Translations under genes and position numbers: made by a program
Part shown: one piece after another, positions 1 through 32,000 of the stretch
How positions within the stretch are numbered: the stretch's first letter is position 1
How the letters are laid out: every line of letters begins with the position of its first letter
The notes under the pieces: model-generated
Told to the model about the DNA's origin: nothing
The model's database searches: none
What the model saw: the letters and a program-made list of their open reading frames with translations, nothing else
Assembly (NCBI RefSeq): GCF_000195755.1
Contig: NC_002937.3
Span: 750,001 to 782,000 of the forward strand
DNA: 32,000 nucleotides
Direction of reading: 5' to 3'
DNA from: Nitratidesulfovibrio vulgaris str. Hildenborough
Lineage (GTDB): Bacteria; Desulfobacterota; Desulfovibrionia; Desulfovibrionales; Desulfovibrionaceae

Positions 1-287
1 TTGCGGCCCATGGGGTCTTGCGATGCCGTGGGGCCGAGACGCCTGAAGAGGTCGTCGACATCAGGTCCCGCGATGCCGTCTGCCTGCAGGCGAAGCATGA
101 CGGGCCTCCAGCTTGTGGCAATGTCCTGAGGGGCAGGATAGCTGCCGGGGACCACCGGGGCTGGCTGCGGAGTCTGACTGGGTGTCTCGGGGCGTGAGGA
201 TGTTCCGGCACAGGCGGTGAGACCGAGGGCCAGAAGACAGGTAAGGAGGGGCCTTACGGCGCGGGCAAGGATGGCTCGACGTTTCAT
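1..287 (-). CDS. lipoprotein, N-terminal part only (gene runs off the left edge); possibly a murein-transglycosylase-like periplasmic protein
   Basis: Absent from the ORF track because it has no stop in the window. Reverse-strand ATG at 287..285 gives MKRRAILARAVRPLLTCLLALGLTAC/AGTSSRPETPSQ...: basic n-region, hydrophobic core and lipobox L-T-A-C. The frame stays open to position 1. GGAG lies 12 nt upstream. The functional guess is weak. Confidence 0.7.
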   Translation of the reverse strand, partial: MKRRAILARAVRPLLTCLLALGLTACAGTSSRPETPSQTPQPAPVVPGSYPAPQDIATSWRPVMLRLQADGIAGPDVDDLFRRLGPTASQDPMGR

Positions 288-293
288 GTGCTG

Positions 294-322
294 AAGATAC
301 TCCAGCCCTTCTGGCGGTGCAA
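294..322 (-). promoter_or_regulatory. possible sigma70-type promoter of the lipoprotein gene (near-leaderless)
   Basis: Minus strand TTGCAC (322..317), 17-nt spacer, TATCTT (299..294). This would put the transcription start at or next to the ATG at 287. Motif match only. Confidence 0.2.
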
Positions 323-336
323 GGCGGCAGCGGGGG

Positions 337-381
337 AAAAGGTCGAAGCCTCCGGGATGGGGGGGTATCCCGGAGGCTTCG
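337..381 (-). terminator. rho-independent terminator (minus strand)
   Basis: 15-bp perfect stem (381..367 pairs with 358..344; core GAAGCCUCCGGGAU / AUCCCGGAGGCUUC), 8-nt loop ACCCCCCC, then ACC and UUUU (340..337). Confidence 0.7.
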
Positions 382-488
382 CAGGAAGGAACAGGCCGGT
401 CTCCGCTGGGGGGGGAGTGGCGGAGGGCCGTGAACCGACATGGAACCGGGATGGTCGGGGGGGATGACCATCAAGAACCGGCTCCTGC
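337..488 (-). ncRNA. candidate sigma54-dependent small RNA (~150 nt) with three poly-C-loop hairpins
   Basis: Bounded by the sigma54 promoter at 514..499 (predicted start near 488) and the terminator at 381..337. No credible ORF. Hairpin 1 is 472..450 (7-bp stem, loop AUCCCCCCC). Hairpin 2 is 425..401 (6-bp stem CUCCGC/GCGGAG, loop CACUCCCCCCCCA), extendable by GGCC/GGCC at 429..426 and 397..394. Hairpin 3 is the terminator (loop ACCCCCCC). The linkers contain CCCUCC and UCCUUCCU. The + strand G-runs at 359-365, 408-415 and 457-463 are spaced 49 nt apart. Confidence 0.5.
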
Positions 489-498
489 ACTACTGTAT

Positions 499-514
499 AG
501 CAAATGGTGTGCCA
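499..514 (-). promoter_or_regulatory. sigma54 (-24/-12) promoter
   Basis: Minus strand reads TGGCACaccatTTGCT. GG and GC are spaced exactly as in the consensus TGGCAC-N5-TTGCW. It lies 85-140 bp downstream of tandem palindromes and next to a sigma54-activator gene. Confidence 0.65.
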
Positions 515-596
515 TGCTCGTGGTGGGGCCAGATGGGCTTCTGAGGCGGTTTTGTTTGCGGCTGCTAGACGAAAGAGCGGGTGTCTTCGGCGTTTC

Positions 597-641
597 GTGC
601 GGAAAAGCACGTGCGAATACGCACGGCGTGCGATTGCGCAC
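597..641. promoter_or_regulatory. three tandem palindromic sites, likely upstream activating sequence for an enhancer-binding protein
   Basis: GTGCGgaaaAGCAC (597..610), GTGCGaataCGCAC (611..624) and GTGCGattgCGCAC (628..641). The last site overlaps the first base of the response-regulator stop codon at 641..643. Confidence 0.55.
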
Positions 642-2107
642 TATTTGCGGAGGCGGCGCAGCAGGGCGAAGCGCGAGAGGCCGAGAAGGGTGGCCGCGCG
701 GGTCTTGTTTCCGTTGCAGCGTTGCAGGGCCTGTTCTACGAGGCGTTCGACGAACTCATGCAGGTTCATGCCCTCGTCAGGGATGCGAAAGTCTTCCGGT
801 GTCGACGTGAGGACTTCGTTGGCAGGGGGGCCCTCGGACCCGGTCCTGTGGGACACATCGTCCGAAAGCCTGATGGGGAGGACGAGGTGCTCCGGGCGAA
901 GCAGCGTCCCGTCATGCAGCAGGACCGCGCGTTCGATGGTGTTTTCCAGTTCGCGGACGTTACCCTTCCAGACGGCGCTTTGCAGCAGGGCGAGTGCTTC
1001 ATCGTCGATGCCCGTGAATTGCTTTTTCTTGCGGGCGGCTTCCCGGCGCAGGAAGAGGGCTGCCATCTCCGGGATGTCTTCGCGCCTTTCACGCAACGGT
1101 GGCAGGATGAGGTGCCCGACCCGAAGCCGATGATAGAGGTCGCGTCTGAACAGGCCGTTTTCGACCATCTGCTCGAGGTCGCGGTTGGCCGCGCATACGA
1201 TGCGTGCGCGGAAGTTGCGCCGCTTGAGGCCGCCCAGCCTGTAGAAGGTGCGTTCTTCAAGGACGCGCAAGAGCTTGGGTTGCAGATGCAAGGGCAGTTC
1301 AGCCACTTCGTCCAGGAAAAGAGTGCCGTCGGCTGCCAGTTCGAGCTTCCCCGGCGAGCCTCCGCTCCGGCTTCCGGTGTAGGCTCCCGCCTCGTGTCCG
1401 AAGAGCTCGCTCTCGAACAGTTCGGTGGGGATGGCGGCGCAGTTGAGGTCGATGAAGGGCCTGTCGTCGCCGTCGTGTCCGAAATGGACGAGTCTTGCCA
1501 CGACCTCCTTGCCGGTGCCCGTTTCGCCTTCGACAAGGACGGGTACGGAAGGGTCGGCATGGAAGATGGCGGCTTCTTCGAGGATGCGCCGCATGGCGGG
1601 CGAGGCTGTGACGATGTCTCCGATGCCCGAGACGTTGCGAAGCCGCAGACGAGCCGCTTCAAGGTCCTGCCGCAATGCCGTTGTGGCCTGCGCAACACGT
1701 CCTTCCATGTCGGAACGGAGAGTGGCGTTTTCCGAGACCAGCGCCATATGCTCTGCACAGCGGTCGACCACGATGGCGAGTTCGCGGGCGTTGATGGGCT
1801 TGTTGAGGTAGTCGTAGGCCCCGCGTCGCAGGGCTTCCACGGCTGTCTCCATGTCGCCGTGGCCGGTGATGAGGACCACATTGCTCTTCGCCGTGGCCGT
1901 ATCCGACTTGAGGTGGGCGAGAAGCTCAAGCCCGTCCATGTCAGGCATGCGGATGTCGGTGATTATCAGCGGGTAGAACGTACGGGCCGCTTCTTCGATG
2001 GCCCGGTGCGGATGCGGCACGGCAGTGGCCTGATGCCCGAGGTCTTCCAGCACGGTGCGGAGGCTTTCGAGGCTGGTGGCGTTGTCATCGACTATCAGGA
2101 TGCGCAA
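641..2107 (-). CDS. sigma54-dependent response regulator (NtrC family enhancer-binding protein)
   Basis: REC domain (MRILIVDD...ITDIRMPDMDG). AAA+ sigma54-interaction domain (GETGTGKE, ESELFGHEAGAYTGS, LFLDEV). C-terminal Fis-type HTH (NKTRAATLLGLSRFALLRRLRK). TTG start at 2107 with GGAGA 7 nt upstream. Overlaps the upstream kinase gene by 13 nt. Confidence 0.95.
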   Translation of the reverse strand: MRILIVDDNATSLESLRTVLEDLGHQATAVPHPHRAIEEAARTFYPLIITDIRMPDMDGLELLAHLKSDTATAKSNVVLITGHGDMETAVEALRRGAYDYLNKPINARELAIVVDRCAEHMALVSENATLRSDMEGRVAQATTALRQDLEAARLRLRNVSGIGDIVTASPAMRRILEEAAIFHADPSVPVLVEGETGTGKEVVARLVHFGHDGDDRPFIDLNCAAIPTELFESELFGHEAGAYTGSRSGGSPGKLELAADGTLFLDEVAELPLHLQPKLLRVLEERTFYRLGGLKRRNFRARIVCAANRDLEQMVENGLFRRDLYHRLRVGHLILPPLRERREDIPEMAALFLRREAARKKKQFTGIDDEALALLQSAVWKGNVRELENTIERAVLLHDGTLLRPEHLVLPIRLSDDVSHRTGSEGPPANEVLTSTPEDFRIPDEGMNLHEFVERLVEQALQRCNGNKTRAATLLGLSRFALLRRLRK

Positions 2108-4026
2108 GACGGGTCTCCGTTATCAGGCGTTGGTGCCGGTCCAAGACCGGAAGGGGACGGGCGGGAAGCTGCAGGACACGGGGGGGCTGCCTCCGAAGCG
2201 TTGAGCATGATGGTGAAAACCGCCCCGGTTCGTGGGGGGCGCCTGCTTGCTGCGGTGATGGTGCCGCCCCACGATTCGACGAACCCGTGGACCAGCGCAA
2301 GGCCCAGCCCCATGCCGGAATGGGCGTCCTTGGTGGTGAAGAAGGGGTCGAACACCCTGTCCTCCATGAGGCCGAGACCGGGCCCGTTGTCCTCGACGGA
2401 GAGCGCGACCCGGTTTCCGTGGCGTCTTGCAGAGACGGTGATGTCGCGCGCAGGCTGTCGTGATGCGTCGAGCGCGTGCATGGCGTTGACGATGAGGTTG
2501 ATCAGGGTCTGTTCAAGCTGCACTGGAACGGCGAGCACATCAGGAAGGTCGGGCGCGATGTCGAGCGACGCGTCGATGCCGTGATTGCGCAACTGCGCCC
2601 CGATGAGACCGAAGGCCTCGGCACAGGCATGGGCGATGGACGTGGGACGACACTGGATATCACCGTGCGTGACCAGCGCCCGCATGTGCTCGATGATGTC
2701 ACGTATGCGGTCCGCCTCGCGCAGGATGCGCGACAGCCGTTCGAGGAGCATGTCGCGGTCGACCACAGGTCGCTTCTCCACCAGCATCTCAAGCCCCCCG
2801 GCATACAGCCGCAACGCGCTCAGGGGCTGGTTGATTTCATGCGCGACGCCTGTGGCCAGTGTACCCAGTGCCTCCAGCCTGCGCGCCTGTGCCAGTTGAC
2901 GTTCGACGCGCAGCCGGTCGGTCTCGTCGTCAAGCATGATGACGGCCGCTTCGACAGACTGGCCCTGCGTGGAGATGGGGCAGGCCTGTAGCCTGAAGTT
3001 GCGCTCTTCGGGCTGCCCCGGCAGGTGCAGTACGAAGCTGCGCTGGTGCGTTGCGCCGTCTCGGAAGACATCGATGGCCGGGCAGCCTGAACAGCGGCTG
3101 TTGCCATCACCGCAGAAGTCATGAAGCAGTCTGCACAGGGGCATGCCCACTGGGTCGAGGCCGAACCACTGCAACATGCGGGGGTTGGCCGCTTCTATGC
3201 GCAGGGCGGGGTCGATGACGGCAATGCCCTGCGCAAGGTTGTCGGTAATCGACCGTGAACGCTCCTCGCTGCGTGAGAGCGCTTCAAGGGCCTTCACGCC
3301 TGTGGTGATGTCGAGCCCCAGTTTGAGCACAAGGGATGAGCCGTCGATATCCTCGAAGGGATAGGCGTACACCCTGAAGGCCGAACCGTTCTTCCGGGTC
3401 CAGTCGCTGACGCAGAGTGTGCGGGTCTCGAAGACTTCGCATGGCGGGCAGTGCGCACAGGGCGTGGGACTGCCGCGCAGTACTTCGTGGCAGGCCTTGC
3501 CCACCCCGGGGCCGAACAACTGCCGAGAAGCCCTGTTCTCGTAGCGAATCCTGTGGTCGGAACCTATCAGCATCACGTATCCCGGCAGCCTGTCCAGAAG
3601 GTTGAGCAGGCGCGAGCGTTCACTGCGAAGGTCGCCGGTGGGTATGCTCTCGGCAAGCGGCAGCGGCATGGCGGCGATGGTGGCACCGCTGCCCACGGGT
3701 CTGGCCGCTATCTGGATGTGGACGGGGCCCGAACGGCCACGAAGCGTGAGTGCGAAAGGCGAGAAGTCGCCACTGGCCTGCCGCAGAATGGCCCGTTCTA
3801 TGGTCGGCAGGTTGTTCTCGGACGAGAGGTCCGCGAGTAGCCTCGTGAGGAACTCCGCAGGGGGCCAGCCCGTGAGCGGTTGCAGGACGGCAGCTGTGGT
3901 GCCGAGAGGGGAACCGGAGCAGTCGGGCGCATCGGAAAGCTGCTCGACGAGGCGCGCGACGGCGGACGAGAAAGGGGTGTCCCCTTCAAGGAAGGGGGGA
4001 CTGATGGCGGAGGGGGGCGTGGGCAT
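2095..4026 (-). CDS. cytoplasmic sensor histidine kinase with two Cys-rich PAS domains
   Basis: H-box HEINQPLSAL and a HATPase_c domain (DNGPGL, GMGLGLALV). No TM segment seen. I chose the ATG at 4026 (MPTPPSAISPP...), 2 nt after the upstream gene stop (TGAccATG), because the longer ORF start at 4167 would overlap that gene by about 140 nt. Confidence 0.9.
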   Translation of the reverse strand: MPTPPSAISPPFLEGDTPFSSAVARLVEQLSDAPDCSGSPLGTTAAVLQPLTGWPPAEFLTRLLADLSSENNLPTIERAILRQASGDFSPFALTLRGRSGPVHIQIAARPVGSGATIAAMPLPLAESIPTGDLRSERSRLLNLLDRLPGYVMLIGSDHRIRYENRASRQLFGPGVGKACHEVLRGSPTPCAHCPPCEVFETRTLCVSDWTRKNGSAFRVYAYPFEDIDGSSLVLKLGLDITTGVKALEALSRSEERSRSITDNLAQGIAVIDPALRIEAANPRMLQWFGLDPVGMPLCRLLHDFCGDGNSRCSGCPAIDVFRDGATHQRSFVLHLPGQPEERNFRLQACPISTQGQSVEAAVIMLDDETDRLRVERQLAQARRLEALGTLATGVAHEINQPLSALRLYAGGLEMLVEKRPVVDRDMLLERLSRILREADRIRDIIEHMRALVTHGDIQCRPTSIAHACAEAFGLIGAQLRNHGIDASLDIAPDLPDVLAVPVQLEQTLINLIVNAMHALDASRQPARDITVSARRHGNRVALSVEDNGPGLGLMEDRVFDPFFTTKDAHSGMGLGLALVHGFVESWGGTITAASRRPPRTGAVFTIMLNASEAAPPCPAASRPSPSGLGPAPTPDNGDPSCAS

Positions 4027-4028
4027 GG

Positions 4029-6032
4029 TCAGTCTGTGGTGTGTTCGATGGGGGGCACTTCCGTCGTGCCCATGCCGGACAGAATGAGGCCGATGGTGCG
4101 CGAGAGCAATGATTCCAGTCGTGGAACGAGTTGCCTTGCTCCTGCGGTGTCGTCTTCGACAAGGCACAATCCCACGCGTTCCGTCAACATGGCAAGGGCC
4201 ACGGCGCCAGCATGCTCCGAAGCGAGGCGCAGCCGTTTGTTGAAGCGTGCGGCTTGTTGTGCGTCACCTTCTTCAAGGGCTCCGGCGAGCAGAGCGAAAT
4301 GCCGGGGGGCCTCATCGCAGAACGCCTTCCAGACCGGTTCGACAAGGTTGTGGTCTCCCCCGTGCCGCCGGACGACCTCGGACGGGGCAAGCAGGGCCGA
4401 CCTGTCGGGGATGACGGGAATGTCCCGCGCAGACGATGCCGAAAGGGCGAACCTGTCGAGCATGGCGTTGAAGGCTCGGGCGTTGATGGGCTTGGCGATG
4501 TAGTCGGTCATGCCCGAAGCCAGGAAGCGTTCGCGGTCGCCCTTGAGGGCATGTGCCGTGACGGCTACGACGGGGATGTTGCGGTCGACTCCGGGGTACT
4601 GGGCGTTGCGGATGCGTCGCAGCAATTCCAGCCCGCCCATGGGGTGCATCTTGACGTCCAGCAGGACGAGGTCGAACCGGTCGGCGGTGAGTCGCTGGAG
4701 GGCCGTGGCACCATCGTGGGCGCAGGCACAGACATGCCCTCTCTTGCGGAGCATCTTGCAGGTTATCGTCCGGCCCGTGGCGTCATCGTCCACCACCAGC
4801 ACCCGAAGCGGGCGTGCTCCTGATGCGGGTGTCGCTGAAGAGGTCGGGGCCTGAGCGTGTTCGGAAGGTGTGTTGATGGCAGGCGTCTCGGGCCGTAGAC
4901 GGCAGGTGAAGTGAAAGCTGCTTCCCTGTCCTTCGCTACTGCGGGCCCATATGCTGCCGCCCATGATTTCGACGAGGTTTCGGCAGATGGCGAGACCAAG
5001 CCCCGTGCCGCCATAGCGTTGGACCGTCTCTTCTGCACCCTGGCTGAACGCCTCGAAGATGGTGCGGAGGTGTTCATCGGCGATGCCGATGCCCGTGTCG
5101 CGAATGGAGAACAGCAGGGTGAGGCTTGAGGGCGGCCCGTCGGGAAAGAGCGATTCGAGAAGCGTCTGGTCCTGGGGGATGGCGCTCACTTCGATGATGA
5201 CCGAGCCCTTGTGGGTGAACTTGACGGCATTGCCGACGAGGTTGGCGAGTACCTGTGTAAGGCGTGTCGCGTCGCCTGTCAGTCTGTCCGGGACATCGGG
5301 CGTTACACGGAAGTCCAGGGAGATGTTCTTGCGTTCGGCTTCCGACCGCGATGCCTGCACAACCTGCTTCAGCAGTCTATCCAGTGAGAAGGGACGTTCC
5401 ACAAGCCGCAACTGGCGAGCCTCAAGCCGGGAGAAGTCGAGCACGTCGTGCAGCAGGGTGAGCAGCGTCTCGGAAGATGCAAGGACGGTGTTCAGGCTTT
5501 CGCGTTGTTCGCCCGACAGCGGGGTATCGAGGACCAGTTCCGTCATGCCCACGATGCCGTTCAGGGTGTTGCGTATTTCGTGGCTCATGCCTGCGAGGAA
5601 CGACGTCTTCGCAAGGCTGGCATGTTCCGCAGCCTGTCGGGCTTCGTCGATTTCGCGAACGGCCCTGTGCTTGAGCAGGGCGACCTCGATGGTGGAGTAG
5701 AGTTCGCGTTCGGCAAAGGGCTTGACAAGAAAGCCGAACGGCCCGGCTTTCATGGCCCTTGAGAGGGTCGCTTCGTCGGAGAAGGCGGTGAGAAAGACGA
5801 CAGGAATGTCGAACTGGTTGGTGATGACATGGGCGGCGTCTACGCCGTCACCGCGCCGCAGGCGGATGTCCATCAGAACGAGGTCCGGCCTGAGACGCTT
5901 CGCCGCATCGATGGCTCCGTCTGCATCCGTCTCGACGGCAGGCACTATGTACCCAAGACCTTCGAGCGTGCGCCGTAGATCAAGTGCGACGATCTGTTCG
6001 TCGTCGACGACGATGATACGAAGATTCGGCAT
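4029..6032 (-). CDS. hybrid histidine kinase: REC - HisKA/HATPase - REC - HPt-like tail
   Basis: N-terminal REC (RIIVVDDEQ...LVLMDIRL). H-box SHEIRNTLNGIVG. G2 box GTGLGLAICRNLVEIMGG. Second REC (RVLVVDDD...LVLLDVKM). C-terminal four-helix HPt-like region. ATG at 6032 (MPNLRIIVVDD) preceded by GGAG; the ORF-track start at 6086 is TTG with no RBS. Confidence 0.9.
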   Translation of the reverse strand: MPNLRIIVVDDEQIVALDLRRTLEGLGYIVPAVETDADGAIDAAKRLRPDLVLMDIRLRRGDGVDAAHVITNQFDIPVVFLTAFSDEATLSRAMKAGPFGFLVKPFAERELYSTIEVALLKHRAVREIDEARQAAEHASLAKTSFLAGMSHEIRNTLNGIVGMTELVLDTPLSGEQRESLNTVLASSETLLTLLHDVLDFSRLEARQLRLVERPFSLDRLLKQVVQASRSEAERKNISLDFRVTPDVPDRLTGDATRLTQVLANLVGNAVKFTHKGSVIIEVSAIPQDQTLLESLFPDGPPSSLTLLFSIRDTGIGIADEHLRTIFEAFSQGAEETVQRYGGTGLGLAICRNLVEIMGGSIWARSSEGQGSSFHFTCRLRPETPAINTPSEHAQAPTSSATPASGARPLRVLVVDDDATGRTITCKMLRKRGHVCACAHDGATALQRLTADRFDLVLLDVKMHPMGGLELLRRIRNAQYPGVDRNIPVVAVTAHALKGDRERFLASGMTDYIAKPINARAFNAMLDRFALSASSARDIPVIPDRSALLAPSEVVRRHGGDHNLVEPVWKAFCDEAPRHFALLAGALEEGDAQQAARFNKRLRLASEHAGAVALAMLTERVGLCLVEDDTAGARQLVPRLESLLSRTIGLILSGMGTTEVPPIEHTTD

Positions 6033-6155
6033 GTATCTCCGGTTCCGGGTTTCTTCGTGTATGCCCCGAAAAGGCTTCACATGCAAGGCGCGCCAAGGCC
6101 CGGAAAAGGCAGGAACGGCCCGGATTCCACGTGAGGGCTGGCGGTGAAGGGGCGA

Positions 6156-6172
6156 TTGCCTCTGTGGTGCCG
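6156..6172 (-). promoter_or_regulatory. weak candidate sigma54 promoter upstream of the phosphorelay operon
   Basis: Minus strand reads cGGCACcacagagGCAa. GG/GC spacing is correct but the -12 element is AGGCA rather than TTGCA. About 125 nt upstream of the ATG at 6032. Confidence 0.3.
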
Positions 6173-6195
6173 CCGGTGTTGCCAGCCCGGGTACG

Positions 6196-6226
6196 AAAAA
6201 AACGGGCGACCCTTGCGGGCCGCCCG
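6196..6226 (-). terminator. rho-independent terminator of the repressor gene
   Basis: Minus strand CGGGCGGCCC-gcaa-GGGUCGCCCG (10-bp stem with one mismatch) followed by UUUUUUU (6202..6196). Lies 26 nt after the stop at 6252. Confidence 0.75.
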
Positions 6227-6251
6227 AAACTGCTGTCTTGGAGCGAAAAGG

Positions 6252-6950
6252 TCAGATGCGCTGGAGCACCCACACGATACGCCCGAAGATACGGTCGGCG
6301 TGCTGGTCGATGGGCAGATACTGCTCGGGGTGGGTGGGATTCTCTGTCCGGAGGATGAACCGGGCATTGGCAGCATCGAGGAACACCCGCTTGATGGCGA
6401 CACCCTCGAAGGGCATGAAGACGCCATAGAGTTCGCCCGAGACGATGTTCTTCTGGGTGGTGTCTATGCCGACGAAAGCACCCTTGCCGATGACGGGTTC
6501 CATGGCGCCTGCATCCACACGCACTATCTGCGTTCCGGGGGCGGCAAACGACTGGGGTACGGCAAGTTTGGCGATGGCCGTGAGCGGTTGCGAAACACCG
6601 TTCTCGTCGACAGCGCAGCCCATGGCGAACACAGTGGCGACACTGCTCTTGGCATCAGGGTCGCCGTAACGCGCGGGGTCTTCAAGCACGAGTCCGGCGA
6701 CGGGGGCGTCGAGCGGTTCATACCCCTGGTCGGTACGCAGGTACATGGGGCCGGAGCCCTTCTTGAGCCAGTCAGGATTCAGCCCGAACTTCTCGAACAG
6801 TTTCATGTACCAGTCGGAGGGGACGGAGTTGCGTCGTTTGGCGTCTGATATGCTCGACTGGCGAATGTCGAGGACTTCCGCCAGCTCGACCTGCGTTCTG
6901 GTGTTCGTGGCGAGCTTGATGCGCTCAAAGACTTCATCGAACGTAGACAA
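6252..6950 (-). CDS. phage CI-type HTH repressor with S24 (LexA/CI) peptidase-like C-terminal domain
   Basis: The N-terminus STFDEVFERIKLATNTRTQVELAEVLDIRQSSISDAKRRNSVPSDWYMKLFEKFGLNPDWLKKG looks like a CI-repressor HTH. The C-terminus VRVDAGAMEPVIGKGAFVGID...VAIKRV is an S24 fold. I chose the TTG at 6950 with GGAGAA 5 nt upstream. ATGs at 7040 and 7097 lie inside or upstream of the predicted promoter, so an annotated start could differ. Confidence 0.8.
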   Translation of the reverse strand: MSTFDEVFERIKLATNTRTQVELAEVLDIRQSSISDAKRRNSVPSDWYMKLFEKFGLNPDWLKKGSGPMYLRTDQGYEPLDAPVAGLVLEDPARYGDPDAKSSVATVFAMGCAVDENGVSQPLTAIAKLAVPQSFAAPGTQIVRVDAGAMEPVIGKGAFVGIDTTQKNIVSGELYGVFMPFEGVAIKRVFLDAANARFILRTENPTHPEQYLPIDQHADRIFGRIVWVLQRI

Positions 6951-7038
6951 TGCTTTTCTCCGGGCGGCGAAGCCGGGCCTGGGGCCTGGGCATCGCCTCT
7001 GATCTGAGTGCTCTCGTCTGTAGGGTATCCTAGCTACC

Positions 7039-7067
7039 ATTATAGACGAGTGCAACACTATTGTTGA
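7039..7067 (-). promoter_or_regulatory. sigma70-type promoter with overlapping palindromic operator for the repressor gene
   Basis: Minus strand TCAACA (7067..7062), 17-nt spacer, TATAAT (7044..7039). The palindrome CAACActatTGTTG (7053..7066) overlaps the -35 element. Confidence 0.45.
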
Positions 7068-7135
7068 AGAAGAGTACGCTCCGCGCTCCGGTTGCATGGA
7101 GCTAAAGGTCTTGCGTATGGCGTACTATGGCGAGC

Positions 7136-7200
7136 AAAAATCGGGCCACCAACGTGTCTTCGTGGAATCTCCAGCGAAGTGGCACGTATGGTGGCCCGAT
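7136..7200 (-). terminator. probable hflC terminator (long-loop hairpin plus U run)
   Basis: Minus strand AUCGGGCCACC (7200..7190) pairs with GGUGGCCCGAU (7150..7140), followed by a U run (A5 on the + strand at 7136..7140). The large 39-nt interior may fold further. Confidence 0.5.
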
Positions 7201-7278
7201 GTGTCACAATCGGAAGCCGATAGTGTCACACATGTTACATGTCTGTCTCGCTCATCTGTAACATGTCATGCGACACAA

Positions 7279-8130
7279 TCAGGGGCGAATCGGCTTGAGC
7301 AGCGGGTCATCGGGGGTGAGCACGAACCGCGTACCCTCTTTCAGCGAGTTGCGCAGCGTCTCAAGCCCGCGCATGAACTCGAAGAACTCGGGTGCCTGAC
7401 CGTAGGCGTTCGCGAAGGTGCGCGTCGCCACGGCGTCACCCTCACCACGGATGATCTCGGCCTTCTGGTTGGCTTCCGCCAGCAGTACGGCCCGCTCACG
7501 GTCGGCCAAGGAGCGGATCTTGGTCGACTCTTCCTGTCCTTCCGAGCGATATTGCTTGGCTTGCCGTTCGCGTTCGGCGCGCATGCGTCCGAAGATGGCG
7601 CGCTGGTTCTCGGCGGGCAGGTCGGTTCGCTTGATGCGCACGTCGATGACCTCCATGCCGTATTCGGACATGAGTTCAGAGGTGCGACGTGTCACTTCGG
7701 TCATGATCTCTGCACGCTTGGAGGCGACCACTTCGGTGAGGGTATGCCGTCCCACATGGACACGCAGCTGCGAGTAGACCATGTCGTCAAGGCGGGTCTG
7801 GGCACCGGGAATGGTCCGTACGGTGCGGTAGAAGGTCAGCGGGTCGGTGATGCGCCAGCGTGCGTAGTTGTCGAGTACGATGGCCTTCTTGTCGCTGGTG
7901 AGGGCCTCGGCGGAGCGGGCGTCATAATCGAGCATCCGTGCATCGAAGAAGATCACGTTCTGTATGAAGGGCAGCTTGAAGTGCAACCCCGGCCCGGAAA
8001 CTTGTCCGACAGGTTCACCAAGTTGCAGTACGATGGCCTTCTGCGTCTGGTGCACGGTGTAGAAACTCTGCCCGCCGATGATGAACACGGCCAGCACGGC
8101 AATGAGGAGGGTGAGGCTCTTGCGGCTCAT
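7279..8130 (-). CDS. hflC: HflC, band-7/SPFH modulator of FtsH protease
   Basis: MSRKSLTLLIAVLAVFIIGGQSFYTVHQTQKAIVLQLGEP... shows a single N-terminal TM segment plus an SPFH domain. ATG at 8130 with GGGAGG 8 nt upstream, 1 nt after the hflK stop. The ORF-track start at 8202 overlaps hflK. Confidence 0.95.
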   Translation of the reverse strand: MSRKSLTLLIAVLAVFIIGGQSFYTVHQTQKAIVLQLGEPVGQVSGPGLHFKLPFIQNVIFFDARMLDYDARSAEALTSDKKAIVLDNYARWRITDPLTFYRTVRTIPGAQTRLDDMVYSQLRVHVGRHTLTEVVASKRAEIMTEVTRRTSELMSEYGMEVIDVRIKRTDLPAENQRAIFGRMRAERERQAKQYRSEGQEESTKIRSLADRERAVLLAEANQKAEIIRGEGDAVATRTFANAYGQAPEFFEFMRGLETLRNSLKEGTRFVLTPDDPLLKPIRP

Positions 8131-8131
8131 G

Positions 8132-9268
8132 CTAGTTGCCTCCCTTCGTACCGGTCTGTGGCGCGGGTGTGAGTCTGTCCAGCGGCAGATAGGGCAGGAC
8201 ACGGCCTGCGGTCTCGCGAGGCAGGATGATGCGCTCGACGCCGTTGCGCGAGAGAATCTCCTGCATGGTCTCGAAGTACAGGCGCTTGCGCGTCACGTCC
8301 TTGGCCGCGTTGTATTCCTTGAGCACGGCGATGAAGCGTTGGGCCTCGCCTTCGGCCTGTCGGGTGCGGGTCTCTCGGTAGCCTTCGGCCTGGTTGACGA
8401 GTTCAGCCGCCGCGCCACGGGTGCGGGGCAGGAGTTCGTTGCGGTAGGCTTCGGCCTCGTTGACGATGCGGCTCTTGTCCTCGCGGGCGGAGGCGACATC
8501 CTTGAAGGCGTCGATGACCTCCTTGGGCGGGTGCACGTCCTGCATCTGAACTGCGAGCACGCGGATGCCAACCTTGTATCGGTCGAGAATCTCCTGAAGC
8601 AGCGTCGTCGTTTCGTTCTGGATACGAAGCTTGCCGTCAGTGAGTGCCGCGTCGATGAGGCTGTTGCCGATGATCTCGCGCATGGCCGCCTCCGCGGCAT
8701 TGCGGACTACGGCCGCCTGGTCGGTGACGTTGAAGAGGTACTCCACAGGGTCCTTGATCTGATACTGCACGCTGAACTGCACGTTGACGATGTTCTCGTC
8801 ACCGGTCAGCATGGCGGCCTCTTCGGGGAAGACGCGTCCCTGTCCCTGCTGGAAGGTGGCGCCCTGCGTCGGCGAGCGGAATCCTATCTCCACCCGTTGC
8901 ACCTGCGTCACCTTGGGCTTGTAGACCCGTTCAACAGGGAAGGGCAGGTGGTAGTGCGGGCCGGGGCCGACAGTACGGTCGTACTGTCCGAACCGGAGCA
9001 CCACCCCTGCTTCGTCGGGGTTGATGATGTAGACACCGGAAAGAAGCCACAGGACGGCCACAGCCGCTGCGGCAAGTTTGCCGGTAGGAAACGGGAATTC
9101 GCGGAAGCGGCGGAACGAATCGCCAAGCTTCTCGAAGTCCGGCCCGGAGGGCGGAGGCGTATCGCCTTGGTCGCCGCCACCCCAGCCGCCCGTCTGCCGC
9201 TGCCGTTTTTCTTGCAGTTTGTCCCAATCCCAGTTCATAATACTGAAAAAATAGGGCAGTTGTTGCAT
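8132..9268 (-). CDS. hflK: HflK, band-7/SPFH modulator of FtsH protease
   Basis: Gly-rich N-terminus, TM segment (AAAAVAVLWLLSGVYII) and SPFH domain, directly upstream of hflC. The start is uncertain: ATG at 9268 or the in-frame ATG at 9238 (MNWDWDKLQEK...). Neither has a clear SD. Confidence 0.9.
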   Translation of the reverse strand: MQQLPYFFSIMNWDWDKLQEKRQRQTGGWGGGDQGDTPPPSGPDFEKLGDSFRRFREFPFPTGKLAAAAVAVLWLLSGVYIINPDEAGVVLRFGQYDRTVGPGPHYHLPFPVERVYKPKVTQVQRVEIGFRSPTQGATFQQGQGRVFPEEAAMLTGDENIVNVQFSVQYQIKDPVEYLFNVTDQAAVVRNAAEAAMREIIGNSLIDAALTDGKLRIQNETTTLLQEILDRYKVGIRVLAVQMQDVHPPKEVIDAFKDVASAREDKSRIVNEAEAYRNELLPRTRGAAAELVNQAEGYRETRTRQAEGEAQRFIAVLKEYNAAKDVTRKRLYFETMQEILSRNGVERIILPRETAGRVLPYLPLDRLTPAPQTGTKGGN

Positions 9269-9319
9269 CAGGTCAAGGCAAGACCTCGGCGCGGACTGCT
9301 TTATGGAGGATGAGCCATC

Positions 9320-10681
9320 ATGAAGGCGTTATCGGCCCATGTGTTCAGGGCCTACGATATCAGAGGGATTGTCGACACCGATTTCGACCCGGAATGGGTC
9401 GAGAGACTCGGGAGGGCCTGCGGAACCTACTTTGTCTCGCACGGTCACGGGGCTGCCGTTGTGGGGTTCGATTGCCGCCACAGTTCGCCAGCCTACCACG
9501 ACGCACTCGTGCGCGGCCTGCTGTCGACGGGGGTGGATGTGACCAGCGTGGGCATGGTGCCCACCCCGGTATTGTATTTCGCCGTGAAACACCTCGGGCG
9601 CAAGGCCGGGGTCATGATCACGGCAAGCCACAATCCATCGGAATACAACGGGTTCAAGGTCGTCGCCGGTGAGTCGACCATCCACGGCGAGGAGATTCGC
9701 CGCATATGGGAGGTCTTCGAGCGTGGCGAGTTCGCTTCGGGGCACGGCATCGGGTGTTCCCATGACATCGTGCCCTCCTACATCGAAGCCATCACCTCTG
9801 ATGTGCACCCCGCGCGCAAGCTGAAGGTCGTTGTCGACGGAGGCAACGGTGCTGGCGGCGAGCTTTGCGTTGAAGTGCTGCGCAGGCTGGGTGTGGAGGT
9901 CGTGGCGCAATTCTGCGAACCCGATGGCGACTTCCCCAACCATCACCCCGACCCCGTGGTCGAGGCCAACATGACCGCGCTCATGGAACGCGTGCAGGTC
10001 GAACGCGCAGACCTCGGCATCGGTCTCGACGGCGATGCCGACAGGCTTGGTGCCGTAGACGGGATGGGGCGGCTGCTGAACGGTGACGAACTGCTTTCGC
10101 TCTATGCGCGCGAGATGCTGGCCCGTAGACCGGGCGAGACGGTCATCGCCGACGTCAAATGTTCGCATCGCCTTTTCGACGACATCGAGGCGCACGGCGG
10201 CAAGCCCATGATGTGGATCACAGGGCACTCCGTGGTCAAGGCGCGTATGCTCGAAGTCGGCGCACCGCTGGCGGGTGAGCTTTCGGGGCACATGTTCTTC
10301 GGCGACAGATGGTTCGGCTTCGACGACGCCATCTACGGGGCTGCCCGTCTCGTGGAACTGCTCGCAGCCAGTGACGTGCCCCTGACCGACCTGCCCGGCT
10401 GGCCGCCAAGCCACGCGACCCGTGAATTGCACCTGCCCTGTCCGGAGCACGCCAAGTTCGAAGTCGTGCGGAGGGCACAGGCCTATTTCCGTGAGCGATG
10501 CACCATCAACGACATCGACGGTGCGCGTGTGATCTTTCCCGATGGATGGGGCCTTGTGCGTGCCTCCAACACCCAGCCGGTGCTCGTGTTGCGTTTCGAG
10601 GCGCAGACGCCGGAACGTCTGGCCGAGATTCGCGCCTTCGTCGAAGAACCGTTGCGACGCTGGGTCGCGGAACTTTCATAG
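9320..10681 (+). CDS. manB: phosphomannomutase / phosphoglucomutase
   Basis: Active-site loop TASHNPSEYNGFK, Mg site GIGLDGDADRL and sugar loop GELSGHMFF. GGAGGA lies 9 nt upstream of the ATG. Confidence 0.95.
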   Translation: MKALSAHVFRAYDIRGIVDTDFDPEWVERLGRACGTYFVSHGHGAAVVGFDCRHSSPAYHDALVRGLLSTGVDVTSVGMVPTPVLYFAVKHLGRKAGVMITASHNPSEYNGFKVVAGESTIHGEEIRRIWEVFERGEFASGHGIGCSHDIVPSYIEAITSDVHPARKLKVVVDGGNGAGGELCVEVLRRLGVEVVAQFCEPDGDFPNHHPDPVVEANMTALMERVQVERADLGIGLDGDADRLGAVDGMGRLLNGDELLSLYAREMLARRPGETVIADVKCSHRLFDDIEAHGGKPMMWITGHSVVKARMLEVGAPLAGELSGHMFFGDRWFGFDDAIYGAARLVELLAASDVPLTDLPGWPPSHATRELHLPCPEHAKFEVVRRAQAYFRERCTINDIDGARVIFPDGWGLVRASNTQPVLVLRFEAQTPERLAEIRAFVEEPLRRWVAELS

Positions 10682-10740
10682 CATCGGGTGTGGTATCGTG
10701 TCCGACCGGATGAGTGCGGTCAGGACAAGGAGACTGTGAC

Positions 10741-11253
10741 ATGAAGATTCTCAAGGCGAACCGGATGGAGCGCTGTATCGGCTGCCATGCCTGTTCCCTC
10801 GCCTGTGCGCGGCTTGTGCACAAGCGTCTGTCGTGGGTGACGGCCGGAATCCGCATCACGTCGGCAGGCGGGCTTTCGACAGGGTTCGAGGCGCGCCTGT
10901 GTCTTGCCTGCGACCCCGCACCCTGTGCGCAGGCCTGCCCGACCGGTGCCTACGCGCAACGCAAGGGTGGCGGCGTGAAGGTCGACAGGTCGCTGTGCAT
11001 CCGTTGCGGGCGTTGCGCCGAAGCCTGCCCGGTGGATGCCGTGCACATGGACGGTGAGACCGGCCTGCCCTACGTGTGCATCCACTGCGGGCGTTGTGTG
11101 GCCTTCTGCCCCCATGAATGTATCGAACTGGTCGACCAGCCCGTGGCCGATGCCGCATCGGACGAAGCGGGAAGGGAGACGGGTGACGACAAGGCCCTGC
11201 CGCGAAAGGCAGGGCTGGTGAATGACGCTTCGGAGGTGGGGCATGCCGATTGA
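10741..11253 (+). CDS. 4x[4Fe-4S] ferredoxin-type subunit associated with AOR
   Basis: Four Cys clusters: CIGCHACSLAC, CLACDPAPCAQACP, CIRCGRCAEACP and CIHCGRCVAFCP. ATG at 10741 with AAGGAGA 7 nt upstream. The 3' end overlaps the aor start by 11 nt. Confidence 0.9.
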   Translation: MKILKANRMERCIGCHACSLACARLVHKRLSWVTAGIRITSAGGLSTGFEARLCLACDPAPCAQACPTGAYAQRKGGGVKVDRSLCIRCGRCAEACPVDAVHMDGETGLPYVCIHCGRCVAFCPHECIELVDQPVADAASDEAGRETGDDKALPRKAGLVNDASEVGHAD

Positions 11254-13006
11254 AGGAACCGCCTCGCGCGTGCTGCATGTGGACCTTGAGTCGGGTGCCT
11301 CGCGTGTGCTGCTTTTCGAGGGACGCCCGCACCATCTCGGCGGCAGCGGGCTTGCCGCTGCACTGTATGACGCCTACGGGTTGCCGGAATCTCCGGCTTT
11401 CGACCCGCGGCAGCCGCTCATCTTCGCCATCGGACCGCTTTCGGGGTTCTTTCCCCTCATGAGCAAGGTCGTGTGCGGCTTCCGTTCGCCGTACACGGGA
11501 GAATGGGCCGAGAGTCACGCGGGGGGACGTCTTGCCCTGTCGCTGCGCTTCGCGGGATATGACGCGCTGATGATCACCGGACGGGCGCGAACGCTCTCAT
11601 GTCTTGTCGTGGGGTCGCGTCGTCTCGAAATCCACGATGTCCACTACCTGCGCGGACAGGACGTGTTCACTTCCGGGAAGTATCTGCGTCGCTATGGCAA
11701 GGAGTCGTCAGGGCATCGTAGCACGGTGCGCATCGGGCCTGCGGGCGAGCGTGGTGTCACCTTCGCGTGCGCCAACGTCGACTCGTTCCGGCATTTCGGA
11801 CGACTGGGCGCAGGTGCCGTCATGGGCGGCAAGAATCTCAAGGCGCTGGTCGTGACGGGCGACTCGGGCATCGAACTGCCTGAAGGGCGCGACTATCCGA
11901 AACTCTACAAGGAAGTGTACCAGTCGGTCACCGGTACCGACATGATGCAGAAGTACCACGACCTCGGCACTGCCGAGAACCTGCTGGTGCTCAATGAACT
12001 GAAGGCGTTGCCGTGGCGCAACCTGCAAGCCACGACAGACCCCGCCATCGACGGCATCTCTGGCGAACGGTTCGCGGAACAGCTTCTGCTGCGGCAGACC
12101 GCCTGCGCGGGCTGTCCGGTGGGGTGCATCCACATCGGGCTGCTGCGACAGCAGTTCGCCCGCGACCACGAGTTCCTCTACAAGCAGGTGTCATACGACT
12201 ACGAACCCATCTTCGCGCAGGGTTCCATGCTGGGCCTGACCAACGCCTCCGACGTGCTTGCCCTGCTCGATGAGACGGAGAAACTCGGCCTTGACTGCAT
12301 GAGCGCCGGTGTCGCACTGGCATGGGTGGCGGAGGCGTTCGAAAAGGGTGTCGTCACCGAGAAGGAGACGCTGGGCCCGGTGCACTTCGGCAACGTGGCC
12401 ACGTTCGTCGCCGCGCTGCACCACCTTGCCAACGGAACCTCCGAATTCTGGCAGGCGTTGGGCAAGGGGGTGCTGTATGCCGCAGACATCTACGGCGGTG
12501 CCGACTTCGCCTGTGTCCTCGGTCAGGAGATGGCAGGCTATGCCACGGGCGAGGTGTATTTCGTCTCACAGGCCCTGGGGTTCAGGCATTCGCATCTCGA
12601 CAGCGGCGGCTATGCCTACGACCAGTCCGCCAAGGACAAGGACGTGGACAAGGCCGTGCGGCATCTGCTGGATGACGAGTACAAAAGGCTGACCATCAAC
12701 TGCATGGTGGCCTGTCTCTTCGCCCGCAAGGCCTACCCGCCGGAACGCCTTCAGGAGGCCCTTGCCTCTCTCGGCATGCGCGCCGAGGCCGATGCCCTGC
12801 CCGAGTCGGGGCGTGCCATGCAGGCCCTGCGGTGGTCGCTCAAGTTCCGCACGGGGTTCCGTCCGGAGAACGTGCGTATCCCCAAACGGTTCACCGAGGT
12901 CGTCACATGGAAGGGCCCCATGGACGTCGACTACATGGATGCCGTGCGACAGGCCTACACGTCCGAGTTGTACCGCATGGTGGTGGACGCCGCACGGGAG
13001 GCATAG
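11243..13006 (+). CDS. aor: aldehyde:ferredoxin oxidoreductase family (tungstopterin enzyme)
   Basis: AOR-family N-terminus (RVLHVDLESG...LGGSGLAAALY), GRLGAGAVMGGKNLKALVV and the cluster motif CAGCPVGCIH plus a distal Cys (MVACLFA). ATG at 11243 preceded by GGAGG. Confidence 0.93.
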   Translation: MPIEGTASRVLHVDLESGASRVLLFEGRPHHLGGSGLAAALYDAYGLPESPAFDPRQPLIFAIGPLSGFFPLMSKVVCGFRSPYTGEWAESHAGGRLALSLRFAGYDALMITGRARTLSCLVVGSRRLEIHDVHYLRGQDVFTSGKYLRRYGKESSGHRSTVRIGPAGERGVTFACANVDSFRHFGRLGAGAVMGGKNLKALVVTGDSGIELPEGRDYPKLYKEVYQSVTGTDMMQKYHDLGTAENLLVLNELKALPWRNLQATTDPAIDGISGERFAEQLLLRQTACAGCPVGCIHIGLLRQQFARDHEFLYKQVSYDYEPIFAQGSMLGLTNASDVLALLDETEKLGLDCMSAGVALAWVAEAFEKGVVTEKETLGPVHFGNVATFVAALHHLANGTSEFWQALGKGVLYAADIYGGADFACVLGQEMAGYATGEVYFVSQALGFRHSHLDSGGYAYDQSAKDKDVDKAVRHLLDDEYKRLTINCMVACLFARKAYPPERLQEALASLGMRAEADALPESGRAMQALRWSLKFRTGFRPENVRIPKRFTEVVTWKGPMDVDYMDAVRQAYTSELYRMVVDAAREA

Positions 13007-13507
13007 ATGTTGCGCGGTGTCGGGCCACTCATACAGGCGTCGTCATGGCGCGAACTCCTAGCCCGGTTCATGCTGCTGTGTCTTGTGCTGGCCTTGACGG
13101 CGGGCGGCTTCTGGTACAACTACGAGCGCCGCTTCAAGGACATTCAGGCCGGGGCGGCATTGCGCGACGGCGGGGCACACCTCCCCGAACCCCAGCGCGA
13201 GGCGCTGCACCGGCTCGTTGCCGCCTTTGCCGAGGGCTACGGCATCCGGCTCGTGGTGCAGGTGACCGAAGGCGTTGTGGATGTCCCGCGACTGGAAGGC
13301 AACACCCTCTTTGTGGGGGTGAACGTCCATTCGGGCATGTCGGTGGTCGTGTTCCCTCCCCTGCTGCGCAAGGTGACGGGCGAGGGGCCAAGACTGCATC
13401 TCGAATCGGAACAACTCCAGCGCCGCATTGCGGCGGGTGAAGAGGCCGGGGCCGTACTGGTCGACGCGCTCACCCTGCTTCTTGCACAGCTGGGCAAGAC
13501 ATCATGA
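13007..13507 (+). CDS. small membrane-anchored protein of unknown function (possibly TPM-like domain)
   Basis: N-terminal TM segment (LLARFMLLCLVLALTAGGFWY). ATG immediately follows the aor stop (TAGATG), with GGGAGG 5 nt upstream. The function call is a weak guess. Confidence 0.75.
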   Translation: MLRGVGPLIQASSWRELLARFMLLCLVLALTAGGFWYNYERRFKDIQAGAALRDGGAHLPEPQREALHRLVAAFAEGYGIRLVVQVTEGVVDVPRLEGNTLFVGVNVHSGMSVVVFPPLLRKVTGEGPRLHLESEQLQRRIAAGEEAGAVLVDALTLLLAQLGKTS

Positions 13508-13516
13508 AAGGCTAGC

Positions 13517-13987
13517 ATGTCGCAGTTCGACGTAACGGTGTTCACGGACGGTTCGTGCCTTGGCAATCCCGGCCCCGGGGGCTGGGCGGCCATCATGCGC
13601 TGCAACGGGTGTGAGAAGGAGCTTTCGGGCGGCTTCGCCCTGACGACGAACAACCGCATGGAGATTCTCGCCGTGCTGGAGGCCCTTGAGGCCCTTCGCG
13701 ACCCCTGCAAGGTCACGCTATTCACGGACTCGCAGTATGTACGCAACGCCGTCGAGAAGAAGTGGCTTGCGGGGTGGCAGCGCAACGGATGGAAGACCGC
13801 CGACAAGAAACCCGTGAAGAACCGCGACCTGTGGGAACGTCTGGTGCCGTTGCTGGCGAAGCATTCGGTATCCTTCCGGTGGGTGCGCGGGCATAGCGGG
13901 CATCCCGAGAACGAGCGTTGCGACGTTCTGGCACGGGCGCAGGCTTCACGCCGGGGATTGCCGGAAGACCCCGGTTTCACGGCCTGA
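13517..13987 (+). CDS. rnhA: ribonuclease HI
   Basis: [19 protein letters not shown]..., [23 protein letters not shown] and [18 protein letters not shown], which include the RNase H catalytic DEDD-type motifs. Confidence 0.97.
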
Positions 13988-14012
13988 TACGGGCGTGTGG
14001 CGGGCCATGGCG

Positions 14013-14045
14013 CGTCTCCCGTACGGGGCCGGCTGCAGACGTTTT
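14013..14045 (+). terminator. possible terminator after rnhA
   Basis: CGTCT...AGACG outer stem enclosing CCCGTACGGG and GCCGGC palindromes, followed by TTTT (14042..14045). Confidence 0.45.
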
Positions 14046-14159
14046 GGCGACCGATGTGCCAGCCATAGGTGTGGCACAGGATACCTCCCCGTCGGACGTG
14101 TCGACAAGATACCGGGTGGCGGGGCGAGTCCCTTCCGGAACGTGTCGCGTGTCATGGTC

Positions 14160-14175
14160 TGGCATCTGCCCGGCA
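14160..14175 (+). promoter_or_regulatory. candidate sigma54 promoter upstream of the PilZ gene
   Basis: TGGCATctgcccGGCA has the correct 12-nt GG-to-GC offset. The -24 element matches 5/6 and the -12 element is CGGCA rather than TTGCA. About 175 nt upstream of the ATG at 14349. Confidence 0.3.
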
Positions 14176-14348
14176 TTGTTCCGCTAGCCTCTGCGGGTGT
14201 GGCCGCAGGCCCCACGGCGCAGATGGGCGGCGAGCCATCGTGGCGGGCGTGGCGCACCTTGCTTTTTGCATGATGCCCATAACGACGCTTCACATGTAAT
14301 GACCGATGACGTATACGATTCTCCTATCCGGGGGGAGGGAGCAGGAGA

Positions 14349-15020
14349 ATGGCACAGACCGAGCAACAACCCGCCGTCACGCGGGCACGCACGGGGACTA
14401 CGCTTGCCGTGCCCACAGGGACGAGGATGCTGCTGACTCTTCCGGGAGTCTTCGACAACATCCCCACCGACCTCGTGGGTATCGTCCAGGGCGAATTCCT
14501 CATTCTCAAGATGCCCATGGTTCCCGGCATCCGCGCCCGTCTGGGGCAGGGTGAACCTGTCACCATCCGGTATCTTTGCGGCGGCGTCATCTACGGTTTC
14601 GGCTCTTCGGTGATCACCTTCATTTCGCGCCCAGGGTTCCTGGTCTTTCTGGCATTCCCGGATGTCGTGGAACAGCTGGAATTGCGTCAGCACAGGCGTG
14701 TGAACTGCCTTCTGCCGTGTGCCGTACATGTCCCGGGCTGCGTCCTCTCGGGTATCATGCTCGACGTCAGCCTCGGTGGCTGCCGCATCGCGCTGGACCC
14801 CGGATGCACCCTGACCCCTGAAGACCTCGCCGGTCGGGATATGGTCGTCCTGCACCTGCCTACGCTGAGCGAGAACGAGAATACGGTGCTGTCCTGCCGC
14901 GTGAAGGCTGCAAATCTCGTCAACGGGCGTATCCATGCAGGATTGCAGTTCTTCGATCTGGACGAGGCTGCGAGAGGGGCATTGTTCGCCTACCTTGAAA
15001 CCGTATCGTGCCTTATCTGA
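14349..15020 (+). CDS. PilZ-domain c-di-GMP receptor (YcgR-like, N-terminal PilZN-type domain)
   Basis: PilZ motifs RQHRR (RxxxR) and DVSLGG (D/NxSxxG), then a C-terminal beta-barrel region (GLQFFDLD). G-rich SD GGGGGGAGGGAG lies upstream. Confidence 0.9.
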   Translation: MAQTEQQPAVTRARTGTTLAVPTGTRMLLTLPGVFDNIPTDLVGIVQGEFLILKMPMVPGIRARLGQGEPVTIRYLCGGVIYGFGSSVITFISRPGFLVFLAFPDVVEQLELRQHRRVNCLLPCAVHVPGCVLSGIMLDVSLGGCRIALDPGCTLTPEDLAGRDMVVLHLPTLSENENTVLSCRVKAANLVNGRIHAGLQFFDLDEAARGALFAYLETVSCLI

Positions 15021-15034
15021 CGGAGTAGCTTCCC

Positions 15035-15994
15035 ATGACCGACGTTGCCACCCTCTGGGAGGGGCTTGGCGTGCCTCTGGTGCGCCTGCTGTCTTCCCTG
15101 TCTCTGGGGTTGCTTGTCGCCAACGTCATTGAATCGCTGAACTGGACTCGAGGTGTTGCGCGACTGGCAGCACCGCTTGTCCAGCTGGGGCATCTGCGTG
15201 ATGTTGCGGGGGCTTCGTTCTCGCTGGCCTTCTTTTCGTCAGTAGCATCGAACTCGTTGCTTGCCGAAAGCTACGAACGTGGAGACCTGTCCCGACGCGA
15301 ACTCATGTTCGCCAACCTGTTCAACAGCCTTCCCGCCTACCTCACCCATCTGCCGACACTGTTCTTCATGACGTGGACGGTACTCGGGTGGCCCGCCGTG
15401 GTCTATGTCGGGCTGACACTCGCTGCCGCAGCCATGCGCACCGTGCTCACGCTGCTGTGCGGGCGCGTGATGCTGCCCCCGTTGCCGGAGGGGTGCGTGA
15501 CGTGCCGTCTGGACGAACACGGCGAGGTTTCGCGGGGCACTGCCCTGCAACGGGCGTGGCGCATGTTCCGCAGGCGGTTCCCCCGCCTTCTGCTGTTCAC
15601 GATTCCGACGTATGTCGTCATGTACATGCTGCAGATTACCGGTGGTTTCGCATCTGCGCAGGATTGGCTGGCCGAACATGTACACTGGCTCGGTTTTCTC
15701 AGGCCCGAGGCTTTGGGCATCGTCGTGCTGCACCTCGCTGCAGAGTTCGGTGCCGCCCTGTCCGCAGCCAGTGCGGTTCTCAATACCGGTGCGTTATCCG
15801 AGCGCGAGATTGTGCTCGCCCTGCTCGTAGGCAATGTCCTCTCTACACCGATGCGGGCGTTCAGGCACCAGTTTCCGGCCTACGCCGGGTACTTCAAGCC
15901 CGCCTTGGCACTCAACCTTGTGCTTGCCAATCAGGTACTCCGTGCCTTGAGCATCATCTGCGTCGGGTGTGCCTACTATCTTGTGAGCGCCTAG
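15035..15994 (+). CDS. polytopic membrane protein, nucleoside-recognition (Gate) domain-like
   Basis: Multiple hydrophobic segments. The N-terminal region resembles Gate/FeoB-C/SpmA-type domains (LVANVIESLNW...LAAPLV...FSLAFFSS). Starts 14 nt after the PilZ stop, so probably the same operon. Family assignment is by eye only. Confidence 0.8.
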   Translation: MTDVATLWEGLGVPLVRLLSSLSLGLLVANVIESLNWTRGVARLAAPLVQLGHLRDVAGASFSLAFFSSVASNSLLAESYERGDLSRRELMFANLFNSLPAYLTHLPTLFFMTWTVLGWPAVVYVGLTLAAAAMRTVLTLLCGRVMLPPLPEGCVTCRLDEHGEVSRGTALQRAWRMFRRRFPRLLLFTIPTYVVMYMLQITGGFASAQDWLAEHVHWLGFLRPEALGIVVLHLAAEFGAALSAASAVLNTGALSEREIVLALLVGNVLSTPMRAFRHQFPAYAGYFKPALALNLVLANQVLRALSIICVGCAYYLVSA

Positions 15995-16473
15995 CCCGGC
16001 GGTACACGCGTTCATACGTGCCCGCCGCCATGTCGTTTCCGGCATCGTCCTGTCGTGTTGCGTTCCCTCGGGGTCTGCCAAGGCTGATAGTCTCACACCT
16101 TGTGTGCTGCGGCCCCCTGCGGGCGCCTGCCGTCCTTCCACGCAAAGAACGCCGGATAGGGCATGAGAGCCCTCGCTCGAGGGCCTTCTCACCGTGTGTG
16201 CCGAACACGGTCAGGCTGACCGGCAGGCCTGTGGGGTGCTATGTCGACGCGCCTTGCTGTACCGAGCCCCCGCAGTGACGCAGGTGCCGCACTCGGCCTG
16301 CGCCTTCTCCTCCCTGCTCACATTCGAGCGACAGGCCGTCGCCCATACCTCCCTGTAAGCAACGACAGGGTGTGTGGCGTTCCCGTCCGGTGTCTCTAGC
16401 GTAGGTCGCACCTCAAGGGTGGGTACATGGTGTTTCCGTAAGTCTCCTGTCCGGGAACAGAAGGGCTGCAACG

Positions 16474-16504
16474 AAAAAGGAGCGGGGGTGACCCCGCTCC
16501 TTTT
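16474..16504. terminator. bidirectional rho-independent terminator (ends qrc operon)
   Basis: AAAAA-GGAGCGGGG-gtga-CCCCGCTCC-TTTT: a 9-bp GC stem flanked by an A5 run and a T4 run, 23 nt from the qrcD stop. Confidence 0.8.
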
Positions 16505-16526
16505 GAAGGCGATGCTCGCGCAAGGG

Positions 16527-17786
16527 TTACTTGCGGTTCAACTCCGCTTCCTGCGGGAAGATGGGCAGATAGCGGTAGGAGAGGCTGAGCACGAGGGCAG
16601 CATAGGCGACGATCATCACGCTGGCACCCCATTCGGCCCAGTTCGGCAGGTAGCTTTCCCACGAGTCGAAGGGCATGACCGGGATGGCGAGTGCCTGCAC
16701 GGTCATGACGTAGCGGTTGATGGTGATGCCGATGCAGTCGAGGATGGCTGCGCTGTAGAACAGCACAGGGTTGTTGCGCAGGGCGGGCACGATGAGGATG
16801 ATGGCAGGAACCAGACCGCAGTAGAACAGTTCGGCCCACAGCATCCACTTGCCGTAAATCCAGCCGCTGGTGAACATCTGATCGAAGGTCAGCCCCTGAC
16901 GCGGGAGCAGGTCGTAGGCCCACGCGTAGGTGTCGGCGAACTTGAAGATCAGGTAGACCATGAGCATGGTACCGGCGATCTTGCCCATGAGGCTCTTCAC
17001 TTCCCACGACACCAGCTTGCGGCCGGTCATCTTCTCCATGAGCGTGCAGACCAGCACCGTGAACACCGGGCCGGAGCCCACGGCGGAGAGCACGTACAGG
17101 AAGAAGGTCCAGGGCCAGATGAAGAAGCCTTCGCGGTAGATGTAGGGACGGCCGAAGAGGACGCCGTACATGCCACCGAGCGAACCCTGGTGGAAGGTGG
17201 AGAGGAAGGCACCGATACCGGCGAACAGCGGCATCATGACGTGGAAGTTATGCGCCACGGCATGCACCAGCTTGTTCTTGTTGAGCTGACGGTTTTCGAG
17301 GATCAGCGGGACGTACTCGATGATGAGCACGAGGCAGTAGCACGTGATGCAGAAGATGACTTCGGTGAGCATCGAGTGCACGTTGGCGTGCCAGTAGCCG
17401 AACCATGCGCGAAGCGGCTGGCCGATGTCGAGCACGAGCACGAGCATGGCACCCGAGTAGCACAGAAAGCCGATGATGACGGCAAGGTTGATGATGTTCT
17501 TCAGCGGGTCGATGTTCAGGATGTAGCGCAGCAGACCCGAGAAGAACGCACCGGCACCGAGGGCGATGACGGCAAGGTCGAACGTGATCCAGAGGCCGAA
17601 ACCGAAGTAGTCGTCAAGCCCGGTCACGCCGAGGCCTTCGGCGAGGACGCGGTAGGCCGCGTACAGACCCCAGCCGAAGAACACGAACACGAAGGCCATC
17701 CACATCATGAACTTGGAGAGTGAGCAGCGCTCGCAGCCCTCCGGGAACAGTTCGGCATCGACGGGAAGGTTGTAGTTCTTGTCCAT
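16527..17786 (-). CDS. qrcD: QrcD, NrfD/PsrC-type integral membrane quinone-interacting subunit
   Basis: About 10 hydrophobic helices in an NrfD-like protein. Last gene of a cytochrome c / molybdopterin-like / FeS / NrfD four-gene cluster. Confidence 0.93.
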   Translation of the reverse strand: MDKNYNLPVDAELFPEGCERCSLSKFMMWMAFVFVFFGWGLYAAYRVLAEGLGVTGLDDYFGFGLWITFDLAVIALGAGAFFSGLLRYILNIDPLKNIINLAVIIGFLCYSGAMLVLVLDIGQPLRAWFGYWHANVHSMLTEVIFCITCYCLVLIIEYVPLILENRQLNKNKLVHAVAHNFHVMMPLFAGIGAFLSTFHQGSLGGMYGVLFGRPYIYREGFFIWPWTFFLYVLSAVGSGPVFTVLVCTLMEKMTGRKLVSWEVKSLMGKIAGTMLMVYLIFKFADTYAWAYDLLPRQGLTFDQMFTSGWIYGKWMLWAELFYCGLVPAIILIVPALRNNPVLFYSAAILDCIGITINRYVMTVQALAIPVMPFDSWESYLPNWAEWGASVMIVAYAALVLSLSYRYLPIFPQEAELNRK

Positions 17787-17789
17787 GAC

Positions 17790-18557
17790 CTACCCCTTGA
17801 CCTTTTCGTGTTCGAGATAGTTGTCGCCAAGGCGACGCACCCATTCACGGCGGCTCAGGTAGTACACCTGCGGGTCGGTGCCGAGGCGTTCGAGCAGCCT
17901 GAAGGCATACTTGCTCTTGTGGAGTTCATGCACACGATGCTCGGGGTTGTTGAAGTCCCCGAAGATGATGGCGCCGTTGGGGCACGCCTCGGTGCACGAG
18001 GTCACGTAGTCACCGTCACGCAGGGCGCTGGGGTCGCGTCCTTCGACACGGGCCTTATCCTTGGCCTGCATGAAGCGGTGGTGGCAGAAGGTGCACTTTT
18101 CCACGACACCGCGCGGACGTACGGAGACGTCGGGGGTGAGGGTCTTGTCCATACCTTCGGGCCACGTGGGGTCGAACCAGTTGAAGTAACGGGCATGGTA
18201 GGGGCACGAGGCCATGCAGTACCGGCAACCGATGCATCGCGGGTACACCTGGCTGACGATGCCGCCTTCCTCGTTCTTGTCGGTCGCCACGACAGGGCAC
18301 ACCGACACGCATGAAGGCTTGCCGCACTGCATGCACGGACGGGGCAGGTAGGCCACGTCGTGCTCGGGGAACGGCTTGCCGTTGTTGAGTTCGTACACCA
18401 CAAGCCAGTTCAGCGACTTCAGCTTGTTGCTGGCATCAGGCTGCGGGGCGATGTTGTTCTCGGCCTGACAGGCAACCATGCACGCGCCGCAGCCCGTACA
18501 TTTGTCGAGGTCGATGACCATCCCCCACTTGATCTTGAATTCCTTGAAAGAAGACAT
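17790..18557 (-). CDS. qrcC: QrcC, periplasmic 4Fe-4S cluster protein
   Basis: Ferredoxin-type motifs CTGCGACMVAC, CMQCGKPSCVSVCP, CIGCRYCMASCP and CTFCHHR, typical of a PsrB/HybA-like subunit. Confidence 0.93.
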   Translation of the reverse strand: MSSFKEFKIKWGMVIDLDKCTGCGACMVACQAENNIAPQPDASNKLKSLNWLVVYELNNGKPFPEHDVAYLPRPCMQCGKPSCVSVCPVVATDKNEEGGIVSQVYPRCIGCRYCMASCPYHARYFNWFDPTWPEGMDKTLTPDVSVRPRGVVEKCTFCHHRFMQAKDKARVEGRDPSALRDGDYVTSCTEACPNGAIIFGDFNNPEHRVHELHKSKYAFRLLERLGTDPQVYYLSRREWVRRLGDNYLEHEKVKG

Positions 18558-18569
18558 GACGTACGTTCC

Positions 18570-20645
18570 TTATGCTTTGGCGATGTTGACGCCGGCACCG
18601 GTCCAAACCGCGAGCCCTGTAACAGGCTCGGTGCTGGGTGCAAGCAGGTGCATCACGTTTTCGCCCTTGCCCTTGCTGAACTCGTCGAAGGCGGTGTGGC
18701 CGAAGCCGAGCGGCATCGCCACGGTGTCGTTCATGACACCTTCGAAGATGTTCACGCGGACCGTCACCTTGCCTGTGGGGTTGGACAGCACGACGCGGTC
18801 ATGCTGAGCGAGACCCAGCTTGCGGGCGGTCGCACCGTTCAGCATCACGTAGCCTTCCTTGCCCTGAACTTCCCAGCGGCGGATGGTCTTCGTGTTGAAC
18901 GGCGGAATGGCCGTCTTGCTGGTGCCCATGTTCAGCTTCATGACCGGGGCGAGCGCCAGCGGAAGGGCGGGGGCCTTCACGTCGAGCGCCTTGGAGAGTA
19001 CGTCGGGCCGGAACGACAGGTTGGCACCTACAGTCGCGCGGCTGGTGAAGGCGGTGCCCTCGGCCAGCTTGTCGAAGTCGGCACCGTGGGCGGCTGCCTT
19101 GGCCTTGAGCATGTCTTCGAAGGAGGCTACGCCGAGGTCGAGACCAAGCTTGCCACCGAGGGCGATGAGCGCGTCACCGGCGGGCTTGGTGTCGAACAGG
19201 GGAGCCGTTACGGGCGTGGCGAGGCTGTAGACGACTTCGCCGCAACCGTAGGGCGTGCATACGTCGTCGAGTCGTTCAAGCCCCATGGATACGGGGATGA
19301 CGAGGTCGCACTGCATGGCGGTCTCATCGAGGAAGCTGGTGAAGGCCACCTTGAAGGGAACCTTGGCCAGCGTGTCCTTGAAGGCCGAGCCCTGCGGGAG
19401 GGCGTAGACCGGGTTGGCCTCGTAGACCAGCATGGCCTTGGGAGCCTTGGCCTTGCCGGAGGCAATGGCGGAGGCCCACAGGGTGAGGTCCTGCTGCAGC
19501 ATGGCCTTGCGGTCCATGCCTGCGGGAACGACCTTCCTGGCCACGGGCAGGGCCCGCAGGCCGCCGTCCCGGTTCACCGAGCCAAGCAGCATGTTGAGGG
19601 CGATGCCAGCCATGACGGGGGCAGCGCCTGCGCCCTGGCTGAATTCGGAACCCACGATGACCAGAGGATGCTTCGCCTTGGCGAGTGCCTGTGCAAGGGC
19701 TGTGAGGGCCTTCGCGTCGACACCGGTCTGGGCGGCGACCTTCTCGGGGGAGAAGGAGGCGGCGAGACTGCGGAAGGCGTCGAAGTCGGGAGCGGAGGAC
19801 GATGCCCCCGCCTTGATGAGCAGATGGGCCAGACCGAGGGCGAAGGCCGATTCGGTCCCGGGGCGGATGGGCAGCCAGTCGTCGGCGCCTGTGGCGGTGT
19901 TGTTGAGCACCGGCCCGGCATAGACGAACTGCGCCGTGGGCTCGGCCCCGTGCGGGTGGCTGGCGCCGAAGGCATGGCGGTTACGGATGGCCGTTCCCCA
20001 TGCTTCGAGGACGTTGGCACCGATGGCGAGCACGAAGTCGCTCTTCTCGATGTCGTAGCCGATTTGCCCTTCGCCGCCCATGAGGTCCCATGCCTTGGCG
20101 GCGGGCTGTGCCTCGCCGGGCATGAGGAAGAAGCTCTTCGAACCGCTCTGCTGCACGAAGGCGGAGAGCAGTTCGTTGATGGTGCCGTTGTCGTCGCCGG
20201 AGATGCAGGCGAGGGCGTCGCCGCCCTTGGCGGCCTTGAGGCCGTCAAGCAGCATGGCCTCCGCCTCTTCCCACGAGATCATCACATACGCGCCGTCGGG
20301 CGAACGCTTCAGCGGGCGCTTCATGCGCGCGGGGCTGTAGAGCATCTGCACTTCGGCGGCAGCGATGGAAGACACGCCGCCCTTGCTCAGCGGGTGTTCG
20401 GGGTTGCCGATGACGCGCACGGGGCGGCCGTCGACAAGGCGTACCCGGACACCTATGCCGGTGGGGCAGAGCTTGCTGACAGTGGGAACGTAGCTGTTGG
20501 CCCCCTTGATGTTACGGGGGATCCACGACCAGTTCTGGGACCAGATGGATACGTCATCGAGGCCTTTCCACACCACGGGAGTGGCGAGGATGCCTGCGGT
20601 GGCGCCGCCTATGAACTTGAGAAAACCTCTTCTGTCCAGTGCCAT
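18570..20645 (-). CDS. qrcB: QrcB, molybdopterin-oxidoreductase-family subunit (cofactor-less type) with Tat signal
   Basis: Twin-arginine signal MALDRRGFLKFIGGATAG and a molybdopterin oxidoreductase fold throughout. Only one Cys (LCPTG) remains of the usual N-terminal 4-Cys FeS motif. GAGGGG RBS. Confidence 0.93.
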   Translation of the reverse strand: MALDRRGFLKFIGGATAGILATPVVWKGLDDVSIWSQNWSWIPRNIKGANSYVPTVSKLCPTGIGVRVRLVDGRPVRVIGNPEHPLSKGGVSSIAAAEVQMLYSPARMKRPLKRSPDGAYVMISWEEAEAMLLDGLKAAKGGDALACISGDDNGTINELLSAFVQQSGSKSFFLMPGEAQPAAKAWDLMGGEGQIGYDIEKSDFVLAIGANVLEAWGTAIRNRHAFGASHPHGAEPTAQFVYAGPVLNNTATGADDWLPIRPGTESAFALGLAHLLIKAGASSSAPDFDAFRSLAASFSPEKVAAQTGVDAKALTALAQALAKAKHPLVIVGSEFSQGAGAAPVMAGIALNMLLGSVNRDGGLRALPVARKVVPAGMDRKAMLQQDLTLWASAIASGKAKAPKAMLVYEANPVYALPQGSAFKDTLAKVPFKVAFTSFLDETAMQCDLVIPVSMGLERLDDVCTPYGCGEVVYSLATPVTAPLFDTKPAGDALIALGGKLGLDLGVASFEDMLKAKAAAHGADFDKLAEGTAFTSRATVGANLSFRPDVLSKALDVKAPALPLALAPVMKLNMGTSKTAIPPFNTKTIRRWEVQGKEGYVMLNGATARKLGLAQHDRVVLSNPTGKVTVRVNIFEGVMNDTVAMPLGFGHTAFDEFSKGKGENVMHLLAPSTEPVTGLAVWTGAGVNIAKA

Positions 20646-20660
20646 TGCACCACCCCTCTG

Positions 20661-21293
20661 TTACTTGTGGCACACGAAGCAGGCGTTGCTGGAGTTGGTC
20701 ACGCCAAGGTGGTTCTCATTGGCGTGGCAACGCTCGCACTGCCACATCTTCATGGTCTGCTTGCTGTAACCGGTAAGCTTGTTCTCGTAGTGGGTCGGGG
20801 CCTTGTCGGAATCCGCCACGTCGAGGTGGCAGAGATTGCAAAGCTCCCTCTCCGAGAACTGGTGACACTGGTTGCAGCCGTCCAGAGAGTGCGCCGCATG
20901 GCTGAAGAACACGTTGTCGGGCTGATACTGGTAGACCAGCCACTTCACTTCCTTGCCGGACTTCACGTACTCAGCCACGAACCGCGCCTCTTCGGGGTCG
21001 GACCCGAGGACGTCGGAGTGGCATTCGGCACAGCTCGCGGTGGAGGGCAGGCCAGCAAAGGACCCGTCCTCGCGCAGGCTGTGGCACTGCTTACATTCCA
21101 TGCCAGCATCATTGACATGGACCTTGTGGCTGAACCGGATCGGCTGTTCTTTCTGGCTGTAGAGCATTTCCGGGAATGCCCACCAACCGAAGACCAGCGC
21201 GACGACCAGGCCGACGAAGAACGGCGCTGCGCCACCACATGCGCATTTGCGACCGTTTTCGTTGTCTGCATTGGTTAACTGCCTGTCCTCCAT
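20661..21293 (-). CDS. qrcA: QrcA, membrane-anchored hexahaem cytochrome c
   Basis: Six CxxCH motifs (CKQCH, CAECH, CNQCH, CNLCH, CERCH, CFVCH) after one TM helix. I chose the ATG at 21293 (MEDRQLT...) with GAGG upstream, because the ORF-track TTG at 21350 lies inside the predicted promoter. Confidence 0.9.
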   Translation of the reverse strand: MEDRQLTNADNENGRKCACGGAAPFFVGLVVALVFGWWAFPEMLYSQKEQPIRFSHKVHVNDAGMECKQCHSLREDGSFAGLPSTASCAECHSDVLGSDPEEARFVAEYVKSGKEVKWLVYQYQPDNVFFSHAAHSLDGCNQCHQFSERELCNLCHLDVADSDKAPTHYENKLTGYSKQTMKMWQCERCHANENHLGVTNSSNACFVCHK

Positions 21294-21352
21294 ACCCTTC
21301 GCCTCAGCAGGTTTGAAGATGGATAACGATAGCCCACACTTGCCAAGCAACC

Positions 21353-21382
21353 TTAATAGGCGGCTGCGAGAAACCTTGTCAA
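21353..21382 (-). promoter_or_regulatory. sigma70-type promoter of qrcABCD
   Basis: Minus strand TTGACA (21382..21377), 18-nt spacer, TATTAA (21358..21353). About 50-nt leader to the qrcA ATG. Confidence 0.5.
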
Positions 21383-21383
21383 G

Positions 21384-21397
21384 GTGAAATATTTCAC
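21384..21397. promoter_or_regulatory. CRP/FNR-family-type palindromic site abutting the qrc -35 box
   Basis: Perfect 14-bp palindrome GTGAAATATTTCAC (GTGA-N6-TCAC core, compare TGTGA-N6-TCACA), 1 nt upstream of TTGACA. This is a class-II-like position. Confidence 0.45.
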
Positions 21398-21551
21398 GAA
21401 CTAGCGAGTATTTCAGCTAATGGACTGTCATCATTGGAGGGCGTCAGGGGCTGGATGAGAGGCGCATATTGTGCGTCATGTCAAACGCAGGCCCGGAACC
21501 GCCCCCCTAGTCTCTATAGGATGACCGTGGGCGGACCTGTCCCTGTCGCGT

Positions 21552-21578
21552 TCGACATGCAGACTCCCTGCATGTCGA
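21552..21578. other. perfect 11-bp stem / 5-nt loop hairpin of unknown role
   Basis: TCGACATGCAG-actcc-CTGCATGTCGA in the manC-qrcA intergenic region, with no flanking T/A run. Confidence 0.4.
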
Positions 21579-21807
21579 TGCGTCTGAAAGAAAGGCTGGC
21601 ATCTTTCGCGTGACAGTCGGTATACGACACGTTCGAAAGACGCTGCCCGAGAACTTCGATGCGTATCTAGGGCAGATGATGCCGGAAGGGGCGCAGGCGC
21701 AGCCGCTCTTGCAGGCGGCCCTGCGCACCTGCTTCTGACGCGGTTGGCGCGCCAGATGGTGAAGCCTCGCCATCCGCCGTCGAGTTGCGTCCTGCCAGTA
21801 TGTGCCT

Positions 21808-23226
21808 CTACTTCGGCTTTCTACCGTAGACGTCCTCGAAGCGGACGATGTCATCCTCCTCAAGGTATGGGCCGCTTTGCACTTCGATGAGTTCCAGCGG
21901 AATCTTGCCGGGGTTCGATAGCCTGTGCATGGCGCCGCGCGGGATGACGGCCCACTGGTTCTCGGTGAGGAGGGTCTCGGTCTCGCCCACCTGCACCAGT
22001 GCCGCCCCGCTGACGACGACCCAGTGTTCGCTGCGGTGATGATGCATCTGCAGGGAAAGGCGCGCGCCGGGAAGCACGGTGATGCGTTTGATCTTGAAGA
22101 GTTTGCCCTCTTCGAGAACAGTGTAGCTGCCCCACGGTCTGTGCACGGTGAGATGGACTTCGGCAAGCGAACTGCTCTCGGCCTTGAGCAGTTCAACGAC
22201 ATCCTTCACCCGTTGCGTCTTGTCGAGGGCACACACGAGGGTGGCGTCACGGGTCTGCACGGCGACGATGTCCTTGAGGCCGATGCCGACAAGCTTTCCG
22301 CCCCTCGAGAAGAGCATGGAGTTTTCACAGTCGAGGGCCATGGTGTCACCGCGGCGCACGCAGCCCGATTCGTCTTTCTTGCCCAACCGGTAGAGGGCTT
22401 CCCAGCTGCCGAGGTCGTCCCAGCCGAAGTCCGCCTCCACGACGGCGATGCGGCTGGCGTGTTCCATGATGCCGTAATCCACCGAGATGGAGGGGATGGA
22501 TGTATAGCCTTCGATGAGCGGACGGTCGCCCCTGCTTTCCCACCAGTGACCAAGGTCGGACTGGTGCGCGTGCACGGCTTCGATGAGGGACTGGCCGTTG
22601 AAGACGAACATGCCACTGTTCCAGAAATAGCGGCCATCCTTCAGGTAGGCCGTAGCTGTGGCATGGTCGGGCTTTTCGACGAAACCTTCGACCTCGAACG
22701 ACCTGTCTGCGATGCTGTCGCCGCGACGGATGTAGCCGTAGCCGGTCTCGGGATGCGTGGGCGGTACGCCGAAGGTGACGAACCAGCCGTCATCGGCAAG
22801 GCGTGTCGCCTCATCGAGGGCGGCTTGCCATCGAGGGATGTCGCCCAGCATGTGGTCGGACGGAAAGACGGCGATGGTGGGCGGTGTCTCGCCTCCGGTG
22901 GCCCGCCATGCGGCGTCGAGGCCGAGAAGGATGGCGGGCAGGGTATTGCGCCCGCGCGGTTCGGCGATGACACCGGCTTCAAGACGCGGGTCGAGGGTGC
23001 GGGCCTGCGCCCGGACCTCGAAGACGTGTTCTTCGTTGGTGACGACGTGGATGTGGTCGGGCCGGAAATGGGTGAGCGCGCGCTTGAGGGTCTCCTGCAA
23101 CAGGGTCAGGTCGCCATTGAGCGCGATGAGTTGTTTGGGGAACAGAGAGCGCGAAATGGGCCAGAGGCGAGTGCCGGAACCTCCGGCGAGGATGATGGCG
23201 TGACAGGCGGGGGACTGCGCGTTCAT
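21808..23226 (-). CDS. manC: bifunctional mannose-1-phosphate guanylyltransferase / mannose-6-phosphate isomerase (type II)
   Basis: N-terminal nucleotidyltransferase motif AIILAGGSGTRLWPISR and a C-terminal cupin (HHHRSEHWVVVSGAALV). ATG at 23226 forms an ATGA overlap with the rfbC stop. The ORF-track extension to 23355 overlaps rfbC. Confidence 0.93.
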   Translation of the reverse strand: MNAQSPACHAIILAGGSGTRLWPISRSLFPKQLIALNGDLTLLQETLKRALTHFRPDHIHVVTNEEHVFEVRAQARTLDPRLEAGVIAEPRGRNTLPAILLGLDAAWRATGGETPPTIAVFPSDHMLGDIPRWQAALDEATRLADDGWFVTFGVPPTHPETGYGYIRRGDSIADRSFEVEGFVEKPDHATATAYLKDGRYFWNSGMFVFNGQSLIEAVHAHQSDLGHWWESRGDRPLIEGYTSIPSISVDYGIMEHASRIAVVEADFGWDDLGSWEALYRLGKKDESGCVRRGDTMALDCENSMLFSRGGKLVGIGLKDIVAVQTRDATLVCALDKTQRVKDVVELLKAESSSLAEVHLTVHRPWGSYTVLEEGKLFKIKRITVLPGARLSLQMHHHRSEHWVVVSGAALVQVGETETLLTENQWAVIPRGAMHRLSNPGKIPLELIEVQSGPYLEEDDIVRFEDVYGRKPK

Positions 23227-23795
23227 GCGTGCTCCGTGTCGGGAGTGAAGCTGAAGGGGGTGCGAAAGTCGCGGAAGGTGCCGTGCCGCTGGTCTTTGGC
23301 AGACAGGATGGGTGTCATGTCGGGCCATGTGATGCCGATGTCCGGGTCGTTCCACGGCAGCCCCTGTTCCAGTGCCGGGGCATAGTAGGCGTCGACCTTG
23401 TACATGACCTCCGTTCCCGGTTCGAGCGTCATGTAGCCATGGGCGAAGCCGCGTGGCACATAGATCCGCTGGAACGATGCGGCGGTGAGGGTGCAGCCGA
23501 ACCAGCGTCCGAAGGTGGGCGAGCCCTCGCGCAGGTCGACGGCGACATCATAGATGGAACCCTGGACGGCCCAGACGAGTTTTGCCTGCGTCATGGGAGG
23601 AAGCTGAAAATGCAGCCCGCGCAGGACACCCGCATCTTCCGAACGCGCGTGGTTGTCTTGCACGAAGCGCTGACCGTGCGTCAGGGTGTCGAAGAACGAC
23701 TCCCGGTAGGTCTCAAGAAAAAAGCCACGTTCGTCCCGGTGGGCCTGTGGCGTAAGCAGCCGTAACCCGGGAAGTCCGGTTTCTGTGATGTGCAT
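23223..23795 (-). CDS. rfbC: dTDP-4-dehydrorhamnose 3,5-epimerase family (RmlC cupin)
   Basis: LLTPQAHRDERGFFLETY..., VQDNHARS...GVLRGLHFQ and YVPRGFAHGY are characteristic RmlC motifs. AAGGA RBS. Confidence 0.93.
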   Translation of the reverse strand: MHITETGLPGLRLLTPQAHRDERGFFLETYRESFFDTLTHGQRFVQDNHARSEDAGVLRGLHFQLPPMTQAKLVWAVQGSIYDVAVDLREGSPTFGRWFGCTLTAASFQRIYVPRGFAHGYMTLEPGTEVMYKVDAYYAPALEQGLPWNDPDIGITWPDMTPILSAKDQRHGTFRDFRTPFSFTPDTEHA

Positions 23796-23971
23796 AGGAC
23801 ATCCTTCATGCGTTTTTCAGCACCCTAACCGAGGCGTCGCCTTTTTTGAAGAGGCGGGGTAGAATAAGAGTCTATTGCCGTGCTCAGACAGATGGGGTAG
23901 GTAGCTGATTGTTTGTATCTCCATAACATGATTTTCTTTATATATCAGTGAATACCGTGGGGGCGGGAGGA

Positions 23972-25650
23972 ATGGCGAGAGAGTTACACACTGACGGGGA
24001 AGGCGATACTGCGGCCCATGCGCGCATCGCTGCACTTGAGGCCGAGGTTGAGGCCTTGCGTGCACGGGAACGGACGTTGCGCGATATTCTTCTTTCCATT
24101 CCCGACATGATCACCGTGCACGACCGTAACGAGAGCATCGTGTTCAGCAACTGGAAGGGTGACGACCTCTACTGGGAGAACCTTGGCGGTGAACGGCACG
24201 GAAGTCGGTGCTACGGCTGCTACTTCAGGGGGGAGAAGCAGTGCGACGCCTGTCAGATTGCCGAAGTCTTCGATACGGGCGTGCAGAAGAGCATCGAGCT
24301 TTACAACCCCGAGATTCGGGCCTTCAGGTCCATCACGGTCTTCCCGGTACACAACGCCGCTGGTGAGGTCGTGATGGTGGCCGAGTATGTGCGGGACGTG
24401 ACCGCCACGCGGCGTATGGAACGCGAACTGCGCGTTGCCAAAGAGGCGGCAGAGGCCGCGGACAAGGCCAAGAGCGAGTTTCTCGCCTCCATGAGTCACG
24501 AGATACGCACCCCCATGAACGGAGTGCTCGGCATGCTCGACCTTGCGCTCGATACGCGCCTCGACGATGAGCAGCGCGATTATCTCGAGGCGGCACAGAA
24601 TTCGGCCGAATCGCTGCTCGCGCTCATCAACGACATCCTCGACTTCTCCAAGATCGAAGCCGGCATGGTGGAACTGGACAGTCAGGCCTTCAGGCTACGT
24701 AAACGCCTCTCCACCCTGCACACCATGTTCGTGCACCGGGCAGAGGAGAAGGGCCTCGCCTTCGGGTTCCGCATCGGTGAAGAGGTGCCGGACGGGCTGG
24801 TGGGCGACCCCATGCGGCTGCGACAGGTGCTGGTCAACCTGCTGGACAATGCCATCAAGTTCACCGAGCAGGGGCGGGTCTATCTGGACGTGCAGCTTGA
24901 TGCAGCCCAAGGCGCGCTTCCGGCCGAAGGCGAGCCGATACTCCTGCGTTTTTCGGTCACGGACAGCGGGCCGGGTATTCTGGAAAGCCATCGCGAGCAT
25001 ATCTTCGAACGCTTCGTGCAGGCCGATGGTTCGCTGTCGCGCAGGCATCGCGGCACGGGGCTGGGCCTTGCCATCTGCAAACGGCTGGCGACGCTCATGG
25101 GGGGGACATCACGGTGGAAAGTGCTCCGGGCAGCGGCAGCACGTTCACCTTCACGGCGTCGTTCGAACGCGCCTCCTTCGACGGTGCCGCTGACGACCGC
25201 AAACTGGCGCGTCAGCCGCAGAAGCCCGTGACCCCGGCGCGCATCCTCGTCGCCGAGGACCATCCCATGAACCTCATGTTCATCGAGAAGCTTCTTGCCA
25301 AGCAGGGCTACGAGGTACACACCGTCACCGATGGCACCGAAGTGCTGCCCGCGTTGCAACGCGAGCGGTTCGACCTTGTACTCATGGACATCGCCATGCC
25401 GGTCATGGACGGTATCGAAGCTACCCGTAGTGTGCGTCAGGCCGGGAACATGATCACGGACAAGAACGTGCCCATCATCGCCATGACAGCCCATGCCATG
25501 AAAGGCGACCGTGAACAGTTCCTTGCCGCAGGCATGGACGACTACATCGGCAAGCCCATCAATTCAGACAATCTCTGCAACATGCTGCTGAAGCACCTGC
25601 AGCGTGCGCGCAGGGCGGCGGAGTGCGCTTCGGCGTCATCTCCGGCTTGA
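23972..25650 (+). pseudogene. hybrid PAS sensor histidine kinase / response regulator, interrupted by a 1-nt frameshift in a G7 run
   Basis: ORF 23948..25231 carries a coiled coil, a Cys-rich PAS domain, the H-box [13 protein letters not shown] and GTGLGLAICKRLATLMGG, then runs into nonsense. ORF 25114..25650 in the -1 frame continues with (DIT)VESAPGSGSTFTFT and a complete REC domain (ILVAEDH...LVLMDIAMP...K). The join is at GGGGGGG, 25099..25105. The start is uncertain (GTG at 23948 or ATG at 23972). Confidence 0.8.
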
Positions 25651-25706
25651 CCGGGAGCGCGCCAGAGGGCATAACGCCCCGGACATGCCCCTGCGGGGGC
25701 AGATGC

Positions 25707-25798
25707 GGAAGGGTGGCAGAGTCCGGTTTATTGCGGCGGTCTTGAAAACCGTTGTGGGGGGAACCCCACCGGGGGTTCGAATCCCTCCCCTTCCGCCA
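25707..25798 (+). tRNA. tRNA-Ser (anticodon UGA), CCA encoded
   Basis: Cloverleaf by hand: acceptor GGAAGGG/CCCTTCC; D arm GCAG..TTGC with a GG loop; anticodon stem GCGGT/ACCGT with loop CT-TGA-AA; long variable arm (TGTGGGGGGAACCCCACCG); T arm GGGGG-TTCGAAT-CCCTC; discriminator G plus CCA. 92 nt. Confidence 0.95.
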
Positions 25799-25816
25799 GA
25801 ACGATGTTTACAGAGT

Positions 25817-25857
25817 GCCCGCAAGTGCCAAAAAGCGCTTGCGGGCCTTATGTTTAT
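25817..25857 (+). terminator. terminator after tRNA-Ser
   Basis: GCCCGCAAG-(12-nt loop)-CTTGCGGGC followed by the T-rich CTTATGTTTATG. Confidence 0.6.
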
Positions 25858-25876
25858 GCGTGTTTCGAGTGGCGGG

Positions 25877-25944
25877 GAGTGACAGCGAGTGACAGCAAAT
25901 CGCGTTGACAGCCGGGGCAACTGGGGGGCAACTTTGGGGGCAAC
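25877..25944. repeat. cluster of short direct repeats (iteron-like)
   Basis: GAGTGACAGC twice in tandem (25877..25896), a third TGACAGC at 25906..25912, then GGGGCAAC three times (25914..25921, 25925..25932, 25937..25944) at 11-12 nt spacing. Confidence 0.7.
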
Positions 25945-26009
25945 GAAGCGCAGCTTGCAGGCCGTGCCCCATCTTCCGCAAGTCATCGTTCTGCCATCGT
26001 AACGAAGCG

Positions 26010-26040
26010 AACCCGCAACTGCCTGCGACAATTGCGGGTT
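26010..26040 (-). terminator. possible terminator of the chemoreceptor gene
   Basis: 9-bp stem AACCCGCAA/TTGCGGGTT with a 13-nt loop, 23 nt after the stop at 26063. The U tract on the minus strand is weak (CGCUUCGUU). Confidence 0.4.
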
Positions 26041-26062
26041 CCTTTCTGATTCCGGTGCCAGC

Positions 26063-28519
26063 CTACTGCTGCCCCACCTGCACCATCTCCCGGATGACCT
26101 CGCGCAGTTCCTGTGCAAGGCGGCTCAGTTCCGTGACCGCTTCGGCGGACTGCGCCATGGCCTGTGCCGTCTCGGAGGCGATGGCACTTATCTCGTCACT
26201 GGCCCTGTTGATCTCTTCGCTGGCGGCGGACTGCTGTTCGGCCGCTGTGGCGATGTTCCGAACCTGGTCGGCAGTCGTCTCGACGATGCTGACGATGGTG
26301 CCGAGCGCCTTGCCCGCCTCTCCGGCAAGCCGCGTACTCTCGCCCACTGCCTCGGCCGCCTTGTCCATCTCCTGAATGTTTCCCCGTGCGCCGGACTGGA
26401 TGGCGTGTACGGCCTCGCCCACCTCCCGGGTGGCGTTCATGGTCTTTTCGGCAAGCTTGCGCACCTCGTCTGCGACAACGGCGAACCCTCGTCCCGCCTC
26501 GCCCGCACGGGCCGCTTCGATGGCGGCGTTGAGGGCCAGCAGGTTCGTCTGGTCGGCGATGTCGTTGATGACCACCATCACCTGACCGATGGCGTCGGCT
26601 TGCACGCCAAGGGTCTCAAGACTGTGCTTGAGGGTCTCGGAGCGTTCTCGCACCGTGCCGATGGCATCGACGACCCGCTGCACCACCTCTTCACCGGAAC
26701 GCGCCTGCCTGATGGCGGTGTCTGCCTGTTCCGCCGCAAGTGAGGCGTTGCGCGCCACCTCCATGGTCGTGGCGTTCATCTCCTCGATGGCGGTGGCACT
26801 CTCCGTGGTGCGTTCGCGCTGGATGTCGGACCCTCGCGCCGACTCTTCGACCTGCGAGGCTATCTCCGTCGCGGCCGATGACACCTGCTGCGAGATGGAG
26901 TCCGCGTGGTCAGCGGCCTTGGAGATGGCTTCGTTGGTGCGGCGTATGGCCTCCTCCTGCCGCTTGAGGTCGGTGAGGTCGAGGAAGAGGACGATGGCGC
27001 CGATGGCGTTGCCGTCGCGGTCATGGAGAGGGGCTGCCGTCAGCCGTGCCGTGCGCAGGTCTCCCTTCTTGGTTCGCAGGTTCTCTTCGGTCTGGGTCTC
27101 CTTGCCGTGCGAGATGGCGAGGGCAGAGCATGTCGGGCATTCATCTCCGAAAAGCTCTTCGGCCTTGCGTCCCTTCGACCAGTATTCGACCGGCCTGGGT
27201 TCGGCCATGTAGGTGATGAGATGGTCGTTGACGAAGGTGATGTCACCCTGCCTGTCGGTGGTCACCACGGGAATGGGAATGGCCCGCAGCACCCCTGTGG
27301 CGAAGCCGAGGCGTTCTTTCAGTTCTGTCACCATGCGGCGGATGGCTTCGGCGAGTTCGAGGAGTTCCCCCCTGAAGTCCCCGGCGAGTTGTGCGTCGAG
27401 GTCACCGCTGGCGATGTTGGCGGCAAAGTCGCGGATGGACGCCACGGGTCGCGTGACCGAACGCGCCACCAGCCACGCCACCCCGAGCATGACAAGGGCC
27501 ACAAGCAACGCCCCGCCCGAGAGGGCAAGGTTCAGGGTACGCACCGGCTGGTGGACTTCGGCTTCATCGATTTCGGCGATGAGTGCCCAAGTCGTGTCAC
27601 CGACCTTGAGCGGCGCGTAGACCGAAAGCACAGGGTTGCCGTTGTAGTCGTTGATGATGCGCGCGCCCGACGTGCCCGTCAGTGCGTCGCGGCTGGCTTC
27701 GGTGTCGACGCCGTTGCGTTCCACCGTTCCCGCGAACGAGGCGTTGACGGTGCGTCCCTTGGAATCGAGGAATGAATCTGACCTCATGCGCTTGTCGGGG
27801 CCGACGAGGTAGGTCTCTCCGGATGTGCCCATGCCGGAACGTTCCTGCATGATGGCGTTGATTTGCTCGTTGGAAATCTGGAGGACGACGACGCCTGCGA
27901 CCGTCCCGTCGAAGGTGACAGGGGCTCCGGCGAACATGGCGGGAGCCCCCTGGGAGGGCTCGTAGGGCTTCATGTCCGACATGGCGGGCTGACCGGTCTG
28001 CATCACTCGTCGCCATACGTCGCGCAAGGGAGTGTCGATGCTTCCGGCTGCGGACGCGAAGTCGTTCTCCTTGGCCACGGAATAGACCACGTCACCCTTG
28101 GTGGCATCCAGCAGCAGGTCGTAGAAGCCTGTGGTCGATACGAAGTCGGCAAAGCCCTTGTGCAGCCTGTCATGTACGGCTTTGTACACTGGCGGGGCAT
28201 CGAACCTGCCGTTGGCGTATCCCTTGAAACCGCCCCCCACACCGCCCGCAGCATTGAATGTCGTCGCAAGGTCTCGAAACGCAGGGCCCAGCCAGGGCGA
28301 ACGGGCAGCGGTCAGGACGAACTGCTGACGTTCTTCGAAGAAGAGTCGCATCTGGTTGCCCTTGATGGTGCGGATGGCCGTGAGGCTGTCGTAGGCTTGC
28401 CGCATCAGCGCATCACTGCTCAATGTGGCGGCCCACAGACCGATGACGATGACGGGCGCGAGGCCAGCCAGCAGGAACAGGACGAGAAGCCTGTTACGCA
28501 TGGAATCGAGAAGGTGCAT
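26063..28519 (-). CDS. methyl-accepting chemotaxis protein (double-Cache sensor, HAMP, PAS, MA domain)
   Basis: N-terminal TM segment, a roughly 300-aa periplasmic Cache-like region, a second TM segment, HAMP, PAS (with CPTC), and the signalling domain with the highly conserved [40 protein letters not shown] at 28519 with GGAGG 6 nt upstream. Confidence 0.95.
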
Positions 28520-28760
28520 GACATACCTCCGGCGTCGGGGCGCATACAGGTGAGGATACTCCAGCCCGGAAAGCGGTGGACATGATATTGTTGTACAATC
28601 ATTTCATGACACTTCGGCAACATAGGGGCCGGATGGGGCGCGTGGCGCACGGGGTGGTGTTCCGGAGGGGTTTTGGCGTAAGGTGGCGGACAGGAATGGC
28701 GAGGTCGCGCGACCTGCCCGCTCTTCATCAATCGAAGGAGCCTACCAAGCGGAGAAGACC

Positions 28761-30950
28761 ATGACCGGACGCATACGTGAAGGCGGCCTCGCTGTGGCCG
28801 AACCCCTGCACCGTTGTATCGAACGCGAGATTCTGCCGGGCACCGGCATCTCCCCCTCCATCTTCTGGGCGGGGCTGGAAGAGCTTGTCGGCACCCTCGG
28901 CCCCCGTAACCGCGAATTGCTGGCCCGACGGGACAACATGCAGGCGGCGATAGACGCATGGCACAAGGAGCATCAGGGGCGGCCGCACGATGCCGCAGCC
29001 TACAGGCGTTTTCTCGAAGACATCCGTTATCTGCTTCCCGCACCGCAGGACCTCGCGGTTGAAACGCAGGGGGTCGACCCCGAAGTGGCGACCATCGCCG
29101 GGCCGCAACTTGTCGTGCCCGTGACCAACCCCCGCTATGCCCTCAATGCCGTCAACGCCCGCTGGGGCAGCCTCTACGACGCCCTGTACGGCAGCGACGT
29201 GATTGCCGACAGCGACGGGGCTGCACGTGGCGCTGCCTACAATCCCCTGCGGGGCGCGAAGGTGGTGGCGTATGCCGCCGCGTTCCTCGACAGGACATTC
29301 CCGTTGGCCGGGGCGAGGCATGCCGACGTGGTGCGCTACGAGTTGACCGGGCCACCGGTGGGTCGCAAGCTGTCGGCCCTCTGTGCCGACGGTACGGTGA
29401 CGGGCCTGCTGCATCCTGATGCGTTCGCCGGCTATACGGGGGGAGAGCGCCCGACGACGGTGCTGCTGCGCAACAACGGGCTGCATGTCGAATTGCAGTT
29501 CGACCGCAGGCACCCGGTGGGGGCTGCCCACCCTGCGGGACTCAAGGATGTGGTGCTCGAGTCGGCGGTGACCACCATCCTCGATTGCGAGGATTCCGTG
29601 GCCACCGTCGATGCCGAAGACAAGGCCCTCGCCTATCGCAACCTGCTTGGACTGTTCCGGGGCGACCTTGAGACCTCGTTCGACAAGGGCGGGCGCAGCG
29701 TCTTCAGGCGTCTGGCAGCAGACAGGACGTACACCGCACCGGGCGGGGCAGCGTATGCCCTGCCGGGGCGCAGCCTGATGCTGGTGCGTAACGTGGGGCT
29801 GCTCATGACCACCGACGCCGTGCTCGACGCGGCAGGGCAGGAGATTCCTGAAGGCATCCTAGACGGGCTCGTCACCGCCTGCATCGGGCTGCACGACCTG
29901 CGCGGTGCGGGGCGTCATCGCAACAGCGGAGCCGGCAGCGTGTACATCGTCAAACCCAAGCTGCATGGCCCCGAAGAGGTGGCGTTCGTCTGCGAGCAGT
30001 TCAGACGCATCGAAGACATCCTCGGCATGGCGCGCAATACCCTCAAGATGGGGGTGATGGACGAGGAACGGCGAACCACGCTCAATCTTGCGGAGTGCAT
30101 ACGGGTGGCTTCGCAGCGTATCATCTTCATCAATACTGGCTTCCTCGACCGTACGGGCGACGAGATACACACCTGCATGGAGGCGGGGCCCGTCGTGCGC
30201 AAGAACGACATGAAGGCCCAGCGCTGGATGCTCGCCTATGAGGACTGGAACGTGGACACCGGGCTTGCCGCCGGTTTCGGCGGAAAGGCCCAGATAGGCA
30301 AGGGCATGTGGCCCAAGCCCGACAGGCTGGCGGAGATGGTCGCCACCAAGGGGGCGCACCCGCGTGCCGGGGCCAACTGCGCGTGGGTTCCCTCTCCAAC
30401 GGCGGCGACGCTGCACGCCCTGCACTACCATGAGGTGGATGTCTTCGCGCGTCAGCGCGAACTTGCCGGATGTCACCGGGCGTCGCTGGACGACCTTTTG
30501 GCATTGCCGCTCATGGGTGAGGCGCGTCCCTCGCCCGCTGAAGTGCGCGAAGAACTGGAGAACAACGCCCAGAGCATCCTCGGCTACGTGGTACGGTGGG
30601 TCGAGATGGGGATAGGCTGCTCGAAAGTGCCCGATATCCATGACGTGGGTCTCATGGAAGACAGGGCCACCCTGCGTATCTCCAGCCAGCACATCGCCAA
30701 CTGGTTGCGCCATGGCATCTGCACGGAGGACGAGGTGCGTGACGTCATGCTACGGATGGCGACCGTGGTCGACAGGCAGAACAAGGATGAACCGGGCTAC
30801 CGGCCCATGTCTGCCGACCCCGGTTCCAGCGTGGCGTTCAGGGCGGCATGCGACCTCGTGTTCGAGGGGGCGCGCCAGCCCAACGGGTATACCGAACCCA
30901 TCCTCCATGCCCGCAGGCGCGAGGTGAAGGCGCGTAGTCTCACCCGGTAG
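28761..30950 (+). CDS. glcB: malate synthase G
   Basis: MSG-type motifs [32 protein letters not shown] and [19 protein letters not shown] at 28761 with GGAGAA upstream. The ORF-track GTG at 28683 adds an unsupported 26 aa. Confidence 0.95.
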
Positions 30951-31100
30951 CGACGTGCGGAAGGCCTCAAGGCGTGATGCTGGCGGGGGGCTTCTCCTGT
31001 GAGGTCGCGCGTCCCCGTGTTGCATTCGCGCAGGCGCCAGCACGATGACAGCCGGTCTTCTGCCCGGTGTGCACCAAGATGCGGCGCATGTTCCATGAAG

Positions 31101-31130
31101 GGCGGACTCTCGTTCTGGCGAGAGTCCGCC
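31101..31130. other. perfect 12-bp stem / 6-nt loop hairpin in long non-coding spacer
   Basis: GGCGGACTCTCG-ttctgg-CGAGAGTCCGCC, about 150 nt after the glcB stop. There is no clear U tract, so a terminator role is uncertain. Confidence 0.4.
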
Positions 31131-31565
31131 TTCAGGTCGCTGATAAGGCAGGCAGACAGCGTGAAGCTGGAACTCGTGATCGTGGCTGCTGCAAGTGAAT
31201 CTGCTCGTATCTCTTGTTCCGGCGTACAGGTGCAGGACATTGCGCAACCCCCGCACGGCGTTTTTCTTTCGTGCGCTGATGCGGGTACTCGCTGCATCGG
31301 AAGCGTGTCTTGTTGTCGCCAGTAGCCCTGTGATAGGCTGGCGTTCCTGATGTGGCGCATGTTCGTCTGTGTGCATCTCACATTGGAGCTGCCCAAGGGT
31401 GCGGCGAGCAAAATCTTCAGTGTTGCATCTTTTCGGGAATGTTCGTGCATGAATACGACACAGACGAGGTCTGTCACCGTTGACCGTGGTGCAGCTATGA
31501 GGCTATCTGGACTTCTCTGGTGGAGTTGCATGTCTCGCTGGATGGTTCCGTAATCTGGGGGCGCT

Positions 31566-32000
31566 ATGACTGTTTTCCGAAACGTTGTCTTGAGCACGTT
31601 TTTCTTGGTCTTTTCATGTGCGTATGCCGATGCCGCCCGCTATGTGGGCACGGCAGCGTGCAAGGACTGCCATGAAGGCGAGTACGAGCGTTTCGTCAAG
31701 CATTCCAAGAAGGCCGGTTCGTGGCACAGTGTGGAACGCATGGCCTCCAAGCTGACGGCGGAGGAACTTGCCGGGTGTTATGCCTGCCATACGACAGGCT
31801 ACGGCAAGGGCGGTTTCGTCAACCATGAGGCCACGCCGCACCTTGCCGATGTGGGATGTGAGTCCTGTCATGGGCCGGGGGGCGACCACGTGGCAAACGG
31901 CGATGCCGCATCCATCGGCAAGCCCGACATGAAGACCTGCGAAGGGTGCCATGATGCAAGCCGCGTCCGGTCGTTCGGCTACAAGCCCCTGTTGCATAGC
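31566..32000 (+). CDS. periplasmic multihaem cytochrome c (partial, runs off the right edge)
   Basis: Absent from the ORF track because it has no stop. The ATG at 31566 gives the signal peptide MTVFRNVVLSTFFLVFSCAYA/DAA, then CKDCH, CYACH, CESCH and CEGCH within 145 aa. The frame stays open to position 32000. Confidence 0.85.
   Translation, partial: MTVFRNVVLSTFFLVFSCAYADAARYVGTAACKDCHEGEYERFVKHSKKAGSWHSVERMASKLTAEELAGCYACHTTGYGKGGFVNHEATPHLADVGCESCHGPGGDHVANGDAASIGKPDMKTCEGCHDASRVRSFGYKPLLHS

Follow-up and report, generated by a model that had tools for sequence, protein, structure and literature searches.

Organization of the locus

The stretch of DNA analysed here, called the window in the following, comprises 32 kb of the chromosome of Desulfovibrio (Nitratidesulfovibrio) vulgaris Hildenborough (DvH), and a window coordinate x corresponds to the genome coordinate 750000 + x, as given by the offsets of published DAP-chip data (DVU0677 start 750287, DVU0679 start 752107). 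The genes and elements of the locus are located on the minus strand, to which coordinates refer unless marked otherwise. DVU0679 (641..2107) encodes a response regulator and sigma54 enhancer-binding protein of 488 aa, with Pfam domains for the receiver, the AAA+ sigma54-interaction module and a Fis-type HTH; the GAFTGA loop reads GAYTGS in its translation. Upstream of the regulator gene, two sensor kinase genes, presumably DVU0680 and DVU0681, are found (2095..6086), the Pfam architectures of which are PAS-HisKA-HATPase and then hybrid HisKA-HATPase-receiver (x2). The gene order kinase-kinase-regulator is common to seven orthologous loci (L081-L086 and L088), and in an eighth (L087) two different PAS kinases are located upstream. 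As judged from this synteny alone, the two kinases presumably form the input of the DVU0679 system and its cognate partners.

The region following the regulator gene starts with three palindromes of the form GTGCG-N4-CGCAC, which together span 642..596 and bear out the three tandem palindromes of the original prediction. They represent upstream activating sequences (UAS) for DVU0679: site 1, AGTGCGCAATCGCACG (627..642), overlaps the stop codon of the regulator gene and is followed by site 2, CGTGCGTATTCGCACG (610..625), and site 3, CGTGCTTTTCCGCACG (596..611). In a count over the whole window, the more relaxed pattern GTGC-N6-GCAC was found three times at 597-641 and only once elsewhere in the 32 kb. 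Further downstream lies a sigma54 promoter, TGGCACACCATTTGCT (499..514), which reads TGGCAC-N5-TTGCT with the -24 GG at 513/512 and the -12 GC at 501/500. It had been predicted at exactly this place, and no other site of the window matches TGGCACN5TTGCW exactly; shuffled sequences contained 0.05 matches on average, and at least one match occurred in 5 of 100 shuffles. The promoter is kept at the same place in the orthologous loci.

On the far side of the interval, the 5′ part of DVU0677 (1..287) begins with the predicted ATG at 287 and encodes a lipoprotein with a signal peptide and a lipobox. Its orthologues carry the SLT_2 domain (lytic transglycosylase), and the gene is named transglycosylase in the published DAP-chip table (PMC3333781). 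DVU0677 is a neighbour and lies outside the sRNA unit.

Identity with the published small RNA Dv_sRNA2

The transcript encoded between DVU0679 and DVU0677 is almost certainly Dv_sRNA2, the “ncRNA downstream of DVU0679” of DvH, because the binding sites and their distances, the promoter string, the GAYTGS variant, published primers and the DAP-chip offsets all match. In the DAP-chip study of Rajeev 2011 (PMC3333781), the response regulator DVU0679 was found to target Dv_sRNA2, an sRNA downstream of its own gene. The binding in this assay is in vitro binding, and the authors call the binding-site motif validated. Expression of Dv_sRNA2 as a discrete sRNA was confirmed by tiling arrays in the same work, and its function was given as unknown (PMC3333781). 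Table S7 of that study lists for “Dv-sRNA2” the sites AGTGCGCAATCGCACG, CGTGCGTATTCGCACG and CGTGCTTTTCCGCACG at -355, -338 and -324 from DVU0677. The identical sequences start in the window at 642, 625 and 611, that is, at 287 + 355, 287 + 338 and 287 + 324. The DVU0679 sites are also contained in Additional file 4 of Kazakov 2015 (PMC4641369), where the GAFTGA variant of DVU0679 is likewise given as GAYTGS. Additional file 6 of this publication gives 750515 as the genome coordinate of the sigma54 promoter CATGGCACACCATTTGCTA belonging to this ncRNA, and the published string is identical to window positions 517..499 of the minus strand. Regulator binding and expression of the RNA have been demonstrated by others with DAP-chip and tiling arrays, respectively, and the published promoter is a prediction.

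The only published use of Dv_sRNA2 is in the preprint of Kempher 2019 (bioRxiv 10.1101/803072), in which this RNA, included as a negative control, showed no binding to sahR. The published primers for its in-vitro transcription, “Dv sRNA-2 T7 prom F/R”, map to 485..463 (forward) and 392..368 (reverse) of the window, each being one base short in comparison with the genome. In the literature searched, no secondary structure, poly-C loops, targets or function have been described for Dv_sRNA2, and searches with the neighbouring locus tags and in later sRNA work on DvH or strain G20 gave nothing more on it. DseA is the only DvH sRNA tied to a regulatory role in that literature. Three other sigma54-dependent ncRNAs are present in DvH, near DVU0653, DVU3282 and DVU2357.

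The DvH locus is hence already known, the sRNA, its regulator, the binding sites and the promoter having been published in 2011 and 2015, and as a discovery our observation is minor. The original prediction, a sigma54-dependent sRNA of about 150 nt under an adjacent NtrC-type response regulator, had been made with an explicit doubt as to whether the transcript was already reported. This doubt is now settled, since the same arrangement has been reported for this exact locus (PMC3333781, PMC4641369). The case demonstrates that a true sigma54-dependent sRNA module can be recognized from the bare sequence.

Predicted transcript, fold and terminator

Dv_sRNA2 is predicted as a transcript of about 152 nt (337..488) with its 5′ end at 488-485 and its 3′ end in the U tract at 340..337. 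The 5′ end was derived from the position of the -12 element and the start of the published T7 primer at about 485. The published 3′ end may differ from the predicted one, since the published reverse primer ends within the terminator stem (at about 368).

Folding of the RNA from 490 to 330 gave a minimum free energy of -76.4 kcal/mol, compared with -48.3 +/- 3.7 kcal/mol for shuffled sequences (z = -7.54), and none of the 200 shuffles was as stable. The three stem-loops with poly-C loops that had been proposed by eye are recovered in the minimum free energy structure, with the loops AUCCCCCCC, CACUCCCCCCCCA and ACCCCCCC. The runs of C7, C8 and C7 in hairpins 1 to 3 each have an unpaired probability of 1.0. 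The window contains six C7 runs, of which three fall into the sRNA interval (463-457, 415-408 and 365-359). Their starts lie 49 nt apart, exactly as predicted for the window, but this spacing is not conserved in relatives, where the start-to-start distance of the C-runs varies from about 49 to 84 nt.

Hairpin 1 (442..485) consists of an outer stem (485-478/449-442) and an inner stem (472-466/456-450), which enclose a loop at 465-457 with the C7 run at 463-457; its stem covaries in relatives. In hairpin 2 (388..436), a lower stem (436-426/397-388) broken by unpaired bases is followed by an inner stem (425-420/406-401) and a loop at 419-407 with the C8 run at 415-408. The motif CCCUCC (427..422), formerly assigned to a single-stranded linker, turned out to be part of the hairpin 2 stem, its unpaired probability being 0.002. 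The CU-rich linker UGUUCCUUCCUG (382..393) is mostly unpaired (mean unpaired probability 0.64), and its portion CCUUCCUGCG is kept in two orthologous loci (L081 and L082), with a CU-rich variant in a third (L083).

Hairpin 3 (337..381) is an intrinsic terminator with a stem at 381-367/358-344, a loop at 366-359 that carries the C7 run at 365-359, and the subsequent sequence ACCUUUU. The predicted 15-bp stem holds in full, as the arms (344-358 and 367-381) are 15 nt long, 100% complementary and 8 nt apart; the U tract at 340..337 consists of four U only. Because of this short U tract, the terminator was not listed in a simple terminator scan.

Conservation in Desulfovibrionaceae

Many orthologues of the DVU0679 regulator exist, with 56-89% identity, and their number is roughly 650. 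For comparison, 12 loci of regulator relatives were fetched by exact protein; a DNA pattern consisting of the UAS junction and the promoter supplied another six true loci. Besides DvH, orthologues come from D. mangrovi (CP104208), D. subterraneus (CP087381), Halodesulfovibrio, Oleidesulfovibrio, M. gigas (CP006585) and LT599018. Applied to metagenomes, the UAS-plus-promoter pattern gave 17 matches, including the six true loci; the others were chance matches or belonged to an unrelated promoter family. A protein-seeded scan of genome contigs for the response regulator retrieved, among the matches listed, only NtrC paralogues with at most 44% identity, some of which were taken as negative controls.

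The complete arrangement of UAS, sigma54 promoter and C-loop RNA is located 3′ of the orthologous regulator genes in 10 of the 12 loci fetched by protein (L081-L088, L106 and L109) and was also found in five metagenome loci (L091, L093, L094, L104 and L105). Nothing of this kind is located downstream of the regulator in the remaining two loci (L107 and L108), which stem from distant relatives with GAFTGS. In L081-L084, L086-L088, L091, L093, L094, L104, L105 and L109, the palindromes begin at or just past the stop codon of the regulator gene, and the sigma54 promoter follows 82-106 nt on in those loci in which the gap was measured. The homologous sRNAs comprise three to five hairpins and occur in one to three tandem copies per locus. 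The highest copy number was seen in L106 (LT599018.1), where each of the three tandem copies has its own promoter and four hairpins with C5-6 loops. In Megalodesulfovibrio gigas (L085), an ORF of 114 aa without a Pfam match is located between the promoter and five C-runs. Most orthologues possess a terminator hairpin with a C-loop and a U tract behind it; in L109 the terminator hairpin is present and no U tract was found.

The gene that follows the sRNA encodes an SLT_2 protein in L081-L083 and L106 and a periplasmic binding protein (Peripla_BP_6) in L084 and L088, and an opposite-strand gene follows in L086, L087 and L109. Since the next gene differs among lineages and the sRNA is kept, the sRNA stays with the regulator and not with the downstream gene.

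Structural conservation and covariation

A covariance model (CM R1) was built from four near-identical DvH-like sequences. It matches positions 337-489 of the DvH locus with 190.9 bits and matches every orthologous locus at the expected position; no match was obtained in 11 paralogue loci, in L107 or in L108. The model aligns only hairpins 2 and 3 of distant members, and alignment A4 was therefore excluded from the pair counts. A MAFFT alignment of all homologues misaligned the distant ones, so that two subgroups and a loop-anchored comparison were used instead.

RNAalifold, applied to the plain MAFFT alignments, returned the same three-domain fold in both subgroups. In the MAFFT alignment of the distant subgroup (A5), changes on both sides were observed in 10 of 53 pairs, compared with 3.3 in shuffled alignments, and none of 500 shuffles reached this number. 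In the same alignment, 91% of the cells are paired, in comparison with 28-49% after the partners had been slid. In the loop-anchored comparison, at least five consecutive pairs flank 35 of 49 C-runs of the sRNAs and 39 of 252 control C-runs; the inner stems are paired to 100%, which none of 2000 shuffles attained (51-72% with shuffled arms). These figures are to be read as partly circular, the stems having been picked as the best pairing around the C-run, a bias that the control C-runs and the arm shuffles address in part. For the inner stem of hairpin 2, ten lineages display nine distinct sequences, and every one of them is paired (51% with shuffled arms).

The only constant feature of the loops is the C-run, with a length of 5-11 C, and the flanking loop bases as well as the stems vary freely. 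Promoter and hairpins are kept across Desulfovibrionaceae and the stems covary, which is the outcome that the original prediction had named as a check in relatives. This comparison of sequences argues that the structure of the sRNA is under selection. The conserved poly-C-loop design has no Rfam family and is not described in the literature searched. For the sRNA of a model sulfate reducer, the comparative data provide a handle in the form of a C-run in every loop, covarying stems, linkage to the regulator and tandem copies. Taken together, these four properties lead to a testable mechanism, in which the sRNA would either pair with G-tracts or capture a protein.

Proposed mode of action and alternative explanations

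The explanation that we consider probable as a whole is that of a DVU0679-activated, sigma54-dependent Dv_sRNA2, the C-loops of which pair with G-rich leaders in trans. DVU0679, presumably phosphorylated by the two upstream sensor kinases, would bind the three palindromes that start at its own stop codon and, from about 100 bp upstream, would activate sigma54 RNA polymerase at TGGCAC-N5-TTGC. Transcription would start near 488-485 and stop at the 15-bp terminator hairpin (at about 337), yielding a non-coding RNA of about 152 nt, which is predicted to expose, besides the CU-rich linker, three hairpin loops with C7-8 runs that are fully unpaired. The exposed C-runs may then represent the functional part of Dv_sRNA2 and pair in trans with G-rich segments that overlap or lie close to ribosome-binding sites, by which translation would be repressed as by 6C, probably without a chaperone. 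By analogy with 6C, the most likely mechanism appears to be that the C-loops pair with mRNA leaders rich in G, and we give it about an even chance.

A speculative candidate target is the G-rich leader GGGGGGAGGGAGCAGGAGAAUG (14326..14351, plus strand) of a gene of the PilZ/YcgR type with Pfam domains PilZ and PilZNR. It contains the predicted complementary sequence GGGGGGAG (14330-14337), which shortly precedes the start codon at 14349. For its duplex with loop 2 an energy of -26.4 kcal/mol was predicted, and for that with the CU-rich linker one of -26.8 kcal/mol, compared with a background of -13.6 +/- 4.6 kcal/mol over the 510 candidate starts in a scan of the 32 kb. The PilZ leader ranks 4th of these 510 and second among real gene starts, two of the better-ranked candidates being antisense to the sRNA itself; the best real start region belongs to a sensor-kinase gene (start 23972, -28.9 kcal/mol). 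Both leaders are suggestive as targets and not specific, given that the scan covers 32 kb and that many Shine-Dalgarno regions of this genome are G-rich.

The loops keep a homopolymeric C-run only, with no specific seed, and three to five hairpins are present, which counts against pairing. With homopolymeric loops and a variable number of hairpins, a protein-binding decoy fits these observations equally well and is the main rival of pairing, although we regard it as unlikely on the whole. Such a decoy, comparable to CsrB/RsmZ or CrcZ, would titrate a C-preferring RNA-binding protein with its poly-C loops, and the two-component signal would set the activity of this protein. The C-run as the sole conserved loop feature, next to varying stems and flanking bases, speaks for it, as do the three to five C-loop hairpins together with the triplicated gene in L106, a pattern characteristic of decoy RNAs. 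In Pseudomonas, CrcZ is itself sigma54-dependent and adjoins the gene of its NtrC-family activator CbrB. However, in none of the lineages examined does a gene for a candidate poly-C-binding protein adjoin the locus, the nearest structural analogue, 6C, works by base pairing, and a design with multiple copies and loops is also frequent in pairing sRNAs such as Qrr.

Two further readings would dispense with a trans-acting RNA altogether. The sigma54 transcript might constitute the 5′ UTR of DVU0677, with the hairpins serving as an attenuator; a gap of only about 50 nt separates the sRNA from DVU0677, which shares its strand, some read-through of a terminator with four U is plausible, and an SLT_2 gene follows the sRNA in L081-L083 and L106 as well. 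This cis-acting leader is nevertheless very improbable and was rejected as disfavoured by synteny, the sRNA being kept in front of a periplasmic binding protein gene (L084 and L088) or an opposite-strand gene (L086, L087 and L109). Moreover, the published tiling arrays describe a discrete sRNA, and a conserved TTGCA...GGAGTATCTT-N6-ATG between terminator and ATG could be the own promoter or ribosome-binding site of the gene. That the interval encodes a small protein, a Pro-rich peptide read through the C-runs, is hardly conceivable. It is true that two mechanically called ORFs of the minus strand (284..610 and 61..474) span the interval, yet both cross the terminator and enter the next gene out of frame. 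The C-runs are 7, 8, 9 and 11 nt long, differences that are not multiples of three, and their spacing changes as well, so that no reading frame is conserved between lineages; in addition, the substitutions in the stems are compensatory. The coding reading was rejected on account of this frame-breaking length variation, in agreement with the original prediction, which saw no credible ORF here.

Returning to pairing in trans, a wider and clearly more tentative reading is that Dv_sRNA2 may be the prototype of an undescribed RNA family absent from Rfam. This family would be widespread in Desulfovibrionaceae, coupled to a sigma54 activator, equipped with three to five poly-C-loop hairpins in one to three tandem copies, convergent with 6C, and engaged in chaperone-free silencing of mRNAs with G-tract leaders (e.g. 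of the YcgR-type PilZ gene or the sensor kinase gene). If this were true, an orphan two-component signal would be linked to motility or c-di-GMP output.

Comparison with known sRNA systems

The 6C RNA of actinobacteria possesses two conserved C-rich hairpins. An Rfam scan of the whole window, which the original prediction had suggested as a check, gave no family at the gathering score. Below threshold (window 200-700, E <= 10), matches to 6C, mir-5856, Scr3202, CC3664 and Actino-pnp were obtained, which reflect the GC-rich hairpin. The top family in bits was 6C (RF01066; B11 in mycobacteria) with 28.9 bits versus a gathering score of 47 (E = 0.071); this match covers only the terminator hairpin, with the first hairpin of the model aligned and the second mostly deleted. 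Both RNAs come from high-GC organisms and share hairpin loops with six or more consecutive C, the loops of Dv_sRNA2 carrying C7, C8 and C7. In 6C, the C-rich loops bind G-rich ribosome-binding regions without a chaperone (PMC6486639). Unlike 6C, Dv_sRNA2 and its homologues have three to five hairpins, are preceded by a sigma54 promoter and are coupled to a two-component regulator of their own. Dv_sRNA2 resembles 6C by convergence, not by membership.

With regard to gene arrangement, the closest parallels are found among sRNAs that depend on sigma54. In Qrr/LuxO, GlmY/GlrR and CrcZ/CbrB, the gene of an NtrC-family response regulator is located in the vicinity of the sigma54-dependent sRNA that this regulator activates; Qrr is present in multiple copies. 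Their RNA content is unlike that of Dv_sRNA2: Qrr has a conserved 5′ seed, GlmY acts by mimicry of GlmZ, and CrcZ carries A-rich Hfq motifs. Pxr/nla19 of Myxococcus, according to the accessible part of its description, resembles Dv_sRNA2 in its position 3′ of a sigma54 response regulator gene, in having a sigma54 promoter of its own, in its three stem-loops and in the occurrence of tandem paralogues; poly-C loops, as seen for Dv_sRNA2, are not mentioned in that part. Neither Qrr, GlmY/GlmZ, Pxr nor CrcZ was among the Rfam matches with E <= 10 (window 200-700) or at the gathering score (whole window). The Dv_sRNA2 locus combines a -24/-12 promoter, UAS, an adjoining NtrC-family gene and a terminated non-coding RNA, the features of a sigma54/EBP-dependent sRNA module, and the predicted architecture of an sRNA beside its two-component/sigma54 regulator is kept in relatives. 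Belonging to none of those RNA families, Dv_sRNA2 shares its module architecture with Pxr/nla19, Qrr/LuxO, GlmY/GlrR and CrcZ/CbrB.

Published records and the genome sequence

In the stored text copy of Additional file 2 of Kazakov 2015, the helix-turn-helix sequence of the window regulator (NLHEFVERLVEQALQRCNGNKTRAATLLGLSRFALLRRLRK; window 641-766, minus strand) is listed under DVU0744, not under DVU0679, a mismatch suggesting that the rows were shifted, either in the file itself or in its stored text. The published primers for Dv sRNA-2 (window 485-463 and 392-368, minus strand) are each one base short of the genome sequence, reading GGTCTTG versus GGTTCTTG and CCTCGAAG versus CCTGCGAAG. Because the end of the reverse primer falls within the terminator stem, the RNA made in vitro as a control lacked an intact hairpin 3.

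Further elements of the window

The published sigma54 promoter of DVU0682, TGGCCCGATTTTTGCT (7133-7148, minus strand), is assigned to the regulator DVU0744; the gene itself (6252-7097, minus strand) encodes a LexA-like protein with a CI-repressor HTH and an S24 peptidase domain. Between the sRNA terminator and the start of the transglycosylase gene lies the motif TTGCA-N17/18-GGAGTATCTT-N6-ATG (322-285, minus strand), which is also conserved in two fetched comparison loci carrying regulator relatives (L081:4288-4328 and L082:4305-4345). The motif may be a promoter belonging to the transglycosylase gene itself, in which case the mRNA would be nearly leaderless; alternatively, it may act as a distant Shine-Dalgarno sequence. 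Its match to the sigma70 consensus is weak, and the promoter scan of the window did not call it.

A single Rfam hit in the whole window reached gathering score, a long-arm tRNA of 89 nt (54.4 bits; 25707-25795, plus strand). The covariance model of the sRNA gave a weak match immediately upstream of where the hybrid kinase gene begins (6069-6217, minus strand; 12.4 bits, E = 0.65); this is probably noise, because a C7 run is absent there. Outside the sRNA, the window has three C7/G7 runs, whereas dinucleotide shuffles of the whole window, sRNA included, give an expectation of about 8.9. This scarcity recalls the G-run depletion reported for mycobacteria carrying 6C RNA, but does not reach significance with a sample this small.

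Arrangements at other loci

Two regulator relatives with 57-59% identity have GAFTGS where the window regulator has GAYTGS. Neither palindromes nor a promoter nor a C-loop RNA were found downstream of them (L107:3476-4000; L108:3605-4100); the target of these regulators, if any, is located elsewhere. Three metagenome contigs (L090, L096 and L100) represent unrelated loci and yet match the pattern of palindrome junction and sigma54 promoter, with CGCACGTGCGAAAnCGCAC ... TGGCA-N7-TGC followed by a conserved ORF beginning with MSTDTLERPEVEV; they may belong to another regulon sharing a similar activator site.

In Megalodesulfovibrio gigas (CP006585; L085:4085-4750), a sigma54 promoter lies after the orthologous regulator gene; next comes an ORF of 114 aa (4130-4474) with zero Pfam matches, and only 3′ of this ORF are there five C-runs in hairpins (4540-4726). 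At the locus of an uncultured deltaproteobacterium (LT599018.1; L106:3475-4400), the unit of palindromes, sigma54 promoter and sRNA occurs three times in tandem, with the promoters at 3618, 3926 and 4243; each sRNA copy comprises four hairpins with shorter loops of C5-6. This multiplication of the sRNA gene resembles that of Qrr.

Follow-up and report, generated by a model that had tools for sequence, protein, structure and literature searches.

Organization of the DVU0679 locus

The window analysed here is a stretch of 32,000 nucleotides from Nitratidesulfovibrio vulgaris str. Hildenborough (NC_002937.3, positions 750,001 to 782,000), and positions are given in window coordinates unless an orthologous locus is named. 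Close to one end of the window, a histidine kinase gene is followed on the minus strand by the gene of its response regulator, by three short palindromes (dyads A, B and C), by a sigma-54 (-24/-12) promoter, by a small RNA and, finally, by a gene for a lytic transglycosylase (Table 1).

Table 1. Position, strand and supporting evidence of the features at the locus and of the corresponding RNAs at orthologous loci
Feature	Position	Strand	Basis or remark
DVU0677, SLT_2 lytic transglycosylase, lipoprotein-like signal peptide	ATG at 287	minus	Domain search
Dv-sRNA2, ~155 nt	330-488, both ends approximate	minus	Fold, ortholog conservation, published tiling arrays
Sigma-54 (-24/-12) promoter TGGCACaccatTTGCT	514-499	minus	No other exact TGGCAC-N5-TTGCW in the window; listed in Kazakov 2015 Additional file 6
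Dyad site C, GTGCGgaaaAGCAC	597-610		One mismatch to GTGCG-N4-CGCAC; published 16-mer CGTGCTTTTCCGCACG, -324 from DVU0677
Dyad site B, GTGCGaataCGCAC	611-624		Exact GTGCG-N4-CGCAC; published 16-mer CGTGCGTATTCGCACG, -338 from DVU0677; Rajeev 2011 Tables S6, S7, S9
Dyad site A, GTGCGattgCGCAC	628-641		Exact GTGCG-N4-CGCAC; published 16-mer AGTGCGCAATCGCACG, -355 from DVU0677; position kept in orthologous loci
DVU0679, NtrC-family response regulator / sigma-54 activator, 488 aa	641-2107	minus	Pfam domains; TAG stop 643-641
DVU0680, cognate histidine kinase (PAS, HisKA, HATPase_c)	2095-4167	minus	Pfam; Rajeev 2011 Table S1
Poly-C RNA, ortholog L084	3621-3787		
Poly-C RNA, ortholog L085	3623-3797		
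Poly-C RNA, ortholog L086	3624-3795		
Poly-C RNA, ortholog L087	3718-3918		
Poly-C RNA, ortholog L088	3626-3857		
Poly-C RNA, ortholog L089	3623-3824		
Poly-C RNA, ortholog L091	3650-3859		

The regulator, DVU0679, contains the Pfam domains Response_reg, Sigma54_activat (2e-59), AAA_lid_14 and HTH_8. In a published inventory of response regulators, it is listed as a REC-AAA-DBD protein of 488 aa with the gene name luxO and with DVU0680 as its cognate kinase (Table S1 of Rajeev et al. 2011, Genome Biol 12:R99, PMC3333781). Its loop reads GAYTGS, which is a rare variant of GAFTGA and has been assigned to DVU0679 before (Table 1 of Kazakov et al. 2015, BMC Genomics 16:919, PMC4641369). An exact protein look-up shows that the identical protein is encoded in D. 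vulgaris RCH1 (CP002297.1, about 752-760 kb), a strain whose set of response regulators is that of strain Hildenborough (Rajeev 2011).

The DVU0680 gene overlaps the start of the DVU0679 gene, and the presence of a kinase gene upstream of the regulator is kept in orthologous loci. Upstream of DVU0680, in turn, lies a gene for a hybrid kinase (Response_reg, HisKA, HATPase_c, Response_reg; 4029-6086, minus strand), which recurs in loci L001, L084, L086, L090 and L091. Because this gene recurs in several orthologous loci, the gene order suggests a conserved three-gene signalling cluster that would feed DVU0679, possibly through a phosphorelay.

Elsewhere in the window, a sequence with one mismatch to the sigma-54 promoter pattern, TGGCCCGATTTTTGCT, is found at 7133-7148 on the minus strand. 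It corresponds to the published DVU0682 promoter (GGTGGCCCGATTTTTGCTC), which has been assigned to the regulator DVU0744 (Kazakov 2015 Additional file 6).

The dyad array

All three dyads lie inside 45 bp, with start-to-start spacings of 14 bp from C to B and of 17 bp from B to A. A previous reading of this DNA, made from the sequence only, had placed three palindromes at 597-610, 611-624 and 628-641, the first two contiguous and the third 17 nt further on. Both its coordinates and its spacings were recovered, two of the palindromes being exact and that at 597-610 carrying one mismatch. The outer sites, A and C, are 31 bp apart, with site B in between. This distance amounts to about three helical turns and would thus bring the outer sites to the same face of the DNA. 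In addition, site A touches the end of the regulator gene. The overlap had been described as involving the first base of the stop codon; base 641 is indeed shared, and it comes first only when the plus strand is read ('cta'); in the coding direction, on the minus strand, it closes the TAG codon.

A pattern search of the 32 kb window found the exact motif GTGCG-N4-CGCAC only twice, at sites B and A. Apart from the array, dyads with at most one mismatch occur only at 10908 and 26640, both of them isolated. Such lone sites are unsurprising, as about 4.2 sites with at most one mismatch are expected by chance per window. The effect of chance on clustering was assessed by simulating the window 4000 times with a first-order Markov model; at least two exact sites appeared in 1.2% of the simulated windows and two sites within 50 bp in 2.9%, while three sites within 50 bp appeared in none of the 4000. 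A hand-calculated expectation gives about 7e-5 such triples per window. The dyad cluster at 597-641 is far beyond chance.

Measured from promoter position 514, the array lies at 83 bp (its near edge, 597) to 127 bp (its far edge, 641), which is close to the 85-140 bp upstream of the -24/-12 element that had been estimated earlier. The promoter itself has been published as CATGGCACACCATTTGCTA, given for an 'ncRNA downstream of DVU0679' (Kazakov 2015 Additional file 6), and its geometry would place the start of transcription of the small RNA near 488. No IHF-like site was found in the spacer between array and promoter, where the best matches carry 4 mismatches; consequently, looping of this DNA would need to be intrinsic or to involve another protein. 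In general terms, what is expected of an NtrC-type upstream activating sequence (UAS) is found together at this locus: clustered dyads, a distance of about 80-200 bp to a -24/-12 (GG-N10-GC) promoter, a cognate AAA+ activator that has a GAFTGA-type loop and a C-terminal HTH, and co-conservation.

Conservation in orthologous loci

A protein search returned many DVU0679 orthologs with identities of 56-89%, and eight of their loci were taken by exact-protein look-up. Three dyads are present in seven of the eight (regulator 59-89% identical), among them those of D. mangrovi, an Oleidesulfovibrio and a Halodesulfovibrio. In these seven loci, the first dyad begins 0-72 bp past the regulator stop, the dyads are spaced by 17-18 and 14 bp, the outer pair is 31-32 bp apart, and a -24/-12 element follows 96-121 bp beyond the third dyad. 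The Oleidesulfovibrio half-sites read GTGCA/TGCAC, that is, two mismatches per site. Within the ortholog loci, of about 5.4 kb each, the post-stop dyads are the only matching sites, except for a stray one at position 451 of L089.

When the ortholog loci are aligned, invariance is limited to the half-sites (GTGC...GCAC) and to GG/GC in the promoter, while the spacer DNA and the flanks diverge. Half-sites that stay fixed amid diverged flanks and spacer are a classic phylogenetic footprint. On the side of the protein, the HTH pattern GNK[TS]..A..LG[LIV]SR[FY]AL.R[RK] and GAYTGS are conserved in the ortholog regulators. The sequence-only reading had named the absence of the dyads from orthologous loci that retain the promoter as an argument against the array; in the loci compared, no promoter was retained without the dyads. 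The array is in this sense a clean textbook three-site enhancer whose spacing of 17-18 and 14 bp is kept across genera. For the conservation of the sites, Rajeev 2011 and Kazakov 2015 had listed two species with two sites each; three sites with this spacing are here extended to more genera.

The locus of Megalodesulfovibrio gigas (L090, CP006585.1; 3453-3620 and downstream) has two dyads only, at a distance of 29 bp, and its promoter reads TGGCACgccagATGCA. There, a called ORF of 114 aa (3630-3974) comes next, in place of an immediate poly-C RNA, and poly-C runs are found about 450 nt further. The retention of two sites at 29 bp suggests that the outer pair is the core of the array.

Binding of DVU0679 to the array

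Much of what concerns binding at this locus has been published. All three sites are given in Table S7 of Rajeev 2011 with Dv-sRNA2 as their target, and the distances listed there (-324, -338 and -355) are exactly those obtained when 287 is subtracted from the window positions 611, 625 and 642. The three sites (Additional file 4) and the promoter are listed again in Kazakov 2015. In DAP-chip, the top peak of DVU0679 runs from the start of DVU0677 into the 3' end of DVU0679 (Rajeev 2011 Table S4); anchored on the offset from the DVU0677 start in that table, we estimate that it covers about 274-942 of the window. In addition, purified DVU0679 shifted a 36-bp oligo, AATCGCACGCCGTGCGTATTCGCACGTGCTTTTCCG, in an EMSA, and an oligo in which the middle dyad B was mutated (GGAGAGTATTCGGAT) gave no shift (Rajeev 2011 Table S6). 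The shifted oligo is identical to window positions 636-601 on the minus strand. The protein used in these binding assays was unphosphorylated and made in E. coli (Rajeev 2011). As the mutant oligo bears on the middle dyad alone, individual occupancy of sites A and C is predicted from motif similarity and conservation.

The proposal that the adjacent NtrC-family regulator binds the array is, therefore, borne out in vitro by the top DAP-chip peak and by the dyad-dependent EMSA. The motif had also been put forward as directly testable. EMSA, DAP and a genome-wide motif scan have already been published, and since in vitro binding dates from 2011, the motif is no longer merely testable. That scan gave two more high-scoring matches to the DVU0679 motif, near DVU2822 at -1898 and near DVU3137 at -817 (Rajeev 2011 Table S9). 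Both are within genes or distant from them and coincide with DAP-chip peaks; as a speculation, undiscovered ncRNAs have been proposed for these positions (Rajeev 2011).

DVU0679 is not named in the reporter-assay section of Rajeev 2011, and in the literature searched there is no report of in vivo enhancer function, such as loss of the small RNA on deletion of the sites, of DVU0679 or of rpoN. The same literature holds no later paper that mentions DVU0679, DVU0680, DVU0677 or the ortholog locus tags, and nothing beyond Rajeev 2011 and Kazakov 2015 on Dv-sRNA2, DVU0681 or C-rich Desulfovibrio sRNAs.

Two discrepancies were observed in the additional files (2, 4 and 6) of Kazakov 2015. The site coordinates in Additional file 4 (749933-749964) disagree with the value of 750515 that Additional file 6 gives for the promoter, and the C-terminal HTH of DVU0679 (NLHEFVERLVEQALQRCNGNKTRAATLLGLSRFALLRRLRK) stands beside the label DVU0744. 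These mismatches may stem from rows or coordinates that were shifted in the files themselves or on text extraction.

It is conceivable that another regulator, either a paralogous activator or a repressor, is the main protein at these sites in vivo, and that binding by DVU0679 is an in vitro cross-reaction. D. vulgaris has 37 sigma-54 activators (Kazakov 2015), and paralogs that share one site have been documented for DVU0539 and DVU0946. Nevertheless, the motif is linked to the DVU0679 ortholog across genera, beginning 0-72 bp past its stop. As a control, 80 paralogous activator loci (510 kb; 32-44% identity) were taken from among the matches listed in a genome scan with DVU0679, and these showed 16 single sites and no dyad cluster. 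Moreover, the DAP-chip peak at this locus is the top hit of DVU0679 in particular (Rajeev 2011 Table S4). We consider an involvement of this kind extremely improbable.

The dyads could also act at the level of RNA, as hairpins located where the transcript of the kinase-regulator operon ends, either as an intrinsic terminator or as a stabiliser of its 3' end. The array begins right at the regulator stop, the region folds as RNA at -23.7 kcal/mol, and a consensus scan flags the middle dyad together with TGCTTTTCCG (610-625, minus strand) as terminator-like. However, the stems have only 5-6 bp with 4-nt loops, and a T-run, itself weak, follows the middle dyad only. In addition, the arms keep their sequence across orthologs (GTGC/GCAC is invariant) and show no compensatory changes, the three-unit 17/14 spacing is kept although a terminator would not need it, and what purified DVU0679 binds, in a dyad-dependent manner, is a double-stranded oligo (Rajeev 2011). 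Sequence conservation without covariation, fixed spacing and the EMSA led us to reject termination as the main function of the dyads, and it is very unlikely that the array exists for this purpose. A secondary role of the middle dyad in ending the operon transcript could, to judge from its sequence, accompany its role as a binding site for DVU0679.

The small RNA Dv-sRNA2

The published target of DVU0679 is an sRNA encoded downstream of the regulator gene, and tiling arrays show that this RNA is expressed (Rajeev 2011 section 21). The computed fold of Dv-sRNA2 (-76.5 kcal/mol, z = -7.6) consists of three stem-loops, whose loops hold runs of C7, C8 and C7. The last hairpin is terminator-like, with a GC-rich stem of 15 bp followed by CUUUU. 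On the plus strand, the C runs correspond to G7-8 runs at 359-365, 408-415 and 457-463, which are three of the five such runs in the whole window.

The same three hairpins are found in seven ortholog loci; their C6-C9 runs are placed at the loops or close to them, and the terminator is the last of the three. In the minimum free energy folds, two or three of the C runs are placed inside hairpin loops, with the exception of L087, where this is the case for the terminator loop only. Six of the nine pairs in the terminator stem carry compensatory changes. The architecture was taken from folds of the individual sequences, since the MAFFT/RNAalifold consensus misaligned hairpins 1 and 2 and gave the terminator helix alone. 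An RNA of about 155-230 nt with three poly-C (C6-C9) loops is kept beside DVU0679 orthologs across Desulfovibrionaceae, including Nitratidesulfovibrio, Oleidesulfovibrio, Halodesulfovibrio and D. mangrovi.

An Rfam scan of the window found no family at the gathering threshold, and Qrr, GlmY/GlmZ and other relevant families gave no match at E <= 1. The best hit, to the 6C RNA (RF01066), has 28.9 bits (E = 0.31) and stays below that family's gathering score of 47; membership of Dv-sRNA2 in an Rfam family was rejected on this basis. A search of the literature, from which most subscription-journal papers were left out, found no functional study of Dv-sRNA2. Tentatively, the poly-C RNA might act in trans as a riboregulator, its C-rich loops pairing with G-rich ribosome-binding regions; we hold this to be a real possibility, with the odds somewhat against it.

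The downstream gene DVU0677

The gene that follows the small RNA encodes an SLT_2 protein in the four closest loci only. In more distant ortholog loci, the next gene encodes a DHBP synthase or a Peripla_BP_6 periplasmic binding protein, or else it lies on the opposite strand and encodes ABC_tran/BioY or PAS proteins. As the next gene varies in this way, DVU0677 is not a conserved member of the regulon.

These observations bear on whether the array serves as an enhancer for DVU0677, the 'sRNA' being merely the long 5' leader of that gene. DVU0677 shares the strand of the promoter and is found about 200 bp past it, it is a named qPCR and EMSA target (Rajeev 2011 Tables S3 and S6), SLT_2 genes come next in the four closest loci, and the T-run of the terminator is short. 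Nevertheless, the RNA is parted from the gene by a strong, GC-rich hairpin of 15 bp with CUUUU, whose stem covaries, and distant loci have other or opposite-strand next genes while the sites, the promoter and the poly-C RNA are kept. Furthermore, Rajeev 2011 and Kazakov 2015 both assign an ncRNA as the target, with tiling-array support. A leader of DVU0677 is, on balance, an unlikely account of this RNA. Some read-through into DVU0677 in D. vulgaris is possible, given the short T-run (CUUUU).

Since the sites, the promoter and the poly-C RNA are kept while the next gene varies, the conserved target is the sRNA, in agreement with Rajeev 2011 and Kazakov 2015. The conserved output of DVU0680/DVU0679 is, in other words, this small RNA, a putative riboregulator, rather than DVU0677. 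The initial suggestion that the regulator acts on the downstream promoter agrees with the literature, where both sites and promoter are assigned to DVU0679; what needs amendment is the target, which as published is a small RNA and not a protein gene.

Proposed mechanism of activation

Taken as a whole, the locus is best explained if the three dyads are a UAS (enhancer) for the adjacent DVU0679 and drive Dv-sRNA2 through the sigma-54 promoter. To this explanation, which rests on published in vitro binding and on conservation, we give a probability of roughly 0.92. The array, the regulator, the promoter and the assignment of the target were already known from the studies of 2011 and 2015, including in vitro validation. 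What is new here, in addition to the wider distribution of the three-site array described above, is that the downstream protein gene is outside the conserved unit and that the poly-C-loop sRNA is conserved and has no Rfam family.

In the proposed sequence of events, dimers of DVU0679 would bind the three CGTGCG-N4-CGCACG sites through their C-terminal Fis-type HTH, a step that the published DAP-chip and EMSA have demonstrated in vitro. Going by the mechanism of the NtrC family, DVU0680 would then phosphorylate DVU0679, and the bound dimers would assemble into an active AAA+ ring. About 100 bp of DNA would loop out, so that the ring could contact the sigma-54 polymerase held in its closed form at TGGCAC-N5-TTGCT (514-499), and ATP hydrolysis would drive the formation of the open complex; both steps are modelled on the same family. 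The resulting transcript would be the Dv-sRNA2 of about 155 nt with its three poly-C loops, an RNA whose expression is known from the published tiling arrays.

Comparison with known systems

An arrangement of this kind is that of enteric glnAp2, where some 100-150 bp separate the NtrC dyads from the -24/-12 promoter downstream, with the strong sites about three helical turns apart, and where the NtrC consensus is TGCACC-N5-GGTGCA. The DVU0679 array resembles it in that dyads serve an activator of the REC-AAA+-Fis-type-HTH type and in that the outer pair is 31 bp apart. By contrast, the DVU0679 motif is CGTGCG-N4-CGCACG, the outer pair encloses a third site, the array is located at the 3' end of the regulator gene, and the target is an sRNA.

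With regard to its RNA, Dv-sRNA2 recalls the 6C RNA of Actinobacteria, which likewise has hairpin loops with at least six C and to which the Dv-sRNA2 terminator hairpin is a weak match. The two differ, however, in phylum, in promoter type and in the number of hairpins, and because the score stays below the gathering threshold, Dv-sRNA2 is not a member of the 6C family.

Parallels to the circuit are found in GlrK/GlrR-glmY of Enterobacteriaceae and LuxO-Qrr of Vibrio. In both systems, an NtrC-type regulator activates the sigma-54 promoter of an adjacent sRNA gene, and in the case of glmY there are three GlrR sites upstream. The DVU0679 locus shares with them an sRNA gene that is adjacent to the regulator and has a sigma-54 promoter, whereas the motifs and the sRNA sequences are unrelated, and the poly-C loops are a trait of Dv-sRNA2. 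If the poly-C RNA does act in trans as a riboregulator, DVU0680/DVU0679 would be a dedicated two-component-to-sRNA switch in sulfate reducers, like LuxO-Qrr or GlrR-GlmY.

What the first reader, a model, noticed from the sequence alone, without database searches (positions are those of the whole stretch)
3082..3492. Recurrent four-cysteine insertion in PAS domains of unrelated sensors in this window
Three PAS domains carry a Cys cluster at the same place, just before a conserved (E/D)VF strand. PAS1 of the kinase at 2095..4026 has C-x10-C-x2-C-x2-C (ACHEVLRGSPTPCAHCPPCEVF, 3439..3492). PAS2 of the same protein has C-x6-C-x6-C-x2-C (LCRLLHDFCGDGNSRCSGCPAIDVF, 3082..3135). The PAS domain of the frameshifted hybrid kinase has C-x2-C-x8-C-x2-C (RCYGCYFRGEKQCDACQIAEVF, 24209..24253). 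The chemoreceptor PAS domain has a reduced CPTC version. Four Cys with CxxC pairs suggests a metal (Zn or Fe) or Fe-S/redox-sensing site rather than the usual haem or flavin pocket. In an anaerobe this could be a common redox or metal input module. I do not recognise it as a characterised PAS subclass.
Basis: partly seen in the sequence, partly recalled or inferred. Interest (0 to 1): 0.5.

Follow-up and report, generated by a model that had tools for sequence, protein, structure and literature searches.

The report
Cysteine-triad PAS sensor domains, probable metal site
Three sensor domains in this sulfate-reducer fragment belong to one large, uncharacterised, so far anaerobe-only PAS subfamily whose three conserved cysteines probably hold an iron-sulfur cluster or zinc, much like the known redox sensors NreB and OrpR.

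Summary
The cysteines are real and sit at the stated coordinates, but the description needs correcting. The conserved unit is a cysteine triad, C-x10(-13)-C-x2-C, not four cysteines. It is not an insertion. The (E/D)VF that follows lies in the F-alpha helix, not in a strand.

The fourth cysteine differs by domain:
- PAS1: lineage-specific, present in 4 of 58 orthologues.
- PAS2: conserved in 37 of 59 orthologues.
- Hybrid kinase: conserved in all 5 distinct sequences, as CxxC-x7-CxxC.

The three domains are homologous members of one PAS subfamily. A profile of PAS1 finds 1,664 clusters (50% identity) at E<=1e-30, with up to 11 matched stretches per protein. In 340 domains the triad is all-or-none: 274 complete and 34 absent, against 0.8 absent expected by chance. 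Every named member comes from a strict anaerobe (Desulfovibrionaceae, Desulfosarcinaceae, Methanosarcina).

AlphaFold gives canonical PAS folds (pLDDT 93 and 86). C1 starts the E-alpha helix and C2xxC3 precede the F-alpha helix. No solved structure or paper describes this subfamily.

The closest known cases are the Fe-S PAS domains of NreB and of Desulfovibrio OrpR (three Cys, [4Fe-4S]). I favour an Fe-S redox sensor (about 0.45) over a zinc site (about 0.3). This is a new variant of a known kind.

The parts
2095..4026 (-). HK1: a soluble sensor histidine kinase. It has a conserved N-terminal region, then PAS1, PAS2, HisKA and HATPase_c.
   Evidence: Pfam hits are. It is identical to database protein P0001 (643 aa). 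The same three-gene arrangement occurs on 4 metagenome contigs.
3274..3627 (-). PAS1 domain of HK1 (ORF residues 181-298).
   Evidence: AlphaFold2 pLDDT 93.2 with canonical PAS topology. Foldseek finds LOV, DosP and FixL PAS domains. This domain seeded profile A1.
3412..3492 (-). PAS1 cysteine region: triad C226, C237, C240 (C-x10-C-x2-C), lineage-specific C243, and C252 at C3+12.
   Evidence: Translation. In 58 orthologues C1/C2/C3 are kept in 56/55/57, C243 in 4 and C252 in 25. C252 occupies the column that is His in 148 of 274 triad-bearing family domains.
2902..3282 (-). PAS2 domain of HK1 (ORF residues 296-422).
   Evidence: Pfam PAS_4 5.8e-11 and PAS_8 2e-9. AlphaFold2 pLDDT 86.4. Foldseek finds PAS domains.
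3082..3135 (-). PAS2 four-cysteine cluster: C345, C352, C359, C362 (C-x6-C-x6-C-x2-C).
   Evidence: Translation. Among 59 orthologues, 37 have the four-Cys pattern, 3 have a three-Cys pattern and 13 have 0-1 Cys. The loop between the second and third Cys varies from 6 to about 90 aa.
3046..3048 (-). His374 of PAS2, at C3+12. It is a candidate extra ligand or pocket residue.
   Evidence: His is present in 32 of 40 orthologues that keep the Cys site and in 5 of 13 that lost it. In the wider family, His at +12/+13 occurs in 165 of 274 triad domains and 2 of 34 Cys-less domains.
641..2107 (-). NtrC-type sigma-54 response regulator (REC, AAA+, HTH_8). Its start overlaps the HK1 stop by 13 nt, so it is the presumed partner.
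   Evidence: Pfam. The gene order is conserved in loci L002-L005.
4029..6086 (-). Hybrid kinase (REC, HisKA, HATPase, REC, Hpt) immediately upstream of HK1. It is probably in the same operon or phosphorelay.
   Evidence: Pfam. Conserved neighbour.
23948..25650 (+). HK2: a PAS, HisKA, HATPase, REC hybrid kinase, frameshifted in this window near 25105.
   Evidence: Pfam. It is an intact 567-aa protein in two other assemblies (L008, L010). The window has a 1-nt deletion next to a G run.
24062..24442 (+). PAS domain of HK2, a member of the same Cys-triad subfamily.
   Evidence: The A1 profile scores it at 42.6 bits, E 6e-13, with C88, C99 and C102 aligned to C1, C2 and C3.
24209..24253 (+). HK2 four-cysteine cluster: C88, C91, C99, C102 (C-x2-C-x7-C-x2-C).
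   Evidence: Translation. All four Cys are kept in orthologues at 79%, 71% and 65% identity (L009, L011, L012, L013).
26930..27310 (-). PAS domain of the chemoreceptor (gene 26063..28519). It has only CPTC (27128..27139).
   Evidence: Pfam PAS_4 and PAS_9. The A1 profile does not detect it at E<=10. A forced alignment places CPTC at C2/C3 with C1 absent.

Best explanation
PAS1 and PAS2 of HK1 and the PAS domain of HK2 belong to one large PAS subfamily. It is defined by a cysteine triad: C1 is the first residue of the E-alpha helix, and C2-x2-C3 sit in the loop that caps the F-alpha helix. A variable fourth residue is added. This can be an extra Cys 3 to 7 residues after C1 on the same short helix, a Cys or His at C3+12 at the start of the G-beta strand, or neither.

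I propose that the triad ligates a metal cofactor on the helical side of the canonical PAS pocket. In these Desulfovibrionaceae kinases the cofactor is most likely a redox- or oxidant-sensitive Fe-S cluster, as in OrpR and NreB.

Proposed mechanism: oxidation, loss or ligand exchange of the cluster would reposition the E-alpha and F-alpha helices against the beta-sheet. The change would pass through the C-terminal D-(I/V/E)-T motif and the helical linker to the HisKA domain. That would set autophosphorylation of the soluble kinase HK1 and hence the activity of its sigma-54 response regulator. HK2 would feed its own receiver domain.

Shown here: the residues, their conservation and all-or-none behaviour, the homology of the three domains, the PAS fold, the secondary-structure positions, the size of the family and its anaerobe labels.

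Inferred, not shown: that the thiols converge, that a metal is bound, that the metal is Fe-S rather than Zn, and the signalling route.
For: 1. Conservation among HK1 orthologues: triad kept in 55-57 of 58; PAS2 four-Cys pattern in 37 of 59. The HK2 four Cys are kept down to 65% identity.
2. All-or-none behaviour in 340 family domains: 274 CCC and 34 with none, against 0.8 expected. The C1-C2 spacing is x10 in 266 of 276. In the orthologues the PAS2 cysteines are lost together.
3. Positions that co-vary with the Cys state: His at C3+12/+13 in 60% of triad domains against 6% of Cys-less ones. Residue 101 on the I-beta strand is Glu in 84% of triad domains, His in 24 of 26 of a two-Cys variant, and Gly or Ala in Cys-less domains. 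C1+1 is aromatic or His in 274 of 274 triad domains.
4. Structure: confident PAS models, with C1 at the start of helix 46-51 and C2/C3 in the coil just before helix 61-68. Local pLDDT is 93-97. PAS2 behaves likewise.
5. Extra cysteines fall 3, 4, 5 or 7 residues after C1, that is on the same short helix.
6. Precedent: OrpR of Desulfovibrio vulgaris has a PAS domain with three conserved Cys (C52, C61, C65) binding a redox-sensitive [4Fe-4S] cluster (PMC8359166). NreB PAS binds a [4Fe-4S] cluster through CX2CX11CX2C, or a [2Fe-2S] cluster through three Cys plus a labile sulfur (PMC13478379). In both, the Cys lie in the same stretch between B-beta and G-beta.
7. All named family members come from strict anaerobes: Desulfovibrio and Nitratidesulfovibrio, Desulfosarcinaceae, a Deltaproteobacteria MAG, Methanosarcina horonobensis and a Euryarchaeota MAG.
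8. HK1 and HK2 have no Pfam match to a membrane or extracellular sensor domain and, read by eye, no hydrophobic stretch; no transmembrane prediction was run. They therefore appear to sense something cytoplasmic.
Against: - No coordinates could be obtained, so the key geometric test (S-S distances) was not done.
- No metal data exist.
- The motif spacing differs from both characterised Fe-S PAS types, and no sequence link to NreB or OrpR was shown.
- PAS1 lacks a conserved fourth ligand. About a third of triad domains in the family (88 of 274) have neither the His nor a fourth Cys.
- Wholesale loss of the Cys set in otherwise conserved orthologues (13 of 59 for PAS2) is the classic behaviour of structural zinc sites. 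So are tandem arrays of triad PAS domains in one protein (up to 5 triad domains counted, up to 11 matched stretches).
- The models keep ordinary E-alpha and F-alpha helices. In the NreB crystal structure this region is mostly loop wrapped around the cluster.
- The acidic residue at C1+2, proposed as a ligand in OrpR, is equally common in Cys-less PAS domains here (72% against 76%), so it is not diagnostic.
- The taxon sample is small and comes from the top of a ranking seeded with a Desulfovibrio profile.
Confidence: 0.45

Rival explanations
1. The site is a zinc site (Cys3His, Cys4, or Cys3 plus water) that staples the E-alpha helix to the F-alpha N-cap. It would be mainly structural, or a Zn-occupancy or thiol-oxidation switch. 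The true signal would be read elsewhere in the pocket.
For: - The CxxC knuckle immediately precedes a helix, a second ligand pair lies on a neighbouring helix, and Pro usually precedes C2.
- Ligands swap between Cys and His in a sister variant: C1, His at C1+5, C3-P-H, with C2 replaced by Pro.
- The whole Cys set is lost sporadically in orthologues that keep the rest of the protein.
- PAS2 has a variable-length loop between the ligand pairs.
- Proteins carry several copies.
- AlphaFold folds the domain confidently without a cofactor.
- Zinc regulation of a PAS domain has a precedent in WalK, though through His, Asp and Glu ligands (10.1101/405365, listed).
Against: - Every named member comes from a strict anaerobe. 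A purely structural zinc staple would not be expected to be restricted in this way.
- Site-linked residues on the inner face of the sheet (His at G-beta, Glu or His at I-beta position 101) suggest a cofactor larger than one ion bridging lid and sheet. This is inference.
- The only experimentally studied Cys-triad PAS domain of a Desulfovibrio binds [4Fe-4S] (PMC8359166).
Confidence: 0.3
2. The cysteines form a metal-free thiol/disulfide switch. The CxxC at the F-alpha N-terminus would cycle between dithiol and disulfide, with C1 as a resolving or partner cysteine, and would report cytoplasmic thiol redox state or sulfane sulfur.
For: - CxxC at a helix N-terminus is the thioredoxin-type arrangement (established knowledge; position).
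- The chemoreceptor PAS keeps only CPTC.
- Cys-based redox control of a PAS domain is known for ArcB (my own knowledge, not checked here).
Against: - Three, often four, Cys co-vary as one unit with fixed x10 and x2 spacing, together with His and Glu positions. A disulfide switch needs only two.
- The cytoplasm of a sulfate reducer at about -400 mV rarely oxidises dithiols.
Confidence: 0.1
3. The pocket binds haem b, with Cys (Cys-Pro) and/or His as axial ligands, as in Cys-ligated haem sensors of the RcoM or CooA type.
For: - The HK1-type domains have C-x2-C-P, and the sister variant has C-P-H with several conserved His. Cys-Pro is a known haem regulatory motif (my own knowledge).
- Foldseek neighbours include the haem PAS domains DosP and FixL and a new haem PAS entry, 10jx.
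Against: - Haem needs at most two axial ligands, not an all-or-none triad.
- In the wider family the residue after C3 is mostly Glu (119 of 274), not Pro.
- No conserved F-alpha His of FixL or DosP type is seen in PAS1, PAS2 or HK2.
Confidence: 0.05
4. The cysteines are inherited features of a PAS lineage with no collective function.
For: The three window domains are homologous, so recurrence within the window is not independent evidence.
Against: All-or-none conservation across 340 domains from bacteria and archaea, fixed spacing and co-varying positions.
Confidence: 0.02

Closest known systems
OrpR (DVU2106) PAS domain of Desulfovibrio vulgaris Hildenborough: a redox-sensing [4Fe-4S] cluster on three Cys (PMC8359166)
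   Same: - Cytoplasmic PAS sensor domain of a Desulfovibrio regulator feeding sigma-54 transcription.
- Three fully conserved Cys at roughly the same place in the domain: C52, C61, C65 in OrpR against domain positions 46, 57, 60 here. The C1-to-C3 span is 13 against 14 residues.
- No obligatory fourth Cys.
- An acidic residue at C1+2 is present in PAS1 (C226-H-E228).
   Different: - The spacing is C-x8-C-x3-C against C-x10-C-x2-C.
- OrpR is a one-component enhancer-binding protein, not a histidine kinase.
- Sequence homology could not be tested because the OrpR sequence was not obtainable with these tools.
- PAS2 and HK2 lack the acidic residue at C1+2 and have a fourth Cys instead.
NreB PAS domain: Staphylococcus carnosus [4Fe-4S] on CX2CX11CX2C; Bacillus licheniformis [2Fe-2S] on CX2CX11C plus a labile sulfur (PMC13478379)
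   Same: - The PAS domain of a soluble histidine kinase uses 3-4 Cys, between strand B-beta and strand G-beta, to hold an Fe-S cluster that controls kinase activity.
- HK2 has the same CxxC...CxxC order.
- The three-Cys B. licheniformis form shows that a triad with a non-protein fourth ligand can work.
   Different: - The spacer is 7 residues (HK2) or the motif order differs (PAS1 and PAS2: single Cys first, CxxC last).
- NreB uses a HisKA_3 kinase and a LuxR-type partner. Here it is HisKA with an NtrC-type partner.
- No detectable sequence similarity to any PDB chain.
- In the NreB crystal structure the E/F helices are largely replaced by loop, whereas the models here keep them.
Generic cofactor-binding PAS domains (LOV, FixL, DosP, NifL)
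   Same: - Same fold; these are the best Foldseek matches.
- The motif G-(K/R)-x-C at the start of E-alpha resembles the LOV G-R-N-C-R-F-L-Q motif, so C1 may be the positional equivalent of the LOV photoactive Cys. This is my own reading.
   Different: No flavin or haem ligand signature. Three to four Cys take its place.
FhuF-type [2Fe-2S] motif C-C-x10-C-x2-C (PMC8068687, listed)
   Same: Identical x10 and x2 spacing. A few family members even read CC-x10-C-x2-C.
   Different: Unrelated fold. This is a resemblance of motif only, and the paper was not read.

Membership tests
PAS fold (Pfam PAS clan) | Significant match to PAS profiles | tested here: met
   PAS2: PAS_4 at 5.8e-11 and PAS_8 at 2e-9. 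The HK2 PAS and the MCP PAS match PAS_4. PAS1 gives no clear Pfam match; its only support on this row is its use as the seed of profile A1, which also detects the HK2 PAS and PAS2.
PAS fold (Pfam PAS clan) | Five-stranded antiparallel sheet flanked by the C-alpha to F-alpha helices | tested here: met
   AlphaFold2 pLDDT 93.2 and 86.4 with the order beta-beta-alpha-alpha-alpha-beta-beta-beta. Foldseek to LOV, DosP, FixL and Rv1364c gives E 5e-6 to 5e-7, TM about 0.7.
Cys-triad PAS subfamily (defined here by profile A1) | Match to the profile with Cys at C1, C2 and C3 in register (C-x10-C-x2-C) | tested here: met
   PAS1 164 bits (it is the seed). HK2 PAS 42.6 bits with C88, C99 and C102 in register. 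PAS2 17 bits with a 3-residue insertion, giving x13. The chemoreceptor PAS is not a member: no hit at E<=10 and C1 is absent.
Cys-triad PAS subfamily (defined here by profile A1) | His at C3+12/13 and Glu at I-beta position 101, the majority state of the family | tested here: inconclusive
   PAS1 has Cys252 and Lys at these positions. PAS2 has His374 and Ile. HK2 has Lys and Glu (the last two assignments were read by eye from the sequences). Each window domain has only part of the majority signature.
NreB-type Fe-S PAS | Motif CX2CX11C(X2C) | tested here: not met
   PAS1 is C-x10-C-x2-C. PAS2 is C-x6-C-x6-C-x2-C. HK2 is CX2CX7CX2C, with the same order but a shorter spacer (NreB motif from PMC13478379).
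NreB-type Fe-S PAS | Sequence homology to the NreB PAS domain | not tested
   No NreB sequence was available. The PDB sequence copy gave no Cys-PAS hit. The Foldseek library ends on 2026-04-08 and returned no NreB entry.
NreB-type Fe-S PAS | Cys located between B-beta and G-beta, in the region of the E/F helices | tested here: met
   DSSP of the models puts C1 at helix 46-51 and C2/C3 in the coil at 57-60 before helix 61-68. In NreB, C63, C66 and C78 lie between beta2 (39-43) and beta3 (89-91).
NreB-type Fe-S PAS | HisKA_3 kinase with a NreC (LuxR-type) regulator | tested here: not met
   HK1 and HK2 carry HisKA PF00512. The partner is a sigma-54 NtrC-type regulator.
OrpR-type Fe-S PAS | Three conserved Cys, C-x8-C-x3-C, with Asp or Glu at C1+2 | tested here: not met
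   The spacing here is x10/x2. Glu at C1+2 is present only in PAS1. In the family it is no more frequent in triad domains (72%) than in Cys-less domains (76%).
OrpR-type Fe-S PAS | Sequence homology to the OrpR PAS domain | not tested
   The OrpR sequence is not in any collection I could query by name, and the paper's supplement is not held.
Any Fe-S or Zn protein | Three or four thiols converging within ligand distance; bound metal | not testable with these tools
   Structure prediction returns no coordinates and none are written to /data. No experimental data exist.

The most novel reading that the evidence does not exclude
The C-x10-C-x2-C PAS domains would be a major, unrecognised class of cytoplasmic metallo-sensor modules of strict anaerobes, both bacteria and methanogenic archaea. 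They would carry an Fe-S cluster in the canonical PAS pocket, held by a Cys3 lid plus His and Glu from the sheet. They would be evolutionarily separate from NreB and OrpR and often strung in tandem, so that one kinase reads redox potential at several thresholds or passes electrons along the array.
Probability: 0.25. Interest if true: 0.75.

Novelty: new variant of a known kind. Interest (0 to 1): 0.5.

Why it matters
PAS domains are the commonest cytoplasmic sensor modules, and most have no assigned cofactor. If the triad binds an Fe-S cluster, at least about 1,700 protein clusters (at 50% identity) of kinases in sulfate reducers and methanogens would gain a testable input signal: redox potential, O2, NO or sulfide. 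The handful of known Fe-S PAS sensors (NreB, OrpR) would become the visible tip of a much larger class. If the site binds zinc instead, it defines a metal-stapled PAS variant. It would also warn against reading Cys motifs in anaerobe sensors as redox sites. Either way, the motif gives a simple handle for annotating these domains and for choosing Cys-to-Ser mutants.

Tried and rejected
- A homologue search with the 244-aa PAS1+PAS2 fragment found nothing, although the identical full-length protein is in the collection. The search with profile A1 returned only 8 short proteins.
- The scan of GTDB species genomes found no close relative of HK1.
- Sequence and profile searches of the PDB and Foldseek against the PDB found only generic PAS domains. 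There was no Cys-cluster PAS and no NreB entry.
- NCBIfam on the isolated domains gave only generic sensory_box hits and weak kinase hits.
- tblastn of a family domain against plasmids gave one Hymenobacter hit, which has no Cys. This is uninformative for taxonomy.
- Test for compensation between the His and an extra Cys: extra Cys is not enriched in triad domains that lack the His. It goes the other way (odds ratio 0.38, p = 8e-4), because a C1+4 Cys subfamily also has the His. A simple 'one of two fourth ligands' model is therefore rejected.
- The acidic residue at C1+2 as an OrpR-like ligand is not specific to Cys-bearing domains.
- Equivalence of C1 to the LOV cysteine: hhalign was insignificant. 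I keep it only as a lead.
- Cys396 ('ACP' on H-beta of PAS2) as a fifth ligand: it is kept in 50 of 59 orthologues, including ones that lost the cluster cysteines. It is probably unrelated.
- Literature searches for the motif and for 'Cys-rich' or 'Fe-S' PAS terms found no description of this subfamily. The library lacks most subscription journals.
- Model coordinates were looked for in the sandbox and not found.
Full report
**What is in the sequence**

The window is 63% G+C. It encodes typical anaerobe functions:
- an aldehyde:ferredoxin oxidoreductase with a ferredoxin;
- a gene cluster for a molybdopterin oxidoreductase, a 4Fe-4S protein, an NrfD-type membrane protein and a cytochrome c3.

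The kinase of the finding, HK1, is window 2095..4026 on the minus strand. It is identical to a database protein seen on several metagenome contigs. Its orthologues are labelled Desulfovibrio, Nitratidesulfovibrio or Desulfovibrionaceae.

- PAS1 has C226, C237, C240 and C243 (690-aa ORF numbering; nt 3492..3439), plus C252.
- PAS2 has C345, C352, C359 and C362 (nt 3135..3082).
- The hybrid kinase HK2 has C88, C91, C99 and C102 (nt 24209..24253). Its spacing is C-x2-C-x7-C-x2-C, not x8.
- The chemoreceptor PAS has only CPTC (27128..27139).

Pfam sees only generic PAS models in these regions.

**What is conserved**

A full-length search returned 59 orthologues of HK1 at 40-100% identity.
- PAS1: C1, C2 and C3 are kept in 56, 55 and 57 of 58 sequences. 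C252 is Cys in 25 and Ser in 21.
- PAS2: a four-Cys pattern is present in 37 of 59 and a three-Cys pattern in 3. In 13 sequences the cysteines are gone altogether while the rest of the domain is kept. The loop between the second and third cysteine ranges from 6 to about 90 residues.
- PAS1 against PAS2: PAS1 keeps its triad in 55 proteins, 15 of which have lost the PAS2 site. PAS1 loses it only where PAS2 has lost it too.
- HK2: a metagenome scan gave orthologues at 79%, 71% and 65% identity, and all four cysteines are kept.

The common denominator of the three domains is therefore a triad, C-x10(-13)-C-x2-C. A fourth cysteine is fixed in PAS2 and HK2 but not in PAS1.

**The three domains are one family, and the family is large**

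A profile built from 40 PAS1 sequences (A1) detects the HK2 PAS at 42.6 bits (E 6e-13) and PAS2 at 17 bits, with the cysteines in register. It does not detect the chemoreceptor PAS.

I ran the same profile against 1.84 billion representative proteins. It gives 48,656 hits at E<=1e-3, 12,730 at E<=1e-10 and 1,664 at E<=1e-30, with up to 11 matched stretches in one protein.

In 340 full-length domains from the top 147 proteins:
- 274 have all three cysteines and 34 have none, against 0.8 expected if the columns were independent.
- 26 have C1 and C3 only.
- The C1-C2 spacing is x10 in 266 of 276.

The family consensus reads G-(R/K)-x-C-(Y/F/H)-E-x-x-F-G-R-x-E-P-C-E-x-C-(E/P/Q)-x-(Y/F)-K-V-L-x-T-G-x-P-H-x-W-E-W.

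Several other columns track the cysteine state:
- C1+1 is aromatic or His in all 274 triad domains.
- His at C3+12/+13 is present in 60% of triad domains and 6% of Cys-less ones.
- A residue on the last strand (column 101) is Glu in 84% of triad domains, His in 24 of 26 two-Cys domains, and Gly or Ala in Cys-less domains.
- About 18% of triad domains add a Cys at C1+4.

Two caveats apply. The profile was built from Cys-bearing sequences, and the ranking favours multi-copy proteins. The proportions therefore describe the top of the list, not the whole family.

Every member that carries a source name is from a strict anaerobe: Desulfovibrio spp., Desulfosarcinaceae, a Deltaproteobacteria MAG, Methanosarcina horonobensis and a Euryarchaeota MAG. 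The sample is small.

**Structure**

AlphaFold2 with the orthologue alignments gives confident canonical PAS folds: PAS1 pLDDT 93.2 and PAS2 86.4.
- In PAS1, C1 is the first residue of the short E-alpha helix (46-51).
- C2 and C3 lie in the coil immediately before the F-alpha helix (61-68).
- The following EVF lies inside that helix.
- C252 opens the next strand.

There is no insertion relative to ordinary PAS domains. Foldseek against the PDB returns LOV, DosP, FixL, NifL and Rv1364c domains, with none carrying a Cys cluster. Sequence and profile searches of the PDB find nothing specific.

The tool returns no coordinates and none are stored. The extra cysteines in HK2 (C1+3), in the family (C1+4) and in PAS2 orthologues (C1+5 or C1+7) all sit on the same short helix as C1. 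That is where a fourth ligand would be expected, but this is inference.

**Comparison with what is known**

Two experimentally characterised PAS types use cysteines to hold Fe-S clusters.
- NreB of Staphylococcus carnosus binds an O2-labile [4Fe-4S] cluster through CX2CX11CX2C. NreB of Bacillus licheniformis binds a [2Fe-2S] cluster through three Cys (C63, C66, C78) plus a labile sulfur ligand, shown by a 1.52 A crystal structure (PMC13478379).
- OrpR of Desulfovibrio vulgaris Hildenborough is a sigma-54 activator. Its N-terminal PAS domain has three conserved Cys (C52, C61, C65) and binds a redox-sensitive [4Fe-4S] cluster. Mutating the three Cys makes the regulator blind to redox potential (PMC8359166).

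In both, the cysteines lie in the same part of the fold as here. The motifs differ, however: x8/x3 and x2/x11 against x10/x2. The kinase class and partner differ from NreB, and I could not obtain the OrpR or NreB sequences to test homology.

A recent survey of PAS diversity mentions only the NreB-type Cys motif, in nine domains (PMC10468136). Text searches for the motif or for Cys-rich or Fe-S PAS terms found nothing on this subfamily. I therefore treat it as an uncharacterised variant of a known kind, not as a member of either known family.

**Mechanism and rivals**

The all-or-none cysteine set, the fixed spacing and the co-varying His and Glu positions make a shared metal site by far the most likely reading. 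I put this at about 0.8 overall. It covers the Fe-S (0.45), zinc (0.3) and, loosely, the haem (0.05) readings scored separately below.

I favour an Fe-S cluster (0.45) for these reasons:
- the Desulfovibrio precedent;
- the anaerobe-only labels;
- the tolerance of a missing fourth Cys, as in OrpR and B. licheniformis NreB;
- site-linked residues on both the helical lid and the inner sheet, which suggest a cofactor larger than one ion.

A zinc site (0.3) is a serious rival:
- CxxC knuckles at helix N-termini are typical of zinc sites;
- Cys and His swap in the sister variant;
- the ligand set is lost wholesale in otherwise conserved orthologues;
- the loops between ligand pairs vary in length;
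- several copies occur per protein;
- the models keep normal E/F helices.

A metal-free dithiol/disulfide switch (0.1) would not need three or four co-varying cysteines. Haem ligation through Cys-Pro or His (0.05) does not explain the triad. Chance is excluded.

The expected output path is the usual one for in-line PAS domains. Each of the three ends in a D-(I/E/V)-T motif followed by a helical linker to the next PAS or to HisKA (the motif's role is established knowledge and was not tested here).

HK1 lies between a hybrid kinase with an Hpt domain (4029..6086) and an NtrC-type sigma-54 regulator (641..2107). Its stop overlaps the regulator's start, and the arrangement is conserved on four contigs. 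The regulated genes are unknown.

**Verdict**

- Observation: partly confirmed. The residues and coordinates are right. 'Four', 'insertion', 'strand' and 'x8' need correction.
- Interpretation: partly supported. The metal is undetermined.
- Novelty: a new variant of a known kind.
- Interest: moderate. The idea is not new, but the family is very large, is so far seen only in anaerobes, has no structure or biochemistry, and is easy to test.

Noticed in passing
window 25095..25115 (HK2): The HK2 frameshift is a 1-nt deletion beside a G run. The window reads CTCATGGGGGGGACATC, while two other metagenome assemblies of the same gene read CTCATGGG(A/G)GGTGACATC and encode an intact 567-aa PAS, HisKA, HATPase, REC protein. 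It is an assembly or sequencing error, or a strain-specific pseudogene.
   Followed up: yes
family members P0223, P0228, P0233, P0237, P0253 and others (not in the window): A sister variant of the same PAS family replaces C2 by Pro. It carries C1, His at C1+5, C3-P-H, His at +12 and His at I-beta column 101 (consensus 'CY.AVHG...PP.FCPH...DG.EH..EVHE'; 26 of 340 domains). That makes two Cys plus up to four His, probably a different metal or cofactor site.
   Followed up: partly
window 2980..2982 (Cys396 of HK1 PAS2): A further Cys, in an 'A-C-P' motif at the end of the H-beta strand, is kept in 50 of 59 orthologues. These include sequences that lost the cluster cysteines. PAS1 has Tyr at the equivalent 'Y-P' position. 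Its role is unknown.
   Followed up: partly
family members, e.g. P0129 (1709 aa), P0278 (Methanosarcina horonobensis, 1944 aa): Triad PAS domains occur in tandem arrays, with up to 11 matched stretches per protein and 5 full triad domains counted in one. This is striking if each holds a cofactor.
   Followed up: partly
window 3630..4026 (HK1 residues 1-133 of P0001): The N-terminal region of about 130 aa is conserved among orthologues (e.g. 'LTGWPPAEFLTRL'). It has only a sub-threshold Pfam PAS hit (E 1.7e-4) and may be a degenerate PAS-like domain.
   Followed up: no
window 641..6086, minus strand: Three tightly packed signalling genes: a hybrid kinase with Hpt, then HK1, then a sigma-54 regulator. 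The gap between the first two is 2 nt and the last two overlap by 13 nt. The order is conserved on four independent contigs, which suggests a branched phosphorelay.
   Followed up: partly
window 10714..13006 and 16527..21350: Redox enzyme clusters next to the sensors. One is a polyferredoxin with an aldehyde:ferredoxin oxidoreductase. The other encodes a cytochrome c3-like protein, a molybdopterin oxidoreductase, a 4Fe-4S protein and an NrfD membrane subunit, on the minus strand.
   Followed up: no
window 6252..7097, minus strand: A CI/LexA-like repressor (phage CI HTH plus S24 peptidase) lies directly upstream of the kinase operon. The adjacent ORFs 7096..9313 have no Pfam match.
   Followed up: no
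literature; P0130, P0140, P0275: The [2Fe-2S] motif of the siderophore reductase FhuF is C-C-x10-C-x2-C, the same spacing as the PAS triad. A few family members read CC-x10-C-x2-C. This is a resemblance of motif only, in an unrelated fold.
   Followed up: no
tool behaviour: The word-indexed homologue search missed the identical protein when queried with a 244-aa internal fragment. With a domain profile it returned only short proteins. The exhaustive HMM search was needed to see the family.
   Followed up: yes

Follow-up and report, generated by a model that had tools for sequence, protein, structure and literature searches.

We report here that DVU0682, a gene located beside hflK and hflC on the chromosome of Desulfovibrio vulgaris Hildenborough, probably encodes a CI-like transcription factor that is vertically inherited, does not cleave itself, is driven by sigma-54 and the enhancer-binding protein (EBP) DVU0744, a response regulator, and relays the DVU0744 signal. 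All coordinates below refer to the window, that is, the entire stretch of 32,000 nucleotides that was analyzed; every feature given with coordinates lies on its reverse (-) strand.

Identity and distribution of DVU0682

The gene spans positions 6252..6950, stop codon counted, and comparison of the open reading frame with homologues gives a product of 232 amino acids. The longest open frame in this region extends to 7097 (6252..7097). Rather than at the end of that frame, however, the start is placed at a TTG codon at 6950, because homologues are ∼230 amino acids long and share the N-terminal (M)STF(D/E)E encoded from there, and because the published offsets of the upstream sites fit there. In relatives the same codon is GTG, and sequence reading identifies a ribosome-binding site (GGAG, 6958..6961) 7 nt 5′ of the TTG. 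That the gene is DVU0682 follows from the published promoter string and from the half-sites, all four of which are found at their published offsets; the window also contains another published locus, namely the promoter of the DVU0679 sRNA together with its sites.

The protein product has been seen by proteomics in published work, and earlier papers on sigma-54 and EBPs call it merely a ‘DNA-binding protein, putative’ (Kazakov et al. 2015; Rajeev et al. 2011). The literature searched contains no paper that characterizes the protein, nor a description of its S24 fold, dead catalytic site, family-wide conservation or synteny with hflKC.

A first-pass annotation of this DNA described DVU0682 as an orphan repressor. 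This description fails: relatives are found in 249 species-level genomes, and this distribution, combined with a conserved locus, an ordinary GC content and the absence of phage genes, marks DVU0682 as a core gene of the Desulfovibrionaceae that is inherited vertically. A match to PHROG 4 (E 4.5e-23), together with the fact that the best structural match is a phage repressor (186 CI) and that the catalytic site is dead, might suggest a degraded prophage remnant, in which the gene would be a leftover immunity repressor, neutral or decaying. Such an origin is exceedingly improbable. In 77 of 80 species-level genomes the gene lies at one and the same place on the chromosome, at 52–86% identity, which, combined with an almost invariant helix-turn-helix (HTH), implies strong purifying selection; moreover, DVU0682 is expressed and regulated. 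No phage genes were found anywhere in the 32-kb window, extending the earlier observation that none flank the gene. The conserved locus, near-invariant HTH, GC content and phage-free 32 kb effectively refute the remnant.

Domain architecture and catalytic positions

The N-terminal part of DVU0682 matches the Phage_CI_repr HTH (PF07022; residues 7–70, 6741..6932) with a Pfam E value of 2.1e-10, and its recognition helix, IRQSSISDAKRR, is nearly invariant among relatives. The C-terminal part matches Peptidase_S24 (PF00717) with an E value of 5.1e-8 and a score of 33.1 bits, where the cut-off is 23.3. Both domains score above the gathering score and so bear out the CI-type HTH plus S24 architecture that had been proposed. 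Pfam finds no LexA_DNA_bind domain (the HTH being CI-type), and the NCBIfam search matched no LexA model and gave no meaningful match of any kind.

Searches of PDB sequences, whether queried with the protein or with the profile of its family, returned a weak match to the HTH of 186 CI alone and did not reach LexA; a fold search was therefore needed. In the AlphaFold2 model the C-terminal domain has pLDDT values above 90, and Foldseek with this model returned matches to the C-terminal domains of LexA, lambda CI and UmuD′, as well as to full-length phage 186 CI. Target-normalized TM-scores between the C-terminal beta-barrel and those of LexA, lambda CI and UmuD are 0.65–0.77. Pfam, pLDDT and Foldseek together define a Peptidase_S24-like beta-barrel, catalytically degenerate, at residues 128–226 (6273..6569).

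The catalytic positions were located by MAFFT alignment of DVU0682 with E. coli LexA, UmuD and lambda CI, and by hhalign against LexA (the LexA, UmuD and lambda CI reference sequences having been entered by hand). MAFFT sets D-A-G-A-M-E-P of DVU0682 opposite S-G-M-S-M-K-D of LexA, and hhalign agrees. In both alignments Ala149 (codon GCC, 6504..6506) falls on LexA Ser119, the position of the S24 nucleophile, and Lys187 (in VAIKRV; codon AAG, 6390..6392) on LexA Lys156, the position of the general base: the substitution of the serine and the retention of the lysine, both noted previously, are thus upheld. The linker (residues 98–134) contains neither Ala-Gly nor Cys-Gly.

A degenerate active site beside a near-invariant HTH

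Of particular relevance is how the family treats these positions. Among 121 orthologues the nucleophile column is occupied by Ser in 55, Gly in 49, Ala in 15 and Asn in 2, and requires at least 30 Fitch changes; two columns close by require one (M150) and none (P152). Near-identical orthologues swap Ser, Gly and Ala, in one example at 97% identity. The linker is poorly conserved: of the 121, 18 contain an [AC]-G dipeptide there, as do just 7 of 49 members that keep both Ser and Lys, in neither case at a fixed position. By comparison, the HTH domain shows a median of 2 Fitch changes per column versus 16 in the C-terminal domain, and the recognition-helix motif is retained even in representatives at 30–45% overall identity. 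In the wider clade defined by the same recognition helix, Ser and Lys are kept together in 5 of 71 representatives, versus 17 of 34 proteins with other HTHs, and the general-base position is Arg in 49 of the 71.

These comparisons modify the earlier account. The same alanine does recur in orthologues, yet its column flips among Ser, Gly, Ala and Asn; the Ser-to-Ala change is not a private lesion, and by the alignments the catalytic site is degenerate family-wide. The predicted loss of self-cleavage is strengthened, given that neither the Ser nor an Ala-Gly bond is conserved across the family. As judged from its sequence, then, DVU0682 is a non-cleaving transcription factor with an S24 fold, a kind of protein that is already known.

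Could the protein still cleave itself, through another nucleophile, or could cleavage persist just in orthologues with Ser and Lys? Lys187 is conserved (Lys in 113 of the 121 close orthologues, Arg in 8) and the two residues occur together in 52, as such a repressor would require. We consider it very improbable. DVU0682 itself has Ala, and LexA S119A is non-cleavable (PDB 1jhh is the S119A mutant); in addition, the nucleophile column interchanges freely between close relatives, the scissile Ala-Gly is unconserved, and most representatives of the wider clade have Arg in place of Lys. Because Lys187 is well conserved in close orthologues, it may nevertheless have a residual chemical role, and the members that keep Ser may conceivably still cleave.

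A sigma-54-dependent promoter activated by DVU0744

The sequence GGTGGCCCGATTTTTGCTC (= TGGCCCGATTTTTGCT), at 7132..7150, is identical to the sigma-54 promoter published for DVU0682 at −200. Its −24 GG (7146..7147) and −12 GC (7134..7135) are correctly spaced, and transcription is inferred to start near 7122. Upstream lies an activating region (7202..7263) with four published TGTNACA half-sites, at 7257..7263, 7233..7239, 7224..7230 and 7202..7208. Their offsets are those published (−313, −289, −280 and −258), which places them ∼80–140 bp upstream of the inferred transcription start. The region is assigned to the EBP DVU0744: binding of DVU0744 upstream of DVU0682 was detected by DAP-chip (PMC3333781), the assignment of TGTNACA adds comparative genomics to that result, and DVU0682 is listed as a sigma-54-dependent target of DVU0744 in the class ‘transcriptional regulation’ (Kazakov et al. 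2015; Rajeev et al. 2011).

The arrangement is found in relatives. Sigma-54-like TGGC-N-TTGC sites are present in the relatives L081 and L082, and of 53 long intergenic regions 20 show the sigma-54/half-site architecture in a relaxed scan anchored on the half-sites; the first scan (GC at −12, score of at least 10) was too strict and missed most sites. Within the whole window GTNACATGTNAC occurs at the intergenic site alone, which is not significant by itself, and its signal emerged only through cross-species enrichment; the intergenic regions between hflC and the CI gene in relatives hold 22 GTAAC-N-GTTAC dyads versus 1.7 expected. In principle the TGTNACA half-sites could be DVU0682's own operator. 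The motif, however, tracks the sigma-54 promoter rather than the gene: it accompanies the promoter in those 20 of 53 long intergenic regions, whereas operon-type loci have no TGTNACA sites, nor a sigma-54/upstream activating module ahead of hflK.

Expression was assessed by re-analysis of published RNA-seq. Raw counts were crudely normalized to the sum of DVU0003 and DVU0004, which we take to be gyrB and gyrA. On this scale DVU0682 stands at 1.10 in syntrophic and 0.31 in sulfate-respiring wild-type cells, and at 0.17 and 0.12, respectively, in DVU0744::Tn5 (Fig 5 source data, PMC5371734). With this rough normalization, the mRNA is more abundant during syntrophy than during sulfate respiration and falls 2.6- to 6.5-fold in the mutant, while the mRNAs of hflC and DVU0681 are unchanged. 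All of the condition-dependence, and most of the expression, require DVU0744. Together with the published work, these data indicate that the main promoter of DVU0682 is sigma-54-dependent and activated by the two-component EBP DVU0744.

The first-pass annotation had instead given the gene its own promoter with an autoregulatory palindrome. Both elements exist: a sigma-70-like TCAACA-17-TATAAT (7067..7039), which lies inside the sigma-54 leader, and a palindrome, CAACActatTGTTG (= CAACAATAGTGTTG), at 7053..7066. A stand-alone, SOS-uncoupled repressor that starts from this promoter and represses itself through the palindrome would be consistent with the match of 10 of 12 promoter positions, with the overlap between palindrome and −35 element, and with the ∼11–15% of wild-type syntrophic expression that persists without DVU0744. 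We nonetheless regard this model as unlikely. The palindrome is at chance level (six inverted repeats with 5-bp arms and 0–10 nt spacers are seen in the intergenic region against 5.3 expected per 330 bp), and both palindrome and promoter are absent from the relatives L081 (86% protein identity) and L082 (81%) and from Nitratidesulfovibrio, although an invariant HTH should keep its operator. The conserved, published control is sigma-54, and DVU0744 is needed for most expression. The residual expression does imply either read-through or a promoter that works independently of DVU0744, and basal transcription may come from the sigma-70-like site.

The remaining non-coding features are structural. 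Downstream of the gene is an intrinsic terminator (6193..6226) whose 10-bp stem (6226..6203) has nine GC pairs and is followed by a T-run; the claim that DVU0682 has its own terminator accordingly stands, DVU0681 failing to track its 6.5-fold change in the published RNA-seq. Upstream, a long hairpin with a U-run (7140..7200; −41.6 kcal/mol, z = −7.2) is the probable hflC terminator. None of 200 shuffles folds as well, and its 3′ arm and U-run overlap the −24/−12 elements of the sigma-54 promoter. The fold of the DVU0682 leader is unremarkable (z = −1.5), and the only match from Rfam, searched with the intergenic region as well as the whole window, was a tRNA located elsewhere; the leader gave none.

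Linkage to hflK and hflC

The upstream neighbour of the regulator is, in 77 of the 80 loci, hflC (7279..8130; Band_7/SPFH, Pfam E 2.2e-37), preceded by hflK (8132..9238, start codon approximate; Band_7/SPFH, E 2.7e-29), whose identity synteny supports as well. The order hflK–hflC–regulator is maintained in these 77 species-level genomes, whereas the outer flanks are variable, and in ∼27 loci (about a third) the gap between hflC and the regulator is an operon-like 12–49 bp. The adjacency is therefore not the mere curiosity for which it had been taken. PADLOC, run on the regulator, hflC and hflK, gave no defence-system match.

Why have the genes stayed together? One suggestion is functional: the regulator could be a substrate or client of FtsH–HflKC, with regulated proteolysis replacing self-cleavage. 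The conserved order amid variable flanks, the co-transcription implied by the short gaps, and the degradation of the phage regulators lambda CII and 186 CII by FtsH (PMC7708051) speak in its favor. It remains quite doubtful, since within one bacterial family descent alone can preserve gene order, more distant family members (L084, L086, L087, L070 and L072) lack the hflKC link, regulation of hflKC and of the regulator runs in opposite directions in D. vulgaris, and hflC mRNA stays steady when that of DVU0682 drops 6.5-fold. A broader version has hflK–hflC–regulator as the host counterpart of the phage CII/HflKC circuit, in which FtsH–HflKC proteolysis switches off a domesticated CI that no longer cleaves itself and that acts as the missing output regulator of DVU0744 when more than 1,000 genes are reprogrammed in shifts between syntrophy and sulfate respiration; we hold this, too, to be a long shot.

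The reverse possibility, that DVU0682 regulates hflKC, was rejected on the same steadiness of hflC mRNA. A de novo search for exact dyads with 5-bp arms upstream of hflK in 71 loci found none common to more than five loci, so that a candidate operator for the regulator did not emerge.

A model for DVU0682

We return to the reading that we prefer, a non-cleaving factor driven by sigma-54 and DVU0744. On this model the S24-like domain would now serve solely as a dimerization or partner-binding module, and RecA-stimulated self-cleavage would be unable to inactivate the protein. Given no inactivation by self-cleavage, activity would be set mainly by synthesis, and synthesis in turn by the sigma-54/DVU0744 cascade, a ∼170-nt leader and a weak TTG start. 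The order hflK–hflC–regulator would represent an ancestral operon, split in the D. vulgaris lineage by an inserted terminator and sigma-54 promoter. In the output half of the mechanism (operator and regulon), the nearly invariant recognition helix would bind a conserved operator, through which DVU0682 would pass the DVU0744 signal on to a downstream regulon.

The physiological stakes are set by DVU0744. Its disruption misregulates more than 1,100 genes, and Desulfovibrio–Methanococcus co-cultures then show no population collapse in fluctuating conditions (PMC5371734). DVU0682 is the sole target reported for DVU0744 that has a sigma-54 promoter, and is for that reason the obvious candidate to relay the mutant phenotype. 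The recognition helix is near-invariant across the Desulfovibrionaceae, the gut genus Bilophila included; a DVU0682 regulon, once defined, is probably transferable to the entire family.

Comparison with known systems

The closest solved structure to DVU0682 is that of coliphage 186 CI (PDB 2fjr), which belongs to the same Phage_CI_repr HTH family and is the best PDB match both by sequence (E 0.06) and by full-length structure (E 1.3e-9). The parallel extends to inactivation: 186 CI is inactivated by the antirepressor Tum and not by RecA-stimulated self-cleavage (PMC7708051). The differences are equally clear. Whereas 186 CI is a prophage immunity repressor, DVU0682 is a chromosomal core gene outside any phage context; its C-terminal domain scores as Peptidase_S24 in Pfam, its transcription depends on sigma-54 and an EBP, and it has no known Tum-like partner.

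With LexA, lambda CI and UmuD the protein has in common the C-terminal beta-barrel and the S24 motifs (an xSM-like turn, K-R and N-P-x-x-P). It differs from them in that the nucleophile is Ala, at a position unconstrained in the family, and the conserved Ala-Gly is absent. From LexA it differs further in having a CI-type HTH rather than a winged helix at its N-terminus, and in that an SOS context is not evident. The database names ‘LexA family transcriptional regulator’ and ‘S24 family peptidase’ are thus misleading in the DVU0682 clade, the LexA name reflecting the S24 domain only.

Catalytically dead regulators of the S24 fold are already known. The clearest precedent for such a protein in cellular physiology is the LexA-related sll1626 of Synechocystis sp. 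PCC 6803, a host transcription factor whose S24-type domain is without both the dyad Ser and the Ala-Gly site.

Identity and architecture of the regulator

In the supplements of Kazakov et al. 2015 the D. vulgaris Hildenborough gene DVU0682 ('DNA-binding protein, putative') is assigned a sigma-54 promoter, GGTGGCCCGATTTTTGCTC, at -200 and half-sites for DVU0744, a response-regulator enhancer-binding protein (EBP), at -313 (TGTTACA), -289 (TGTAACA), -280 and -258 (both TGTGACA) (PMC4641369). All of these strings occur in the window at identical offsets from a TTG codon at 6950, and a second published locus, the DVU0679-dependent sRNA promoter (498..516) with its two binding sites (596..625), is present as well; the DNA is therefore that of D. 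vulgaris Hildenborough, or of an identical strain, and the regulator gene is DVU0682. At this second locus, EBP gene DVU0679 (641..2107, minus strand) is followed by the promoter CATGGCACACCATTTGCTA and two CGTGC-N6-GCACG sites, all on the minus strand and published for Dv_sRNA2; site-to-promoter spacing in the window is ∼100 nt, whereas the coordinates given in the supplement differ by ∼565.

The minus-strand reading frame is listed as 6252..7097, but the true start is the TTG at 6950, with GGAG 7 nt on its 5′ side: all 120 closest homologues share a length of ∼230 aa and the N-terminus (M)STF(D/E)E, and the corresponding codon of the nearest relatives is GTG. Non-ATG starts are the rule in all close relatives examined (GTG in loci L001–L005, L081 and L082; TTG at 6948..6950 here), which suggests deliberately weak translation initiation.

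Two Pfam domains of the product, Phage_CI_repr (E 2.1e-10) and Peptidase_S24 (E 5.1e-8), score higher than their gathering thresholds, and in PHROGs it matches phage transcriptional repressors over its full length (E 4.5e-23). An AlphaFold2 model built from an alignment of 75 sequences has a mean pLDDT of 83 (above 90 in the C-terminal domain) and a disordered linker at residues 83–95. Against the PDB the model matches full-length phage 186 CI best (2fjr, E 1.3e-9) and next the C-terminal domains of LexA, lambda CI and UmuD′ (target-normalised TM-scores 0.65–0.77).

Family-wide loss of the catalytic dyad

DVU0682 was aligned with LexA and UmuD of E. coli and with lambda CI by MAFFT, and separately with LexA by hhalign; the two registers agree. 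R-V-D-A-G-A-M-E-P lies against R-V-S-G-M-S-M-K-D of LexA, so that Ala149 faces Ser119, and VAIKRV against VTVKRL, so that Lys187 (6390..6392) faces Lys156. The first-pass annotation, which had placed an alanine (GCC, 6504..6506) at the S24 serine position with the lysine retained, was thus exact to the base.

The same substitution recurs among orthologues. In the nucleophile column DVU0682 and the 120 homologues closest to it (at least 60% identity) have S55/G49/A15/N2, and even homologues 97% identical can differ there, one with serine and the other with alanine. On a neighbour-joining tree this column changes at least 30 times, where the median column changes 16 times in the C-terminal domain and twice in the HTH; its neighbours Met150, Glu151 and Pro152 change 1, 5 and 0 times, and the Lys187 column is K113/R8. 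The substitution is a property of the family and no private lesion of DVU0682. No conserved Ala-Gly or Cys-Gly was found in the linker among the homologues: an [AC]-G dipeptide occurs there in 7 of the 49 members that keep Ser and Lys, at no fixed position.

An exhaustive search of 1.84 billion cluster representatives returned 3,622 matches (E ≤1e-3), and full-length proteins with residues at both dyad positions were counted among the best 150. A recognition helix close to QSSISDAK is common to 71 of them, even at 30–45% overall identity. This group has S26/A20/G6/N5/D5/other at the 'Ser' position and R49/K12 at the 'Lys' position, and only five of the 71 keep both residues, whereas 17 of the 34 proteins with other HTHs retain the canonical G-x-S-M-E-P...K dyad. 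The DVU0682 clade as a whole thus branches from ordinary CI/S24 repressors and is catalytically degenerate; what selection maintains in it is the HTH and the fold and not the catalytic function.

A classic non-cleavable mutant is LexA S119A, and the PDB entry for it, 1jhh, is among the structural matches of the model. Given this precedent and the degeneracy of the clade, the earlier prediction that DVU0682 cannot cleave itself is sound, and it extends to the whole family. Current labels misdescribe such a CI-type-HTH, dead-S24 protein: UniProt Q72E96 (DVU0682) carries only PF07022 (PMC5371734 supplement), and NCBI names orthologues P0010, P0011, P0020 and P0061 'S24 family peptidase' or 'LexA family transcriptional regulator'.

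Control by sigma-54 and DVU0744

TGTAAC-N-GTTACA-like dyads occur in pairs in the intergenic region after hflC, with a sigma-54-type TGGC-N-TTGC motif ∼100 bp downstream; in the relatives' hflC–regulator intergenic regions we counted 22 such dyads where 1.7 are expected. Binding by DVU0744 is published: DAP-chip gave targets with sigma-54 promoters (Rajeev et al. 2011, PMC3333781), and Kazakov et al. list DVU0682 as a target (PMC4641369). The sigma-54 plus TGTNACA module is present in 20 of 53 long intergenic regions and was never found upstream of hflK in operon-type loci. In seven loci (L040, L041, L049, L051, L055, L056 and L060) the hflC–regulator intergenic region spans 720–960 bp and a sigma-54-like promoter lies 450–700 bp 5′ of the start codon, which implies that the leaders are very long or that a small gene or RNA lies unannotated in between.

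In vivo dependence is evident in raw RNA-seq counts from 13 wild-type and 16 DVU0744::Tn5 (transposon mutant) samples (Fig 5 source data of Turkarslan et al. 2017, PMC5371734). Relative to DVU0003+DVU0004, a crude normalisation set against an effect that is large and specific to DVU0682, expression in syntrophy and sulfate respiration was 1.10 and 0.31 in the wild type and 0.17 and 0.12 in the mutant; the corresponding values were 0.66 and 0.41 versus 0.58 and 0.39 for hflC, and 0.35 and 0.13 versus 0.27 and 0.13 for DVU0681. (DVU0003 and DVU0004 are presumably gyrB and gyrA.) On these crudely normalised counts, most DVU0682 expression and all of its condition-dependence need DVU0744; a basal level persists without it. 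Published data also have DVU0682 up and hflK/hflC down in syntrophy (Table EV5), and the protein detected by 7 peptides (PMC5371734). EGRIN co-expression models predict that it weakly influences two modules in which genes for translation and DNA topology are enriched (PMC5371734); this is only a hint.

The counts show DVU0682 behaving as a monocistronic unit, with a hairpin (7140..7200) on its upstream side and the terminator (6226..6203) on its downstream side, bearing out the terminator proposed earlier. The hairpin (minus strand, -41.6 kcal/mol, z = -7.2, followed by the U-run AUUUUUG) has the appearance of a terminator for hflC; our terminator scan missed it, since its loop and internal structure are beyond the limits of the tool. 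Its 3′ arm and U-run double as the -24 and -12 elements of the sigma-54 promoter of DVU0682.

Just downstream, the first-pass annotation had proposed a sigma-70-like promoter with an autoregulatory palindrome (7053..7066). The promoter, TCAACA-17-TATAAT (7067..7039), is a good consensus match, but it lies within the ∼170-nt sigma-54 leader, and neither it nor the palindrome is found in the relatives of 86% and 81% identity or in Nitratidesulfovibrio. With the HTH invariant, an autoregulatory operator should be conserved; this palindrome is not, and its 5-bp arms are at chance level (6 such repeats with 0–10 nt spacers observed per 330 bp, 5.3 expected), so the autoregulatory role is not supported. 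The sigma-70-like site may supply the DVU0744-independent basal transcription; read-through from hflC is an alternative source.

Genomic context and synteny with hflKC

DVU0682 has ordinary GC content, and neither phage genes nor PADLOC defence genes were found anywhere in the 32 kb, extending the earlier remark that none flank it. The window holds hybrid histidine kinases, an NtrC-type EBP, a chemoreceptor, hflK/hflC, a phosphomannomutase-family gene, aldehyde:ferredoxin oxidoreductase, RNase H, a malate synthase-like gene and a molybdopterin oxidoreductase cluster. This four-gene cluster (16527..21350, minus strand: multihaem cytochrome c, molybdopterin oxidoreductase, 4Fe-4S protein, NrfD-like membrane protein) would fit the Qrc quinone reductase complex of D. 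vulgaris. The sole Rfam gathering-level match is an 89-nt tRNA gene (25707..25795, plus strand; RF00005, 54 bits).

A DVU0682 relative is present in 249 genomes (one per GTDB species). Among 80 loci retrieved, the named genomes are all Desulfovibrionaceae or an unclassified relative, including Nitratidesulfovibrio (77–78% identity), Oleidesulfovibrio, Halodesulfovibrio and Bilophila. hflC lies directly upstream of the regulator in 77 of the 80; two lack hflKC and one is at a contig end. Outer flanks differ: histidine kinases in some, ABC transporter genes in L082, other genes elsewhere. The hflC–regulator gap is 12–49 bp in 27 of the 77, which implies one operon, and 147–962 bp in the other 50. 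The simplest history would start from an hflK-hflC-regulator operon in the ancestor, split in some lineages when a terminator and an EBP-controlled promoter were inserted.

Such synteny makes a functional tie between DVU0682 and FtsH-HflKC proteolysis attractive; we nonetheless consider it improbable, and the transcript data speak to some extent against transcriptional coupling. Among more distant family members the link is broken in some, and one other retains PGM and the hflK-hflC-regulator order. In Solidesulfovibrio fructosivorans JJ (L084) tandem CI-like/S24 paralogues (4033..4731 and 5001..5681) adjoin hypF and a rhomboid gene, and the neighbourhood lacks hflKC. In L086 (4192..4890) and L087 (4105..4916), at ∼30% identity, two small HTH_26 (Cro/Xre-like) genes stand divergently upstream in place of hflKC, within a conserved neighbourhood (NTP_transferase/Hexapep gene, EPSP_synthase-family gene, uvrC); by analogy the layout resembles a CI/Cro switch without the phage.

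A proposed role and comparison with known systems

We think it probable that DVU0682 is a dead-S24 regulator placed under sigma-54 and DVU0744, whose signal it relays. Its activity would be set by synthesis, not by RecA-triggered destruction; the S24-like barrel would be retained for dimerisation or partner binding, and the protein would bind a conserved putative operator. DVU0682 matters mainly because it is probably where the DVU0744 cascade has its output.

Both the gene and the control that acts upstream of it have been published before; in the literature searched we found no description of its S24 fold, the family-wide dyad loss, the invariant recognition helix or the hflKC synteny. Three familiar identities are ruled out: a self-cleaving S24 repressor, because the two defining features, Ser and Ala-Gly, are absent; LexA, because the DNA-binding domain is of the wrong type; and a prophage immunity repressor, since phage context is lacking. 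DVU0682 acts in the manner of phage 186 CI, which is a repressor with a CI-type HTH and does not self-cleave (PMC7708051), and resembles the LexA-related protein of Synechocystis, a host regulator that lacks both the Ser and the Ala-Gly site and was recruited to redox regulation (PMC1524924).

Follow-up and report, generated by a model that had tools for sequence, protein, structure and literature searches.

A conserved dyad abutting the −35 element of the qrcABCD promoter is a probable Rex operator in Nitratidesulfovibrio vulgaris and related sulfate reducers

Which regulator acts at the qrcABCD promoter of Nitratidesulfovibrio vulgaris str. Hildenborough (DvH), and does it activate or repress? 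The question is raised by a perfect palindrome placed directly against the −35 element, which the initial annotation had read as the class-II site of a CRP/FNR-family activator, a group to which HcpR- and CooA-type proteins belong. The palindrome lies in the stretch of DNA analysed here (32 kb, G+C content 62.9%; the window), upstream of four genes on the minus strand: qrcA (20661..21293), encoding the multihaem cytochrome c subunit of menaquinone reductase, qrcB (18570..20645), qrcC (17790..18557) and qrcD (16527..17786). All four calls passed NCBIfam equivalog cut-offs, QrcA with 274.5 bits against a cut-off of 180 (NF041781), QrcB with 1068.5 bits (NF041783), QrcC with 460.7 bits against 400 (NF041782) and QrcD with 759.6 bits against 570 (NF041784). 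An exact-sequence look-up showed that the QrcA sequence of the window is that of the N. vulgaris records ABM29284.1 and ADP85807.1, and QrcB is identical to AAS95175.1/UniRef100_Q72E84.

Read on the minus strand of the window, the dyad GTGAAATATTTCAC (21397..21384, centred at 21390.5) is a perfect 14-nt palindrome that ends 1 nt before the −35 hexamer. It is followed by a C at 21383, the hexamer TTGACA (21382..21377), a perfect match to the consensus, an 18-nt spacer (21376..21359) and the proposed −10 hexamer TATTAA (21358..21353). This arrangement had been described in the same terms by the initial annotation, which was correct in every detail. TATTAA is separated by 60 nt from the ATG of qrcA (21293..21291), ahead of which stands a ribosome-binding region, GAGGCGAAGGG (21295..21305, minus strand), that is conserved in all loci compared. 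A consensus promoter scan of the window did not call the qrc promoter, because TATTAA lacks a T at the sixth position; we nevertheless retained the assignment, since TTGACA, the spacing of 17–18 nt and the TA of the −10 element are conserved across genera, with TA at positions 1–2 of the hexamer invariant in our alignment. A start 5–9 nt after the −10 hexamer would place the transcription start zone at 21343..21348 on the minus strand, and the dyad centre would then fall between −42.5 and −46.5 (nominally −44.5), with the −35 hexamer at about −36 to −31.

Within the window itself, the core of the dyad is unremarkable: GTGA-N6-TCAC occurs once against 0.64 occurrences expected, and perfect 14-nt palindromes occur six times against about three expected. 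We therefore rejected any significance for the dyad drawn from the window alone, where the longer GTGAA-N4-TTCAC is seen once against 0.037 expected. That the dyad by itself is not significant would suit a reading in which a different regulator, or a protein-free A+T-rich UP-like element, acts at this position and the resemblance to Rex and CRP sites is coincidental, and the A+T-rich centre of the dyad does lie where a proximal UP subsite would be.

We aligned QrcA homologues and compared 80 qrcA loci of other species (numbered here with the prefix L), taken from one-genome-per-species collections. Upstream of qrcA, 34 of these loci, and the window as well, have the pattern GTGA[A/T]-N4-[A/T]TC[A/C][C/T] followed by TTGAC[A/G], in 32 distinct sequences. 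The taxa that carry it are Nitratidesulfovibrio, Halodesulfovibrio, Oleidesulfovibrio, Maridesulfovibrio, Desulfomicrobiaceae and Desulfohalobiaceae, together with many metagenome-assembled Desulfovibrionaceae genomes. The exact sequence GTGAA-N4-TTCAC is strongly concentrated at this position, with 20 occurrences in the 31 kb made up of the 400 nt upstream of each qrcA, compared to none in the other 391 kb of these loci; its neighbour is in every case an invariant TTGACA. Between genera, the sequence upstream of the dyad and the spacer between −35 and −10 diverge, while three elements are kept, namely the arms of the dyad, CCTTGAC and TA in the −10 hexamer; CCTTGAC is invariant in a 17-sequence alignment that includes three loci without the dyad. 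In these alignments, the conservation of dyad and promoter leaves a clear phylogenetic footprint, that of a binding site for a protein joined to a promoter. The expectation that the dyad would be conserved upstream of qrcA orthologues was thus borne out in several genera, confirming it as a genuine regulatory site set against the conserved −35/−10 promoter of qrcABCD.

The same comparison argues against an UP-like element, for which the A+T-rich centre should be conserved: the opposite is seen, with the G/C-containing arms GTGA and TCAC invariant and the A+T centre variable. Furthermore, lineages that carry a G+C-rich replacement of the dyad keep the promoter. The 20-to-none enrichment of what is the exact Rex core also counts against a chance resemblance, and we regard another regulator or an UP element as very unlikely, although the lack of any effect on qrc in a rex mutant of Desulfovibrio (Oleidesulfovibrio) alaskensis G20, discussed below, would fit that reading.

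The distance between the dyad and the −35 hexamer is constant within groups of genera and differs between them. In one genus group the gap is 1 nt, and C occupies it without exception in 22 distinct sequences; it widens to 6 nt in Maridesulfovibrio, Desulfomicrobiaceae and Desulfohalobiaceae, and in Desulfonauticus it measures 8 nt. A TTGACA-18-TA promoter lies downstream of the dyad in each spacing class, and the −35/−10 spacing of 17–18 nt is kept among loci. The shift of 5 bp between clades corresponds to half a helical turn. Other lineages have a qrcA gene and no Rex-type dyad upstream of it, namely loci L016–L028 and L043–L066, which comprise Bilophila, Mailhella and gut-derived Desulfovibrionaceae, and in L071 a half-site of the dyad is all that is present. 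Bilophila retains a TTGACA-18-TACACC promoter with a longer leader; there and in several other Desulfovibrionaceae, unrelated G+C-rich sequence occupies the position of the dyad while TTGACA-18-TAnnAn is kept. Since these dyad-less lineages retain a consensus promoter, promoter function does not depend on the factor bound at the dyad, as would be the case if that factor were a repressor.

To which family of regulators does the site belong? The sites had been picked by the CRP-type core GTGA-N6-TCAC alone, and we compared the 22 distinct sites at the positions that this core leaves free. At the first inner position 21 of the 22 have A, at the last one 18 have T, and neither position is ever C or G. 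The middle four bases vary (ATAT, AAAT, TTTT, TTAT, TTGT, TCGT and TTCT), whereas the arms GTGAA and TTCAC that flank the central ATAT of the N. vulgaris dyad are conserved in other species; the perfect 14-nt palindrome is thus confined to N. vulgaris and a few relatives, where the centre happens to read ATAT. The Rex consensus, TTGTGAANNNNTTCACAA, is an inverted repeat of 18 bp that can be written TTGTGAA-N4-TTCACAA. The 18-bp sequence TCGTGAAATATTTCACCT (21382..21399, minus strand), which we predict to be a Rex-type operator, matches 11 of its 14 specified bases and all 10 of the core bases GTGAA/TTCAC, and departs from it in the outer bases, which read TC.. and ..CT where the consensus has TT.. 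and ..AA. The −35 hexamer begins with the last T of TCGTGAAATATTTCACCT, and T stands at the first position of the operator in all 22 distinct class-A sites. The same AA/TT signature is found in the sat site reported by Rodionov et al. 2004, TTGTaAAtTtTTTCACAA; variation of the central four bases beside A/T inner flanks, as in that site, counts in favour of Rex, as do the enrichment described above and the retention of the dyad beside TTGACR while the flanks diverge.

The sites of the CRP/FNR-family proteins named by the initial annotation are a poorer fit. The D. vulgaris HcpR sites, hcp-frdX (aTtTGAcgcAcgTCACAA) and 206515 (gTGTGAcccgcgTCACAg), have C/G at both discriminating positions, and so does the RegPrecise HcpR motif for Desulfovibrionales, nttTGACnnnnTCAaag, with TGAC..GTCA. 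A CRP-type inverted repeat would read TGTGA-N6-TCACA and an FNR-type one TTGAT-N4-ATCAA. Although the GTGA-N6-TCAC core is present at qrc, the outer T/A pair of a CRP site is absent (CGTGA...TCACC), and the outer T of TGTGA is replaced by C in 17 of the 22 sites. A CooA site was considered and rejected, as the dyad shares no arm sequence with the Desulfovibrio CooA sites (TGTCGGCnnGCCGACA). With GTGAA-N4-TTCAC being the Rex core and neither the HcpR nor the CooA pattern matching, the attribution to a CRP/FNR-family regulator is not supported.

The history of these motifs helps to place that attribution. Rodionov et al. 2004 ascribed TTGTGA-N6-TCACAA upstream of sat and apsAB to a CRP-like HcpR, placed the sat and aps sites over the −10 element, and interpreted sites upstream of −35 as activating. 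Later papers treat sat/aps-type sites as Rex targets, and the suggestion of an HcpR-like regulator at qrc therefore repeats an assignment that the subsequent literature has replaced. Moreover, a Rex operator of qrcABCD has already been catalogued, as a computational prediction, for N. vulgaris and related genomes. Kuehl et al. 2014 (PMC4045070) list qrcABCD in the predicted Rex regulon, citing RegPrecise and Ravcheev et al. 2012, and describe the qrc Rex site as well conserved among Desulfovibrio. Other papers give a matching account of the Rex regulon, and in 'Ca. Desulfovibrio trichonymphae' rex is a pseudogene. Our literature search found no published binding data for the qrc site and no DAP-seq paper on DvH Rex.

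Taken together, the dyad is probably the operator of Rex at a sigma-70-type promoter of qrcABCD. Rex (DVU0916) would act here as an NADH/NAD+-sensing winged-helix repressor, a dimer of which would bind TCGTGAAATATTTCACCT (21399..21382) and cover approximately −53 to −36. So placed, it would contact the −35 element at its first base and would hinder both sigma region 4 and the alpha C-terminal domains; a rise in NADH/NAD+ would release Rex from the DNA, and qrc would then be transcribed with other sulfate-respiration genes of the Rex regulon. We infer all three elements of this scheme, namely Rex binding at the qrc site, repression by occlusion of −35 and the position of the start. NADH-relieved occlusion of the −35 element by Rex is the most likely mechanism, and it is most likely through this predicted NADH-responsive site that qrc expression is tied to a small-molecule redox signal, as the initial annotation had proposed in general terms.

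A close parallel to the qrc site is the DvH sat operator, which shares the organism, the motif class and, as we propose, the regulator. DvH Rex (DVU0916) is reported as a repressor of sat that is relieved by high NADH/NAD+, and the sat transcript is reported to be about 11-fold up in a rex deletion and 4.6-fold up in an operator mutant (work ascribed to Christensen et al. 2015, J Bacteriol 197:29). The DvH rex deletion is available as strains JW3311/JW3319. The sat operator is thus backed by reported expression data, while the qrc site is a predicted operator. The two also differ in position, as the sat site overlaps the −10 box and the qrc site abuts the upstream edge of −35; this location, upstream of −35 and not over −10 as at sat and aps, counts against Rex.

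Could the dyad instead be bound by a CRP/FNR-family (HcpR-like) protein that touches RNA polymerase in the class-II manner and so activates qrc? The CRP consensus has GTGA-N6-TCAC at its core, CRP-like recognition residues have been proposed for DvH HcpR (presumably DVU2547), and the 2004 study gave such sites to HcpR, as activating ones if upstream of −35. HcpR1 of D. desulfuricans 27774 moreover binds TGTGA-N6-TCACA (Cadby et al. 2017), and the absence of qrc derepression in the G20 rex mutant would agree with an activator. The promoter itself, with its perfect and invariant TTGACA −35 element, which the dyad abuts and does not replace, argues otherwise. Class-II promoters of E. coli CRP/FNR normally lack a good −35 element; their site, centred at −41.5 in galP1 for example, overlaps and replaces a poor −35, and its helical phase is fixed. 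The qrc promoter is like these in having the site of a dimeric regulator adjacent to the −35 region, and unlike them in its consensus −35, in a dyad centre that we place near −44.5 instead of −41.5, and in a spacing that differs between clades, the dyad being displaced upstream by 5 bp in the taxa with the 6-nt gap and by 7 bp in Desulfonauticus. The dyad-free promoters of Bilophila and other lineages, the C/G inner flanks that HcpR sites have and qrc sites never show, and the C in place of the outer T in most sites all point away from this reading, and no CRP/FNR gene lies in the 32-kb window (nor does a rex gene). The proposed class-II geometry is accordingly not supported, and activation of qrc by such a regulator is highly improbable. 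The Desulfovibrio HcpR/HcpR1 sites in general are inverted repeats of similar length in respiratory-gene promoters, as at qrc, but DvH HcpR sites read TGAC-N4-GTCA where the qrc sites of every genus read TGAA-N4-TTCA, and the HcpR regulon concerns hcp, frdX and nitrosative stress.

The observation that weighs most against repression by Rex comes from D. alaskensis G20, where arrays of a rex transposon mutant showed no induction of qrcABCD, nor of dsrABD, apsAB and dsrMKJOP (Kuehl et al. 2014, PMC4045070). The predicted Rex site of G20 and other Desulfovibrio concerns the same operon and an orthologous site, from which the site described here differs in nothing of substance, as judged from the statement of Kuehl et al. 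2014 and from our alignment. L013, a metagenome-assembled Oleidesulfovibrio and the only locus fetched from the genus of G20, has the same dyad/−35 layout, with TTCGTGAATTTTTTCACCTTGACA and a 1-nt gap to −35 as in the window. In G20 itself the operon is presumably Dde_2932–2935. For its non-induction, we consider that either Rex was already inactive in those growth conditions, a second control is dominant, or the effect of Rex from this position is small.

Two further readings deserve mention. In the first, the dyad would be shared by Rex and a competing protein of the CRP family, HcpR for instance, and qrc would integrate NADH/NAD+ with a second signal, for example nitrosative stress. The sequence leaves some room for a CRP-family protein, the HcpR1 consensus containing the qrc core, and a competitor of this family is possible because the TGTGA-N6-TCACA sites bound by HcpR1 are identical to Rex binding sites, both proteins probably acting at the same loci (Cadby et al. 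2017). The nitrate resistance of rex mutants would be in keeping with this. The statement of Cadby et al. 2017, however, concerns an HcpR1 (that of D. desulfuricans 27774) with only 24–25% identity to the HcpR of D. vulgaris and D. alaskensis; the inner-position pattern of the qrc sites is Rex-like only, and we consider competition at the dyad very unlikely. In the second reading, dyad-bound Rex, or a CRP-family competitor, would contact RNA polymerase from around −44.5 as a positive or two-way modulator, with a block in the leader, described next, as the site of a second regulator. This derives from the rigid 1-nt gap with its invariant C, the location of the site upstream of −35 and the absence of derepression in G20, and we consider it unlikely, giving preference to NADH-relieved repression by Rex.

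The block in question, TGGCAAGTGTGGGC (21332..21345, minus strand), lies at the predicted start of the qrcA leader and is possibly another operator. It is kept as GTGG(C/T)AA-N1-2-GTGGG in Nitratidesulfovibrio, Oleidesulfovibrio, Halodesulfovibrio and metagenome-assembled genomes, and is also present in L031, a locus without the dyad; the window contains no other copy. An RNA element in the leader was rejected, with no Rfam matches, no consensus pairs and a z-score of +1.0. We also rejected a sigma-54 promoter at TGGCAAGTGTGGGC, as the spacing is GG-N9-GC or GG-N8-GC and not N10; the DvH sigma-54 regulome paper does not include qrc, and the qrc genes are not mentioned among response-regulator targets in the DvH DAP-chip study. 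If, as the G20 data suggest, qrc is under additional control, this block may be where it is exerted.

The surroundings of the promoter yielded several separate observations. The upstream neighbour on the same strand encodes mannose-1-phosphate guanylyltransferase/isomerase and ends at 21808. A second or tandem Rex site with up to 4 mismatches was not found in the 515-bp intergenic region. A half-site-like CTGAAAT (21410..21416, minus strand) lies 19 bp upstream of the GTGAAAT of the dyad, and GCGAAAT occupies the same offset in L001–L004 and L015, not in other genera. The qrc promoter of N. vulgaris lies about 400 bp (~21420..21807) from the stop codon of the manC-like gene, whereas five other Nitratidesulfovibrio species have only about 70 bp between this stop codon and the dyad. 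The extra DNA is species-specific and gave no protein-family match. Within it, two arms of 11 nt form a perfect inverted repeat around a 5-nt loop, TCGACATGCAG-N5-CTGCATGTCGA (21552..21578), and no T-run follows the repeat. Elsewhere in the window, genes for a 4Fe-4S ferredoxin-like protein and, next to it, an aldehyde:ferredoxin oxidoreductase stand on the plus strand (10714..13006), with no Rex-like site of up to 3 mismatches upstream of them, and a tRNA gene (25707..25795, plus strand) is the sole Rfam match.

To what was already predicted at this promoter, our analysis makes modest additions: the two operator spacing classes, the absence of the operator, with retention of the promoter, from the Bilophila and Mailhella loci compared and from some gut-derived Desulfovibrionaceae genomes, and the second block in the leader. 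Through Qrc, electrons from the oxidation of hydrogen and formate in the periplasm enter the menaquinone pool, and control of qrc therefore helps to set the rate of sulfate respiration. This entry point carries, by prediction, the same type of NADH/NAD+-sensing operator as sat, aps, qmo and dsr. The shared operator supports the view, put forward earlier by comparative genomics and recorded in RegPrecise, that Rex coordinates the whole sulfate-respiration pathway.

Follow-up and report, generated by a model that had tools for sequence, protein, structure and literature searches.

The -1 frameshift sites of dnaX and of the IS3/IS911 family bring together an X_XXY_YYZ heptamer and a meaningful continuation in the -1 frame, within a conserved two-frame arrangement that has its stimulator and its trans-frame product. 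Not every heptamer of that general form serves well: in E. coli the G_GG.G_GG.N heptamers are outside the efficient motifs, and G_GG.G_GG.U in the absence of a stimulator gives just 0.018% (PMC4066793). Of another kind are the poly-G contingency loci of Campylobacter, Neisseria and Haemophilus, where the length of a poly-G tract inside an ORF sets the frame. Nearest of all to what is described below is the Desulfovibrio vulgaris pseudogene DVU0699, annotated as such in GenBank and with a partial match to PF02518 (HATPase_c) (Venter et al. 2011, PLoS One 6:e27587, Fig. 2C; PMC3219674). The peptides found for it in that proteogenomic survey map to a single ORF covering part of the gene, in one frame only, and translation was interpreted as ending at an in-frame stop, short of the end of the gene model (PMC3219674).

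To which of these does a hybrid sensor kinase gene broken at a run of seven G belong? The gene is in a 32,000-nucleotide stretch of the genome of Nitratidesulfovibrio (Desulfovibrio) vulgaris Hildenborough (NC_002937.3, positions 750,001 to 782,000), here called the window, and its features are collected in Table 1. It matches DVU0699, a probable identification drawn from the published description, the neighbouring gene and the numbering of the Qrc operon, which we take to be DVU0692-0695. The partial PF02518 match, the early in-frame stop and DVU0700 as neighbour are common to both, with no difference of substance; DVU0700 is listed in the literature as a chemotaxis gene, which fits the adjoining 818-aa MCP gene at 26063-28519. 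The pseudogene is already annotated and published, and what is added here is the mutational path (GGT to GGG, one G then being lost), a census of the alleles among strains, and the stability of the allele in resequenced lines. Literature searches for an authentic frameshift in Hildenborough, or for a pseudogene together with a histidine kinase and a frameshift, returned nothing relevant.

Table 1. Features of the disrupted kinase locus (window coordinates; residue numbers are those of the intact protein)
Feature	Coordinates	Strand	Remarks
Upstream ORF	23972..25231	+	419-aa truncated product P0121 = WP_223295135.1
PAS-like sensor domain, residues 42-148	24095..24415	+	PAS_4 match E 6e-4, below gathering score (weak)
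Cys80-x2-Cys83-x7-Cys91-x2-Cys94 motif in PAS-like domain	24209-24253	+	
HisKA dimerisation/phospho-acceptor domain	24467..24664	+	E 5e-24
HATPase_c ATP-binding domain, residues 278-397	24803..25161	+	E 3.5e-29
G7 homopolymer, site of 1-nt deletion	25099-25105	+	8 G here in close relatives
-1 frame continuation	25105..25650	+	residues 379-559
Out-of-frame tail, 41 codons and TGA stop of the truncated product	25106..25231	+	
Receiver-only ORF, 140 aa, called by gene finders	25228..25650	+	gene 3257-3679 in contig L007
Receiver (Response_reg), residues 425-539	25243..25587	+	E 7.5e-30

The upstream frame is open from a GTG at 23948, the likely start being the ATG at 23972 (MARELH...), and continues through ...LATLMGG, the protein up to the break reading ...GTGLGLAICKRLATLMGG. 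The G run stands in the context CTC ATG GGG GGG ACA TCA. P0121 consists of residues 1-378, which are authentic, and 41 out-of-frame residues that begin TSRWKVLRAAAARSP... and end at the TGA at 25229-25231. The -1 frame reads (GG)DITVESAPGSGSTFTFT..., which across the junction is GGDITVESAPGSGSTFTFT..., and comprises the last two strands of the ATP-binding (CA) domain, a linker and a complete receiver domain, with its stop codon at 25648-25650. When one G is inserted the two parts become a single 559-aa protein with PAS-like, HisKA, HATPase_c and Response_reg domains. The sequence-only reading of this DNA had it that the G run breaks a hybrid sensor kinase, that the upstream frame passes into nonsense up to a stop at 25231, that the -1 frame carries on the HATPase_c domain and an intact receiver to 25650, and that either an eighth G or a -1 slip would give LMGGDITVES; in all of these particulars it was right. 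However, it is the frame break, as seen against intact orthologues, that is the real feature and not the G7 run as such. There are five runs of at least seven G in the 32-kb window, which is below the chance expectation as estimated from base composition, and a G7 alone is statistically unremarkable. The mutation is real and the ORF is disrupted relative to the intact 559-aa orthologues, with 7 G being present in 16 independent assemblies.

What was the gene product before the break, and what does truncation take from it? The ancestral product is a soluble hybrid sensor histidine kinase, with a PAS-like domain carrying a four-Cys motif followed by HisKA, HATPase_c and receiver domains. The four Cys of the motif are kept in 8 of 10 Desulfovibrionaceae homologues, the two Halodesulfovibrio homologues being those that do not have them, and the AlphaFold confidence over the motif is low (pLDDT 43-56), as expected of a metal- or cluster-binding loop; the motif suggests a metal or redox sensor. 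The H-box, SHEIRTP, includes His176, which is invariant in the alignment of homologues. The N, G1 and G2 boxes of the HATPase_c domain (NLLDNAIKFT, DSGPGI and GTGLGL) are all present, and it is after Gly378 that the frameshift interrupts this domain, so that it is incomplete in Hildenborough and is complete in one frame only once a G is restored. The alignment of the intact protein with solved histidine-kinase structures extends to residue ~399. In the AlphaFold model a helix (364-375) after the G2 box is followed by strands at 380-385 and 389-400, with pLDDT of ~86-90, and the receiver spans residues 424-555. Both strands are past the frame break and so are lost along with the whole receiver, which is itself intact, with Asp473 and Lys528 conserved, but in the -1 frame relative to the kinase. 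The truncated product still has its PAS and DHp domains, together with the greater part of the ATP-binding domain. To judge from the fold, absence of the two CA strands and of the receiver most likely abolishes phosphorelay via this protein, and the truncated form most likely no longer works as a kinase.

With the sequence of the repaired protein as query, the matches were a cluster of N. vulgaris proteins. It agrees at every residue with P0122, a hybrid sensor histidine kinase/response regulator found on 40 contigs, among them that of strain DP4 (ABM29281.1). The neighbourhood in DP4 is the same as in Hildenborough: the minus-strand genes rfbC and manC are upstream of the kinase gene, the MCP gene is downstream of it, and a qrc-like operon is present. 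In DP4, though, the kinase gene is in a single frame, with ATG GGG GGT GAC at the site. That form is shared by CP116246 and many metagenome contigs as well as by DP4 (CP000527), and by an outgroup orthologue of 87% identity; L018, L020 and L023 have ATG GGA GGT GAC, and an outgroup orthologue of 71% identity has ATG GGC GGC GAC. An in-frame run of 8 G, ATG GGG GGG GAC, is found in L001-L006 (GCA_902167245.1 and the ERR33971xx runs), L015 and L034. The frameshifted form with 7 G, ATG GGG GGG ACA, is confined to Hildenborough-type contigs. The comparison of G-run length among isolates that had been proposed thus gives 7 G in Hildenborough-type sequences and either 8 G or an interrupted run in relatives, the run being interrupted in most strains, as GGGGGGTG or GGGAGGTG. 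When JGI metagenome contigs were scanned for the site (G6 to G8, or G6TG), a single contig came up, with the G6TG allele. No orthologue examined has the split, two-frame arrangement; all are single-frame. LMGG is conserved across the family, with M376 and G378 invariant and G377 and L375 nearly so, and over the 1680 nt of the gene no more than 4 synonymous differences and 1 nonsynonymous difference are seen within the species. The paucity of differences and the conservation of LMGG together argue that the intact gene is under constraint, i.e., purifying selection.

How close to the broken gene are the 8-G forms? Over 7.7 kb, L001 and the window are distinguished by 4 SNPs, a 3-bp indel and the additional G of L001. 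That L001 might be a Hildenborough revertant was considered and rejected, as there are private substitutions on both sides and it is accordingly a separate lineage. At the nucleotide level the gene of L015 is that of the window with one G restored. The impression from sequence alone that neither half is degraded was correct, and since the Hildenborough gene has no private change besides the missing G, the deletion is very recent.

In the light of these comparisons the locus is very probably a recent strain-specific pseudogene of Hildenborough, DVU0699, that arose by slippage deletion. The distribution of alleles across strains and outgroups makes a change of GGT to GGG, and then loss of one G in Hildenborough, the simplest path. 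The species-typical Gly-Gly codons after Met376 would have been GGG GGT, and a synonymous T-to-G change in one sublineage would have converted them to GGG GGG, creating a run of 8 G from which one G was lost in the Hildenborough lineage, most likely through strand slippage in replication. Ribosomes would then be out of frame after Gly378 and would terminate 41 codons further on, with the product still being translated in a truncated form, without the receiver and the final pair of strands of the ATP-binding domain. Of the three explanations that the sequence-only reading had put forward side by side, it is the recent inactivating mutation that stands, there being no amino-acid difference from DP4 once the G is restored; a sequencing or assembly error is rejected, and on/off or low-level expression from a slippage-prone tract finds no support, for reasons given below.

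Much depends on whether the short run is a constant property of the strain. P0121, the 419-aa product, is recorded on 184 N. vulgaris contigs, one of which is a chromosome of 3,570,858 bp. Sixteen contigs that bear either the truncated product or the downstream ORF (L007-L014 and L036-L043) were inspected as assembly consensus sequences; they derive from independent sequencing runs (SRR12056xxx, SRR11697787, SRR29008413, SRR5871742, SRR3212xxx and SRR7662575) and from the GenBank assembly GCA_036837945.1. All 16 have 7 G and match the window without a single difference (100% identity) along 0.9-5.3 kb. At this consensus level there are no differences in tract length among them, nor do assemblies break at the G run, as might hint at a mixed population; short contigs with just the downstream ORF all span the run, with 7 G. 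The 7-G allele is, at consensus level, fixed in every Hildenborough-derived assembly examined, though a minority of 8-G cells may be present in cultures.

Two other observations were made among these contigs. Two variants of the 419-aa product, P0128 and P0130, each on Logan contigs of ~6.5 kb, have a single Ala-to-Thr change (A158T and A217T, respectively), and so the pseudogene is now gaining nonsynonymous changes in some lines. In L035, a contig of 4265 nt from SRR12056389, window positions 21665-25058 are joined to the reverse complement of 25092-25969; the fold-back junction is ~40 nt ahead of the G run and gives an aberrant product of 413 aa (P0127). This is probably a chimera of library or assembly origin, though conceivably an inversion in an evolved line.

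Might the broken gene nevertheless be of service to its host? It is very improbable that the tract acts as a low-frequency switch between 8 G and 7 G within the Hildenborough clade, or that slippage by -1 at a background rate, or re-initiation where stop and start overlap (GTGA), keeps up a small but physiologically relevant supply of full-length kinase or free receiver. If that were so the 'pseudogene' would still signal, and the inactivation of the same gene by R284* in another genome, described below, could mean that switching the kinase off is selected under some conditions.

The stronger proposal, that the locus is a phase-variable one whose tract flips at high frequency between 8 G (ON) and 7 G (OFF), Hildenborough having been seen in the OFF state, is very improbable. 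G runs of 7-8 are mutable, which is in its favour, as is the occurrence of both 8 G and 7 G among very close relatives, and the intra-ORF position of a poly-G tract whose length sets the frame is just what is found in the contingency loci of Campylobacter, Neisseria and Haemophilus. Unlike the tracts of those loci, however, that of the kinase gene is not conserved in the species, a T interrupting the run in most strains, and its length is constant, at consensus level, among the assemblies of one strain (16/16 of the Hildenborough type, from several SRA series), with no contig breaks at the tract. A single event, 8 G to 7 G, suffices for all of the data.

Programmed -1 ribosomal frameshifting on G_GGG_GGG, or alternatively transcriptional slippage, would restore full-length kinase at a regulated level, and we judge this to be extremely unlikely. 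The appeal is evident: AUG GGG GGG provides what is formally a zero-frame X_XXY_YYZ heptamer, and slippage by -1 yields exactly the conserved LMGGDITVES, with LATLMGGDITVESAPGSGSTFTFTASFER as the predicted trans-frame tryptic peptide of the junction. With the heptamer and the meaningful -1 continuation, though, the resemblance to dnaX and IS3/IS911 ends, as the kinase locus has no conserved two-frame arrangement, no detected stimulator and no evidence of a trans-frame product, and its heptamer is a poor one. In orthologues the two Gly codons are mostly GGG GGT, or GGC GGC, and slippage is unnecessary. The 95 nt downstream of the site fold with a z of -1.2, and the region across the site with a z of -0.5, relative to shuffled sequences, i.e., no better than chance, and the same applies to a small hairpin that starts 8 nt past the G run. 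An upstream Shine-Dalgarno-like stimulator was not seen by eye. In E. coli the G-only heptamer is inefficient (PMC4066793), and the published peptides are in one frame only (PMC3219674). The proposal from sequence alone of a slippage-prone tract thus finds no support in the orthologues, in the folding, in the tract length among Hildenborough assemblies or in the peptides.

That the gene is in the course of fission, with the hybrid kinase becoming two genes of which the second, the receiver, is re-initiated at the GTG at 25228 and both parts are functional, is scarcely to be credited. Gene finders do call the 140-aa receiver-only ORF, which begins 5 residues ahead of receiver strand 1 and whose GTG overlaps the TGA of the upstream ORF (GTGA, 25228-25231), an overlap through which the receiver could in principle be made separately, and the upstream product is translated. 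Against this, the upstream product is without two core strands of the ATP-binding domain, making kinase activity unlikely, the arrangement is confined to a single strain, no Shine-Dalgarno-like sequence is seen ahead of GTG 25228, and no peptides from the downstream part are reported (PMC3219674).

Finally, homopolymers are classic error sites and L001, the closest relative, has 8 G, but that the real gene has 8 G and the reference is simply wrong has next to no chance of being correct, since 7 G recurs in 16 contigs from different runs and projects that match the window in all else, 184 contigs carry the truncated product, and published proteogenomics has translation ending at the in-frame stop.

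With the recent pseudogene as the explanation, the locus matters little except for keeping the records of a model organism in order. The reference strain for sulfate-reducer genetics, Hildenborough, is without a hybrid sensor kinase that is present in DP4 and in its nearest relatives, and the corresponding pathway is consequently absent from maps of its regulatory network and two-component systems. The locus also illustrates neatly how a silent change, GGT to GGG, makes a mutable homopolymer which then destroys the gene. The same gene has been inactivated independently in another genome of N. vulgaris type: in L034 (MAG GCA_023458815.1, JAEWXM010000320.1; contig positions 6840-6860, corresponding to window ~24821) a change of CGA to TGA, R284*, leaves ORFs of 283 aa and 274 aa on an 8-G background.

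A scan of 23600-26200 for promoters and terminators found no promoter-like sites, and terminator-like sites no commoner than in shuffled sequences. At 25707-25798 on the plus strand, 57 nt past the kinase stop codon, is a gene for tRNA-Ser(UGA) (Rfam 54 bits; ARAGORN), with a terminator-like hairpin after it at 25817-25846. The intergenic region that separates the tRNA gene from the MCP gene, whose 3′ end faces it, has short tandem repeats, a 10-mer x3 at 25866-25896 and a 12-mer x2.7 at 25914-25944. The MCP gene, on the minus strand, has a 3-bp (CAG) length polymorphism at window 28108 in a CAGCAGCAG repeat, with the protein being 818 aa in Hildenborough, L021, L022, L027 and L028, and 819 aa in DP4, L001 and others; substitutions private to Hildenborough are at 27074 and 27095.

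Elsewhere in the window, three hairpins at 340-470 have as their loops G runs of 7, 8 and 7 (359-365, 408-415 and 457-463) with a spacing of 49 nt, the 15 bp of the first stem (344-358 / 367-381) being perfectly paired. This stretch of 146 nt folds far better than shuffled controls (z -3.9, 0/200) and is upstream of an ORF starting near 504-581. There are two further sensor kinase genes, at 2095-4167 and 4029-6086, both on the minus strand and with ORFs that look intact; one encodes a kinase of PAS-HisKA-HATPase_c architecture and the other a hybrid kinase in which there are two receiver stretches, and G6 runs are in or near them at 3994, 4012, 4050 and 4304. An ORF at 6252-7097 on the minus strand has the helix-turn-helix of phage CI repressors and a Peptidase_S24 domain, i.e., it is LexA/CI-like, and it adjoins ORFs with no Pfam match (7096-9313); it may be what is left of a prophage, or else a regulatory island.
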